DNA from: Antedon mediterranea
Lineage: Eukaryota > Animalia > Echinodermata
Reading direction: 5' to 3'
Assembly: GCF_964355755.1 (NCBI RefSeq)
Contig: NC_092673.1
Span: 26,595,648-26,659,647, forward strand
Length of the DNA: 64,000 nucleotides
Both the position numbers and the translations under genes were made by a program. The notes beneath the pieces were generated by a model, which saw only the letters and a program-made list of their open reading frames with translations, ran no database searches and had not been told where the DNA came from. The number at the start of each line of letters is the position of its first letter. Position 1 is the first letter of the stretch. Below are positions 1 through 64,000 of this stretch, one piece after another.

Positions 1-262
1 GACCTGATTGTTAAATTGGTCTAAAAAATATATTTTTTAAAGGTTCCCAATCATTTGGTCATGCCATTTAAGAGAAGATAGTATCTATGCGTAAACAAAT
101 TTTGGATTAGTCTTATTATGTACAGTAGATGGTTTCTTTGATAACTAAAATTAATTGTGTCATATCACAACTGTATTTGGTCATATCCCTACCATATTTG
201 GGCACATCACACTTCTTTCTCAAACTATTTTGATAGTGTAGACAGGGCTTTACAGTACTTAC

Positions 263-1855
263 CTCTTCTAAATTGTCCAGAAAACTAACTTCAAACTCAC
301 CGTGGCATGAGTTTTTAACATGCTGCTGTATTCTTGTGTGGATAATACCAGTAATAGCCTCTCCACACAAATGCTCTAGCAAACCAAGGGAAAACCTGTA
401 AAATAATTCACATAAAATCATAAATATTTTGTATTGGCTCATATATAATCCAACCCTACAACACATTGTAGTGTTTTTGGTTTAAAATATATTTTCTTCT
501 GAACATATACAGTAGTAGCTTATTAGCTCATTATCACCATTTTTTTCCTGTTTTTTCCCTTCTTACTGTCTTCTTTTTCACACTATTGCCTAGAGGGATG
601 TTTATTTTCGGTTTGAGGGTCGGAGGCCCGATCTTCTTGATACCGTACCTTTAGCAGCCAGAGCAAAAGTATTCCTAGCAATTGATTAATTACAGTACTT
701 AGAGAATAAACGAGGACATATTGATTGAAATAGAGGAGAGGCAAATAATGAAAAGGATAGTGGAGCAGCAAAAGCAATAGATTAGACATAGAATTAGGAA
801 AGGAGGACTTTTGGCAGATGACAAGGTGGTAGACAAGGTAGGTAGACTTACAGTTGTGAATTTACTTGGTAAAAAGATTTAAGTATTTCTTGACATGTAC
901 AGCAATCTGTATTAGTACAACCATTAGACTGAGGGTCTTTCTCACGTTCAGTCTCGTCTTCCATTCCATCATCGTCGGAAATCTCGAAAGCTTTGAAAGC
1001 CTTTGAGTAAAACTGCCAAACAATATTCTTTCGAAACTTTTGCGGCATGTGGTAAAACTGCGTTGCTTTGATTAGTACAATGAAACGTTCTTTTATTGTG
1101 AATAGTTTATGTTTTTGGGAGGCATCATCACAAGATATCTTATTAACAGCTTGCCTCAATTGGACGTAAGGTTGTAAGGAAGAATGCAAGTTGTCAACAC
1201 CAAGTACAAATGCATGGTTTGTGCAAGTGATGTTTTTCTGATCAGGGCAAAAATAACTCCAGAAATTTGGGGAAAACTTGTTTTGGAGATCCTGGCGTAG
1301 TTTCTCCAAAAGCCATTCTTCAATGAGGATGCCAAATCCTTGCTGATAGAGAGCGGACACAGATTCTAGCAGACAACCTGAATCTACCTACATTGTACAA
1401 AAAAACATTAGAAGAAGAGAAACAATCAATTTTCTAATATTTTTTATTTATTTATTCATTTATTCATTTTTATTTATTTATTTATTTTAATAGTCTAGGC
1501 CTATCTAGGCTACACTTCTCTTCTTGCTACTAAATTTTAGTAATACTAATTAATTAATAATAGGGCGGCAGAAAAAAAGCCCGGTGGTACGGTTTAGTAC
1601 TTCTAGTAGTAGGGCTTGCTAGGCTTACTCTATCTACTAACTAGCTAGGACACAGCAGGTGTACGATCCCATCCCGATCTACTACTATCTAACTTAACTA
1701 GGCCTAGCTACTAGCCAACAGCAGCCGGCCTTGGCCCCTCTATCCTGCCTGGCCTGGGCCTAGAGTACTAGTAACTACCTACTAACCTTTTCTTGTTTCT
1801 TAGATATAGAATGTTCTAATACATCCCACGATGTATTTACAATGTCATAATTCAT
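263..1855 (-). CDS. ANAPC2: Anaphase-promoting complex subunit 2, N-terminal exons (gene runs off the left edge)
   Basis: Exons 1855-1787 (MNYDIVNTSWDVLEHSISKKQEK), 1387-852 and 395-263 join in frame with GT-AG boundaries. The peptides IEEWLLEKLRQDLQNKFSPNFW and LGLLEHLCGEAITGIIHTRIQQHVKNSCHGEFEVSFL resemble the human APC2 N-terminus as I recall it (LEEWFVEVLQNDLQANISPEFW, RCRGEYERSFL). Confidence 0.88.
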
Positions 1856-2099
1856 TTTTTAATTCTTAAGAAACCACCCGCGCCAAACCAAAAACATATT
1901 TCAATTTTAATCAAAGAAGCCCGGCCCTCTATTATAGATACGGGGAAATCCCTTCAACAAATCACACGCCCTCTAGAGTTACTACTATTTTAGGGGAACC
2001 CCCTTTGTTGAGTTGAATCATTCATCACATGACATGCAAAACCTCTAGGTAGGCCCTAAACATAACAATACATAAGTTGTCAAATAGAAAGTGAAAATA
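1856..2099. promoter_or_regulatory. Bidirectional promoter between ANAPC2 and NEU1 with two kappaB-like motifs
   Basis: Only 244 bp separate the divergent ATGs. GGGGAAATCCC at 1942-1952 and GGGGAACCCCC at 1993-2003. Confidence 0.6.
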
Positions 2100-5000
2100 A
2101 TGTTGCTGTTGTTAATTATATCGACGTTTTGTTGTTTGGAAGTAGTACACACACATCCAGAAAATCAAAAAATTGGCGGAGTGACGCAGGTAGGCACTAA
2201 CAACTATAATAAAGACAAAGCAATTGTCATATTTATTTCGCTAGTATTATTAGGCCTAAGGAGGCTAACCTACCTATCTAGACCTACCCAACTGTGCCGT
2301 CTAACTAGACCTTAGCCTATAGACAGGTAGTTGGTTGGGCCTTTCTAAGCCCTACACTTGAAGGTGGTTAGGCTTTTGAATACGTCACTAACATTAACAC
2401 AATCCCATCATAATCCTGTATACTTTTTTTTATGAACTGTCTAGTCTGTGTATGAATTACTAGTTTAGATTATAATAATATTGCTCTTTTTTAATATGGT
2501 ATATGGGTGATCCGCCTTTTAAAGTTTATGGTTAATAAGAAGTACATTATCACTTCAGTTAAATATTCATGATCTATGCTACTATCAATGTTATTACCTT
2601 ACAGGTTGAGCCACTGGTGACATTGGAAGAGAAGATCTGGGTAGCAGGCGATGCTGATGTATCCCACTATCGCATCCCATTACTAACATACACTCCAAAA
2701 AACAAAAATCTGCTGGCTATGGCCGAGGCCAGAAAATATGCAACGTCGGATGCTGGGTCAAAGTTTCTGGCAATCAGAAGGTCTAATGATGGAGGTAATT
2801 GCTGGTAACCAAATCAAGGGTCATCGTTTACCACTTAGTTGGACCAAGGCAATCTAACAACAGGACAATGAGCTCACTTTGCCAAGTTAGGAACTTGTAA
2901 CAGTCCTAATTTGATCTTATGTCTGACTGTGACAAATACCAACATACTGTACTATGTACGTATTCTCTGCAGCACACTGTGTCTGTTAAGGGGCATGGAA
3001 CTGATTTTGTAGCAGCCACAGATAAACCCTTTGATATCCAGAACTCAGCCTCCTGTTGTTAGATTGCCTTGGTTGGACTATATCTGAAAACTGCTTCAAA
3101 TCTATAACTTACTGATCTATGGATAAGAAGTGGATGAGTTTGTCTAAATAATTAATAAACTATTAAATTAATTTCTTAGGGTACAGTTGGAAGCCGCAAC
3201 AGTTCATTGAAAATGACGGATCAATATTCGACGGAATCAGCCTTGGTTCGGTCGTCGTCGATGATGAACTTGGTAATATTTTCATCGTGTTCAGCCGTTG
3301 TAATCATTACGAGAAGTGCAACATTTCTACACTGTATTACGTGAAGAGTACGGATGATGGTTACACGTGGAACAATCCCGTCAATATGTCGATGAGTATT
3401 GGTACCAAAGCATTCGCTGCTGGACCAGGGTCCGGTATTCAGGTGAATCATTAATAATCATCACTATAATGCACTGTTCTTAAAAACGTTGTGCTCTAAA
3501 GGCTTTCAAACCATGTGATTGATTGAACAAATGCATATTTCTGTTTTATTATAAAATCATATGCATTTTATTTGTGGGGGTGAAAACGTAACCTTATAAA
3601 GGTAAAATAATTCCATAGCTAGCATAGCTCCAGATCAGAGGTGGATGATCCATGGGGGCGTGCTACTCTAGATCTGTTGACAGCTAAAATTAAATTATGA
3701 ACTACTTTTTAATATTTTTGATACTGCTCTCCCATGTTAACAAATCCTGGATTCTCTTTAATAGATTTTATATCTTTTGTTTTAACAGTTAAAAAATAGT
3801 AAATATAACGGTCGTCTACTGGTATGCGGTCATGGGACGCTAGATGGTGATGGTATGTTTTGTCTTATTAGTGACGACCATGGTGATAACTGGCGGTACG
3901 GTGGTATGCTGAAGAGTATACCGTACAACACACCAAAGGTATCTGGTGATTTTATACCAGATGAATGCCAGGTAATAGTCGATATTTGTTTTACATCCTA
4001 GAAATGATAAAATTCAAATTAGGCCCTCTACGAATCCACAAAAGCCACAGTTCAGTGCCAACCATAAACGACAAAGGCTGAGATGTACCAGTACACACTG
4101 GGGTAACTCTCTAATCTGCAATGCAATGGGTTTACAAGTCAGAAATGTACACTATACCACACTCCACCAGAACAGTGCTTGTTGAGATGCTAGAACCAGT
4201 GCCAATTTTATGACTTTATTTTGCGGTGGCCATGCCTTAAACCATGTGACGATTTGATTAATATTATTCAAAAATTACCTAGTTAATTAACCCAACCCAT
4301 ATTTAGTATTTCCCATGTTTATTATACCGTAGCCAATAGAAATGCCTGACGGATCTGTAGTAGTCAACACCCGGAATCAAGGCCATTATCACTGTCATTG
4401 CCGGATTATTGCCAAAAGTACAGATGGTGGAGAGACATTCCCTATTGATGATGTGTACTTTGACTTGAACCTAATCGAACCTGCTGTTGCAGCAGGGGCA
4501 CTTTTCCATAATGGCGTAATGTACTTTACAAATCCAACATCTACTTCACATAGTGAGTATATATTAGACTTAAAGCAAGGCAATCTAACAACAGGACACT
4601 GAGCTCGCCTTGCCAAGACAGTATGTACATATTCTCTATGGGGGTATGGAACTTATCGTGTCACAGATAAACCCTTTGATCTCTGAACCTCAGCATCCTG
4701 TTACTATATTGCCATGTTTAAAACCATTCCCTTTGTATTACAGATAGTAAGTTGATTCTGTTTTTTTATGTAATTTGAATTGGCCTTTTTATAGTTATTA
4801 TTTTAAATCCTTTTTACTGTGAATAATGATTTTTAATAAATTATACCATTATGAATGAAATGGATGAATGAATATTTTAACATGAAAAAAAAAATCATTA
4901 AAATATGAAAAATATATACATTTTTTAAATTTTTTTAGGGGTGAACATGACTCTACATTGGAGCTATGATTTAGGTAAAACATGGAATAACAGCTTAAGC

Positions 5001-5138
5001 ATCTGGCCGAATCCCTCTGGTTACAGTACTATGACTACTATACCTGGACTAGATAACAGTATTTATATACTCTACGAAAAGGGACGAGTATCAACCTATG
5101 AAAGCCTTTCGTTTGTTAAAGTTGATTTACACCACTGA
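2100..5138 (+). CDS. NEU1: Sialidase-1 (lysosomal neuraminidase), 6 exons, about 381 aa
   Basis: Exons 2100-2189, 2605-2794, 3180-3442, 3789-3971, 4333-4552, 4939-5138 splice in frame. Hydrophobic signal peptide, YRIP motif, Asp-boxes (SNDGGYSW, STDDGYTW, SDDHGDNW, STDGGETF, SYDLGKTW), GPGSGIQ, PDECQP, SGYS and LYEKG motifs of NEU1. Confidence 0.93.
2845..3071. mobile_element. P-superfamily-like MITE (diverged second copy at 4576-4716)
   Basis: TIR CAAGGCAATCTAACAACAGGA / TCCTGTTGTTAGATTGCCTTG. 7-bp TSD GTTGGAC at 2838-2844 and 3072-3078. Confidence 0.75.
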
Positions 5139-5983
5139 TCACGCTTTAAACATCATTACCATTAAATCTAAGTCTTGACACCAAAAGCAATACTCCCTCT
5201 AAAATGAAATTATTAACTACATTTTGATATCAATTGTTGACAGATTATTAATACATGTAAATTAATGGATCCGCCCCTAGTGCATGGTGACAATACTATT
5301 TCAATGACCTATATATATATTGTGACATATTGGATAAATTACTTTAGCAACATACAGTATTTTATGATATAATTTTTTGATTTTAATTAATTTAAAAAAG
5401 TATTAACCAAGCTCTCATGGGCTTTAGTAATCTCTTAGAAACCGTCAACAAAATTTATGTTATGATTGTTATGAGTAAGAGATAACTAGATCGTCTGGTT
5501 ACAGTGCTCAATACCAGTTATATGCACACACTAAATTGTTGGAATGTAACTAGTACTGATAATACTAAACTGATGCTGATTTATAAAGGAATTTCTTTTT
5601 GTTTATATTCTATAAAATATTAATTAATTTCACTGTTTTAAATTATACAGTATTTGATATGAAAATAAATTGTTATGTATTCATATGTTGTATGTACTGT
5701 AAATGTAATATAAATAGTTTTAATGTACACAAAAAAATTAAAAGCTGCTGGCTGTAGTTGAAGCCAGAAAACGTTGGACGCTAGATAACATTTTCTGCCA
5801 ATCAGAAGGTCCAATGACTCAATTAGCTTATACAGTATTTTAAAAACATTGAACCTGTCCTAAACTGGACTCTTTAAAATTTCTTCCAAATGCACAGGGC
5901 CTCGCATTCATTATGGCATATTTATGGAATACCTTTTTTCAACCACTAGCATCTTCACAAATAACTTGCACTCCAGCACACTG

Positions 5984-8900
5984 CTAGATACAGCCATCTG
6001 CTATAGGGTTGGCATGAATTGTGATATCCGAGATGCAGACTTTCTCCAGAGGGCGATAGTTCTTTTCGTTCACTGGTAGCTTTTCAAGTTCATCTATTGT
6101 GTCTAGCCCATCTATTACCCTGCAAATGATTATGTGTGTGTTTAAACAACTGTTTTTTTTCCTACAGTTTCATTTACATACTCTTAATTAACTATATTTC
6201 AATAGTTTTCACAATTGGTATAAGTAAAGGGTCAATATATAGGTCCATTTGTATACAAAAAGTGCTGCATTTACTGCAGTAACCTTCAGCATGGATCCAG
6301 TTTTCCAAAACAGGTAAATTTCTGTGTTGTCAATGATTGTGGCTAAACTACAAAGACTTTTTCAAGAAACTAGATATAATAATATATGTCAGACCAGGAT
6401 CTGTTGATATGTCTAAATATATTTTTTTTAATACATGTACTCTTAAAACCACTTACTTTCCTATGATGGTGTACTTCATGTCCAAGTGAGGCTGTTTGGC
6501 GTACGTAATGAAGAACTGCGAGCCGTTTGTGTTTGGTCCGTTATTTGCCATCGACACGACACCTCGTACATTATGCTGTCAATTAGAAAATGTAATGTTA
6601 ATAGTGAAACATTTGGGACCTTTTGTACTATCCATGATACAGTATAATTTAATTTTAGGTATAGTGTAATTTTAGATAGTTTGGTTTCAGTTTAATTTGA
6701 TTGAGCTTGCAACGCTGTATTGAAAAAGGTCAAAATGAATGCACCAGTTAACTGACCTTTATACAAAGTCATTTTACCTTTATTGTATCTACAAATTCAT
6801 CCTCAAACTTTCGACCCCAAATGCTGACCCCTCCTTTGCCTGTACCACTGGGGTCACCTGTCTGCACCATAAACCCTTTTATGTTTCTACAAAAAGAGCA
6901 TAAAATTAAGGTTATAACATAAAAATACATTACCACAAATAATAGAACATAAGTTGACATTTGATCAATATATTTGCTTAAGTCAAAATAGTAAAGCAGA
7001 GCTTAAGTGAAAACAAGCTTTATTTATTAAACCAGATTTTATCTTGTAAGATATGGACTTCGGTATTCGGAATGTGTTTTTAATGGTAAAAAGAAATTTG
7101 GGACAGGTTGAAACTCGAGTTTGTCTTTATTATAAATAAACACACCAGCAGGTTTTACAGGCCTGCTCAGTCTTACCTGTGGAAGAGACATCCTTTATAA
7201 TATCCACTAGCTGACAATGCAAGGAAGTTTTCACATGCTCTTGGGACTTGCTCACAAAACAGTTCAATTTTGATATCACCAAGATCTGAATGTATAGTCA
7301 AAGACTGTGAAAGAAAAAAAAAGAAGTGACAGTTAATGATAAACTGTATGTATGCAATATATAGTCTACATATATATTTTGGCACACATGGAATTTTATA
7401 CATGTACTGTAATATAATTGGACAAAAAAAATGTACTGTAAAAATCAAAACACTGATGATGGTCATAAAGGAATATTAAAACAACTTGAGACCAAAACAA
7501 AAAGTAAACATTCAATCAACAATATCCGCATGATAGGTCAACTTGCAATGAAACTATAATTTACTGCATTATGCAAACAAAACAATTCGATCAATTTCAA
7601 AATATTTATTTGGTATTTTTTATATCAGTACTGTATAATCATATATTAATACTGTAAACAATGTAATATTGTATGTGTACAAACATTAATTACATAACTT
7701 TAATTCAGTTCTCTAAAATATTGTGCTCAAAGGCATAATTTCAAACCGTGTATTAATGGATGGAAATGTTATTTTGCACTTTGTGCCTTCCATACCTATA
7801 ATTGTACAATGCTATTTTGAGGTCACTATTGTTCATAAAAGTAAATTCATAGTCATCATTGATAATTAGGATACAATAGAATAAGTGTTCAGAGGCAGTT
7901 TTACTTTATAGTATAATTTGAAAAACTTTGTTGAATTAGAGTATTATTTTGAAATTTTTAATTAATCAAACTATTCTTGATTCTTCATTTTAATTAAAAC
8001 ATTTTTAGTTTTTTCATAAGCACCGAAGAAAATAGCGCCACCTATAGTTATCCACATAACTCTAGGTACTATTCCTGCATAAAGTCCTTTGAATCCGTTT
8101 GTATGCCAAACATCTTGAATAACGTAAAATATATTTCCATCAGCCGTCTTTGATCCTTGTTCAGCTAGCATGATTCTGGTTTTTGCAACATCAAGCGGAG
8201 TAGTGATTGCAGCAGAGATGCCTCCGGCGGTAGCGCCACACAACGCCGACTGGAAAGGATTAACATTTCCACTTTGCCGATCACTCCAAACTTTTTTTAA
8301 TAATTCCCATATCGGAAACTGAATAAAAGAAAATGGAATTTCCCTCAAAAGAAGACTAATATAGCCACGATAAAATCCATAAGATCCTTCCGATTTAAAC
8401 GTCTCTTTAAAGACAGCGACACTGTTGAGTTTAGGATTTGTCTGCGCTCGTTGTTTTACGACCTCTACCGGGTTACGTACCAGACAAGCGGTCATTTCTC
8501 CTACAGTAGCAGCTCCCATATGAACAAATGGCATATACGAATGTGATACATATTCAGAACCGAACTTCTTCGTAATTTCATAAGCACCAAAGAACAACCC
8601 AGCTGTTGGAGCAGACCCAAGTACAACGGGTAACAATCCTGAATATATGCCACGAAAACTGCCGGCTCGCAAAAATCCTTGGGAACTTTGGAGACGCGTT
8701 TTAAGGGTATCTAACGGAAAGAGTACAATATCCACTGACACACCAGCGCATCCTCCTGACGCTAGGGCAACCAAAAAGCCTGGCTCTAATCCACTCATCT
8801 TCTCTGAAAAATATAATGATGCCCATAATACTTTTAATTTTGTTGAGCGAGGAAAGTTTGACACAAATTTCCATAAGGAATTAATCCAAATTTGGTATGA

Positions 8901-10623
8901 ATGAAGGAATGAATTTCTTTCTTGATTGGTATTGTTCTTCATGAATAGTTATGTATGACGACTTCAGATCACAATTATCCATAATGCGTTGCAGAGTATT
9001 TCTATCCTTTAGATTGTATGCTTTGTTAGCATAACTGGTAGGCCTAAAAAGCCTTTTTGTTTTGGTATTGTCTGTCTGCTGTATGTCCATGTATAGTACA
9101 ATCTTCATTTTTTTGTGTGAAAATGTTTTATGGTATTGGTATACTGCTATTAATTATTATAATGAACGAAAAGAATCAAACTTGCAGATAAAAGCCCAAA
9201 AAAGAAAGAGAATAAAAACTGAAATATTATAAACCTGTATTAGATAAAAATGGATGAATTTATAGTGGGCTCTAGGCCTATTTATAAAAATAAAGTAAAA
9301 GAACATTTATTTAGGCCTACTAGGCCTAGGCTAAATTATTATATCAGTGTCTAAAAAAAAAAATAAAGTGCAAAACATTACTGATAAAAGTGTATTCCCT
9401 AGGCCCTAGTAATATCCACGTACGTACTGAACATTCCGGTTAGTCCCAGAGGACCCCAATCTAGTACGTACGTGCTTAGGCCTATCTATGCCTCCTCCTT
9501 TCTTGCTCAGCTGTCTTGTGATGGTGGCGCGCCCTAACTAAACTAGACTAGGCCTAGCGGCGCTAGTTCCGTTTCGCACCTGTCGTTTATTTCGACTCAA
9601 AATTGGTTAAGTAACTTTATCGTGAGTACCACACCTTAGAATTAGGCCTCAAAAATACTATTACGAAGGAGATCACACAAAAAGTAAAAAATAAATCCTT
9701 TAAATTGATGAATTTACAGACGTGTTTCTCGCACATCGGTTCGTGAATTTCGCATACTCTATGTTCAATGTTGTTGTTTCTATGGAGCGCCAAAAGAGCA
9801 ATCATAATAGAGGGTTAAATACTCAGTAAATTACGTATATTTAATGCATTAATTTTATTGATGAAAATTACGTTCAATTTTATCATATTTTGTCAATGTC
9901 AATGCAACAAAAATATTACTGTTGATACTGTACATGGTTTTTGCAGGAACTTTTAGGAATGAAAATCGACAAATTCATCATCATATTACATATACTGTAG
10001 TGTATTAATAATATTCCTCTTAGTCTTACTCTTAGGGAGGCGTAGGCCTAGGGTTGGTTGCTATTTGAAAACAGCAAATTATTAGCAGTAAAATGTTACA
10101 GCATTTTTATTGACAAAATATATTAAAATTAAACGTGTATTTCAATAATAAATGCAATAAAAGAAGACGCATTCCACTGAGTTTTTAACCATCTATTGTT
10201 GTTGCTCTTTTGGCGCTCCATAGAAACGAAAATATTGAACTTCGAGTATGCTAAATTCGCGAACGGTATGCGAGAAACATGTCTGTAAAATCATCAATTT
10301 AAGGATTTATTTGTTACTTTTTATGTGATTATTCTTAATAAAAGTACTTATGGGGCCCAATTTTAAGGTGTGGTATTCACAATAAGTTGCTTAACAATTT
10401 GGAGTCAAAAGGAAGTCGAAATAAAAACAGGTGCGAAACGGAACTAGCGCCGGCCTAGCTAGGAATAGTATGAAGCTTGGGCCTGGCTGGCCTAGACTTA
10501 CCGGTCATAGGCAGCCTAAATAAAATACATTTGCGCAAGATAAGAAGACCAGAGCAAAATACATGTTTTGGTATAAGTAACAGCACACATACAGAAATGT
10601 CAAAACAGTTTTTAACCTACCAT
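5984..10623 (-). CDS. PPIL3: Peptidyl-prolyl cis-trans isomerase-like 3 (cyclophilin), about 164 aa
   Basis: Exons 7304-7177, 6886-6778, 6575-6457, 6119-5984 encode [67 protein letters not shown]. The first of these lacks Met. The best ATG|gtaggt phase-0 donor is at 10623-10621, so the position of the first exon is inferred. Confidence 0.9.
7971..8798 (-). CDS. SLC25A26: Mitochondrial S-adenosylmethionine carrier, intronless ORF of 275 aa nested in PPIL3 intron 1
   Basis: Three mitochondrial-carrier signatures ([30 protein letters not shown]) plus [14 protein letters not shown] and [14 protein letters not shown] typical of SAMC. True start is probably Met49 of the listed ORF (8798), just after a polypyrimidine-CAG acceptor at 8806-8804. 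Confidence 0.93.
   Translation of the reverse strand: MSGLEPGFLVALASGGCAGVSVDIVLFPLDTLKTRLQSSQGFLRAGSFRGIYSGLLPVVLGSAPTAGLFFGAYEITKKFGSEYVSHSYMPFVHMGAATVGEMTACLVRNPVEVVKQRAQTNPKLNSVAVFKETFKSEGSYGFYRGYISLLLREIPFSFIQFPIWELLKKVWSDRQSGNVNPFQSALCGATAGGISAAITTPLDVAKTRIMLAEQGSKTADGNIFYVIQDVWHTNGFKGLYAGIVPRVMWITIGGAIFFGAYEKTKNVLIKMKNQE
9559..10451. mobile_element. Non-autonomous DNA transposon with long TIRs (Merlin-like)
   Basis: Imperfect TIRs of about 270 bp starting GGCGCTAGTTCCGTTTCGCACCTG. Exact 8-bp TSD GGCCTAGC at 9551-9558 and 10452-10459. GG termini with an 8-bp TSD fit Merlin. Confidence 0.78.
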
Positions 10624-11282
10624 TTCTTATCCACTTTATCCACTCTCTTTTCGTCAATCCACAAACATGTGTCGCGGTGGTCACGGTCACAGATAGATCT
10701 AAATTTGCTCAAACTCAATCAACCGTTACTTAACTTGAGGTATATTCTGAGTACGTAATATGTACCACAGTGCAGGTATATTATTCGGACCATCAAAATG
10801 AAGACAGGAACATGTTCATGGACATTGATTATTAACAACTTAGGGAGTTTTAAAGGAAGATTTGATTGGATAGTTTGAGGGAGAGCGTCATTTCGACGAT
10901 CGAGCATTCTCTACTCTCTATTTTTAGCATGTTAGAGCATGACGGATTAATGAATAAATAATATGATCAGAACTATGGAGCGCCAATCATTGTTTTGTCT
11001 AGTAACCTAAAGAAATTGCCTGTCGTACATGTTTACAACACTAAATGTTTAAAATTTCATTTCTTTAACTCTGACACTACAGGTTTCAAAATAAGATTTT
11101 TTATGTGGAAAGTCCTGCGTTGCAGTAAAAAGCCGATGGGATGGTAATTGTCTTTATCATTCAATATCCCGTATTTTTTTGTGTAATTATATTTTTCTAA
11201 TTAATAAAAGATTTTTTATTTTGTGTATGTACAGTACTTGTATCTGAATATTTGTTACTTGCAGCCAAGTATACCATCATTT

Positions 11283-12811
11283 TGAGTATATGGAACACAA
11301 TGCATTATACTGTAATAAGCAATGAGGCCGTTTTCCTATGTTAAAGCATTGTGTTCCTGTGGTATCATTTGGGTATATGGAACAAATGCATTATATATAA
11401 TGAATAAACCACAATACGAGGCCGTTTTCCTATGTTAAAGTATTGTGTTCCTGGGGTATCATTTTGGGTATATGGAACACAATGCATTATATATTCATTA
11501 TAACATAATGAATAAACCACTGTAGCAATGAGGCCGTTTTCCTATGTTAAAGTATTGTGTTCCTGGTGTATCATTTTGGGTATATGGAACACAATGCATT
11601 ATATAATTATAATGAATAAACCACTTCAATAAGCAATGAGACCGTTTTGCTATGTTATAGCATTGTGTTCCTGGGGTATCATTTTGGGTATATGGAACAC
11701 AATGCATTATATATGATGAATAAACCACTGTAATATGAGGCCGTTTTCCTATGTTAAAGCATTGTGTTCCTGGGGTATTATTTTGGGTATATATTCTTTA
11801 CTCCATGGTATATGGAACACAATGTATTATTTAAACCACTGTAATATGAGGCCGTTTTTCTATGTTAAAGCATTGTGTTCCTGGGGTATCATTTTGGGTA
11901 TATGGAACACAATGCATTATATAATTATAATGAATAAACCACTGTAATAAGCAATGAGGCCGTTTTCCTATGTTATAGCATTGTGTTCCTGGGGTATCAT
12001 TTTGGGTATATGGAACACAATGCATTATATATAATGAATAAACCACTGTAATATGAGGCCGTTTTCCTATGTTAAAGCATTGTGTTCCTGGGGTATCATT
12101 TTGGGTATATGGAACACAATGCATTATAGATAATATTACAGTGGTTTATTCATTATAATAATGCATTGTGTTCCATATACCCAACATAATACCCCAGGAA
12201 CACAATGCTTCAACATAGGAAAACGGCCTCATATTACAGTGGTTTATTCATCAATGCATTGTGTTCCATATACCCAAAATGATACTCCAGGAACACAATG
12301 CTTTAACATAGGAAAACGGCCTCATATTACAGTGGTTTATTCATCATAATAATGCATTGTGTTCCATATACCCAAAATGATACCCCAGGAACACAATGCT
12401 TTAACATAGGAAAACGGCCTCATATTACAGTGGTTTATTCATCATATATAATGCATTGTGTTCCATATACCCAAAATGATACCCCAGGAACACAATGCTT
12501 TAACATAGGAAAACGGCCTCATTGCTTATTACAGTAGCTTATTCATTATATATAATGCATTGTGTTCCATATACCCAAAATGATACCCCAGGAACACAAT
12601 ACTTTAACATAGGAAAACGGTCTCATTGTTTATTACAGTGGTGTATTCATTATATATAATGCATTGTGTTCCATATACCCAAAATGATACCCCAGGAACA
12701 CAATACTTTAACGAGGAAAACGGCCTCATTGCTTATTGAAGTGGTTTATTTATCATATAATGCATTGTGTTCCATATACCCAAAATGATACCCCAGGAAC
12801 ACAATACTTTA
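11283..12811. repeat. About 95-105-bp tandem repeat that switches orientation near 12130
   Basis: Unit AATAAACCACTGTAATATGAGGCCGTTTTCCTATGTTAAAGCATTGTGTTCCTGGGGTATCATTTTGGGTATATGGAACACAATGCATTAT runs to about 12127; its reverse complement runs from about 12133. Confidence 0.92.
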
Positions 12812-13006
12812 ATTTTGCTATGGTTAGGCCTACTTAATTTTACTTAATCTTTATTAATACAAATATATTGATTTCCAAAGTGGTTCACAAAAGTTCTACA
12901 AAACTAAATGAAAATGATACACATTAATAAAACGCAAATTCAAGAAATGTTTCTACACTTCATACAAAAGAAAACTTTTAGAGGAAATCATGGAAGTGAA
13001 TTGGAT

Positions 13007-13031
13007 CATGGAGGTATATTATACCTCCATG
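13007..13031. mobile_element. 25-bp hairpin with 7-bp TSD (probable P-type excision footprint)
   Basis: CATGGAGGTATATTATACCTCCATG flanked by ATTGGAT on both sides. Confidence 0.65.
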
Positions 13032-14168
13032 ATTGGATTAACACATCTACTTTGCAGAAAATGTAAACAAATAATACTGTAACTGAATTGATAAGCACTG
13101 ATCCCTTTAAACTTTACTATAAAACACTATCAATTACGAAGGGAAAAAAAACATGTTTCCACTACTTGATACTAGAGAGTAGAGAATGCTCGATTGTCGA
13201 AATGACGCTCTCCCTCAATATCCAATCACATCTTCCTTTAAAACTCCCTAAGTTGTTAATAATCAATGTCCATGAGCATGTTCATGTCTTCATTTTGATG
13301 GTCCGAATATAGCTCCACAGTGACGGTGGTATTATATAGACACTTATTTTAACAGCTTAGGAAGTTATAATTATGGCAACCAATTAAACTATTTTAATTA
13401 TTCACATGATTCGATACGTACGTACATGTGTTATTCTTTCGCAATTTGAATCCTTTATTTCATTATTTTTCTAACAATTGTTCCTCTATGATGATGAATG
13501 TTGAAACATTACTTTCAAGAAAATATTTACTGTACCTTCGAATTTCTAATAATCCCATAAAAGGCGTTTCATAGTTGATGGAAACTAGAATCCCTAAGCT
13601 GTTACAATTCATACACTGCAGCCATGATTATTGTGCACATTACGTACTCAAAATATACCTCGTTCTACCACTTCTATGCAAAACTTGTAACGGAAGAATG
13701 TACGTTATTAATCTAGGCCCTCTCACGGTGGTAAGTAGGGAGGTATGCACTGAGCGCGAAATTTGAGTAGTGTAAGTACCATGTTAACATGGACAAATTA
13801 TATTTTTATTGTTTTATTTGTCCTTGGTTTAAATTGGTATCCCAGGATACACAAATTAGTAAATGACAATATTTACAAATATTCTGTGTATGTATTTTAT
13901 TGTTCAAATTCACATGACTGCTTCTGAGGAATAACTGATTATGCCTACACAATACATCACCAATGCTCCCTTATATATACAAATTAGCAACTATCGATTT
14001 CATATAAAAAATGTAGTCTCATATAATAGATTTGCTTTCTAATAATTAATAAACAATAATCAGGCATATTGTAACCAATGCCCACTTGTATACCGTAAGT
14101 ATAGTCAAGACAATGTACAGTCCCATGTAGTGACTAGAGCCTGGATTTGAGTTATAGCACTGTCCACT

Positions 14169-14194
14169 CATGGAGGTATAAAAATACCTCCATG
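14169..14194. mobile_element. 26-bp hairpin with 7-bp TSD (probable P-type excision footprint)
   Basis: CATGGAGGTATAAAAATACCTCCATG flanked by GTCCACT on both sides. Confidence 0.65.
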
Positions 14195-15058
14195 GTCCAC
14201 TTATATTCTAAGAACACTCCACCAACAGTAAGCCTACTACTTTTTTTTTTTATCCTTTAAAAAAAAAAATGTCTGTGTTCAAACCACCAGTGGCTTATTA
14301 ATATGTACCCTATAGCCATAACTGCAGTAACTGATTTTTAACCAATTTATTTTGTCAACAAATAGTAAAAAAACTGTAGGAATATTAAGAAATATCAATA
14401 TTTAATACAAAAACTAATGAATTAATATCACCAGAAAATGTAAGAGAGCGTTCTTCAATTCTTGCTACTGTGTACTCATTTACGATTAAGACTAAAGTCA
14501 GAATGATAACTTCAATAACAATTACAATAATCAAAATCTTAGTACTGTGAAATTTAGACGTTATTATTGGTCATTTGTAAAAGTTAAATTCTTAAAAACA
14601 TATTTTAATGTCAGTATATTAAAACCGTGCAATCACTTTATACATCTTTTACCTACTTTATACATAACAATAGACGGAATAAATGCATAAGTATGAAATT
14701 AATAAATTAACTAAATGAACTAATAATATGGAAGACAAGAAATAGAAAACGACTAAACAATATTGCACGCTATAAATTATTATTTTATTGAAATTAAAAA
14801 ACATAATACACATTTTCTGAAGATATATAAAGTCAAGAATATTGGCATCACCAGTGATACTATTTGCATAGGGAGAAAAAACTGCAGGCTTCCCTGGAAT
14901 TTACAAATTGCAAAATAACGTTATAGATATTCTGCTTGTTACCAACTTGTGCGTAAGCAGCGCATTCAAATACTTAGATAGAAAAGAACATATATTTTGT
15001 AGTTGTCTAAATTAAGTTTTTTAAGTGAATAAGTGCATTGTGTAGGATTGTAGATAAT

Positions 15059-15264
15059 AATAATATATATCATTTAGTTTGACAAATCCAGTAAAGAATT
15101 TACTCACATTCTTTAGCTTTCGCCATCTTGGCTGATGGCTTGATCACTAGTGATCCGGTTTCTACTGTAGATGACATCATACTTATTGTGATCAAGCCAT
15201 CAGCCAAAGATATGTGAGTAAATTTCTTTACTAGATTTGTCAAACAAAATGATATATATTATTA
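15059..15264. mobile_element. Palindromic MITE
   Basis: Arms TTTGACAAATCCAGTAAAGAATTTACTCACAT..TTGGCTGATGGCTTGATCAC are mirrored by GTGATCAAGCCATCAGCCAA..ATGTGAGTAAATTTCTTTACTAGATTTGTCAAA. Confidence 0.65.
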
Positions 15265-15497
15265 TAAAAAGGACCATTAACAAAGTTTTTTTATGTCTAT
15301 TTTCAAAGTGTTGTGTAGTATCCTGTCAAATTGTTGGCTTAAAAGGGCAATAAAGTAGTACTACAGTATGTACATAACCTACTTCAACTATTTTACCTTC
15401 ATCTTGTACAAATTTATTTCTTACTTCTTCTAAAAATGTATAAAAATCTTAATCATCTACACTCACACAAACATGGTTCTGACCTGAATGTGGTCTG

Positions 15498-15634
15498 AAG
15501 CTCTGTCTACACATCAAACTTTATGTGCCAAAAAAGTGATATGCCCAAATATGCTAGTGATATGACATCATCGTGTCCATATATGAGCACATCACATTTT
15601 GTCACATAAAATTTGACAGTGTGGACAGAGCTTT
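15498..15634. mobile_element. Short palindromic MITE family (AGCTCTGTCTACAC...GTGTAGACAGAGCT)
   Basis: Copies or fragments also at about 160-251, 33070-33174, 42277-42390, 52373-52606, 58952-59114, 59135-59250 and 63520-63615. All share the GTGATGTGCCCAAATATGG / CCATATATGGGCACATCAC core. Confidence 0.75.
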
Positions 15635-16384
15635 AGGCCTACTAACAACTAGAAGCATTCACATTAATCATACGGTTCATACTCTGTATGTTACTTAAAC
15701 ATACTGCAATAAAAAAATAAAACAAATATTCTAATTTATAGTATAGGCTCTATAAATCGACCAAACCTGTTATTTCGGATTAAATATTTAAGTTTGACAT
15801 ATTTTTGTATTATGTTATAAAATTGTTATTGTAATTCTAATAATTATTTGTAGATATTTTGTATTTATATCAGGAACGTATTTGTAATGTAGTGTATATA
15901 TTCACAAATATCTGACATCATACACTCTGAACTGTACATTTTTTACCACTGTCGAATATATAATATTTGTCATTATTATGTCATTAACTAATGTTTATAG
16001 TATTGAATTCAATAATATTTTATAAGATTATAAACAAAATTATTAAAATATTTAAAAACAGTTGTTTTGTAGGCTATTGCATGTTGTTTTATACAACTAA
16101 AATGCATTAAATAAAATCATAATAGACAATGTAATAAATTCTTGGCCTACTGTAACTAGGAGATTAGATTCTCATGGAGTGTTTAATCCACTTTAAAAAA
16201 GCACCTCATCTATGTATCCCTGATCTCCTCTACAGATGGCACATTTTGTAGAAAAGCATCACTCAGTGTAATGCCCAATTTAGTACAAGACACTCCTGTG
16301 TTAGTTGAAAATCATCCTTTTGTATGACATCCCAATTGTCTAAAAACTCTCTTTAAAAGAGCTGATCCCTTGTGAGAGTCCTGC

Positions 16385-16830
16385 CCAATACAGTACACTG
16401 CTGTAAGTCAGAGGGCACCTCTATGTGTTCTACTCAATCCAATACAGTACACTGCTGTAAGTCAGAGGGCATCTCTATGTGTTCTACTCAATCCAATACA
16501 GTACACTGCTGTAAGTCAGAGGGCATCTCTATGTGTTCTAATCAATCCAATACAGTACACTGCTGTAAGTCAGAGGGCACCTCTTTGTGTTCTACTCAAT
16601 CCAATACAGTACACTGCTGTAAGTCAGAGGGCATCTCTTTGTGTTCTACCCAATCCAATACAGTACACTGCTGTAAGTCAGAGGGCATCTCTATGTGTTC
16701 TACCCAATCCAATACAGTACACTGCTGTATGTCAAAGGACATCTCTATGTGTTCTACTCAATCCAATACAGTACACTGCTGTTAGTTAGAGGACATCTCT
16801 TTGCATACTACTCAATCTAATACAGTAAAG
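16385..16830. repeat. 54-bp minisatellite, about 8 copies, in the probable GABBR1 3' UTR
   Basis: Unit CCAATACAGTACACTGCTGTAAGTCAGAGGGCATCTCTATGTGTTCTACTCAAT. Confidence 0.92.
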
Positions 16831-17211
16831 TATAAGTTGAAAAGTATCTACTTCCATGTGTACAATAAACTCTTTAGAGTTTGGACTGACACTTGATGGA
16901 TCGGCTAGAAGTTCTTGAACATGAGCAACTCCGAGGGAGTAACCCCACTTCTGCAAGTTGTCCTTTCTGAAGCTGAACACTGCAGCATCATTTCATCCAT
17001 TCTTTATAACTCTAATTGTTTATCTTTTACAAATGATGGATCTCCTTGTCGATCAAAAGTATTTTAGAAACATGTAGCTAACTTCCTTTCCTAATTGTCT
17101 GTGTAGTAACATTGTTAATCTAGCTTCATAAACCCAGCTGCAGCTGGCTGTGAATTCTTTCAATTGTTCTCCATCGAAATAAGAGTCAATTTACAAACAT
17201 AAAACGCAAAA

Positions 17212-20200
17212 TCACAAATATGTCTCTGAAAACTCTTCGTCTGAACCATGTGGTGCGTTAATTTTGACTCCTACATTGGTAACAACTGTCCCACTGTTTG
17301 TGTAAGTTGAAATAAAGGCACTATCTTCAAAAGATATTCGTCCTGGAGAAATTTTACCTGGTGCCAAACGGCTACTAGATGATCTAAACCGTGCTTGGCT
17401 CCTCTCTTCACTGTCTGCTAAAGTTTTTTCTCTTGTTTTCTTTTCAATACATTCCAGTAAATGTCGTATATGTGCTTCTTTCTTTAAAAACAAATCAACA
17501 ATTTGATTAAAAAAACAACTTTGTAAAACATTTCAAACTAATAAAGTTTCATATTGTTTGAAGGTTTGCATAGCGAAATCAAATGTTGATATAAAGTTTT
17601 TGGTATACCCCGTATATTATTTCTGAAAAAAACTATAGTATTGAGTTTCTCAACGTTTTAATCAATATGCTTTGATCGTCCTCAGAAAGTGGTTTTATTA
17701 TTTTTATACAGGTCAGGACATTTTCAGGACCTAAAAAAGTGTCCCTTATTGGCGTCCCCTGAAATGAAAAGATAAATATTAAATATTACCTCTGCTATCT
17801 GTCTTTTTATTCCTTCATTTTCCGAAGTTAACTTAATTTGTTTTTCTGTATCTTCTTTGGTGGGTAAATGTTGTAGATACGCTTTATTATATTCTCCAGA
17901 TGGGTTCTTCTTTAAGTAAAGAATCTGTCAAGAAAATTCAAATACAAAACATTTATGTAAACTAGTTAATTTTGAATGGCAGATGGATTAGTACAGCCAG
18001 CATTTAGCATTCTTGTAAGAATCAATTGTTTTGAATATTCCAATTCCATTTTTTTTGTACTGATGAAAATTCAATTACTGAGAGTCACATTAGATTAATT
18101 AATACGCAGAGACATCCATCTTTTAAAAATGTATTCAGTATAGACACTCCAAATGCCACAGAAGTTCTTATACTTATTACAACGCCCAAATTCCATCAAA
18201 ACTCTTGCACAAAAGTGAACACATTAGGCGCAGGAGCCCCGGATAGCGTTACGAAGTCGTTAACTCTGTCAGCCCATGGTCAACCCAACTAATGTGTTTT
18301 TCCCAAGGACAACTTATCAATAACTAAACTTTGTCACCACCCATAAGTGTGCTGTTCATTTCCTATTGACCAATGAACACCAATGTAACTGGACCTGAGT
18401 TTCTTGCTATTCGACCTTGGGTGCAAATTATACAATTAATTGATGTTAAGGCCACTGACTACTCTTTTCTGTATAGAAACACTGAATTGACTGAATAATA
18501 AGAAAACCCTACAATAATTTCTACTACTACTTGATATGGTGTTATACAAGAACTATATTAAAAGAATTGAATGTATGGAGAATGAAAAGTTAAACGTTAT
18601 AACTTATGTAAAACATCACTTAGATGATATCTATCAGATATATCATTTTCTAAAAATTGTTTCATTAGTTAAAATAGATCACGGAAAACCAATACCAATA
18701 CTGATCTGGACTCGGAAATTCAAAATGTAGCAGGCAACGTTTCACCAATGAAAACTTTCAAGACAAACAAAGTATCATAATTATCATGATATCCATTTTT
18801 ATTTAATAACGATAAATGGATATAAATATTTCGTCTTTTTTGTTATTTTGTGATGGAAAATATATTGAGTGAACATTGGCACTGAGTTTAAATGTTCCCC
18901 GTCCCCTTAATGTCCGCTTTATAGGAGTGTCCCCTCAGTAAAGATTTGCTGTTTTCCCATTTAATAATAAATTATGATGTCCATCTTATCCTCTCAATTT
19001 TAATGTGCTACACCCGATAATAGAATACACATCTAGCTCATGTGTACTTAAAGAACCTAGTACATCTTTCGAGACGAGTGGGGGGTTATCCCGGTGTATT
19101 AGTACATCACAGCCACTGATCACCAACTGGGCCCTCTGGGAGACCAGTCTTTGACTGAAGAGGTTACCCAGTATAAATATATATTCAATTCAATTCAATA
19201 GAATAACTGTACAGTAGGCTCCCATTTGATGCAATGTGTTACCCAATGTGCTCAATTTGATTGTGCTACCCAAATCCATGCTATCCATTTGAAATAATTT
19301 GCTATCCATTTGAAAGAATGTGCTACCCGATAATCCCTATAGAATAATGTACAGTACAATTATATCCATTTGATTGTGCTACCTAATGTGCTATCCATTT
19401 GAAAGAATGTGCTATCCATTTGAAAGAATGTGCTACCCGATAATCCGTATAAAATAATGTACAGTACTATATCCATTTGATTGTGCTACCTAATGTGCTA
19501 TCCATTTGAAAGAATGTGCTACCCGATAATCCTTATAGAATAATGTACAGTACTATATCCATTTGGCTGTGCTACCTAATGTGCTATCCATTTGAAAGAA
19601 TGTGCTACCCGATAATCCGTAGGCTATAGAATAATGTACAGTACAATTATATCCATTTGATTGTGCTACATAATGTGCTATCCATTTGAAATAATGTGCT
19701 ACCCGATAATCCTTATAGAATAATGTACAGTACTATATTCATTTGATTGTGCTACCCAATGTGCTATCCATTTGAAATAATGTGCTATCCATTTGAAATA
19801 ATATGCTATTTGAAAGAATGTGCTACCTGATAATCCGTATAGAATAATGTACAGTACAATTACATCCATTTGATTGTGCTACCTAATGTGCTATCCATTT
19901 GAAATAATGTGCTATCCATTTGAAAGAATGTGCTATCCATTTGAAAGAATGTGCTACCCGATAATCCGTATAGAATAATGTACAGTACAGTACTATATCC
20001 ATTTGATTGTGCTACCCAATGTGCTATCCATTTGAAAGAATGTGCTATCCATTTGAAAGAATGTGCTACCCGATAATCCGTATAAAATAATGTACAGTAC
20101 TATATCCATTTGATTGTGCTACCTAATGTGCTATCCATTTGAAAGAATGTGCTACCCGATAATCCTTATAGAATAATGTACAGTACTATATCCATTTGGC

Positions 20201-23200
20201 TGTGCTACCTAATGTGCTATCCATTTGAAATAATGTGCTACCCGATAATCCGTAGGCTATAGAATAATGTACAGTACAATTATATCCATTTGATTGTGCT
20301 ACCTAATGTGCTATCCATTTGAAATAATGTGCTACCCGATAATCCTTATAGAATAATGTACAGTACTATATCCATTTGATTGTGCTACCCAATGTGCTAT
20401 CCATTTGAAATAATGTGCTATCCATTTGAAATAATGTGCTATTTGAAAGAATGTGCTACCCGATAATCCGTATAGAATAATGTACAGTACAATTACATCC
20501 ATTTGATTGTGCTACCTAATGTGCTATCCATTTGAAATAATGTGCTATCCATTTGAAATAATGTGCTATCCATTTGAAAGAATGTGCTATCCATTTGAAA
20601 TAATTTTCTATCCATTTGAAAGAATGTGCTACCCGATAATCCGTATAGAATAATGTACAGTAGGCCTACTATATCCATTTGACTGTGCTACCTAATGTGC
20701 TATCAATTTGAAATAATGTGCTACCCGATAATCCTTATAGAATAATGTACAGTACTATATCTATTTGATTGTGCTACCCAATGTGCTATCCATTTGAAAT
20801 AATGTGCTATCCATTTTGAAATAATGTGCTATCCATTTGAAAGAATGTGCTATCCATTTGAAATAGGCCTAATGTGCTATCCATTTGAAAGAATGTGCTA
20901 CCCGATAATCATAGAATAATGTACAGTACTATATCCATTTGATTGTGCTACCTAATGTGCTATCCATTTGAAAGAATGTGCTATCCATTTGAAAGAATGT
21001 GCTATCCATTTGAAAGAATGTGCTACCCGATAATCCGTATAGAATGCACAGTACAGTTATATCATAGTTATATCCATTTGATTGAACTATCTATTGTGCT
21101 CATTAGGCGCAGGAGCCCCGGATAGCGTTACGAAGTCGTTAACTCTGTCAGCCCATGGTCAACCCAACTAATGTGTTTTTCCCAAGGACAACTTATCAAT
21201 AACTAAACTTTGTCACCACCCATAAGTGTGCTGTTCATTTCCTATTGACCAATGAACACCAATGTAACTGGACCTGAGTTTCTTGCTATTCGACCTTGGG
21301 TGCAAATTATACAATTAATTGATGTTAAGGCCACTGACTACTCTTTTCTGTATAGAAACACTGAATTGACTGAATAATAAGAAAACCCTACAATAAGTTC
21401 TACTACTACTTGATATGGTGTTATACAAGAACTATATTAAAAGTTAGATGATATCTATCAGATATCATTTTCTAAAAATTGTTTCATTAGTTAGAATAGA
21501 TCACGGAATACCAATACTGATCTGGACTCGGAAATTCAAAATGTAGCAGGCAACGTTTCACCAATGAAAACTTTCAAGACAAACAAAGTATCATAATTAT
21601 CATGATATCCATTTTTATTTAATAACGATAAATGGATATAAATATTTCGTCTTTTTTGTTATTTTGTGATGGAAAATATATTGAGTGAACATTGGCACTG
21701 AGCTTAAATATTCCCCGTCCCCTTAATGTCCGCTTTATAGGAGTGTCCCCTCAGTAAGGATTTGCTGTTTTGCCCCTTAATAATAAATTATGATGTCCAT
21801 CTTATCCTCTCAATTTTAATGTGCTACACCCGATAATAGAATACACATCTAACTCGTGTGTACTTTAGAGAACCTAGTACATCTTTCGAGACGAGTGGGG
21901 GGTTACCCCGGTGTATTATCACAGCCACTGATCACCAACTGGGCCCTCTGGGAGACCAGTCTTTGACTGAAGAGGTTACCCATTATAAATATATATTTCA
22001 ATTCAATAGAATAACTGTACAGTAGGCTCCCATTTGATGCAATGTGTTACCCAATGTGCTCAATTTGATTGTGCTACCCAAATCCATGCTATCCATTTGA
22101 AATAATTTGCTATCCATTTGAAAGAATGTGCTACCCGATAATCCGTATAGAATAATGTACAGTACAATTACATATATGCATTTGATTGTGCTACCTAATG
22201 TGCTATCCATTTGAAATAATGTGCTATCCATTTGAAAGAATGTGCTATCCATTTGAAAGAATGTGCTACCCGATAATCCGTATAGAATAATGTACAGTAC
22301 AGTACTATATCTATTTGATTGTGCTACCCAATGTGCTATCCATTTGAAAGAATGTGCTATCCATTTGAAAGAATGTGCTACCCGATAATCCGTATAGAAT
22401 AATGTATAGTACTATATCCATTTGATTGTGCTACCCAATGTGCTATCCATTTGAAAGAATGTGCTACCCGATAATCCGTATAGAATAATGTACAGTACTA
22501 TATCCATTTGATTGTGCTACCTAATGTGCTATCCATTTGAAAGAATGTGCTACCCGATAATCCTTATAGAATAATGTACAGTACTACAGTACTGACTACA
22601 TATCATATACCAAGCCCACACATTTTACACGGGTGTGAAAAACGCGTGACTCGCGTGTAATTAGGTACTAACAATACTGTCCATATTCACTCATGCATTA
22701 CTGCATTGAGTAATTCAACTGCAGCGAACTGTATTTATAATTTGTTGATGTTTTGTTCATACAGGTATATATTAAATTATCATCAAACAGACAATAACTG
22801 CAATTACAGTACAGGATAACAGCATTTTATATAACAAAATATAGGCCTATTTGAAATAAAAAATCGATTTATTTATCATAGTGCAATCATGGAGGTAAAA
22901 ACCTCCATGAATCATGATGCAATTATGCACTTGTCAATTGTATGACCCACTATACGACCCCCGGGAGAGGTGAGTCATTTGTCCGATGTGCGTCATACTT
23001 TTGAATACCATGACGCACCCGTGCGTCAAAAAGGTGACTTACCTTTGGGTGACCATGACGCACCCATTTTGACGCACTGTGACCATGTTGTTTATGATAT
23101 GGTGGGTGGTAAAGTGACGGACATTGACACACCTTGTTCATTGATGTGACGTACCATCTAGGTTTTTTGACGCACCCCTGCGTCAGTAATTATTTGTAAA

Positions 23201-26200
23201 TGACGCACCCATGACGCACCTCTCCCGGGGGTCGTATAGTGAGTCATACAATTGACAAGTGCATTAATATGTCTGTGATTGAAAATACTAGGCCTAGTTA
23301 GTAGGCCTACTACCGGGAGTACAGTACTGTACTACTATTCTAGGCCTAGTTTGCTTTCAGGGTTTGTTTATATATATTTTTAAGTCATATTTATTAAGTA
23401 TTTGAGAAAACTCATTAAAAAAAACAAGGTAGAAAAGACCCAACAATATCTTTCAAAACACGATCGTCGCCAGTGGCCGAATGACGTACTTTCTGTACGC
23501 ACCACGTTGTAGAGTTCACCCATTGAGTACACACAGTTGCTAAGCCAAATAATAACATAAAGGTTTTACCATTCCCCGTCGGGGAAGAAAACATTTATAT
23601 AGTATTACAACGCCAGTATTGACATGCATGTATTTAGCGCGGTAACTAATGTACACCCCTGTTACGGACTGGACCATTAATCGCTCCACGAAACCACGTT
23701 GGAGCGATCCTCCTCCGCACACAGCAGCCAGAGCGAGAGAGAAGTGAGGTCGAATAAATACAAGTTTTTACCATTTCCCGTCCAGGGGAAATCAGTTCTC
23801 TTATAATTACAGCCCTGATACCGTGCGCATATGTTTACGTTGATATTATTTAATTGCACACCTCATTTTGGACTGTACCATTTTCGGAACCTTGTTTTGT
23901 TTTCATTATAAACATGGCCTGATGTCAGACAAATATCTGCTTTAAACGTCAATTTAGCAACTTATTAAGTCGTTTCATAAGCAGAGAATTTATAAAGCAA
24001 GTATACAATGCAGACATGTTAGATAGAAATATACTAAAAGACATTTAATAAACGTGTTAGAAGAACGTAATAATTTGACTTTCTACCGAGCGGCGGAAAA
24101 CCCATTCACAGTCACAGTTATTTGAGCGAACACTGTACTTGGCCTAAAACACTAGCTCTGTATTTTAATTTAAATATTTGGCTTACGGTTACAAAAATAC
24201 AAGGAAACATCATTTTATAATTTTACTATTATTAGGCTATTTATTGACCTATTAAAAATCGCTAAATATGTTTTTTTTGTGGGGGGCTTAGGTACAGTAG
24301 CTCTCTATTCTAGCCTCCCTGTTGAACACTTCTCGCTGTACGCATAAAATAATACGACGTGAACTCTAAACAAAATCCCGATGAAAAACAATTTACATGA
24401 ATTCTATAAACTTTCTTATTTATTGTTTGCCTAAACAATAGAGAAAAAATAAACTTTGTTTTGCATACAGTAACGGGCGGGTTCAGATCTGATTACATAA
24501 ATATGATGGTAGGCCTAAACAATAGAAACAAAACAAACTGATACCCACGTGTGTGTTGTCGCGGGCGTCGTACCGGGAGTTCCATATTTTACCAGTAAAA
24601 AGCTACAAAGTGATGACGTCATGGTCCACACGGCAAATACAGGCACGCGGCAATTACACATATTTTACACGCGCGACAAACGCGGGTTATGGTACATGAT
24701 TTGTAGTCAGTACTGTATATCCATTTGACTGTGCTACCTAATGTGCTATCCATTTGAAAGAATGTGCTACCCGATAATCCGTATAGAATAATGTACAGTA
24801 CAGTACTATATCCATTTGATTGTGCTACCCAATGTGCTATCCATTTGAAAGAATGTGCTATCCATTTGAAAGAATGTGCTACCCGATAATCCGTATAGAA
24901 TAATGTACAGTACTATATCCATTTGACTGTGCTACCTAATGTGCTATCCATTTGAAATAATGTGCTACCCGATAATCCTTATAGAATAATGTACAGTACT
25001 ATATCCATTTGACTGTGCTACCTAATGTGCTATCCATTTGAAAGAATGTGCTACCCGATAATCCTTATAGAATAATGTACAGTACTATATCTATTTGACT
25101 GTGCTACCTAATGTGCTATCCATTTGAAAGAATGTGCTACCCGATAATCCGTAGGCTATAGAATAATGTACAGTACTATATCCGTTTGATTGTGCTACCT
25201 AAATGTGCTATCCATTTGAAATAATGTGCTACCCGATAATCCTTATAGAATAATGTACAGTACTATATCCATTTGATTGTGCTACCCAATGTGCTATCCA
25301 TTTGAAATAATGTGCTATCCATTTGAAATAATGTGCTATTTGAAAGAATGTGCTACCCGATAATCCGTATAGAATATTGTACAGTACAATTACATCCATT
25401 TGATTGTGCTACCTAATGTGCTATCCATTTGAAATAATGTGCTATCCATTTGAAATAATGTGCTATCCATTTGAAAGAATGTGCTATCCATTTGAAATAA
25501 TTTGCTATCCATTTGAAAGAATGTGCTATCCATTTGAAAGAATGTGCTACCCGATAATCCGTATAGAATAATGTACAGTACAGTACTATATCTATTTGAT
25601 TGTGCTACCCAATGTGCTATCCATTTGAAAGAATGTGCTATCCATTTGAAAGAATGTGCTACCCGATAATCCGTATAGAATAATGTACAGTACTATATCC
25701 ATTTGATTGTGCTACCTAATGTGCTATCCATTTGAAAGAATGTGCTACCCGATAATCCTTATAGAATAATGAACAGTACTATATCCATTTGACTGTGCTA
25801 CCTAATGTGCTATCCATTTGAAAGAATGTGCTACCCGATAATCCGTATAGAATAATGTACAGTACAGTACTATATCCATTTGATTGTGCTACCCAATGTG
25901 CTATCCATTTGAAAGAATGTGCTATCCATTTGAAAGAATGTGCTACCCGATAATCCGTATAGAATAATGTACAGTACTATATCCATTTGATTGTGCTACC
26001 TAATGTGCTATCCATTTGAAAGAATGTGCTACCCGATAATCCTTATAGAATAATGTACAGTACTATATCCATTTGACTGTGCTACCTAATGTGCTATCCA
26101 TTTGAAAGAATGTGCTATCCATTTGAAAGAATGTGCTACCCGATAATCCGTAGGCTATAGAATAATGTACAGTACTATATCCGTTTGATTGTGCTACCTA

Positions 26201-29200
26201 AAATGTGCTATCCATTTGAAAGAATGTGCTACCCGATAATCCTTATAGAATAATGTACAGTACTATATCCATTTGACTGTGCTACCTAAATGTGCTATCC
26301 ATTTGAAATAATGTGCTACCCGATAATCCTTATAGAATAATGTACAGTACTATATCCATTTGATTGTGCTACCCAATGTGCTATCCATTTGAAATAATGT
26401 GCTACCCGATAATCTTTATAGAATAATGTACAGTACTATATCCATTTGACTGTGCTACCTAATGTTCTATCCATTTGAAAGAATGTGCTACCCGATAATC
26501 CTTATAGAATAATGTACAGTACTATATCCATTTGACTGTGCTACCTAATGTGCTATCCATTTGAAATAATGTGCTACCCGATAATCCTTATAGAATAATG
26601 TACAGTACTATATCCATTTGATTGTGCTACCCAATGTGCTATCCATTTGAAATAATGTGCTATCCATTTAAAATAATGTGCTATTTGAAAGAATGTGCTA
26701 CCCGATAATCCGTATAGAATATTGTACAGTACAATTACATCCATTTGATTGTGCTACCTAATGTGCTATCCATTTGAAATAATGTGCTATCCATTTGAAA
26801 TAATGTGCTATCCATTTGAAAGAATGTGCTATCCATTTGAAATAATTTGCTATCCATTTGAAAGAATGTGCTACCCGATAATCCGTATAGAATAATGTAC
26901 AGTACTATATACATTTGACTGTGCTACCTAATGTGCTATCCATTTGAAATAATGTGCTACCCGATAATCCTTATAGAATAATGTACAGTACTATATCTAT
27001 TTGATTGTGCTACCCAATGTGCTATCCATTTGAAATAATGTGCTATCCATTTGAAATAATGTGCTATCCATTTGAAAGAATGTGCTATCCATTTGAAATA
27101 GGCCTAATGTGCTATCCATTTGAAAGAATGTGCTACCCGATAATCATAGAATAATGTACAGTACTATATCCATTTGATTTTGCTACCTAATGTGCTATCC
27201 ATTTGAAATAATGTGCTATCCATTTGAAAGAATGTGCTATCCATTTGAAAGAATGTGCTACCCGATAATCCGTATAGAATGCACAGTACAAGTTATATCA
27301 TAGTTATATCCATTTGATTGAGCTATCTATTGTGCTATCCGTTTGAACTAATGTGCTGTCTGTTTGAAATAATTCAGGGTTTTTTTTTTAAATATGTTTT
27401 GCTATCCATTTTAAACGTGCTAAACAAGTTACATATTTGTTGATATAAATTTGCGGTACACCACGTAGGCCTATATTAGTTCTGAAAAGAACTGTTGAGT
27501 TGCTTGACGTTTCGATTTAGGCCTACTCCAAAGTCAAAGTCTCCAAAGCTATTCCATCATGTCGTATTCGGGGAATCGCCCACAAGTGTTTTCTCAGAGA
27601 AGGGTATGTTCTGTATGGGGTTCTGTATGCTATTTTTTAATAATGTACAAAAAATGAAATGAAAAATCATATTAATTATCGGTATGTACGGAGGAAGCTC
27701 GAACAACACGAAGCGCGAAACAAATAAAAGCGCAGCGCGAAACATCTGAAATGATATACAATTTCTCAAAACATGAAAACACAGAATATATTATATTAAT
27801 ATAACTTTTTAATATTTCCAAAGGCTCGGACAAGGAAGAAGGGCCTTAAAAAACTGAATTGCTATATGTTAGGCCACATTTCCATAACTTTTCAAAACTC
27901 ATCGAACCCTCTGCTAGTAGGCCTAATTAATATAGGAGCGTATCGCCAAATCATTAGAGAAAAAAAAACATGGCATGAAGATGTAATTAATCAAACAACG
28001 GCCAAAGAATACCAACAATTTTAATTTAGGTTTCGATTCGTAATTACTAATGTGGTGGACTAAGCCTAGTTTGAAACTATAGTGACCATTTATTTTAGAA
28101 AGAAAGATAGACAAATTTGTTTCCATCTCTATGTTATTGTTAATACCAAGGCACTTTTCAATTAAAAATTCTGGCCTAGTATTCTTGCAAGGTCGTCACA
28201 GCTCCAGTTACAAAGGTCGTCACAGCTCCAGTTACAAACGGTGATACAAAGTGTCAATCATTTGACCAGTGAACAGCCCACTGGTAGGATAGTCCTTGAA
28301 ACCGTCCGTAAAACACATTAATCACTCACATCAGTCATGCCGCTAATGGTTGAAAACCTCACTTTTTGGGGTTTTCAAACGTAACGCTATCCGGGGCTCC
28401 TGCGCCTAATGTATCCGTTTGAACTAATGTGCTGTCTGTTTGAAATAATTCAGGTTTTTTTTAAAATATGTTTTGCTATCCATTTTAAACGTGCTAAACA
28501 AATTACATATTTGTTGATATAAATTTGCGGTACACCACGTAGGCCTATATTAGTTCTGAAAAGAACTGTTGAGTTGCTTGACGTTTCGATTTAGGCCTAC
28601 TCCAAAGTCAAAGTCTCCAAAGCTATTCCATCATGTCGTATTCGGGGAATCGCCCACAAGTGTTTTCTCAGAGAAGGGTATGTTCTGTATGGGGTTCTGT
28701 ATGCTATTTGTTAATAATATACAAAAAATGAAATGAAAAATCATATTAATTATCGGTATGTACGGAGGAAGCTCGAACAAGACGAAGCGCGAAACAAATA
28801 AAAGCGCAGCGCGAAACATCTGAAATGATATACAATTTCTCAAAACATGAAAACACAGAATATATTATATTAATATAACTTTTTAATATTTCCAAAGGCT
28901 CGGACAAGGAAGAAGGGCCTTAAAAAACTGAATTGCTATATGTTAGACCACATTTCCATAACTTTTCAAAACTCATCGAACCCTCTGCTAGTAGGCCTAA
29001 TTAATATAGGAGCGTATCGCCAAATCATTAGAGGAAAAAAAACATGGCATGAAGATGTAATTAATCAAACAACGGCCAAAGAATACCAACAATTTTAATT
29101 TAGGTTTCGATTCGTAATTACTAATGTGGTGGACTAAGCCTAGTTTGAAACTATAGTGACCATTTATTATAGAAAGAAAGATAGACAAATTTGTTTCCAT

Positions 29201-32200
29201 CTCCATGTTATTGTTAATACCAAGGTACTTTTCAATTAAAAATTCTGGCCTAGTATTCTTGCAAGGTCGTCACAGCTCCAGTTACAAAGGTCGTCACAGC
29301 TCCAGTTACAAACGGGGATACAAAGTGTCAATCATTTGACCAGTGAACAGCCCACTGGTAGGATAGTCCTTGAAACCGTCCGTAAAACACATTAATCACT
29401 CACATCAGTCATGCCGCTAATGGTTGAAAACCTCACTTTTTGGGGTTTTCAAACGTAACGCTATCCGGGGCTCCTGCGCCTAATGAAGTTTGGTTATAGG
29501 AGAATGGTTTTAAGGATGAAGAATGTAATGAAAGTAATTTTTCTATTTTTTGCAGCGATAGTTGATGTTAAAAACTTCAAAATTTTACAAGAAAAAACAG
29601 TAGACTTCCTTTTTTAAGGGGACACTCTCAACAAAGTATTAATAAATAGGGGTCGGCAATAGTGTATATATAATGTAATAGATATTATATTTCAGATATA
29701 TACATACCTTTGGTGCAAAAATGACACATAGAAATTGGAACTAAAATAAAAAGGAGATACTCCTACAATAGGGTCTATTATTTGATTGCACTTAAATTGT
29801 TTGACCTAAAAATCCAATTAAAACGTAGCAGACATTACCTTTGGCACAAAAATGACACCTAGGGTTATAGCACAGCAGATGATGATTGAAAATGACACAA
29901 ATCCAAACATAGCATTTGGCTGCGTCCTGATAAATGATGTGACAGATGCTGTGATTATGCACAGAACCTGGAAATAGAAAAGATAACCATTATAATATGA
30001 CAAGGATGAGTAGAGGATGATTATGTTGATGATAATAACAGTGATGTTGGTTGACGAAAGGGATGATGATGATATCTACAGTAGATATAGTTTACTCTTT
30101 AACATGTTAGTGCAATTAATTGAAGACATTAAACATTTTTTATTAAACTGTAAATGATGAACTCTGATTATGACACATGGAATCGTTACACAACAGCAAG
30201 TGCTGATGATAAATTACAGTATATTTTAGGTGGAGATTCTATCGCGATTTGTAAAGAATCTGAGACCTTTTTTGATTTGTTTTGTAAACAATACACAAGA
30301 GCTGCATGGGAGAAACGGTCAGAACTTAAATCTCCCAATATATAGATTGTTTTTCTTTTGTATTGTTGCTTTTATATATGATTTGTAAATATTATACACC
30401 TGTGATAACAACTATAGGTCTTCAGTACCTGATGTTGAAACACAATGGTTTGTATTGTAAACTCTTTACTATATTTTATGTTTATTTTTATATACCTTTT
30501 AAAATTATCAACTCAAACCTATGATACTGTAGGGCAATTTAATACAGTACCTGTATTACCATGTTGATAATGATTTTTCTTTTATATTTTTGCAAATAGT
30601 TTAAGAACCTGTATCCGTCATATAATGTGTTGTTTTGATGTATTATGTTAAATTGGATGCACCACTTCTGTGTGTGCCACCGATGCAAAGGTGTCATTTC
30701 CTAATAAATTATTATTATTATTATTATTTAGCAAAAATAATGTTTAAAAATGTAGTTACTGCAGTAACTGCAGTAAACAATATTGATCCCTAATAGTTAC
30801 TGCAGTAACTGCAGTAAACAATATTGATCCCTAATAATTAATCAGAACACCTACCACCACATTGTATATTGCCATTGCAATATATTTGGAGTCATTAATA
30901 TCTCTTACAGCCATGTTACGAGTCTCATAGGCAAGAAATATACCAAAGAGTAGAAGAAGGCCATTCATAGTATACAATGTACCTGCAAATAAATCAACAA
31001 TGTATGGTTACAAACATGGATAATTTAGGTTAATGCTGTGGTATGACGCTGCCAAAAGATTGTGATTCATCAACTGTACACTTTCTTTGGACAAAAAGAA
31101 AAGAGTGTTCAAGTAACCTCAACACCCCTTCTACTTATATATACTGTAGTGGTCCTACCAAGTTTTGCCTAATGTTAAAACTTTAAAAAAAAATTTTTTT
31201 TTTCTTCAAAAAGTCATGATTATAAGCAAGAATTTTTGTTCTGATTATTTCTTTTTTTTTGCCCAAAATAAAAACGAACAGGATAATACCTCTCTAAATC
31301 CTAAACCCAATACATTCCTCCAAACACCTACAATACAGGAAAAAGGTGACGGTAAGTGAAAAAACGCATAGCTTGTCCCACGTACTAGAATATATGTATC
31401 CTAAACAGAGACTGCCCAGCTGCTCTATGTTTTGTGTACAGTAAATGGCCAAGAGGAATAACATAGTTTTTTTTTTAGTTTTTTTTTATATTTTATTTCA
31501 TCATCACCCTACAGTGACCAAACGTCACCATTAACAGGGTTGAAAGTCGTAAAATATAACATATTATATACAAGCAAAAATCAACAGATAACAAGACAAC
31601 ATTTAAATATTACTGACATTAGACAAAACTTTGTGATGGAAACAAGCAAGGGAATCAAAAAAATATCAACACATCCATCAATTTTACATAGTGAGTGGTA
31701 TAACTTTAGGCAAACGATTAACAAAACCATTTTTAGTAATATTTACCCTCCCTCTTGATATAGAAAATAAAGCAGGATTACTTTACTATTACCTTTACCG
31801 CTTGTCTGTGTTAATTAGCCTTTAATAGAAAATAATAGATGTGGTACATACCTAACCAAATTTTCAGTGAGTCTGATTCACACATCTCTAATACTTGAGT
31901 AATTTTTTCATCTGTTTTTATATTTTCTTCAGGTTCAAAGCTGGTAGGTTCTAGTTTGAGTGGATCAATCACTTGCCAGGCAATAAGAACAATAACATCT
32001 ATAAGAACCTTGACGCATATTAATGCATATATTTTCCATGTTGGTACTACCTGTAAGGATACAAAAATGAGCTTTAATCAATTTAATTGTACACTAAGAA
32101 AATTCACTCTGGACCATGACACCTATCACACATCTGTAAGGATACAAAAATGAGCTTTAATCAATTTAATTGTATACTAAGAAAATTCACTCTGGACCAT

Positions 32201-35200
32201 GACACCTATCACACATCTGTAAGGATACAAAAACAATGTTAAAATCAATTTAATTGTATACTGAGAAAATTAACTTTTTAAGTCCACCTATCACACATGT
32301 ACCTTTAAGGATAGAAACATGAGGTTAAATCAATTTAATTTAAAAAGGAAATTCACTTTTTATGTCCTCTAGATCATGACATCTATCACACATGTACCTG
32401 TAAGGATACAAAAATGAGGTTAAATAAATCTTCAATTTAATTGTATTCCAAGGAAATTCAAGTCCTCTTAGGCCACAACAAACTAGTGCAAATGTGGGCA
32501 AATTGGGACTTGTTTGAGCTTGGTTCCCACTAAGATGTAACGCAAGAACATAGGTCGCAAATTTAAGCGAATTGACCAATCACAAGCAACAGTCATGGCT
32601 TTTGGTTGGTCAATTCGCTTACATTGTGTCCTTTGCATCTTTCAGCTCCAGATTTGAGGCTGAAAAGTATGCATGATCTAATCTAGCATAGATATACAGT
32701 ATTGTAATATTAAATATAAATCCCCAACAAACAAGAAACATATATAACAGTTCATTTGTAACATTGTGAGAGTTATTAAAAATAACAAAACTGTGTCATA
32801 CAATGATTATATGAGTTCTGATTTTTAAATTATGAATATGTCTCTAAAAAAGTGATAATTTACCTCTACGCTAACTTTCCTTCTTTTTGTCTTGTCATCT
32901 TTAACATTTTTCTCTTTTGTGATTAATTGATGAACCATCCAAATTTTCCCAAAAAGGGCACCATAAGCAAGACTGAAGCCGATACTAAGTAACCAAGTCG
33001 TGCTCTGTCAAAATATGTGAATAAATGATGTTAATGACACCTGGATAATTTAGTATATACAGGAAAAGTTAAGCTCTACCTACACTATCAAACTTTATGT
33101 GATGACCATCACAACCATATTTGAGAACATCACACTTTTTTTTCAAACTAGTTTGATAGTGTAGACAGAGCTTTAATGACACCTGGTAAACACCTACAAA
33201 ATTAAATAATGATAATTATTGACACCTAGATAAGCAGGTTCATACACACCTGACATACTCTAGGAACTTGAACGCTGTTCTCCAAGTACTGTTTATCCAA
33301 TCCAAATAAAAAAACACATATTAGACATAAGATGCAGCCAAGCACCATAATGTTGTTGACACCAGCCTGAGAACATTCCAAATATCTGTAAAAAATAAAT
33401 ATAAGATTTAATATGTAAAGATGTATTTTTCTCCAAAAAACAAAACAATGTTTTTACTTATAAAAAAACAAAATAAACTGTAAAATTCAACCAAAACCCA
33501 TAAAATTTACAGTCAATTTTACTATATTTTTGCTCTAAGTTTTTCAGGTAAATAATTGTTTTTTTCTATCCAATTTTTGGTCAAATTAAATAACTATTAT
33601 GTCATATTAAAATTGCATATAACAAAAACATTTTTTTTTCATGGGGACAATACGTCTCTAAAAGGAGTTTACTATGTCACTTATAAGAAAAGTGATTATG
33701 GTGATCTGTCGACTCTACCTTGTAAAAGGTAAAAACTGTTAAAAAATATCTTACTGTGTATGACTGTAAAGTATGTTAAAAACCAGGAATGAAAATGCAA
33801 ATGCAATAACTAAACTGCACAGTAAAGAAACTGGTATATAAAGAGTTTTGCTTATGAATAGATGCTCAGTGATCTCCTGAACTCCATCATTAGGCACCTT
33901 GCCACCTGAAATTAATAACAACAATTGGTATAAACAGTTGATGTTCAGTGTTTTATTCAATCATTCTAATCATACACTAATATTAAAACATATACTATCC
34001 ATAGATAAATATATTTTGTCTACTTCAAGTTTCTGGTTAAACGTATGAATATACATCAAATATTTAAATATTATTTAAAAGGCAGCAATCAGGTAGTTAG
34101 CCTACAGACAGCATACCTTTAGGTTCATAATCCACACTAGCTTAAGGGTTCTCGCAGGGACAATTTGTTATTCAGGGGAAATCCTTGTTAAGATGACACA
34201 CACTCTGTTGTGTCCCAAAAGTGTCCCCTTAATAGTGGTTCTACTGTATTACAATAGTAACAAGTGCTCGTTGAAAACTCTCTTACCTGGCCAAGTTGCC
34301 TTTCCATGAATCCAGGTCAGATTGTCTTGGTCAATGTCATAATAAGCAGTTTTTACATATGTACCATCTAAAAATGATTTAAAAAAAAAATTATAAACAT
34401 ATTTTTATCTTTCTAACTACAAAAGTTGTTGAAAAACTGAAAATGTCATTAAATATTATCAAATGTCATGTATCATATGGCAATATACAAATAACAAATT
34501 GATGCACACACATGCTTGAAGATTATAGAAAAGAATAAAACAACATAGTAATACCATTTGAAGGGTTCTAAATCAAAATGAAAAGTGATATCTCAATAGT
34601 TGTGGCTTATTTTAAAACTATGGATGCATAAAGCAGTCCATTGAACCGGAACATCAGGCCAAAATCAAATGTTAGCTGTCAAGATATTATATAGTTTAAA
34701 TCCTGGAAACAAAGCTTGTGCCCGTCAATAGATTTTACACGTGTTTATGTCAAAATGTGAAATTTATATATTGTTGTTTTTCTTGTTGAGAAACTAATTG
34801 AGTCAGGTTTTTGTATATATTTATGAGAGAGATAAATGAAAACATTATAAACTTATGTAAGGTTTTTAAAACAATTTACAATTATCTACTGTAAAAATAT
34901 TTTAAGTTTACATATTTGTTGTTGTACTGTATGTTTTTGAAGCCTCGTCCTTCGAATGAGACGTTAATGTGTTTGAAAACAGGAGTGATGTTCCATATTT
35001 TTCTTTTTTTATTTCATTTTAAAAATTTGTTTATTTGTTCATTTATTTTTGTATGTATTTTTGTATTAATTTTTTTTTTTCAATTATTTTTTAAGAGTGC
35101 TTGTCACCAAAAATCAGACATATTCGTAATTTAGTGGCAAGGGTCAAAATTTCGAATTGGCTCATATTTTGCACATTGGTAGACCTTGATGTAAGTAAAC

Positions 35201-38200
35201 CTGATGTGTAGTTTGTTTGGTAAAATATCGCTTAGTTTTCGAGAAAATCGAAAAATAACGATTTTCGGCCAATTTTGTTAATTTTTGGTGTATAATTTAC
35301 ATTAAGTTTAACAGCCTCTGGAAGCCAAATGTAGCAACCTAGCATTTTAATATTTTACACTGACGTTAACTAGCACCTTGACAATAATTTAGTAAAGTTT
35401 CAAAAAATTTAATGAAATTCTAATATTTTTACTAATTAATTACTAATTAGCATATATAAAACTCTTAAAAAGTAGGGTAAAAACAAACGCGTTTTTTTTC
35501 ATGTGCGACGAATTTTTTTTTAATAAAAAAATCGTCAATCTACTGTTTAGATACTAAAATTTATGAATCAAGTAAAAACAATTTGGGGAAACTATTTTCC
35601 GCTCCGCGCCAGAGCCACAGCGTTGTAAGAAATTCAAAGATTTTATCTGTCGGCAAGATCAATCAGATGTACCTATTGTTCTCTATTTACAGATTTAAGG
35701 TAAATTTTACCATGAGAAACAAACTTTAAAGGTAAACTGAAAGGTCCTGAATAATTTGGAATTACGTTTTAATATAAAAACATCTAAAAATAAATTTCTA
35801 GTCAAATTTAAACGACTAACCCATGAAATTAAGCAATTACTATCTGAGCTCAACATTGTAAGTCGCTTAGCTTCATCAACTGTTATGTTTTCCACTGATG
35901 AATTTATTCTTATTATTATTATAATAATATAATACTAATAATATTATTATTTTTTGCACTATACGCGCGCATGCGCAGTTTATTTTTATCAACAAAGTGT
36001 TCCATTTGACGTGCGCGTATACGCGAAAATGTTTGATTTGCGTGAATAATTTCGCCTAGTGGAAAACAGGCTATATAACATAATGTTCTTATCTTCTCAT
36101 ATAGGGAGTATTCGCACGAGCATGTTAACGCTATTTTCCAAGCTCCGCCCACTTTGTAAACAACTTTCTGTGCGTGCGCAAGCATTACGAAAAACTTTAG
36201 TTACGTGCGTCGAGAACCTTATTTCTGAAAAATAGCGTAAATGAAAACGTTAACCAAAACATGATTAAACATGCCTGGCTAGGCTTAGTCTCTATAAACC
36301 CAAGGTATTCCATGATTTGTTTTAATACGTGTGGCGTATGTTGCGTGCGCTACACATGCGTTGCGTTTTACACTTCCCGTCGAAGCGCGAAATCAAAACG
36401 AGCAAGTACGTTAACGCAAATGTTCACTGAACTCTGTTGTTATGCAAATGAGTAGAATGGTGACATCCGATAACGTTCATGTGCTCGTGCGAAATTTCCT
36501 AATAATTCGTAGCCTAAACAATAAATTATTGTTTTTAAACTTGTAAACCATTGTTTCATCCCTTCGCTTTATTAAAAATTAACAGAACGCGACTTTAAAT
36601 ACTGACAATTTAGACAACAGAATCGTCCCACATATTAAATTGTTATTTTAAAGAATTCTTACAGACATAGTTTTACCTTCATTGCTACCTTAATCAATCG
36701 AGCAACTGCACATGGAAACCAGCTTTCCCAGCAAATCAATGTTTGGCTTCTTGCACTTTATGGTTCGTCATCATCATCATCATGAACGGCTGCATCTGTC
36801 CTCCTTTTTTTAGCCAAGTGTGAGAAAAAACAATCTGCTGTGCTGTTAAAAATTCAGTCTTGCTAAATAGATGTGAACTGGCCGATCTCATCTCTCGTGA
36901 GACATCACATGGACCAGCTTTCTGTCCCGTCTGCTCTCCAGCGTCAAAAACATCAATAAGGTAGGTTTTACAGAAAATCGGGTTTTTTTTGCAGAGGACT
37001 TTAACGCCCAGCCCATTTGCAGTTTGGGGCCAATGTCAAACCGTGGCAAATCGTTGGTTCTTGTTGGTTCTGGATTTTTAGAAGTACCCTCTTCTAGTTG
37101 TGTTGCGTATAATTTCATTGCCCTGTCATAAATGTTCTAGTGCGTTCTTGTGATTTTCATAATCTAAGTGTTTCTCTAGGGAAGAGTACCTCTGATATTA
37201 CCTAATGCAACCTTGTTCGCGACAAAAGTACAGTTTGCTGGGGGTGCCAGGACTTTCTTCACTTTCTATTTGTTCGTCGTCATTTATATCAGCTTGTTCT
37301 TCATGAGATGTCTTGGCTTGTATTCTTGCTTTTACTGCAATAAATGATACTTGATTTATTTTAATCAGACGTTGTATCTTGGTTATGAATTAAATTGGGT
37401 AGCTTCGAGGGCACACAGAATTTACTCAAAAGTAGATTTTGTCCTGCACCAATACCATACGCCATCCACACCTTCATGGACCTGCTTCCATACTCTATGT
37501 TGTTGATGTGACTCACGCCTTTCCATTTCCCTGCTGCACAAATAGTACCACTCACTATCGATGCCCGTAAACCTAAACATGTATCTGTGTGCAGCGATTT
37601 CCTTCTGGCATGCTTGTAAAGCTAGGACTTCAGTGCTCTGTTTGCGGTCTTTTCTATCGAATCCACAAGCTCCGCCGACAACCGATTTAAAAGAACATGA
37701 AATCTCTATTTTGTTTGAACTTAAAACCATCAGACAATAATTATATATAAGAATTATTTTCAACACGTCTTTACATTGTAAGACATAAACTAAAATGGAT
37801 AACAAATCTGTTCCGTTGTCAACGTCAATGAAGATATCGTTATCTATCGAATATACGCAGTAAAGTGTTTTGTCTACTGTGGTTAATGTTTTGAAACATT
37901 CTCGTTGAGTAAGATCGACCAGGTTCGACAAACAGGAAAACGATAACAAGTTAAAACAATTTTTTTTTCAGTTTTATCCGAGAGGATGGAATAATTTATA
38001 ATAATGTGGTTTGACAAAAAATAAGGGAGTGATTTTTAGTTAATTGCTTAATTTCGTATATTGGTTAGTAATTGAAATTTTACCAGAAACGTATTTTTAG
38101 TTTGTGTTTAAATTGCAACTTAATTCAAAATTTATCTTTCAAGTTTGTTTCTCCTAATAAAAGTTTGGCTTAAAGCGACTTAGATTGCTAAATAGAGAAC

Positions 38201-41200
38201 AATAGGTACATCTGATTGATCTTGCCGACAGATAAAATCTTTGAATTTCTTACAACTTTGTGGCTCTGGCGCGGAGCGCAAAATAGTTTCCCCAAATTGT
38301 TTTTACTTGATTCATAAATATTATTATCTAAACTTTAGATTGATGACTTTTTTATTTTATAAAAATTCGTCGCACATGAAAAAAAACGCGTTTGTTTTTA
38401 CCCTACTTTTTAAGAGTTTTATATATGCTAATTAGTAATTAATTAGTCAAAATCTTAAAATTTCATCAAATTTTTTTAAACTTTACTAAACTTATTGTCA
38501 AGATGCTAGTTAACGTAAGTGTAAAATATTAAAACGCTACGTTGCTACGTTTGGCTTCCAGAGGCTGTTAAACTTAATGTAAATTATACACCAAAAATTA
38601 ACAAAATTGGCCGAAAATCGTTATTTTTCGATTTTCTCGAAAACTAAGCGATATTTTACCAAACAATCTACACATCAGGTTTACTTACATCAAGGTCTAC
38701 CAATGTGCAAAATATGAGCCAATTCGAAATTTTGACCCTTGCCACCTAATGTTTGATTTTTAGTGACTGGCTCTCTTAATTATTTATTTACTTAGTTTTT
38801 ATTTGTAACTTTCAAACTTTCATAATACATCCTTTTAACTGTGACTGGTATATACTGTACATACTAAAAACACTAAATAAATGTGTTCTTACTTATCATT
38901 CTTTCAATCTGCATGGTGGCGAGTCTGTCTCCAGTTGAGTCAAAAGCAACAGTACCCTGTGACAACAAATCAGTAAACATCAACATTTATTCAATCATTC
39001 CATTTGTATAGCGCCATTTAGTGATGTAGCCACAAGAAATAAAGTGGTGGGTTTTACGCAAGAAAAGGAAAAGCCACTAGGTTGTCAAAGGCTCCTGTCA
39101 AAAAGTGGTCCGGTTGTTGGAACCTTACCAACCGTACTGGTTGAAGCCGATTCAACTTCCAAAAAAAAAATTGCTGGTTCAAATTTTAAAAAAAATTGAT
39201 GATTTTAACAATTTTTAATGTTGATTTGTACCCCCTAAAATCGTTGATAAAATCGTATGTTAATGGGTGCATAATTTATATATATATTACAAAAGGGGGG
39301 CCGGGGCAAAACTAATGTATGCAACCATCACCTTGGAAGGCAAATATAATAATGTGCTCCTCAATAAATACAACAGAAACACAACGAAAAAAAAATTACA
39401 GTAAAAGCTACAGTTATAGATCACATATTTCTATTTAGACTGAGGCAAAAAAAATAATAGTATTGTTGTATTAATGTTTCTAAAAGTTTGTTGTTAGTGT
39501 CCTCACGTTTTACAAACAATATTCAAAAATTATGATGGATGAAAAGCTTTTTAACATTTTGTACAATTCCATTTACTCAAATTAAATTTTCGACATTTTT
39601 CAAAAACAATGGTACTAAAGGGGATAAATTTATCAATAATTTTAAACATCAAAAGGCATCAAGCGTTGATTTATAAAGCAAATTCTTACAACTGTCAGCT
39701 TAAGAAAAAAAGATAATTGTCACATATATCAAACTCATCTTTTACGGCAGGTTTTCATCAATAATTTAAATTAAAATATAGGATATTTATCATTTTTATT
39801 GTCCAAGAGAAATTAGTAACAATGGGTGGCTGTACAAATTGGATAGGCAAGAATTATTACCATGGGAACATGTCTGTTGGTATGTATGTCATTCTTGATC
39901 AGAAAACAAAATTACCATACGTGCAAAAAACCTACAAATGATGATTTACACGTTAATTTATTAACTGACTTTCCAAGATGACTTCTACCACAATTCGAAA
40001 AAAACCTAAATTCTTCCCAGTTTTATAGAGACATTGAAATTGGCAATGTAAGGATTATGTCAAAATTATACTACTGCAGTTACTGCAGTATCAACAACAT
40101 TTAACCTGTTATTAAGTTATTTTGCAAGGCTTTTTTTAGGTAATTACATGTCTGTTTATTGCAGTGATTGGCTCATAAACTCAAATCCTTAAACATTATT
40201 ATTTTTTCCGCAATACAATTTATTAGTACGACGTACCCTGCATGTTTGTCCCTTTTGTTGTGTTTGTAGCATAATATTGGACAATTTTTTTTCTTATATT
40301 TTATATTATTATTCTTATTGTCCGATCTTTTTAATAAATTTATTTATTTATAGTTTGTTGATACAATTAGTAGTAATTTAACTTAAGGCTTTCTGAGCTT
40401 ATTTGGCGTTCCTCGGGGCTTTGCATCTTATTAATTTAATAATTTAAATAATAATCTGTATTTGATGGATTGTAAAATAAAAACAAAAGAATGAACGGGA
40501 CACTATACTGGCGCTTCTATATTGTATATACAGTATGTATACTGGTTTGTAACAAATGATTGTTTTTTGTCCAAAACAAAATGGTATTAATTGTGTGTAG
40601 GTAATTCAATCACAAATACCTAAAAAACCATCACTTGAAAATCAGTTTTATCATAAAATAAATACGCATATAACTAGATTTCCACCAAAGACCATAATCA
40701 AATATTCTCCTAATAGAAGCTTGAAAAAAATCCTCTAAGAGAAAAAAAGATGTTACTTTAAAAAAAAATCAATATGTGATTTATTTTCAGATTATCAACT
40801 AAATTGATGATTACGAATTATCATATTACAAGCTGTCATTATATTTAAAAATACATCCCCAAAGACCATGAAATATTTTCTGTTAGAGAAAAAAAAATTA
40901 AAAGTTTACCGAAAGCCCCTTAAATCTTGAAGAGTTGAGCGCCGTGTAGATCTCGTCAGCAACATCTTTATTACCGTATGTATAGCTCTCAAGGCTTAGT
41001 CCCCGCTCTGCTAGCTTGTTTGATGTCCTACGAAGAGGGAATAACAAAGAGATTGGTAATCCAGAATAACGTATAACTCAACGCTATTATCCTGATGGAA
41101 TGTTTGACATGAAGCGGAGTATTAACGAAAATTGTAGAACACAAGATAAACGTTAATGCTATTCTCATTATACTAAATCTTACCATTTTCATCACAAACA

Positions 41201-44200
41201 ACAAACTATGACTCAATCTACGCACGCTGGGTATTCATTTCCCTTATAGTTCAACGACCTGACTAACATTTTGTCAAATTTAAATCATTGACACATTTTA
41301 CATATTGAAATATTAAAGACTTTCATATATGCCTACTGTATATAAATATTATTAGAAATTCAAAGTGATGCGCTACCTCGCTTGAAATGAGAAAAAAATA
41401 TATATTCAGTTTTTGCGGATAAAGGTCATTTTAATATCCAAATTCTTTAAATTCCTGACAGCCAATTTAAGAATTAATGCATTTTTGGCTACCGTATACT
41501 GTATTTTTATATTTTCTATATTAATACTAAAAGTCGGTAATATCCATCTGTATATATATACAGTAAGTATATTTATATTGTATAAAAAAATAAATTTGTA
41601 TAGCAGATTATCAGTAGCAAATCTATAATTTGGCGAAGGAATATTCTAGAATACAGTATCACATATGATGACTGTATCATAGTTCATAGCCTAACCTTAT
41701 AGTACAGTGGTGTCACATGTGATACATATGTGAGACTGTATACTGAATTTGCCTATGGATGTATAGATACAGCATCGAGTATAAGATTTTAAATCAGAAT
41801 TTGTGGAAACAATTGTGCCCAATTTAATATTTAAATATTTAATATATATAAAAATTAAAATAATTTACATTTACAGTATGTGTAATATCTAAATATCTAA
41901 CAATATATTTGTGTAGCATATGAGCTAATTTCTACACTAAGTGAATTGTCAGATCGTATTAAATTTGAATTCATCAGCTAAAACGAAGTTGTCACATTAT
42001 ACATAAAAACGTAGTATGTTTTTTGTGCAGAGTGTTACATATTATTGATTAAACAATGTATACTTATTGTTTAAATGTTTGTATGGTGAATATTAAATAC
42101 TACTGTAATATAGGGGTGTGTAAATGATGCATTTCCAAATGTAAACAAGTTGAAAGTAAAGACAGATTTTGAAAATGTTTTGTTGATTGGTAAAACATGG
42201 AAATAGCCTCAATGTAATAAGGCTTGTACACATTAGAGTTATGTTCACCATGAAAAAGAACATACTCTACAATTGAAAGCTCTGTCTACACTATCAAACT
42301 ATAGTTGGACAAAAAAAGTGTGATGATATGAAATCATCATGTCTATATATGGGCACATCACATTTTTTTGATAGTGTAGGCAAGGCTTAAGAATAGAATG
42401 ATACAGCATTTCTTACTTGTTCAGAGCCATTGCAATTGACCACACTGCATCATAACTAAGAGGCGATTCTGGGTAACCAGACACATCTGATGGATTCTTG
42501 TTGCCAAGAGCAACTGACATACGCTCTTTAAACATTTCTGCATTCTGAAAATTGAAAAATATATTTTGAATCCATTATTATAGATTTTCATTTTAAAAAT
42601 TTCATTATATTACTAAATTAAATGTGAACAGTATATTGATGTAGAAGAGGAACGTTACAGGAATTGTTGATGAGTCCAAATGTGTCAATTAAAGTTACTT
42701 CCTCGTATATGCATTTCTATTTTTTTTAGGTATATGCTTACAGTATGTTCGTTCTCAGTTCTACGGCCTGAGTTCTCAGGAAGTTTGGTGACTTAAACTT
42801 TAACCTTACCATGCCAGATATAGAGGGCGTTGGGTCAGGACTAAGCATCATCCCCTCAGTTGTAAAATGGTTCTCTAATGCCGTCTTCAGCTGTTCAGCG
42901 GTGCAGTTAATGTTCGGGTCATTCTGCGCATACCAGTTATCAGGGTACCAACCAATCAGAAACCACACTACCTTAGGCCCATATAACTTCCTTTTATATA
43001 CCTAGAGAGCAAAGATATTCCAATATTTAATTAGAATTATATTTTCATGAATGATAGAGTCAAAATAGGTTTACAAGAAATAAAATAATATTGTTTGTTT
43101 TCATTTTTCAAACTTTGCCAATAGACAGGCCAGCCTATATACTTATGCCCGTATTCTTAAACCAAACTTTAGTCGTAGTTCGAGCTAAAACTTCAAAAAT
43201 GACGTCATTTTAATTCATAAACCGAACTTCAACTAAATCACCGACTAAATCAGGGCAACCTCGACTAAATCGAGACGGATTTTGATCGATTTTTTTAGTT
43301 CTGGAGGGGGCAGGCTAAATGGTCGACTAAATGGATGTTTATAAAAAACGTAACAGTCATTGAGTTGTTATATTTGCCAGATATTGAAGAATGAAATATC
43401 TATATTTATATTAGCTTAATTAAATATACATTGGTATAAGTTATAATAATGAAAATCATCTTTATTTACAACTGTATACAAATTACATTATTTTCTTCGC
43501 GCAAGTCCGACTTGAACTACGTCACGCCATAGCGACAATGGGAGAAGCGGCAATTCACCACGTGATGGAATGTTTAGGGGGCCACGCTATGAAGTGCGTG
43601 GTTCGTCGCGAGCATACTTTGTTGGAAGCCTAGAAAATATGAAAGTTACTGTACCGCCATGGTTCCTAAATATATTTTAAAGATTTTGTTTGTTGTTAAT
43701 CAAAAGTACTTCACTGTTAAATTAATACTGATCTTGTTCTAATAATTAACGATTAAAATTATTTTTCATGTATATAGTCCTGATGCGTAAAAAGTAAGAA
43801 AATGGAAAGTGATATCAATGCGCAAAATTTCGTCTGCTCCTCAAATACTCTTTTGTCATTTACCAATGTTTAGCCTTTGTTACCCAGACGTGTGCAACTC
43901 GACTAAAAGCTCGACTTCATAAAGTCGAACTGCAAACTTCGACTACTTCGTTTTTTAATCGAATTTGAAGTAATAGCTCGAACTACGACTTTTTCAAGTC
44001 AAACTTCGAACTACGACTAAAGTCCGGTTTAAGAATACGGGCGTTAGAACAATACAAGTTAATACAGTATTCAAAACAACATAATTTTCATAATATTTTT
44101 TTTGTTATTTTGGTTTTTTTTGTTCGATCTTTCTGAGACAGGCTCTCTAAGTTTCATCCAAATTAATTACATTTTTATTTGTTTATATTGTTTATTGTTA

Positions 44201-47200
44201 AAGTTTTCATAATTGAATTGAAAATTTGTTTACCTCACAGAATACTTTGCGCGCCATTCCAACATAGAATACGCCAACAATGATTCTCGCGTCTTCCCGA
44301 AAAAGATCATCAACAGCGTTGTCGGGGTCGGTTAGAAAACTTTGACGGCTTACAATCTCAATGTTAGCTTTCTTTGCTCTTTTCTCTAAATCCTCAATTG
44401 TCTTAGAAAAAAAAATATTTGAAACATTAAACATTTGTTTTGTTGTATTTTGTACAAAAAAATACAAAATTCAACTACTTACAAGGAAAAAAACTCATTA
44501 ATGACTAATTTGTAAAAATTGAGATTTATTGTAATTTATGACCCTGTAACTTATTAACGTATATATTGAAAACTGGTGAAAACCCATTAATTTAAAGAAA
44601 TAAATGAGTGAAGAAACTCATTAATTATCTATGAGTATTTTATTCAAATTTCTATGAATGAAATCTGATATTATCCCGTTAAAGTGAGATTTATTTTGAC
44701 CTGGTTCATTTCCTGCTCACTTGTTGACAAGGTAATTGAAATACTCCTAACTACGCATTTCAAATCACAGGTATTAACGTAAATTGTACAAACGAGGCAG
44801 TGAGTGAAACACTGGTTAATCATGCTTCCAGGATTTAAACATAAATGGATGATGTCGATATGATGGCGTTACGTTTAAACTGACACTAGAAATGACCTAC
44901 AACTCGATTCTTTCTTTTTTCAAAAACATGAAGCAAGCAACATTCTGTCCGTGAGCAATGACATTATTTAATGAAACCAAATAGATTGAAATGCCTATAA
45001 AATAGTACATGTGATAACATTACATGCATTCAAGCATTAAATACAAAAGTAGATGGTTTTATGGAAAATTGTTTCAACCTTGCTATAGTTTTTATTAAAA
45101 AGAATATCAGATTGTTTGTAGTAAATGATAGGTAATTAAAGCTGCTATAGGCTTATTGTGAGTGGATGTAAATGTAATCATAATCACAAAATTGTTTTAA
45201 CTGAGGCTGACTAAATTCCACTCCATTAATTCTTTTAGCTATATAGATTCTTCTAAATAATTTCAGGCCATTCTGAAGACATCTCCAACTGAAGAGCACT
45301 TAAACTAAAGACTGCCCCACCTCCAACTGAAGATCACTCAAACTAAGACCATCCCACCTCCAACTGAAGACCACTCAAACTAAGACCATCCCACCTCCAA
45401 CTGAAGACCACTCAAACTAAGACCATCCCACCTCCAACTGAAGACCACTTAAACTAAGACCATCCCACCTCCAACTGAAGACCACTCAAACTAAGACCAT
45501 CCCACCTCCAACTGAAGACCACTCAAACTAAGACCATCCCACCTCCAACTGAAGACCACTTAAACTAAGACTATCCCACCTCCAACTGAAGACCACTCAA
45601 ACTAAGACCATCCCACCTCCAACTGAAGACCACTCAAACTAAGACCATACCACCTCCAACTGAAGACCACTTAAACTAAGACCATCCCACCTCCAACTGA
45701 AGACCACTCAAACTAAGACCAACCCACCTCCAACTGAAGACCACTCAAACTAAGACCAACCCACCTCCAACTGAAGACCACTTAAACTAAGACCAACCCA
45801 CCTCCAACTGAAGACCACTCAAACTAAGACCATCCCACCTCCATCTGAAGACCACTCAAACTAAGACCATCCCATCTCCAACTGAAGACCACTTAAACTA
45901 AGTGTGAGCAATGACATTATTTAATGAAACCAAATATATTGAAATGCCTATAAAATAGTACATGTGATAACATTACATGCATTCAAGCATTAAATACAAA
46001 AGTAGATGGTTTTATGGAAAATTGTTTCAACCTTGCTATAGTTTTTATTAAAAAGAATATCAGATTGTTTGTAGTAAATGATAGGTAATTAAAGCTGATA
46101 TAGGCCTATTGTGAGTGGATGTAAATGTAATCATAATCACAAAATTGTTTTAACTGAGGCTGACTAAATTCCACTCCAACTAATTCTTTTAGCTATATAG
46201 ATTCTTCTAAATAATTTCAGGCCATTCTAACTGAAGACATCTCCAACTGAAGAGCACTTAAACTAAAGACTGCCCCACCTCCAACTGAAGACCACTCAAA
46301 CTAAGACCATCCCACCTCCAACTGAAGACCACTCAAACTAAGACCATCCCACCTCCAACTGAAGACCACTCAAACTAAGATCATCCCACCTCCAACTGAA
46401 GACCACTTAAACTAAGACCATCCCACCTCCAACTGAAGACCACTTAAACTAAGACCATCCCACCTCCAACTGAAGACCACTCAAACTAAGACATTTCCCA
46501 CCTCCAACTGAAGACCACTTAAGCTAAGACCATCCCACCTCCAACTGAAGACCACTTAAACTAAGACCATCCCATCTCCAACTGAAGACCACTTAAACTA
46601 AGACCATCCCACCTCCAACTGAAGACCACTCAAACTAAGACCATCCCACCTCCAACTGAAGACCACTTAAACTAAGACCATCCCACCTCCAACTGAAGAC
46701 CACTTAAACTAAGACCATCCCACCTCCAACTGAAGACCACTCAAACTAAGACATTTCCCACCTCCAACTGAAGACCACTTAAACTAAGACCATCCCACCT
46801 CCAACTGAAGACCACTTAAACTAAGACCATCCCACCTCCAACTGAAGACCACTTAAACTAAGACCATCCCACCTCCAACTGAAGACCACTCAAACTAAGA
46901 CCATCCCACCTCCAACTGAAGACCACTTAAACTAAGACCATCCCACCTCCAACTGAAGACCACTTAAACTAAGACCATCCCACCTCCAACTGAAGACCAC
47001 TCAAACTAAGACCATCCCACCTCCAACTGAAGACCACTTAAACTAAGACCATCCCATCTCCAACTGAAGACCACTTAAACTAAGACCATCCCATCTCCAA
47101 CTGAAGACCACTTAAACTAAGACCATCCCACCTCCAACTGAAGACCACTCAAACTAAGACCATCCCACCTCCAACTGAAGACCACTTAAACTAAGACATT

Positions 47201-50200
47201 TCCCACCTCCAACTGAAGACCACTTAAACTAAGACCATCCCACCTCCAACTGAAGACCATTTAAACTAAGACCATCCCACCTCCAACTGAAGACCACTTA
47301 AACTAAGGGCATCCCACCTCCAGCTTGTCATAGGTTACAAAATAAAACACAAAGAACATGTTTTACATAGAAGTCAGCCTTGACTTGCTTTTGATATAAA
47401 AGAGTAATACGAAACAAATATACTTTTTATACATAATGTATAACATTTTCATGTGCATTTGTGACATACTTTTTAAGAGCTATTTGCAGTAATAAGAGTT
47501 TGTAATGTACCCAGATAAAATGAGACATAATAACAATATGTTCCTTCATCTAATGGCATATGCAGTTTATACTAAAAAATAATGTAGGTAATATTTGTTT
47601 GATCATTTGATCATGGTTTACAGAGAATTGATGAAAGATAATAAATGTTTTTAAATGATTTTTTTTTAACTTGAACATTGGGAAATTATTATCTACAAAA
47701 TGACTTTAAAATGTCAATAAAGAAAACATATACTATAAAGTTGAAACAAATAAATTGTTCAACAATTTTTCTTTCTATTACCACCAAAAATGTATGTTCC
47801 TATAGCAACCATTAAATGTTGTTTTACATTAGTAAAGCAATTTTGTAGATGATTTGAGATTAGATATCAATTATTCTACTTCAGTTACTCAAATAACTAT
47901 ATTTTTTTACTATTTGAACTTGGTTCCAAATTGTCCAATCACAGTGTGATGTATTCTCCAAACTGTTGCTTGTGATTGGTCCCAACTCACTTCTATTGTA
48001 CTGTACTTATGTCATTGCCCAGGGTCTAAGTGAGAACCATGGAGAAATAAGTTCATTTCCCCCTGTGAGAACCAAACTTGAGTTTGTTTAAACTATCAGT
48101 CACTGCAACAAATAGTGTGTGGCCAAAAAAATTTTTATTGCATTAACATATTCAAGAAAAACAAAACTGATTATATTACTGGAGTAGCTGCAGTAAAATA
48201 GTTTTGACATGGTTCCTTACTGAAGTAAAAACCTCTTGGGTTTCTTGTAATACTGCTATTTTCTTCCAATTAAACTCTTGACACAATTTGATTCTTGCAG
48301 GATTGTTGAGGGTTGCTGAAGGATGAGTTCGGAAAAATGTCGGGAATCTTTGACGGTTAGACAAAGCTGGAGAACTTGAACCATATGAGACCTGTAGAAA
48401 TAATCATACAATTTATTCACAAGTTTATTCAGGTATTAATACAAAACATTCAGCATGATGAGATACAATAACACAATTCAACAAAAGCAAATAATATAGA
48501 TTGATTGATTGATTGATTTTTAAAATGTTATTTCTAATTTTAGGCTGTATGTCAAAACTACAATTGTAGTTTTTTACTCGTGGCGGAGGTTGAAAATCTC
48601 TAATTGTTCTTGGTAGTATCTTCTTTAATCTACAAAACATAACTAAATTATTATTAAATCCAACAAATTTCTTGAATTTTCCATTTAATTGCTGCTGGTA
48701 TCGTGGACTTAAATCTTACAGTTAATTTAAACTACTACTGTATATGTTTTTTTAAATTTATTACGGTATATATAAAATTACAAAAACAATAGCACATGGC
48801 TAATAACGTTTGTATTACAATAAAAAATATTGAAATGAAATCTATAAAAATACAAGAACTTTATTGAACATTACAATCATCTTCATCAGTCTATTTGACA
48901 GAACACATTTTCTAAAAGTACAGTACCTTCCGAATTGCTATAACTTTAAAAAAACATCTAAATCAGCATCATGAAAATGACCTTTCATCAACCTCAATTA
49001 GATGGACTGTAAACATGTAGTTAGTACAATTGATATAGTAACAACCTATTACAGTATACTTGAAAGCGTATGCATTGAATTAGCAACCTTGTATTATGCC
49101 AATTTATAATACAAAGTAGATGATTTTATGGAAATTGTTTACACCTTGGTTGTGTATTTTTAAAAGAAAATTACAATATTACTTTAAGATTTTCTTTCTG
49201 TAGTAGCAGCAAATGGGTTTCTAGATTGCCAATTAAGTTGATAGATTGTCAGTAGCTATAATATGAAAATATTTATTATAAAATCAAAATACAATCAACA
49301 TTGAATACAAAGAAGAGAAGTTTTTTTTTTAGAACCAGTACATTTTCGCACATGCAGCATCAATATCAATATAACAAATACAAACTAGTTGACATCAGGA
49401 AGCTAAGCTGATTGGTCAGAAGTTTTTCCAGATGTTCAATATTGATTGGTCAGATGTCGATGCCTTACTCTGACGTACAGACCAGAATTAAAATAAATAT
49501 CCTTAAAGTTCAGACACAAAGGGAAGCATTTACATTACAACTGAAGATTTGGCTATGTGTACAAAGACATCCGTCAATACTTAAAAGCCATTGACCATAT
49601 ATTGTGGAATATTCCTTAGCCACCATTAAAACTCTCATAAATCCCAAACTAAGCTTCAGCATCAGCAACTCATAATTCGTATCTTCTAACTAATTCAGAT
49701 TGTACAAACGTCTAACTCTTGGGACCAATATCTCTAAATTGTTTTTATTCACAGGAGAAAAGTTACCATATCCTGTTGTTTTAAACCGTAAGAGTTTGAA
49801 GAAAAACTCATTTATTTCCGTAACTATCAGCAGGATATCTAGGCTGGTATTTTCAAATGCAAATGAATATCATCATTACACAGAAAAATGAAACATTAAC
49901 TCTACTAGAATAACTAAACTAGTTTTATATTCTTCGTAAACAGCAAATAGGCCTACTTTTATTGAGATTCAGAAAGTCAGGAAGCGGACATCGGCAAACC
50001 TTATTTTGCCTTGCACCTGCATTCCACTTGGACACACGACGACATACACCAAACTCAAGTGAGTCGATCAAGGGACAGCTTAAGTGGTCTATTGTGATTG
50101 CTTGCACTTACAGTACATCTAGTTTTGTCCAAGTGGAAACCAAAGTGTTACATCTACAGTATACAAAACCTATTGTATTTTTAGCTATTCAACATTATAT

Positions 50201-53200
50201 ATTTCAATTATAATGATAGGTAATTACAAATTTAAAAAGTACTTACTATGGAACGTTTGGGAAACCTTGTAGTAATTACATTTTTAATTTGTATTTAGAT
50301 CGTTATAATTGGATAAACAAGAAAGAAAATTCACCCCTATGTATATTCAAATGAAATTATTTCAAGGTTTATTCAAAATTTGTTTCATACAGAATTTTAA
50401 AATAAGAGGCCTGGGATCCTATAAATTGTTAAAATATAAATAGTTTAACTAACCTGATGTTCTAGCTTTTTGTTATTTTTCTAATTTGTGGGGAAACCTA
50501 TTCAATTTCTACTGCAAGTATTGTGCATTATATTATATCTTAATCAGTTATTTCTATGCATCAGAAAAAAAAATCTATCTTGAAATGAAAATCATCATAT
50601 AGTTACTAATTGAAGAATATTTAATAAATAATTTATTGGATGATAAATAAATGTTTTTCTGAATTTCAAATTAAGGATATATGAGCACAAATCCATCTTA
50701 CACGACTTCAATTAAGGTTTTCATGTTTCCAATTTATGTCAAATCAGTAGGTTTATAAATGTATACTCATTTATGGCATTATGGTTCAGAACTGGATTGA
50801 GGCCTGTTCACACTGATATATGATATGATAAACATGTCAAAAGGAGGTTTCACACACGACAAGTTGGCCTGATGAATTGGAAAAAAATCTTTTTCACATA
50901 CATTTTTTACTATTTATGTATGTTGCTACATTTAAACATGTCAAATTATTGATTGCTATCATTTCACACAGAATGCTGTTTCTGTACTACTGTAGAAGTA
51001 GATATAGGCCTGAGAAATACGAGGACACATGAGGGAGCTTTCGGAGGAGCATGTAAATATTTCTTGAACGCTTTCTACCTTTCCCAAAATCAAATCGAAC
51101 AAGTACGCTTGCTGAACTACATTGTTTATGCCAATGAGTAGAATGTCATTATTTAAGTTAATGTTTACGTGGTCCAGCGAAAGCTCCCTATTGTCTTATA
51201 CCCCTTTACTATAAATTAGATTTAATCATGAAAACTGCTTTAAATACATGCTACGGCAGTTAGACACCTTTTTAGAAACAACTCTGTTAAGGGGACACTT
51301 TGTTGGGTCAATAAACTTAACCATAAAAAACAAATGATACTATGACTGTATTTTGTTTTGAATGTTAGCAAGTAGTTAATCATGACTTCTTTAACGCAGG
51401 CATAATACATCAATTTATAATGGCAATCCAATTAAGACTTTAAGTAGACCTACTAATCAGATTACCAGTTCAGCTTCATATAAGAATTGATTTTCAGATA
51501 ATATTTTAAGTTGTATTGTTTTGAAGGCTGTGAGCTGATTGTCAGCTAAGCTAGTTCATGTTTGACGCAATTTGATTACCATTGATCGTTGAGGTTGAAA
51601 TATTTTATGAGTCTTTCAAATCTGTCCGCATCTGGATGTCGTACGTGCCTATAATCTATCTGGTTATGGATCTTGAGGGCTGTTGCCGGTTTCGCAAATT
51701 TCATTAATCAGAAGAAGATCCTGTGTGTTAAAAACTGCAGATTACAGATATTAAAGGTCATTTGAATATAAGTGACAAAGACTAAGATGTCATCATTAAT
51801 GAAATCCGATGTCTGACACGCAATTCAATTCATATCAATAAAGACAATTGTAAAAGGCTACTGTATTTGAAAAAAACAACTTGATTTAATAATGGGAAAT
51901 AGCAAATTAGCAAATATATTTAGAAACGTAGGAATGTTGCCTTACTGATGTAAAAATGTTACAGTAAAGCTATTTGAATTCCAAAGACTTTTTTCTAGAC
52001 TTGATTAATTTTTTTTAATGAATAAATTCAACTAAATGTTGTTGTTAAACTCTATAAATATACTTATTATTTATTTTTTAAAAGGGGGACAATGAGGAGA
52101 AATCTCTTCAAAAAAGAAATGGCACGGCTCTAATACTCCTATCTTTACTGCATTGCTAAACAGAGTAAAAATCTGCAGTTTTATCATGTAGAATAGATAT
52201 TTTAAAAGACAATTGTATATCTCTCAGAGTAGTTTTAAGTCAAGATCAAGTTTCTTTTTTGCACAATATCATCATTATCCTTTATTGACTTATGAATATG
52301 TGTATTAAGCTGGAGACATGATTTCATATTATTATAGGGTTACACAATAATCCTCCAGTATAATTATAAAGATCTGTTTACACTATCAAGCTTAATGTAA
52401 CAACAACATGTGATGTGCCCATATATGGACATGATGATGTCATACCACTACCATATTTGGGCACATCACTACCATATTTGGGCACATCACTACCATATTT
52501 GGGCAAATCACACTAGTTTGATAATTGTGCTAGGAATGCTTTAGCTTGAAATAATACCTAGATGTAATCACACTTTTTTTTGTCAAACTAGTTTGATAGT
52601 GTAGAGTTTTACATTGTGCTAGGAATGCTTTAGCTTGAAATGATACCTAAATGTATTGTTTCACGTTCCATAGCAATGGATACAGAAAGCAATCAGGAAG
52701 TGAGACCTCAATCAACAAAAGCAGATTTGTATTATATCGCAAGCATCTCTTGAGAGTTACAGTATCAGTATAATAGCTATAAAAACCAATACAAAGGAAC
52801 TTTATCGTTGTTAAATTTGCATTTCAACCAGCTCGACGTTACCAAACTCAACTGTAAGAAATATCAAGGGATTTATTTCGTATTAAAATTGAAATTCCGG
52901 TTTTACCTTTCAGTTATTGAATATGTATACTAAAGAAGAAGAGAGTCAAATACAGTATCATGAAATGTAAATTAAAACGAAAGATATCTGGCTTGTAAAT
53001 GTTTTCTTTTGAAATGTACAGTATTTTTTACAAGTTACTGCAAACATAGCTTGTTTAGGACACCTGATGTTGGGTGTCTATGGAAAGCAATCGCAGCCAA
53101 AAATAGTTTTACTGTACAGCAGAATCCATATTAAGGGCAATTCGTACCTTTGAGGCCAAACAAAGTGAACCTCCTAACAGGTGTATCCCATGTTTAACCT

Positions 53201-56200
53201 AGTAGGTGTGTTCCTGAATCGGTAGTATATCCCAAAGGAGGAATTTTACTTTATACATGGTACATTGTAGAAATGTGCAACATACTCGCAGAAAAGGACA
53301 ACAAAAACACATCACAAAATAATGCATACACATAAATAACACATTTTTAGAAACAGAAATTCTAACAACGAGGCGTAAATATATAAATATATGTACATAT
53401 ATGCCAACTCATATGCTATGACTTTATCCAAATTCCCTCACTTGCACTGATGAAGGGCTAGTGTTGCCCGAAAGCTCTGCTAACTTTTCTGGCTGTTTAC
53501 TTTATCGTTTTGATTTAGCTTTTCGCTTTTTTTTTGTATCTCCATTGAGATCCAGCCACTGATACCCACAGCATTGTCATTTTTTTCAGTAATTTGCCTT
53601 TGGATTTAAATATATGTACATATATATATATACTTGTAGCTCTCGCCTTGTCTCTGTACCTGTTTGTATTGCATTTTTGTAATTGTATTTGTATATTTTG
53701 GCAGAGATAGCTTTTCATAAGACTAAGAGTCCATCAATATAAAAGCAACATATGATACTGAAGCAGCCGACAGAAATATAATTGTTTAATACCATGTTCC
53801 AGTAAATATGGATAATAGTTTCAAAATTGAAAAGGTAAAATCCAATTAAGAAACACACAATCTCAATCAAAATCCTGTATTAGATCATGCCTACCAAGTA
53901 TGATCTAATATTAGCAACACAGTAGTAAAATGGTACAGTGAGGGCAGGTTGACGTGTATGCAACTCATTTTTCAATTTTTTTTAAATTTCATACGCATCC
54001 AACAACGAGTAACTCGCCAGGAAGGATAAATTATTTTATAATTTATTGTGCCTATAACCTAATAAGTCTCATTTGAGGCTTAGGGAGTGGAGTTGAAAGA
54101 GTCATGAATTTCAACCTTTCTACTGTAGGTCAGAATTGAAACCAGGACTTTGGGATTGAAAGGCATGCACGTTAACCACTAAGCTACAGCTCCACTACAA
54201 AGGGTTGTTTAATAAATTTGAGGAAAAAATAATATGCAGCTATCTTTACTATAATAGTAATACAAATTTATAAACCTGGATGGCCCTTATTAAGTTAATT
54301 TTTACTATGATGTGGTCAAGAAAAAGAAAAAGATCAGGTTCGTTTGATGTTGGACCTATTCCTATATTTAATTTACTCATGAAACTTTCCACAAACTTTA
54401 GATTTTTTTTCTTAACTAACAATACAACACTACACGATCATAAACAGATACTGAAAGAAACATAATACAATGGCATTTGTTAAAAGAATCAATTTCAAAA
54501 TACATGCAACAGCGTGCTTGAAAACATGTCACGGTGTGTTGGGGAACACGCGGCGATGTGCATTGGCGGAAACGCAACGTGTTGAAATACATGTAACATC
54601 ATGTTGGAACACACCCAACAATGTTGCTATCACATATTGGTTTTATGTTTGCTAATAGTCGTTATAACATTTTAAGATATCTCAATCAATCTAAATGGCA
54701 AACTTATAACACGCAGTTGTTTTCTTTTGCCTTCGGTTATATATTCATGTTCATGTCTAATAGCTATATAACGATTCATTTTGCATAAAATAAATAAACA
54801 TTAATGCACAGTTTATTAAATTATTCATTTCTACTAATGTAAATAATACTATGTAATGACCTTTGAAACATACAAAGTTATTTCAAGATTAGAAAAGTCA
54901 TTGACTTAACTTTACATTATTGTATACGACTTATTAAATATTATATGTGCACATTGGGCATAGAACATTAGGCATAATACAACTTATTGTATGTGTATAC
55001 ATAGTGTAGAATATGTTAGGCCCTACTATCATTATTCAACTTTAAAAAAAAAAAATTTAGCAGTTTGATGCCTTAAGATTTGATAGTTTTAATACAGTTA
55101 TTTACTTTGATAAGGCCCATTGTCTGTCAGATAACTTTTTTTTTGTGAAATGGTTTTTGAAGATAAAATCACTATATTCGAAGTAATATTGTAATTGTAT
55201 CTATGTAACTTCTTTAAACTGTATTTCAATATTTGAATGGGTGTCCCTCCTATGCGAGAGAGTTTCTCAATTTCAAGGACATAAATAAAACACTAGATAT
55301 ACCATAGCATTTCTGTAAAGTGTCCTATATCAGATATATCACACCTTAAAGAATTGACAGAAGTGAAATTTTCAAAAAATTTATAAACATAAAGCATAAT
55401 ATAAGAAAAATGCAAAAAGTATATCAATATATTATTATTGATATACTATTTGCATTTCTCTTTAATAGTAAACCGACAAAATAATCTTTAGGTGAATTTC
55501 AAATTGAATTTCATCAATCACAATAATCATTCATGCTAATTAATATTGTATTTTAACAATGACTTTCACAATATCTTGATGAATAATGTAAAATTCCTAG
55601 GGCAAATTTTGAAAGTAATCAGAAGTTACTTCTACTACTTTAAAAGTCTAATCCGGTCATTAATGTGATCGATGATGGTTCACACCCAACTACTATAACG
55701 TGAAGTTTAATACAGCCATTATTGTAATAGATGATGGTTCACACCCAACTACTATAACTTGGTTTTAGTGGTTAAATCCACTTTAATCTAACAATAAGAT
55801 TGAATGTGAAGGAAATAAATATTCTATTTAACTGTTCGTTTGCTTTTAGTACTGGTAAATCCATTTGTAAATCAGTCAATATCATTAAGAATAAAACAAA
55901 ACAGACTTTGATAACCAAAAGAAAGGAAAACCAGAGGTTTAGAGCCATATGATTCAACATTTAATAGTAGTCCCTGACCAATTTATCTCTGTACATTATG
56001 GCTTGTTGGTCAACTACGTAAATGAAAATGAAACTTAAAGAATGGGCAAATTATTTGAACCTCACATGGAGAAAATACCACATCAACAATTTAAACATCA
56101 CCAGGATGAGTTCAGTAGTTGACAATGTAACATGCACGTTGAAATACATGCAAGGAAATTGTGTGCATGTTATTGACCTGAAATTGGTGTATTAAAATTG

Positions 56201-59200
56201 TTATGCCACTGAAGAAAAAAATGTGATGTTACATGATTCATTTTTATTTAAATTGAAAGAATAGAAATAGTAAAGAGAATTGTTTTAGCAATAACATGAG
56301 ATTTATAAAGAAAATTGAGCAAAGACAAGAAAAGTGCACTTTGAAATTCAGATTCCATAAAAGTTTTGAAAACTAGATTTGATTGTTTATCCGCACAAAC
56401 ACAACGTGCTGTTGTAACACATTCACACGCTACCATTTAACCTGCACCACCAAACGATGGAACTAAAGTAAATTGCTAATTAGGTTACCATCAACAAGCG
56501 TCCAATCTATTTAATTTAAACTTTCAAAAACAACTCTTTTCAATTAATGATTCTTTATTCCCGATTGTGAAATTTAATATATAAATCATTTACAGTCTTC
56601 TGATTAACTTACCAATCCATACGTTAATGAAGATTCATTTACATCAACATTCAATTATTCATTTACATAACGATGCTCACAAACTCATTATTTCATTATT
56701 AATATTGATCATTTCAAAATCTGATATTAATTCATAAACCTGTATTATTACATCCATGAATGCCAGACTTCATAGATGAATAATCGGGCTAAAGTAACTT
56801 TATTTTATTACATTTTCAAGTAATTTCTTCCTTAATTTGTGTATTTCTTTGATATAGTTAAAGATAAATCCAACAAGTTCTAAAAAAAAAGGAAGTAGGC
56901 AGAATAAAAAAACAAAAACCTTTGATTGCCCAACAAAACCTCCATTGCAGAGATTTTCATCAAGGGCATGGTATAAAATTTTTTTTAAATAAATCAAACA
57001 CAAATGTACACACACAAAGATAAATCTTGCATTTCAAATATTTTCTGATCTGTTTGCAAATAATCTCATAACTACAGTAAATATGATATGAACAAATTAT
57101 AAACAAAATAGTTGTTGGTACACCTTCCTTTTATAGGAATTTATCTATTATTTCAAATAGTTCCACTTTCAGAATGCTCTTTTTTGGAATTTGACCAATT
57201 TTCAAACATAACATGCTCCGCAACTAAAGTGCATTCGATGCTATAAAATCCTAAAAATTCATTCTCTTTAATTTCTTCAAATATAATTGTGTAATTTCAC
57301 TGTCGACAATAATGTGTACTTTACTCACTAGATTTGTTCACAATAATGTGTAGTTCAAATAGTTGACAATATTAATGTGTATTTTACAGAACTAGATTTG
57401 TTGACAATAATGTGCCCTTTACAGAACTAGATTTGTTCACAATAATGTGTACTTTACAGAAATAGAACTGTTGACATCTGTGTACTTTACAGAACTCTAT
57501 CTGTTGACCATGCATCTTTTACAGAACCAGATCTACAGTTGACAATAATATGTACTTTACAGAAATAGAACTGTTGACATTTGTGTACTTTACAGAACTC
57601 TATCTGTTGACCATACATCTTTTACAGAACCAGATCTACAGTTGACAATAATGTGTACTTTACAGAACTAGATCTGTTGAACATAATGCATACTTTACAG
57701 AACCAGATCTGTTGACAATAATGCATACTTTTACTGAACTATCTTTTGACCATAATGCGTACTTTGCAGAACTAGATCTGTTCAAAATAATCAGCTTCCT
57801 CATGTTGAAAAAATTCCAAAGAGTTTGTCAACTAAATTAAAAATAACATACAATCAGTCTGATGGAAAATGAAGGCGACACTAATTACAGCGCAACACCA
57901 AATTAGGAAAATGTTTTTAGTTTATGAAAAATGGAAGGAACTAGGTCAGGGTAAAGATGTTTTTTGTCTTATATATTTTTTAATCAATGTAGTACATTTT
58001 TATTTAATATTAAAATAAATTAAATAATCATTTTAGTCATATTCGGATTATATCAAATTTGTGACTTGTGTAAAATTCTCTGTTTTCTAGACGTTGACCA
58101 CATTTTCTTCACCTGTTAGAAAAATTCAAAGTGGAAAAATATCTCTAAAAATCAATACTTATACACCATTCATCAATGTTGAGACTATTCTCAAATCTCA
58201 CATTTGTGACAAGAGCTTTGGCACTTTCCTGGTAAAGAGTGCCACATTTTTGGACAGTAAGATACATGATAGACTAATTCGTATGAGCTGTGTTCAATTA
58301 TTAGCAGTTAAGTTTTCTCCCTGCTTTGTGTTATATTGTATAATATAATATATATTGTACATTCCATTACAACTTTATATTTATCATGGCACTTAACTTG
58401 TACTATAAAATCACCATTTCTCTTTATAATGAAATTACAGGAGCATAAATACATACTCACTAGCTATGAATCCAAATAATTCATTTATTATATAATTTAA
58501 GTAAATTATATGTTTTACATTGAGATCACACAAACATAAATTCATCAGTGAACAGTGTTCGATGGTATAATAAAATCAGCTACACTAATTGACTAAATGC
58601 ATTGAATAAATCGTACAATTAAAGATTACTATATCTTGGGAAATGTATAACAAAAAGTTGCATAGTTATATGAAAAATAGGGCATACACTTTCAGTGATG
58701 CTATTAACCAGTTTTCAACAAATTTATTGATCTTAACAGTTTAAGCTTTTTGCATGTTTTACTGTACTAGTTTATAGGCCTACTCCTAGAGTTAAAGAAA
58801 TTAGGTCATATCACTAAATGCAGAATTGAATTAAAAACCACTATAAACAGGTTAAAAATGTACCCACATTGCCGATATAATAGATGCAGAATACATTCAG
58901 AATCAAGTAAACACAGGATGTCCCACTGTTCGGAAAGTAACAGCTCTGTGTAAAGCTCTGTCTACACTATCAAACTAGTTCGAAAAAAAAAACGTGATGT
59001 GCCCAAATATGGTAGTGATATGCCCAAATATCGTAGGGATATGACATCATCATGTCCATATATGGGCACATCACATTTTTTGTCACATAATATTTGATAG
59101 CGTAGACAGAGCTTTACACAGCTTTACACTTTCCACATCATATATGGACATGATGATGTCATATCCCTACGATATTTGGGCATATCACTACCATATTTGG

Positions 59201-61389
59201 GCACATCACATTTTTTTTTGTCAAATTAGTTTGATAGTGTAGACAGAGCTAATGTTTTCCTGGTTGGTTGCTATCTCGCTCATTAAGTCAGCAGGGAAGT
59301 GATTGAATTTGGTCAGCAATTGAAATACACTTAAACTATAATAATAAAGGTATGTGACAATTATATTACAAAGAGTATTTCATATTCACTTTTGTATACT
59401 CAATTTTTCTTAGTGACAAACTTTTTATCGCCAGATTAATGATATTTTTATTCACTTTTTTCCCTAATAAATTTGTCTTAGTGAAGAGAGCTACAACCTG
59501 AAGATAAAATATAAATTATATACGCTAGCAAGCATGAGTGCATAGTTAATTACAACTTTTATCTGTTATCTTGAAGAGTAACTGCGACATTAACATGTCT
59601 CCTATGTGTTCCTGCTGTGTGCTTTCAGCTATAACTCTTAAATCATCTGTGACGACATCTAAAATCACTTTTTTTCAAAACCATTTGGCTTGAACAAACA
59701 TTAATTGTAAAGCTTTACGAGAAATCTTTAAACTATTAGTAAAATCAAATGAATAAACAAAAGGGCACGATGTATTCATTGGTAGGCAATGACATGTTCT
59801 AAATCTGTCAATTGTATCAACGACCTTGGAAACACGTATGTGTATTTGTTTTACATTCAACATTCGTTTTAGCGTGTTGGTTATTGCCTCATGGATAGCA
59901 TGTTCTAAAATAAAATGTTATTTTATATTATTTTCTGATTGCTAAAGTTCACCAACTTTTTCTATCAAACTTGATAATGCGATAGGGACTGGACTGATGT
60001 ATGCCTCTACACTAATAACAAAGTGCTAGTATATTTTTCATGGTTGAACAAATTCTACGATGGATATTTTAAAAGGGTGTAATTACATTCCAACACCACT
60101 TTTAACTGTTATCACCACAATGACATTTTCGCCGGGTTTTTAATCTGCTAATAAAAAACGGTATTTTTGTTTGAGTACACATTTGCTGTTAAGAAAGTAA
60201 TTTATTTCCACAATTTGGTAAAAAGCAGGCCCTTTACAATTACCATGAATTGTCTGTTGCCTTTGATGTTAACATTAACAGGATAGTTACTGGGTTTAAC
60301 GATAATGTGTTTATATGTTGGGCAATAATTAAAATAATCCTTTTCTAACATTACGACTTAACTTTATATACATATATACACCAAACAAAATTTAAAATGT
60401 TCAATAATTCAACACAAAGCTTCTAAATTCAAGATGTTCATTTTATGTGTTGATGAACCAACTAATATTTGGCCAAAAGGTCAAGAACCAAAGGCCAAGA
60501 AAAATCCAGAATATCCAAAATGTTAGAAAAAAACAAAATAGGTTGTTGCTATTATGCTGCAAGGTTTTATGGTAGAAAAGTTGCTTAAAAAGTCTTATAA
60601 ATCTTCTCTTTAACTCATACTTGAAAACGCATCTTAGTAATTATGCATAATATACAAGTTTACCAGCTTATGGTAAAGTTGACAAACCAACAACTGGAAA
60701 ACCTTGAAAAGAAGCCTCCCATTTTCGAGGTTTTACGGTATGATCTTAATCTCAGTGGGAGATAAAAATACGACTAGAGGGTACAGTGCATACTTCCGCC
60801 TACATTATGATAGTTTTTTTGCGGGTTGTGACCTTGACATTTTACCGTGCCCCTTCAAAATTGTACGCTGTTGAGATTTTTTGCCATAGTTCATTCTATT
60901 TTATTCTTCGATTTTGATAAAAGCCTCTAGGCTGGGTAAAACACAAACTTAGGAATAAGTAAATAACGACATAAGCTAGTATATATGATTTCTGTACATT
61001 TATTACTATCTGTTTTATTGTAATTTGTGTATGTTTAAGGGTTCCCACTAGTCAGTGATTTAGTTCACTTTTGGTTTTCCCTGTCTCATGATTCTCGGTT
61101 ATCTTATTATTTGTACCATTATACTGTACTTGTGTTATTGAGACGAATACACGTAATAAAATAATTATATTAAAACAATAATTATACACCCATGAAGTTT
61201 GTGCCTGTATATTATGTTGCAGGAATAGAGCAAAGTGTAAAAACAACTACTTACAACAATTAGGTTCCAGAGGCGTGCTGCTTCTGCCACAGGTGTGGAC
61301 ACACTGCTACACCCCGACAACAGCATCAACATCTGAGGCTTATCATAAAGTAACTTATAAAAGATATTCGTTCCAATTCCTGGGTTACA
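17212..61389 (-). CDS. GABBR1: GABA-B receptor subunit 1 (class C GPCR); 5' exons lie beyond the right edge
   Basis: In-frame GT-AG exons: 61389-61255, 48391-48221, 44401-44234, 43001-42810, 42544-42417, 41027-40910, 38956-38893, 34367-34287, 33905-33755, 33385-33250, 33004-32864, 32050-31852, 30982-30855, 29967-29839, 17924-17790, 17481-17212. Motifs [86 protein letters not shown], then a coiled-coil tail with an RxR motif. Confidence 0.93.
19026..19180 (+). mobile_element. SINE 3' fragment resembling the Deu-domain core (second copy at about 21846-21995)
   Basis: AAAGAACCTAGTACATCTTTCGAGACGAGTGGGGGTTATCCCGGTG resembles the conserved DeuSINE core as I recall it; not verified by search. Confidence 0.45.
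22587..24715. mobile_element. Non-autonomous Tc1/mariner(pogo)-type element
   Basis: TIR CAGTACTGACTACA(T/A)ATCAT(A/G)TACCA. The TA target duplication is confirmed against uninterrupted satellite units (GTAC-TA-TATCC). Confidence 0.82.
22926..23263. mobile_element. PIF/Harbinger-type MITE
   Basis: TIR of about 45 bp, TGCACTTGTCAATTGTATGAC(C/T)CACTATACGACCCCCGGGAGAGG, with TTA on both flanks. Confidence 0.78.
30148..30728 (+). mobile_element. 5'-truncated non-LTR retrotransposon 3' end
   Basis: Short ORF end (..[21 protein letters not shown]) of the type seen at LINE ORF2 C-termini, followed by a 3' UTR ending in AATAAA and (TTA)n. Confidence 0.5.
32051..32445. repeat. About 83-bp tandem repeat (about 5 copies) containing a GABBR1 splice acceptor
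   Basis: CTGTAAGGATACAAAAA recurs at 32051, 32134, 32217 and 32398, with a variant at 32303. Confidence 0.85.
35095..38775 (-). mobile_element. Sola3 DNA transposon, internally deleted
   Basis: TTAA|GAG...CTC|TTAA ends and TIRs of about 590 bp (35095-35690 and 38189-38775). Decayed transposase fragments on the minus strand at about 36700-37720 ([32 protein letters not shown]). Confidence 0.85.
43146..44043. mobile_element. PIF/Harbinger-type non-autonomous element
   Basis: TIR GCCCGTATTCTTAAACC(AA/GG)ACTTTAGTCGTAGTTCGA with TTA on both flanks. Confidence 0.78.
44951..47320. repeat. Tandem duplication of a unique segment of about 330 bp plus a 37-bp minisatellite array
   Basis: GTGAGCAATGACATTATTTAATGAAACC starts at 44951 and again at 45905. 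Arrays of CCACCTCCAACTGAAGACCACT(T/C)AAACTAAGACCATC at about 45284-45901 and 46241-47320. Confidence 0.92.
53444..53480 (+). ncRNA. Minimal type I hammerhead ribozyme (Penelope-like-element type)
   Basis: GCA-CTGATGA-A-GGGC-TAGTGTT-GCCC-GAAA-GCTC-TGC: intact core, 4-bp stem II, 3-bp stem I and a vestigial palindromic stem III. Confidence 0.7.
54057..54196 (-). mobile_element. tRNA-derived SINE fragment
   Basis: Minus-strand head GGAGCTGTAGCTTAGTGGTTAACGTGCATGCCTTTCAATCCCAAAGTCCTGGTTTCAATTC has an A-box and a degenerate B-box but no complete cloverleaf. Confidence 0.6.
57300..57790. repeat. Diverged minisatellite of about 35 bp
   Basis: Consensus GTTGACAATAATGTGTACTTTACAGAACTAGATCT. Confidence 0.85.
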
Positions 61390-62562
61390 CTATAAAGAAA
61401 GAAAATTAAATTTGTTAGCAAAGTTGCACAGAATTGTAAAAAGTTTGATTTTATTCAGATAGTTGTAACAAATATAGTTATTTTATTTAAATAAAAATCT
61501 TTATTCCTTTTCACTTACCAAAAAGAAAAGTTTATTACTGGGTTCAAACGCTTTTAAGTTTTTAAGGAAATAAAATTCCTCAAAAACTGATATTAAATTT
61601 TAACTCTTTAACAAAAGGTCAGAATTTATTTATTATTTAATGTATTTATTTTAAATGGTATTTATTTTAAATGTTATAACTATTATGTGACATTAAAATG
61701 GCATACATCTTTAAATGGCAAAGAAGAGGAAATCTGTGAGAAAAAGTCGCACAAATGAGATCGAGAAGCTCGAAACCTTCTGTTTAATTGCAGATGATTT
61801 CACTTCTAACACTATTGATGAACTTAAACTTAGAAAACTGATGGCCCAACGCAAACAATCATTTGCAATTGTTTACAAAACTGTATGTTATTGCAAACAA
61901 TATAGAGTAGCTAAATAAATAAGTTCAACGACGTTACAAATTATCGTAAATTAAAGCTTTAAGCCTAAGGCCTAATTTATTTATTGTTAAAATGTATTAA
62001 CACTACAAGTAGGGAATTTAAAATGGCTCCCGTTGAAAACTGATAATAGTAATTGTGATTATATTGGAATTACTAATAATCTATTTTGTAAAATTGAGTT
62101 ATAGAATAATGTATTGACGACGCCATACTTAATCTGTCAAAAATCACATTTTCATTGTTACATAAGTAGTATGTCACATGTCGGAAAACAAACAAAAGCA
62201 AATACATCTATTGAAAAGTTAATGACAAACCCTCAGACAACTAAAAGGAGCAAGAGGAATGATATGATGATATTGATGACTGAAGGGTAAAACATCAAAT
62301 GACAGACTGTTTTCCATCTTCCAAATTGAAAACGTTAGTTTTCAGAAGTGCAAATATTGAGATTTCTATCGTGAGAATTGTAAGCGCTGGTTTATTTGCA
62401 TCATATAAATATCTACATTTTGCAATGCGGAAAAAATGCGCAACCAATCAAAACTAAACAAAAATGTTTAAAAAATAGATTTAGCCTAAACTGACTTTAG
62501 GAAAAAATGAAATTCTTTATAAGTAATTCCTCCTGAAATGGATAATTAGGGATAGGATTAGA

Positions 62563-62742
62563 ATGGGATTATTTTTAAGCATGGGATTATATTTGAGCAT
62601 GGGATTATATTTAAGCATGGGGTTATATTTAAGCATGGGATTATATTAGAGCATGGGGTTATATTTGAGCATGGGATTATATTAGAGCATGGGATTATAC
62701 TTGAGCATGGGGTTATATAAAGCATGGAATTATACTTAAGCA
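62563..62742. repeat. 18-bp minisatellite, about 10 copies
   Basis: GCATGGG(A/G)TTATATT(T/A)(A/G)A repeated. Confidence 0.88.
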
Positions 62743-64000
62743 CAACCTAGTCCTCTATATTCTTTCAAGAGAAAGAATGACGTTAATCATTTGTATTGTA
62801 TTCTGGAAATGAATTACAGCATTTTGGGTACACAAGGGGGTAGGGATGCAGAGAGAGTGGAAAAGTTGATTGAACTCAATTAGTGATCTACCTAATGATT
62901 TTATGCATATTTTTTTTTAAACAAATCTGTAATATTCACATAAAATGATCACTTTAGAATCTTAAAGGACAACGTAGCTTCACTTCAACAATGCAAATCC
63001 GTTTCATGATTATGGTTTTCACTATGTAAAGCTAATAATCATACAAGATTATATTTCATGCAAAAAAACAGTGGCAAAGGCTTTTAGAATTCTTTGAATG
63101 ATAGATAAAAGTGAGAGGTAAAGTATAACACATGTTCCTTTTGATATATAACTGTTTATTCAACAGCTAAGCTAAATATTTGTTATGCAACTTAAAATGC
63201 AAACCTTTGAAAGTTTATAACAGATGATGAATTACTAATACTGACATAAAGAGCAACCAAAATATAACAAGAAATATTTCTTACAAAAACGCTTATCATC
63301 TCACGATAACTACCGTCAACACATCTCAATATTTATCTGCAAATGTTGTCATAGACTCTTTTTTTCCAGACGTGCTTTGAGGTGTTTCCAAATACCTATT
63401 TTTTCAGCTGTAGTAAACCATAAGCTGCCGCATGGTAACTGTTTCCTTATGCTTCAGTTATTTTGAATATAACTGTTTAAAAGAGACGGTGCATAAACTT
63501 TTCCCATAGAGTAGGCCCTTAGTTCTGTATCTATCAAACTAGTTTGATGTCATCTTGCCCATATATGGGAACACCACATTTTATCACAGAAGGTTTGATA
63601 GTGTAGACAGAGCTTAAGCTAAAGAATATTACTCTAAATTAGTAACGAAAATATAATAATCCGAAGTAAATAATAAACTCGTAGGTCACAATATTCTAAT
63701 AGTAACACAATATGGTTGTAACTTGTACTCTAATCATTTTTTTTAGACATGCTTCATATTTCGGTTGCAATATAATCGGTGTAATGAAATTCACATATTT
63801 AAACTTATTATAAACCTCTAAGCATAGGCCACTAACTCGTGAAATCTAACTTATCAAAGTCTAAAATTACCTACTAAGCACGACAAATTAAAAAACAGTT
63901 AATTTATTTCTAATGGTACCTTATTAGCAGACAAAATAAAGAGAGTTCACTTTACTAGTAACCTACATTACTATAAATCAACTGTTTTTATTCTTGAAAT

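What the first reader, a model, noticed from the sequence alone, without database searches (positions are those of the whole stretch)
5984..10720. One promoter, two unrelated proteins: intronless SLC25A26 nested in PPIL3 intron 1, selected by phase-matched alternative donors
Seen in sequence: PPIL3 exon 2 (starts 7304) has no Met and needs a phase-0 ATG. ATG|gtaggt at 10623-10621 supplies it (M-SLTIH..). A second donor 119 nt further along, ATGACCG|gtaagt (10508-10502), is phase 1. It joins the acceptor before SLC25A26 (exon starts 8803) in frame, giving ATG ACC G|AG AAG ATG AGT = MTEKMSG... The cross-pairing of the PPIL3 donor with the SLC25A26 acceptor gives ATG AGA AGA TGA, a three-codon uORF whose stop overlaps the SLC25A26 ATG (ATGA). 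Reading through the first donor gives another tiny uORF (MVG*). Established: vertebrate SLC25A26 is multi-exonic and unlinked to PPIL3. Inference: a retrocopy captured the PPIL3 promoter, so splice and poly(A) choice toggles between a spliceosome-associated cyclophilin and the mitochondrial SAM importer. A SAM- or m6A-sensitive switch is conceivable but speculative.
Basis: partly seen in the sequence, partly recalled or inferred. Interest (0 to 1): 0.85.

Follow-up and report, generated by a model that had tools for sequence, protein, structure and literature searches.

The report
Echinoderm-wide nested gene sharing first exon
In this feather star, the intronless gene for the mitochondrial SAM importer (SLC25A26) sits inside the first intron of an unrelated cyclophilin gene (PPIL3) and is spliced from the exon that ends in the cyclophilin's likely start codon; annotation records suggest that all five echinoderm classes keep this pairing, so one splice choice likely decides which protein is made.

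Summary
An intact, intronless SLC25A26 ORF (8798-7971) lies in PPIL3 intron 1. ATG 10623-10621 plus four exons reproduces the RefSeq Antedon mediterranea PPIL3 exactly. The one RNA-like run joins donor 10621, PPIL3's own, to the SLC25A26 acceptor 8803, with no joint at donor 10502. So it is one donor with two acceptors. The carrier mRNA opens with an M-R-R-stop uORF whose stop overlaps the carrier ATG 8 nt downstream. The PPIL3 junction itself was not seen in RNA and rests on the RefSeq model.

New here: the pair shares a scaffold in 12 of 12 echinoderm species, covering all five classes, against 0 of 17 outgroup comparisons. RefSeq files the two proteins as isoforms with near-consecutive accessions in 7 species. 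Echinoderm carriers form one clade.

The kind is known (CPNE1/RBM12, cha-1/unc-17); my searches did not find this pair in print. The carrier acceptor matches the METTL16 nonamer at 8 of 9 positions in a weak hairpin; a SAM-sensing switch is only a lead.

The parts
10621..10650 (-). Shared first exon, 3' part. It ends in the PPIL3 initiator ATG (10623-10621) and donor GTAGGT. True 5' end and TSS unknown.
   Evidence: 30 nt carried by the X1 contig spliced to 8803; ATG needed to reproduce P0131
10496..10508 (-). Second, strong donor (CCG|GTAAGT, last exon base 10502) with an ATG in frame with SLC25A26. Not seen used.
   Evidence: rank 6 of 7263 GT sites; an X1 contig runs through it unspliced and no joint is listed
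9551..10459 (.). Polymorphic 893-bp non-coding inverted-repeat transposon (9559-10451) with about 350-bp arms and an 8-bp target-site duplication, inside intron 1
   Evidence: empty-site joint 9550>10452 in X1 and in a contig of X2
8795..8803 (-). SLC25A26 acceptor (exon starts 8803) and the rest of the M-R-R-stop uORF; its TGA overlaps the carrier ATG
   Evidence: sequence; joint 8803-10621 GT..AG
8800..8808 (-). 8-of-9 match to the METTL16/METT-10 nonamer across the acceptor, with the acceptor A in the loop of a weak hairpin. Lead only.
7971..8798 (-). Intronless SLC25A26 (mitochondrial SAM carrier) CDS, 275 aa plus stop
   Evidence: PF00153 x3; best named hit Anneissia SAMC, 72%; tree
7605..7970 (-). 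SLC25A26 3' UTR with candidate poly(A) signals ATTAAA (7704) and AATAAA (7610)
   Evidence: motif scan; X1 contig covers 8803-7670; cleavage site not determined
7177..7304 (-). PPIL3 exon 2 (competing distal acceptor at 7304)
   Evidence: 100% to P0131; joint 7177>6886 in X1
6778..6886 (-). PPIL3 exon 3
6457..6575 (-). PPIL3 exon 4
5984..6119 (-). PPIL3 exon 5, coding part with stop

Best explanation
An intronless SLC25A26 gene lies in PPIL3 intron 1 and is spliced from PPIL3's ATG-ending first exon; it is likely an old retrocopy that landed there in the echinoderm ancestor, and the single donor at 10621 likely chooses between its acceptor (8803) and PPIL3 exon 2 (7304). Shown: the nesting, the 10621>8803 junction, and that ATG 10623 plus four exons equals the annotated PPIL3. 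Inferred: (1) using 8803 consumes the only donor seen in use, so that transcript can no longer make PPIL3 and normally ends at the carrier's poly(A) site; skipping to 7304 removes the whole carrier gene as a 3.3-kb intron. (2) On the carrier mRNA the host ATG becomes an out-of-frame uORF (M-R-R-stop) only 8 nt upstream of the carrier ATG, which has A at -3. Close spacing and the ATGA stop-start overlap would let ribosomes reach the carrier ATG by leaky or oscillating scanning or by reinitiation, so the uORF dampens rather than blocks carrier synthesis. (3) Carrier transcripts that miss their poly(A) site would run into PPIL3 exons 2-5 with spliced introns behind the carrier stop and would be NMD substrates. 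(4) The parental intron-bearing copy was probably lost, which would lock an essential mitochondrial gene to the PPIL3 promoter.
For: X1 joint 8803-10621, GT..AG, contig depth 24.9; 1 of the 2 joints listed for 7110-10870. Contigs of X2, X4 and X5 run unbroken across 8803. The contig carries exactly 30 nt of exon 1, and adjacent X1 contigs overlap by 30 nt (6548-6577, 6782-6811), which is what a graph fork right after the ATG would give (inference). The spliced PPIL3 model equals P0131, 'isoform X2 [Antedon mediterranea]'. Same longest-contig length for both proteins in 12 of 12 echinoderm species (2 crinoids, 1 ophiuroid, 4 asteroids, 4 echinoids, 1 holothuroid) against 0 of 17 outgroup comparisons (16 species, including 2 hemichordates and 2 amphioxus). 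SAMC and PPIL3 are isoforms with accessions 1-2 apart in Anneissia, Amphiura, Patiria, Acanthaster, L. variegatus, A. rubens and A. amurensis. Accessions are adjacent in the GenBank annotation of Holothuria leucospilota. PPIL3 is labelled X2/X3 in Apostichopus and S. purpuratus. Echinoderm carriers form one clade, SH-aLRT 97, quick tree. The intron after codon 1 of PPIL3 looks older than the insertion: 27 of 152 stored proteins P0131-P0282 join other N-termini exactly before residue 2, including vertebrates, amphioxus and a tick. Human SLC25A26 has coding introns (PMC4667130, passages). Inhibition by an out-of-frame uAUG falls as it nears the main AUG, and more so if that AUG has strong context (PMC9743702, section 9).
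Against: The 10621>7304 junction was not among X1's joints, and the X1 contig over exon 2 continues unspliced to 7628. The PPIL3 branch therefore rests on the RefSeq model and on the fork inference. There is only one RNA-like run, kept as contigs, and its RNA status is the tool's guess (its two GT..AG joints support it). Conservation is by proxy (scaffold length, accession, isoform label); no second genome was read, so intronlessness, the shared donor and the uORF are not shown outside this species. In 3 of the 12 species (L. pictus, D. antillarum, D. setosum) the RefSeq names carry no isoform link, and for D. setosum the carrier retrieved is a divergent paralogue. Loss of the parent rests on the best 120 of 1844 hits, a list that also missed the S. 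purpuratus and Apostichopus carriers. Nothing about translation was measured.
Confidence: 0.78

Rival explanations
1. One reading: donor 10621 serves PPIL3 and donor 10502 serves SLC25A26 (MTEKMSG start); the cross-pairing is a by-product.
For: Donor 10502 is near-perfect (rank 6 of 7263, against 104 for 10621) and has an in-frame ATG 7 nt upstream. Two transcripts encode the same carrier in L. pictus and in A. amurensis, so 5' variants exist there.
Against: X1 shows 10621>8803 and no 10502 joint, and a low-depth contig crosses 10502 unspliced. No MTEK-extended protein is in P0001's cluster (1 member). From a start upstream of 10623, four out-of-frame ATGs precede 10508. Contigs drop rare forms, so a minor isoform is not excluded.
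Confidence: 0.08
2. PPIL3 is made mostly without exon 1, from an internal start in the carrier's 3' region or from read-through bicistronic RNA, using an in-frame ATG at 7403 or 7466. Exon 1 would then belong to SLC25A26 alone.
For: An X1 contig covers 7628-7177 unspliced at 7304 yet spliced to exon 3. The frame upstream of exon 2 is stop-free for about 57 codons (1.4% of 5000 shuffles) and holds two in-frame ATGs.
Against: RefSeq PPIL3 of this species starts M-SLTIH and needs an ATG|GT donor; 10623 is the nearest of 3 candidates between 7305 and 20000. Most echinoderm PPIL3 models are 164 aa with that start. X1 carries a 2-nt insertion at 7417 that breaks the frame of the 7466 ATG. Retained intron 1 or missed poly(A) also explains the contig.
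Confidence: 0.07
3. The two genes are neighbours or nested across echinoderms, but exon sharing is incidental read-through or lineage-specific; in other classes the carrier has its own promoter or shares only a non-coding exon.
For: No isoform link in 3 of 12 species, all echinoids. RefSeq grouping does not say which splice site is shared (rule recalled).
Against: Isoform grouping in 7 species of four classes, plus X2/X3 labels in 3 more. In this species the carrier contig is spliced directly to the ATG exon.
Confidence: 0.07

Closest known systems
Human/mouse/zebrafish CPNE1-RBM12 and the 24 promoter-sharing pairs of Yang et al. 2008 (PMC2568002; read abstract, text parts 1 and 4, search passages)
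   Same: Unrelated proteins from one promoter and shared 5' exons. RBM12's CDS lies in a single exon. The choice is proposed to rest on splicing plus poly(A), and the arrangement is conserved.
   Different: There the shared exons are non-coding. Here the shared exon ends in the host's initiator ATG, which becomes an overlapping uORF on the guest mRNA. The guest is a housekeeping transporter, and the linkage spans a whole invertebrate phylum. ITGA1/PELO in the same table may also share a host-ATG exon (recalled, not checked), so this feature may not be unique.
Cholinergic locus cha-1/unc-17 (ChAT/VAChT) (PMC3875643, one passage of section 10)
   Same: A transporter gene lies in the first intron of an enzyme gene, and both share the first exon.
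   Different: That exon is untranslated and the two products act in one pathway. No functional link between PPIL3 and SLC25A26 is known to me, and unc-17 has three exons of its own.
C. elegans sams-3/4/5 3' splice-site m6A switch by METT-10/METTL16 (PMC8208822, passages)
   Same: A SAM-handling gene whose acceptor AG sits in a nonamer-like sequence, with the A predicted unpaired in a loop.
   Different: One mismatch to the strict nonamer, a hairpin no more stable than shuffles, and no methylation evidence. The target would be the importer, not the synthetase.
Orphan retrogenes (recalled; one search listing only)
   Same: An intronless copy at a new locus, with the parent apparently missing.
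   Different: Loss of the parent is not shown here.

Membership tests
First-exon/promoter-sharing nested gene pair (CPNE1-RBM12, cha-1/unc-17 type) | Two unrelated coding sequences on one strand, guest inside a host intron | tested here: met
   PF00153 ORF 8798-7971 lies between the PPIL3 ATG exon and exon 2
First-exon/promoter-sharing nested gene pair (CPNE1-RBM12, cha-1/unc-17 type) | Guest mRNA spliced from the host's first exon | tested here: met
   joint 10621>8803 in X1
First-exon/promoter-sharing nested gene pair (CPNE1-RBM12, cha-1/unc-17 type) | Host mRNA spliced from the same exon | tested here: inconclusive
   joint 10621>7304 not listed in X1; the model equals RefSeq P0131
First-exon/promoter-sharing nested gene pair (CPNE1-RBM12, cha-1/unc-17 type) | Shared exon is non-coding (true of the two named pairs, not required of the wider kind) | tested here: not met
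   the shared exon supplies PPIL3's Met1; this is the variant feature
First-exon/promoter-sharing nested gene pair (CPNE1-RBM12, cha-1/unc-17 type) | One transcription start and co-expression | not testable with these tools
   contigs cannot show starts; no CAGE or raw reads were offered
Retrogene that replaced its parent | Intronless intact CDS whose orthologues have coding introns | tested here: met
   single ORF; human c.33+1 splice mutation and exons 2 and 4; invertebrate outgroup gene structures not seen
Retrogene that replaced its parent | Moved from the ancestral locus | tested here: met
   by proxy: linked to PPIL3 in 12 of 12 echinoderms and 0 of 17 outgroup comparisons
Retrogene that replaced its parent | Parental spliced copy absent | tested here: inconclusive
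   no second crinoid copy among the best 120 of 1844 hits; no genome held
SLC25A26 / SAMC orthologues | Three carrier repeats with PX[DE]XX[KR]X[KR] motifs, and grouping with SAMC | tested here: met
SLC25A26 / SAMC orthologues | SAM/SAH exchange activity | not testable with these tools
   needs a proteoliposome assay or yeast pet8 complementation
METTL16/METT-10 3' splice-site m6A target | Nonamer consensus across the acceptor | tested here: not met
   one mismatch at position 2; 12 of 821 acceptor-like sites in the window match as well or better
METTL16/METT-10 3' splice-site m6A target | Motif in the loop of a stem-loop | tested here: inconclusive
   acceptor A unpaired (p 0.96) with flanks paired, but z 0.0 to 0.7 against shuffles in 4 of 4 windows
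METTL16/METT-10 3' splice-site m6A target | SAM-dependent methylation that changes splicing | not testable with these tools
   needs an in vitro METTL16 assay and m6A mapping

The most novel reading that the evidence does not exclude
The locus is a phylum-wide SAM-sensing switch. When cytosolic SAM is high or low, METTL16 changes the m6A state of the SLC25A26 acceptor A, steering the single donor between the mitochondrial SAM importer and the spliceosomal cyclophilin PPIL3, while the host-ATG uORF sets a second, translational dial. This would couple nuclear-mitochondrial methyl partitioning to one splice choice conserved since the echinoderm ancestor.
Probability: 0.06. Interest if true: 0.9.

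Novelty: new variant of a known kind. Interest (0 to 1): 0.58.

Why it matters
If the proxy evidence holds, this is a rare genomic change that marks Echinodermata: an essential mitochondrial carrier kept inside another gene's first intron since before the five classes split (roughly 480-500 million years, recalled). It shows how a retrocopy can take over a host exon that already carries a start codon, by placing its own ATG within the short range where AUGs compete. It is directly testable in sea urchin and sea star embryos. In practice, RefSeq merges the two genes into one locus in many echinoderms, so gene-level RNA-seq counts, knock-down reagents and orthology calls for PPIL3 and SLC25A26 are likely confounded in these model animals.

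Tried and rejected
No whole genome is held, so no tBLASTn for a parent copy beyond the window, where there is one copy. No run is on record as RNA; X1 is a guess. X1 has no listed cover at 7629-7669, 10598-10620 or above 10650; these holes were not used as evidence for ends or starts. The metagenome scan gave 80 loci, none echinoderm-like among the 30 printed and 0 of 80 with a PPIL3 hit. The bacterial promoter scan is not applicable. Five substitutions in the carrier CDS (3 synonymous, 2 missense, from a cut table) are too few to show selection. Trans-splicing was considered and rejected, since the 30 upstream letters map to 10650-10621. A fused SAMC-PPIL3 protein was considered for P0003 and P0123; both are doubled carriers. 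Longer fusion forms were not searched with the carrier as query. A 14-nt micro-exon at 10515-10502 was considered; no RNA support. The METTL16-like motif leaves no trace in the 55 residues upstream of one ophiuroid-like carrier ORF (P0275), a weak point against conservation. The careful tree did not finish; the quick tree is reported. Literature: SLC25A26+PPIL3 gave 2 expression-list papers; some searches gave 1 unrelated, 0 and 0; the PELO/ITGA1 search gave nothing relevant among 10 listed of 44; the EMBO J paper on worm sams splicing was not held. Earlier-findings look-ups were empty.
Full report
Observation. A 275-codon ORF at 8798-7971 has three mitochondrial-carrier repeats; its best named relative is the Anneissia japonica SAM carrier at 72%. 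ATG 10623-10621 joined to exons 7304-7177, 6886-6778, 6575-6457 and 6119-5984 gives a 164-aa protein identical to P0131, named 'PPIL3 isoform X2 [Antedon mediterranea]'. The window is thus crinoid, and the carrier lies wholly inside PPIL3's first intron. The second donor at 10502, the MTEK frame, the MRR-stop and MVG-stop uORFs are all as stated.

What the RNA says. Five runs hold the stretch; none is on record as RNA, and X1 is guessed to be RNA. I laid 4 of the 5, then X1 alone. X1 behaves like RNA: it joins 7177 to 6886 at GT..AG ends, whereas contigs of X2, X4 and X5 run unbroken from 7075 to about 9550. In 7110-10870, X1 has 2 listed joints. One is 10621>8803 (GT..AG, one contig, depth 24.9); the other is the empty site of an intronic transposon. 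No joint uses 10502, and a low-depth contig crosses it unspliced. In agreement, the collection's protein for this gene starts MSGLEP and is alone in its cluster. Contigs drop rare forms, and donor 10502 is among the strongest in the window (6th of 7263 GT sites under a recalled matrix), so a minor 10502 isoform remains possible.

The weak point. The 10621>7304 junction is not listed in X1, and the contig over exon 2 runs on unspliced to 7628 while being spliced to exon 3. Two things keep me with a shared donor. The RefSeq protein needs an ATG|GT exon end, and 10623 is the nearest of 3 candidates up to 20000 and the one shown to act as a donor. Also, the carrier contig begins exactly 30 nt upstream of the junction, the overlap seen between adjacent X1 contigs, as a fork right after the ATG would give. 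A 60-nt junction path is then easily pruned by the assembler (behaviour recalled, inference). The unspliced contig may be retained intron 1 or carrier transcripts that missed their poly(A) site; an internal PPIL3 start is the rival.

Conservation. Taking the longest-contig length shown for each protein as a scaffold tag, the carrier and PPIL3 share a scaffold in 12 of 12 echinoderm species for which both were retrieved, spanning crinoids, ophiuroids, asteroids, echinoids and holothuroids. They share one in 0 of 17 outgroup comparisons (16 species, with Ptychodera, Glandiceps and two Branchiostoma) (tally). RefSeq names them as isoforms with near-consecutive accessions: Anneissia XP_033110114/115, Amphiura XP_072014525/526, Patiria XP_038063993/995, Acanthaster XP_022085246/247, L. 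variegatus XP_041482172/174, A. rubens XP_033643345/346, A. amurensis XP_071801794-5/796. Holothuria leucospilota has KAJ8032851/850 from a GenBank annotation. PPIL3 is X2 in Apostichopus and X3 in S. purpuratus, whose carriers I did not retrieve. RefSeq groups models into one gene when they share splice sites or coding frame (recalled), which points to a shared exon. Against: L. pictus, D. antillarum and D. setosum show no isoform link. These are proxies; I read no second genome.

Origin. In a 49-row quick tree the echinoderm carriers, with six unnamed rows of which two cluster with Asterias and Holothuria records, form one branch (SH-aLRT 97) sorted by class, apart from hemichordates and chordates; the root is a midpoint and the careful search did not finish. 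The intron after PPIL3's first codon appears much older: 27 of the 152 stored proteins P0131-P0282 replace Met1 by other N-termini joined exactly before residue 2, in vertebrates, amphioxus, a tick and echinoderms. Human SLC25A26 has coding introns (PMC4667130, passages) and lies at 3p14.1 (PMC11091378, passages). The simplest history is one retroposition into this old intron in the echinoderm stem, probably with loss of the parent; no second crinoid copy is among the best 120 of 1844 hits, but that list is incomplete.

Mechanism. One donor, two acceptors. The proximal acceptor is the weaker (12 of 20 pyrimidines against 18 of 20), as expected if both are to be used (inference). Splicing to 8803 commits the transcript to the carrier; candidate poly(A) signals lie at 7704 and 7610. 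The host ATG then sits 8 nt before the carrier ATG, out of frame, and its three-codon uORF stops on ATGA. In yeast reporters, inhibition by an out-of-frame uAUG shrinks as it approaches a strong-context AUG, and AUG competition fades beyond about 17 nt (PMC9743702, abstract and section 9); uORFs that stop before the main ATG were excluded there, so reinitiation is a separate, untested route. The carrier exchanges cytosolic SAM for matrix SAH (PMC7226361, passages).

The SAM-switch idea. The carrier acceptor matches the METTL16 nonamer at 8 of 9 positions with the acceptor A at the methylated position, as in worm SAM synthetase genes (PMC8208822, passages), and that A is predicted unpaired in a loop. 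But METTL16's requirement is described as strict, 12 of 821 acceptor-like sites in the window match as well or better, and the hairpin is no more stable than shuffles. It fails membership and is kept as a 6% lead. Table S3 of that paper, which lists the mutants tested, was not read and may bear on whether this mismatch is tolerated.

Comparison and verdict. It works like CPNE1/RBM12 (PMC2568002, abstract, parts 1 and 4, passages) and cha-1/unc-17 (PMC3875643, one passage). It differs from those two in that the shared exon ends in the host's start codon, in joining genes with no known common pathway, and in apparently marking a whole phylum. I found no report of the pair, within a library that lacks most subscription journals. 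New variant of a known kind; interest 0.58.

Noticed in passing
window 9559-10451: Non-coding 893-bp element with about 350-bp inverted arms (79% alike, the first 25 bp perfect) and an 8-bp target-site duplication; present in the window, absent in contigs of X1 and X2, very high-copy in the DNA-like runs. It sits 50 bp behind donor 10502, a natural allele pair for testing effects on the splice choice.
   Followed up: partly
window 2563-5139 (+) and 5300-6577: A sialidase-like gene (BNR repeats below the curated cut-off) converges on PPIL3. An X1 contig of depth 535 runs unspliced over PPIL3 exons 4-5 and intron 4, probably its long 3' UTR overlapping PPIL3 antisense; contigs do not show strand.
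   Followed up: partly
P0123, P0124 (Diadema): Echinoids appear to carry a second, fast-evolving carrier paralogue in tandem (branch 1.26; a 551-aa fused model with the accession next to a PPIL3 model). This may explain PPIL3 being isoform X3 in some species, with three products from one first exon.
   Followed up: partly
window 7305-7475 (-): The frame upstream of PPIL3 exon 2 is stop-free for about 57 codons, with in-frame ATGs at 7466 and 7403; X1 has a 2-nt insertion between them.
   Followed up: partly
window 10515-10502 (-): AG-flanked 14-nt stretch ending at the strong donor 10502: a possible micro-exon or alternative first-exon end; its inclusion after the ATG exon would shift the frame of both proteins. 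No RNA support.
   Followed up: partly
window 11309-12812, 16385-16827, 19255-19989, 45283-47322: Tandem arrays with units of about 104, 54, 21-127 and 37 bp; the 104-bp array begins about 650 bp upstream of the shared exon.
   Followed up: no

Follow-up and report, generated by a model that had tools for sequence, protein, structure and literature searches.

The nested element and its host gene

The window, that is, the whole 64-kb stretch of DNA analysed, carries a transposable element nested in another copy of itself, and the nested element occupies an intron of a GABA-B receptor-like gene. Judging from exon similarity, the host of this intron is likely to be a GABA-B receptor gene. One exon lies upstream of the element-bearing intron, and another segment, with AG and GT bounds and in the same phase, may be the next exon of the same gene:

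17790..17924, minus strand: candidate next exon
29839..29967, minus strand: host exon encoding the last transmembrane part (E 1.5e-6 to GABA-B receptor chains)
42741-43001: further host exon (E 2.4e-21)

In the assembly, a 7,311-bp copy of a satellite-filled element with terminal inverted repeats (TIRs) sits within a 3,952-bp copy of the same element. The components of the pair are the following:

18221 and 29486, strandless: left and right A of the outer insertion, duplicated
18222..18253, plus strand: left 32-bp TIR of the outer copy
18222..21100, plus strand: left part of the outer copy, an arm of about 1 kb and a satellite array
18290..18445, plus strand: subterminal stretch with degenerate inverted similarity to the right arm
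19023..19150, strandless: piece of a separate repeat in the left arm, recognised by read depth and extending as far as the edge of the stretch examined, or beyond
19211..21098, plus strand: internal satellite of the outer copy, with a 21-bp subunit and higher-order units of about 86 bp and longer
21100 and 28412, strandless: left and right T of the inner insertion, duplicated
21101..21132, plus strand: left TIR of the inner copy
21101..28411, plus strand: complete inner copy, 5,180 bp long when the passenger is left aside
22019..27373, plus strand: internal satellite of the inner copy, broken up by the passenger
22587..24715, strandless: passenger element in the inner copy, 2,129 bp, with imperfect inverted ends beginning CAGT and TA on both sides
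22926..23263, strandless: inverted-repeat element within the passenger, 338 bp, with TTA on both sides
27331..27341, plus strand: inner insertion site in its empty form, a single T standing at 27336
28380..28411, minus strand: right TIR of the inner copy
28413..29485, plus strand: right arm of the outer copy
29454..29485, minus strand: right 32-bp TIR of the outer copy

The 32-mer TIR has four exact matches in the window, two on each strand; within each copy the two TIRs agree at 32 of 32 positions, and identity ends at base 32 in both pairs. A search with a 20-mer, allowing up to three mismatches, returned no further TIR copy in the 64 kb. The perfect 32-bp TIRs and the self-nesting described in the original prediction are thus borne out, the smaller copy being the one split by the larger. 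Behind the left TIR of the outer copy, the degenerate similarity at 18290..18445, a region picked by eye, reaches a local score of 61, which none of 500 mononucleotide shuffles attained (mean 31.5, sd 5.5), and this region is likely to represent a putative transposase-binding region.

Both copies carry cargo, and the satellite array is of a single direction. The passenger, which the original prediction does not mention, is, from its end signature, presumably Tc1/mariner-like, and the 338-bp element within it is one that we take to be a Harbinger- or Zator-like MITE. The repeat piece in the left arm has a summed depth of 1e5-1e6, against about 1e3 in the remaining arm (runs X5 and X6). The element has no long open reading frame, and its longest frames fall in the satellite. 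None of the 22 short frames scanned against Pfam (64 are listed) scored above the cut-off, the best having an E value of 0.0023, a scan that spliced relics could escape, and there were no Rfam matches. The nested element is gene-less and non-autonomous, no transposase gene having been detected in it. Self-nesting and satellite cargo are ordinary features.

One target base doubled at two sites

The length of a target-site duplication (TSD) is a readout of the spacing between the two cuts of the transposase, and it is one of the main keys to classing elements that have no gene. One-base TSDs are usually suspect, given that a single match may arise by chance or from a misplaced boundary. In the present case, both insertions can be compared with an empty form. 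The inner empty site at 27331-27341 has one T, which fits a 1-bp model at the junction, while a 0-bp model fails; the comparison contains one unrelated substitution, 14 bases upstream. Throughout the element the satellite motif occurs 79 times in the single-T form and never in the double-T form. For the outer insertion, a 681-nt contig from the public run X5 matches the left flank as far as 18221, and its next 29 letters are those of window positions 29487-29515. Since this contig joins 18221 to 29487, the outer empty allele has one A. This allele was found in one of the three runs examined, the flank being without cover in the other two; coming from a single contig of a single run, whose sample is perhaps the source of the assembly, it could instead be an excision product.

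The duplication thus measures 1 bp at both sites for which there is an empty form (two sites, one sample), and the base differs between them, A in the outer and T in the inner insertion. This agrees with the one-base duplication and the A/A outer flanks that had been predicted, the T being established from the window and the A from the X5 contig. The empty sites C-A-A and C-T-A hinted at a Y-W-R target motif, but this idea was abandoned, as loose-end consensus rows have an A ahead of the flanking A and other flank letters were seen as well.

The placement of the boundary deserves attention. At both sites, no direct repeat at the TIR boundary is longer than one base, and when both ends are moved inward by 1-4 positions the only repeat that appears is an AT at shift 3 that belongs to the TIR itself and is absent from the empty sites. 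A known superfamily with a 2- or 3-bp duplication could in principle be misread here, if the target were CWG and the element were taken as G...C. NuwaI does use CWG (passages of PMC4482050), and three zebrafish families of the DNA-1-x series are filed under PIF-Harbinger in the part of the list consulted, and may themselves be misread. Nevertheless, the two empty sites permit no longer direct repeat in the registers tested, and such a misreading has a very small probability.

Another possibility is a blunt insertion in which the element brings or gains one extra base that happens to match the target twice. Spy elements make no TSD, according to the sections of PMC4482050 that describe them, and two matches of a base added independently of the target have a chance of 0.078 at the composition of the window. 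However, the match holds at two of two sites with different bases, and the AAATTT target of Spy is present at neither empty site; we regard this explanation as quite improbable. Having two empty sites with different bases excludes a boundary error and makes chance unlikely.

A derivative of a Helentron (Helitron type 2) could mimic a one-base duplication, for these elements carry a T at the 5' end and integrate ahead of a T (PMC8969392, in excerpt), and the inner site is indeed flanked by T and T. In the outer copy, which has the same orientation, the flanking bases are A and A, and the inverted repeats are exactly terminal and symmetric rather than asymmetric, so that a Helentron origin is scarcely credible. 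As for the assembly, a region that combines some 7 kb of satellite with two pairs of arms of 1 kb each might be joined wrongly, and the inner junctions are known from the assembly alone. Against an artefact, the arms differ by 24 substitutions and 7 indels, and the inner junctions are reciprocal and join non-overlapping sequences, which a mis-join at shared sequence would presumably not yield; we give a false nesting only a slight chance.

A young and dispersed family

Read depth over the arms is 36-74 times that of the flank (three runs of one sample; this ratio is not a copy number), which suggests a family of tens of near-identical copies. These copies are dispersed, with several distinct flanks and at least three flank letters. 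In run X5 the TIR preceded by A accounts for a depth of 1100 of 3950, and in X8 two contigs begin with a letter other than A, at depths of 750 and 600 of 4450; the X7 contig over the outer left junction extends just 26 letters into the element. The read evidence leaves out runs X2-X4 (share 0.07-0.13). A second organism also carries the family. Metagenome scans with 27 and 20 TIR bases found no loci, and the five loci that an 18-base scan found in viral contigs share one common GC-rich context, gave no match to the element in blastn at E 0.01 and were put down to chance.

Between the inner and outer copies, the left arms have 954 matches, 13 substitutions and 6 indels, and the right arms 1063 matches, 11 substitutions and 1 indel. 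At positions 18672, 18887, 18942, 18959 and 18960 the majority of the run has the inner copy's letter, yet without the inner copy's 55-nt deletion. The two copies look independently derived; each of them carries private changes, which led us to reject a local self-duplication of the outer copy. The empty allele in the same sample and the divergence of about 1% between the arms uphold the recent activity that had been proposed. The family is real and young, and it is of a kind that has been catalogued but not explained, in keeping with the earlier suggestion of an unclassified family.

Similar known systems and the probable enzyme

Repeat libraries contain families with names of the type DNA-1-x, in which the first number seems to give the length of the TSD, an assumption that we base on the list itself and on general background. 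In the entries consulted of supplement file 2 of PMC9341512, the zebrafish libraries hold eight DNA-1-x families, five of them unclassified (DNA-1-2, -5, -6, -8 and -11_DR), like DNA-1-1_SP and DNA-1-2_SP of the sea urchin, and none of the eight stands under Crypton-V; in the same list, DNA-2-x families are mostly CMC-EnSpm or TcMar, DNA-3-x families PIF-Harbinger or Zator, and DNA-8-x families mostly hAT. The DNA-1-x families and the present element are alike in being DNA transposons with no assigned superfamily and, if the name is so read, with a 1-bp TSD. They differ in that the DNA-1-x families measure 148-1,561 bp in the rows seen (the comparison being one of name and length alone), whereas the present element has 4-5 kb and an internal satellite, and its TSD, unlike those of the list, is shown by empty sites. 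Under the Repbase rule, termini are aligned over positions 1-11, and no more than a single mismatch is allowed.

TIRs together with a duplication derived from the target are the signature of DDE transposases, whose TSDs range from 1 to 10 bp in the relevant passages of a 2026 review (PMC13565253). One-base TSDs are thus already known, both from this range and from the catalogued DNA-1-x families, and, with the 0-, 2- and 3-bp staggers of the PHIS superfamily also taken into account, the original view that 1 bp falls outside the DDE range was overstated. By stagger length, the nearest superfamily candidates are PHIS and CMC. PHIS, which comprises Spy, ISL2EU, PIF/Harbinger, Pangu, NuwaI and NuwaII, resembles the present element in its TIRs and short staggers and has DDE transposases, but the sections of PMC4482050 devoted to it describe no 1-bp group and give fixed target motifs, while the flanking base varies here. 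In the same sections, PIF/Harbinger TIRs usually begin with A or G, unlike the present ends, which begin CAT, and the 3-bp TWA or CWG duplication of PIF/Harbinger and NuwaI contrasts with the single base found. In CMC (CACTA/EnSpm, Mirage and Chapaev) the ends start with CA, as they do here, and the TSD varies from 2 to 4 bp within the superfamily, against 1 bp in this element. Subterminal repeats are a family trait of CMC that the present element shares, but CMC ends start with CAC, where the present ones have CAT. The literature searched yielded no named superfamily with a TSD of 1 bp, although general reviews and surveys of transposable elements may name one.

This lack of a named DDE superfamily is one argument for a tyrosine-recombinase element, Crypton-like as had been proposed at the outset or of CryptonV type, which would move through a circle with the repeated base as its crossover point. 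Other arguments are that repeats are reported as the targets of CryptonV families (PMC8869645, in excerpt), the inner copy lying in satellite, and that some Starship elements have TIRs (PMC13465315, in excerpt). Cryptons share with the present element a very short direct repeat at their ends. However, the portions of PMC3212892 that deal with their termini describe Cryptons without TIRs and with direct repeats of 4-6 bp, animal Cryptons without terminal repeats, and recombinase spacers of 6-8 bp, and passages of PMC8969392 describe Crypton repeats as alike across copies. The present element has perfect TIRs, a 1-bp repeat that is A at one site and T at the other, and no recombinase gene in sight. 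Moreover, as can be reasoned from the sequence, a 7-bp overlap extending into the TIR tips would require chimeric overlaps at both junctions. Measured against the Cryptons so described, the Crypton-like option is not supported, and we consider it unlikely. An undescribed chemistry that is neither of the DDE nor of the tyrosine-recombinase kind, for example one like a serine recombinase with a one-base overlap, would accommodate an unseen enzyme and the five unassigned zebrafish families. On the other hand, elements of the IS607-type serine recombinases have neither TIRs nor TSD and end in GG (PMC13565253, in the passages concerned), and positive evidence for such a chemistry is nil; we hold it to be highly improbable.

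The explanation that we favour, with a confidence somewhat above even, is that this is a young gene-less transposon, nested, in which one target base was doubled by a DDE-type transposase, presumably encoded elsewhere and cutting with a one-base stagger. The one-base duplication itself is likely to be the mark of a cut-and-paste enzyme with a one-base target stagger. The transposase, made in trans, would bind the TIRs and the subterminal motifs and cut the element out; its two active sites would then attack the target strands one base apart, and host repair would fill both one-base gaps, so that the base is doubled. An independent member of the family would later have inserted into the last satellite unit of a copy that was present in the intron before it, with satellite and passengers carried along as cargo.

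More tentatively, and at less than even odds, the family may be moved by a transposase lineage not yet linked to a described superfamily, which cuts its target with a stagger of one base, shows little preference for sequence and is still active in the genome. If this is true, a gene is expected between the same 32-bp ends elsewhere in the assembly, and it would provide an enzyme for those 1-bp-TSD families of fish and sea urchin that are still orphans. Since we are dealing with a young family that is still segregating, the genome probably retains an enzyme that can be found, and with it the question of which transposase leaves a 1-bp duplication would become testable. Speculatively, a transposase leaving one extra base at each insertion might also attract interest as a tool for near-scarless integration.

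The nested element and its setting

The 32-bp terminal inverted repeat (TIR) occurs exactly four times in the window (at 18222, 21101, 28380 and 29454), and in the outer and the inner pair alike the inverted match stops at base 32. The order is left arm, satellite, inner copy (21101-28411) and right arm; the outer copy by itself measures 3,952 bp and the inner copy 7,311 bp, or 5,180 bp without its passenger, a separate element that carries a 338-bp element with TTA at both sides. With four exact TIRs and an inner copy complete within the outer one, the nested element of the original prediction is real, and its support now exceeds that first, sequence-only reading. The nest lies between an exon of a GABA-B receptor-like gene and the likely next exon:

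22587-24715: passenger, inside the inner copy, TA flanks on both sides
29839-29967, minus strand: host exon, matching GABA-B receptor chains (E 1.5e-6)
17790-17924: likely next exon of the same gene, in the same phase as exon 29839-29967

A further exon of this gene matches GABA-B receptor chains with E 2.4e-21, and without the insertion the host intron would measure about 650 bp. The window is AT-rich (GC 0.28-0.38 per 2 kb) and eukaryotic, with spliced genes. A mitochondrial carrier frame (7971-8948, minus strand; 325 aa, uninterrupted; Pfam Mito_carr E 7.4e-57) apparently has no introns, in an intron-rich genome.

The window also holds other repeats. Another intron of the receptor-like gene contains a 3.7-kb element (35091-38779) with inverted arms of about 750 bp, TTAA bounds and ends GAG..CTC, presumably Sola3- or Kolobok-like by these signatures; it has short minus-strand open frames at 36100-37967 and no Pfam match above cut-off. 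Inverted-repeat elements are found at 9558-10452 (long arms, flanked on each side by GCCTAG, an unassigned family with a 6-bp target duplication) and at 43147-44042 (TTA on both sides once the ends are shifted outward by one base). A foldback-like element (10782-13309) has inverted ends of about 140 bp enclosing two opposed arrays with a unit of about 100 bp. Tandem arrays have 54-bp units at 16277-16924 and 37-bp units at 45169-47000, the latter within a strongly skewed stretch.

The family and the origin of the two copies

In the public sequencing runs X5, X6 and X7, contigs of the left arm reach 36-74 times the flank depth, and in X5 the TIR contig has a depth of 3950 against 21.9, which suggests tens of family copies, the depth ratio not being a copy number. 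The base before the TIR varies: it is A at a depth of 1100 of 3950 in X5, and run X8 has two other letters (750 and 600 of 4450). X1, a run with a different organism label and from a different study, contains the TIR and the first right-arm letters together with a large part of the left arm (262 letters with 2 differences, 290 with 13), and lacks the outer flank.

Between the inner and outer copies, the left arm has 13 substitutions and 6 indels, the right arm 11 substitutions and 1 indel. At five positions the majority sequence in the runs agrees with the inner copy, yet it is without the 55-nt deletion of that copy. From these differences each copy seems to have arisen recently and independently from a single family sequence, which speaks against local duplication, or an artefact of assembly, as the source of the nesting read in the assembly.

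The left arm of both copies includes a piece of a very high-copy repeat (19023-19150, and a copy near 21840-21960). At window position 18230, X5 and X8 contigs include one of 1,432 nt in which the TIR start has diverged; it probably represents an older copy or a relative of the family. The end of another dispersed repeat has nine matches (231, 15614, 33154, 42276, 52368, 58952, 59095, 59232 and 63596); in one X8 contig this end adjoins the 32-bp TIR, which makes it probable that a further copy of the element lies inside that repeat.

The one-base target duplication

The unoccupied form of the inner site (27331-27341) has a single T, and this junction agrees with a 1-bp model and not with a 0-bp model. 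The element has 79 instances of the single-T motif and none of the double-T form.

Eight public runs came up in the search, four of them with more than 80% of the searched words, all four from one sample. The outer site was compared in X5, X8 and X1, of which X8 and X1 lack coverage of the flank. A 681-nt X5 contig runs along the left flank as far as 18221 and continues with 29 letters equal to window 29487-29515; since it joins 18221 to 29487 without the element, the empty allele carries a single A, in contrast to the window, in which an A stands on each side of the element. In a second comparison, of four runs, an X6 contig ends exactly at 18221 and an X7 contig reaches 26 letters into the TIR from the outer left flank, and therefore both alleles are present in the sample. 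This sample may be the source of the assembly, and the empty outer allele could be an excision product.

With one T in the inner empty site and one A in the outer empty allele, the predicted 1-bp duplication is borne out. A misread boundary was also weighed: at neither site does the boundary have a direct repeat longer than 1 base, and shifting both ends inward by 1-4 bases yields only the TIR's own AT (shift 3), which is absent from the empty sites. If instead the insertion were blunt and an extra base were added regardless of target, that base would match at both sites with a probability of 0.078, so that the two sites are good evidence, not proof, for a family-wide 1-bp duplication.

The moving enzyme and comparable families

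The element contains 64 frames of at least 45 aa, the longest in the satellite; none of 22 scanned non-satellite frames (one of each arm pair) had a Pfam match above cut-off, and Rfam gave no matches. Behind the TIRs, the two ends have a degenerate inverted similarity over some 150 bp, a region picked by eye (score 61, attained by 0 of 500 shuffles), as would be expected of transposase-binding sites. Two metagenome scans with the TIR found no matches, and five viral matches to it were rejected as chance.

The simplest reading, which we consider probable, is that a DDE transposase encoded elsewhere moves the element by cut-and-paste. Two strand-transfer attacks would fall one base apart on the target strands, and repair would then double the single base between them. 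Undescribed chemistry and a Helentron were weighed as further rivals. A Crypton-like tyrosine recombinase, as originally proposed, fits poorly: PMC3212892 and PMC13465315 give Cryptons no TIRs (animal groups no terminal repeats), 4-6-bp repeats and recombinase spacers of 6-8 bp, whereas this element has perfect TIRs and a 1-bp repeat. The Crypton repeat is, moreover, alike from copy to copy (PMC8969392). By the features tested the element is not a Crypton; CryptonV (PMC8869645) is kept as an unlikely mover. It is possible, though less likely than not, that the moving enzyme belongs to an undescribed lineage.

DDE duplications span 1 to 10 bp according to a 2026 review, where the 1-bp group is unnamed (PMC13565253). 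Those of PHIS (0, 2 or 3 bp) and CMC (2-4 bp), as given in PMC4482050, differ from the 1 bp found here. Repbase sorts gene-less elements by duplication length and first 11 bases (PMC4455052). In a zebrafish repeat table, five of the eight DNA-1-x families are unclassified and the other three are placed with PIF-Harbinger; DNA-1-1_SP and DNA-1-2_SP are also named in this file, and in the table the first number of a family name tracks the known duplication length of the assigned superfamily (PMC9341512, supplement file 2). Within the literature searched, whose scope left out most subscription papers and Repbase reports, no paper on a DNA transposon with a 1-bp duplication was found, and PMC5753468 and PMC3627910 contributed nothing further. 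Because the first number follows duplication length, we take the DNA-1-x families to be 1-bp families. The family described here is a new addition to this catalogued but unexplained kind.
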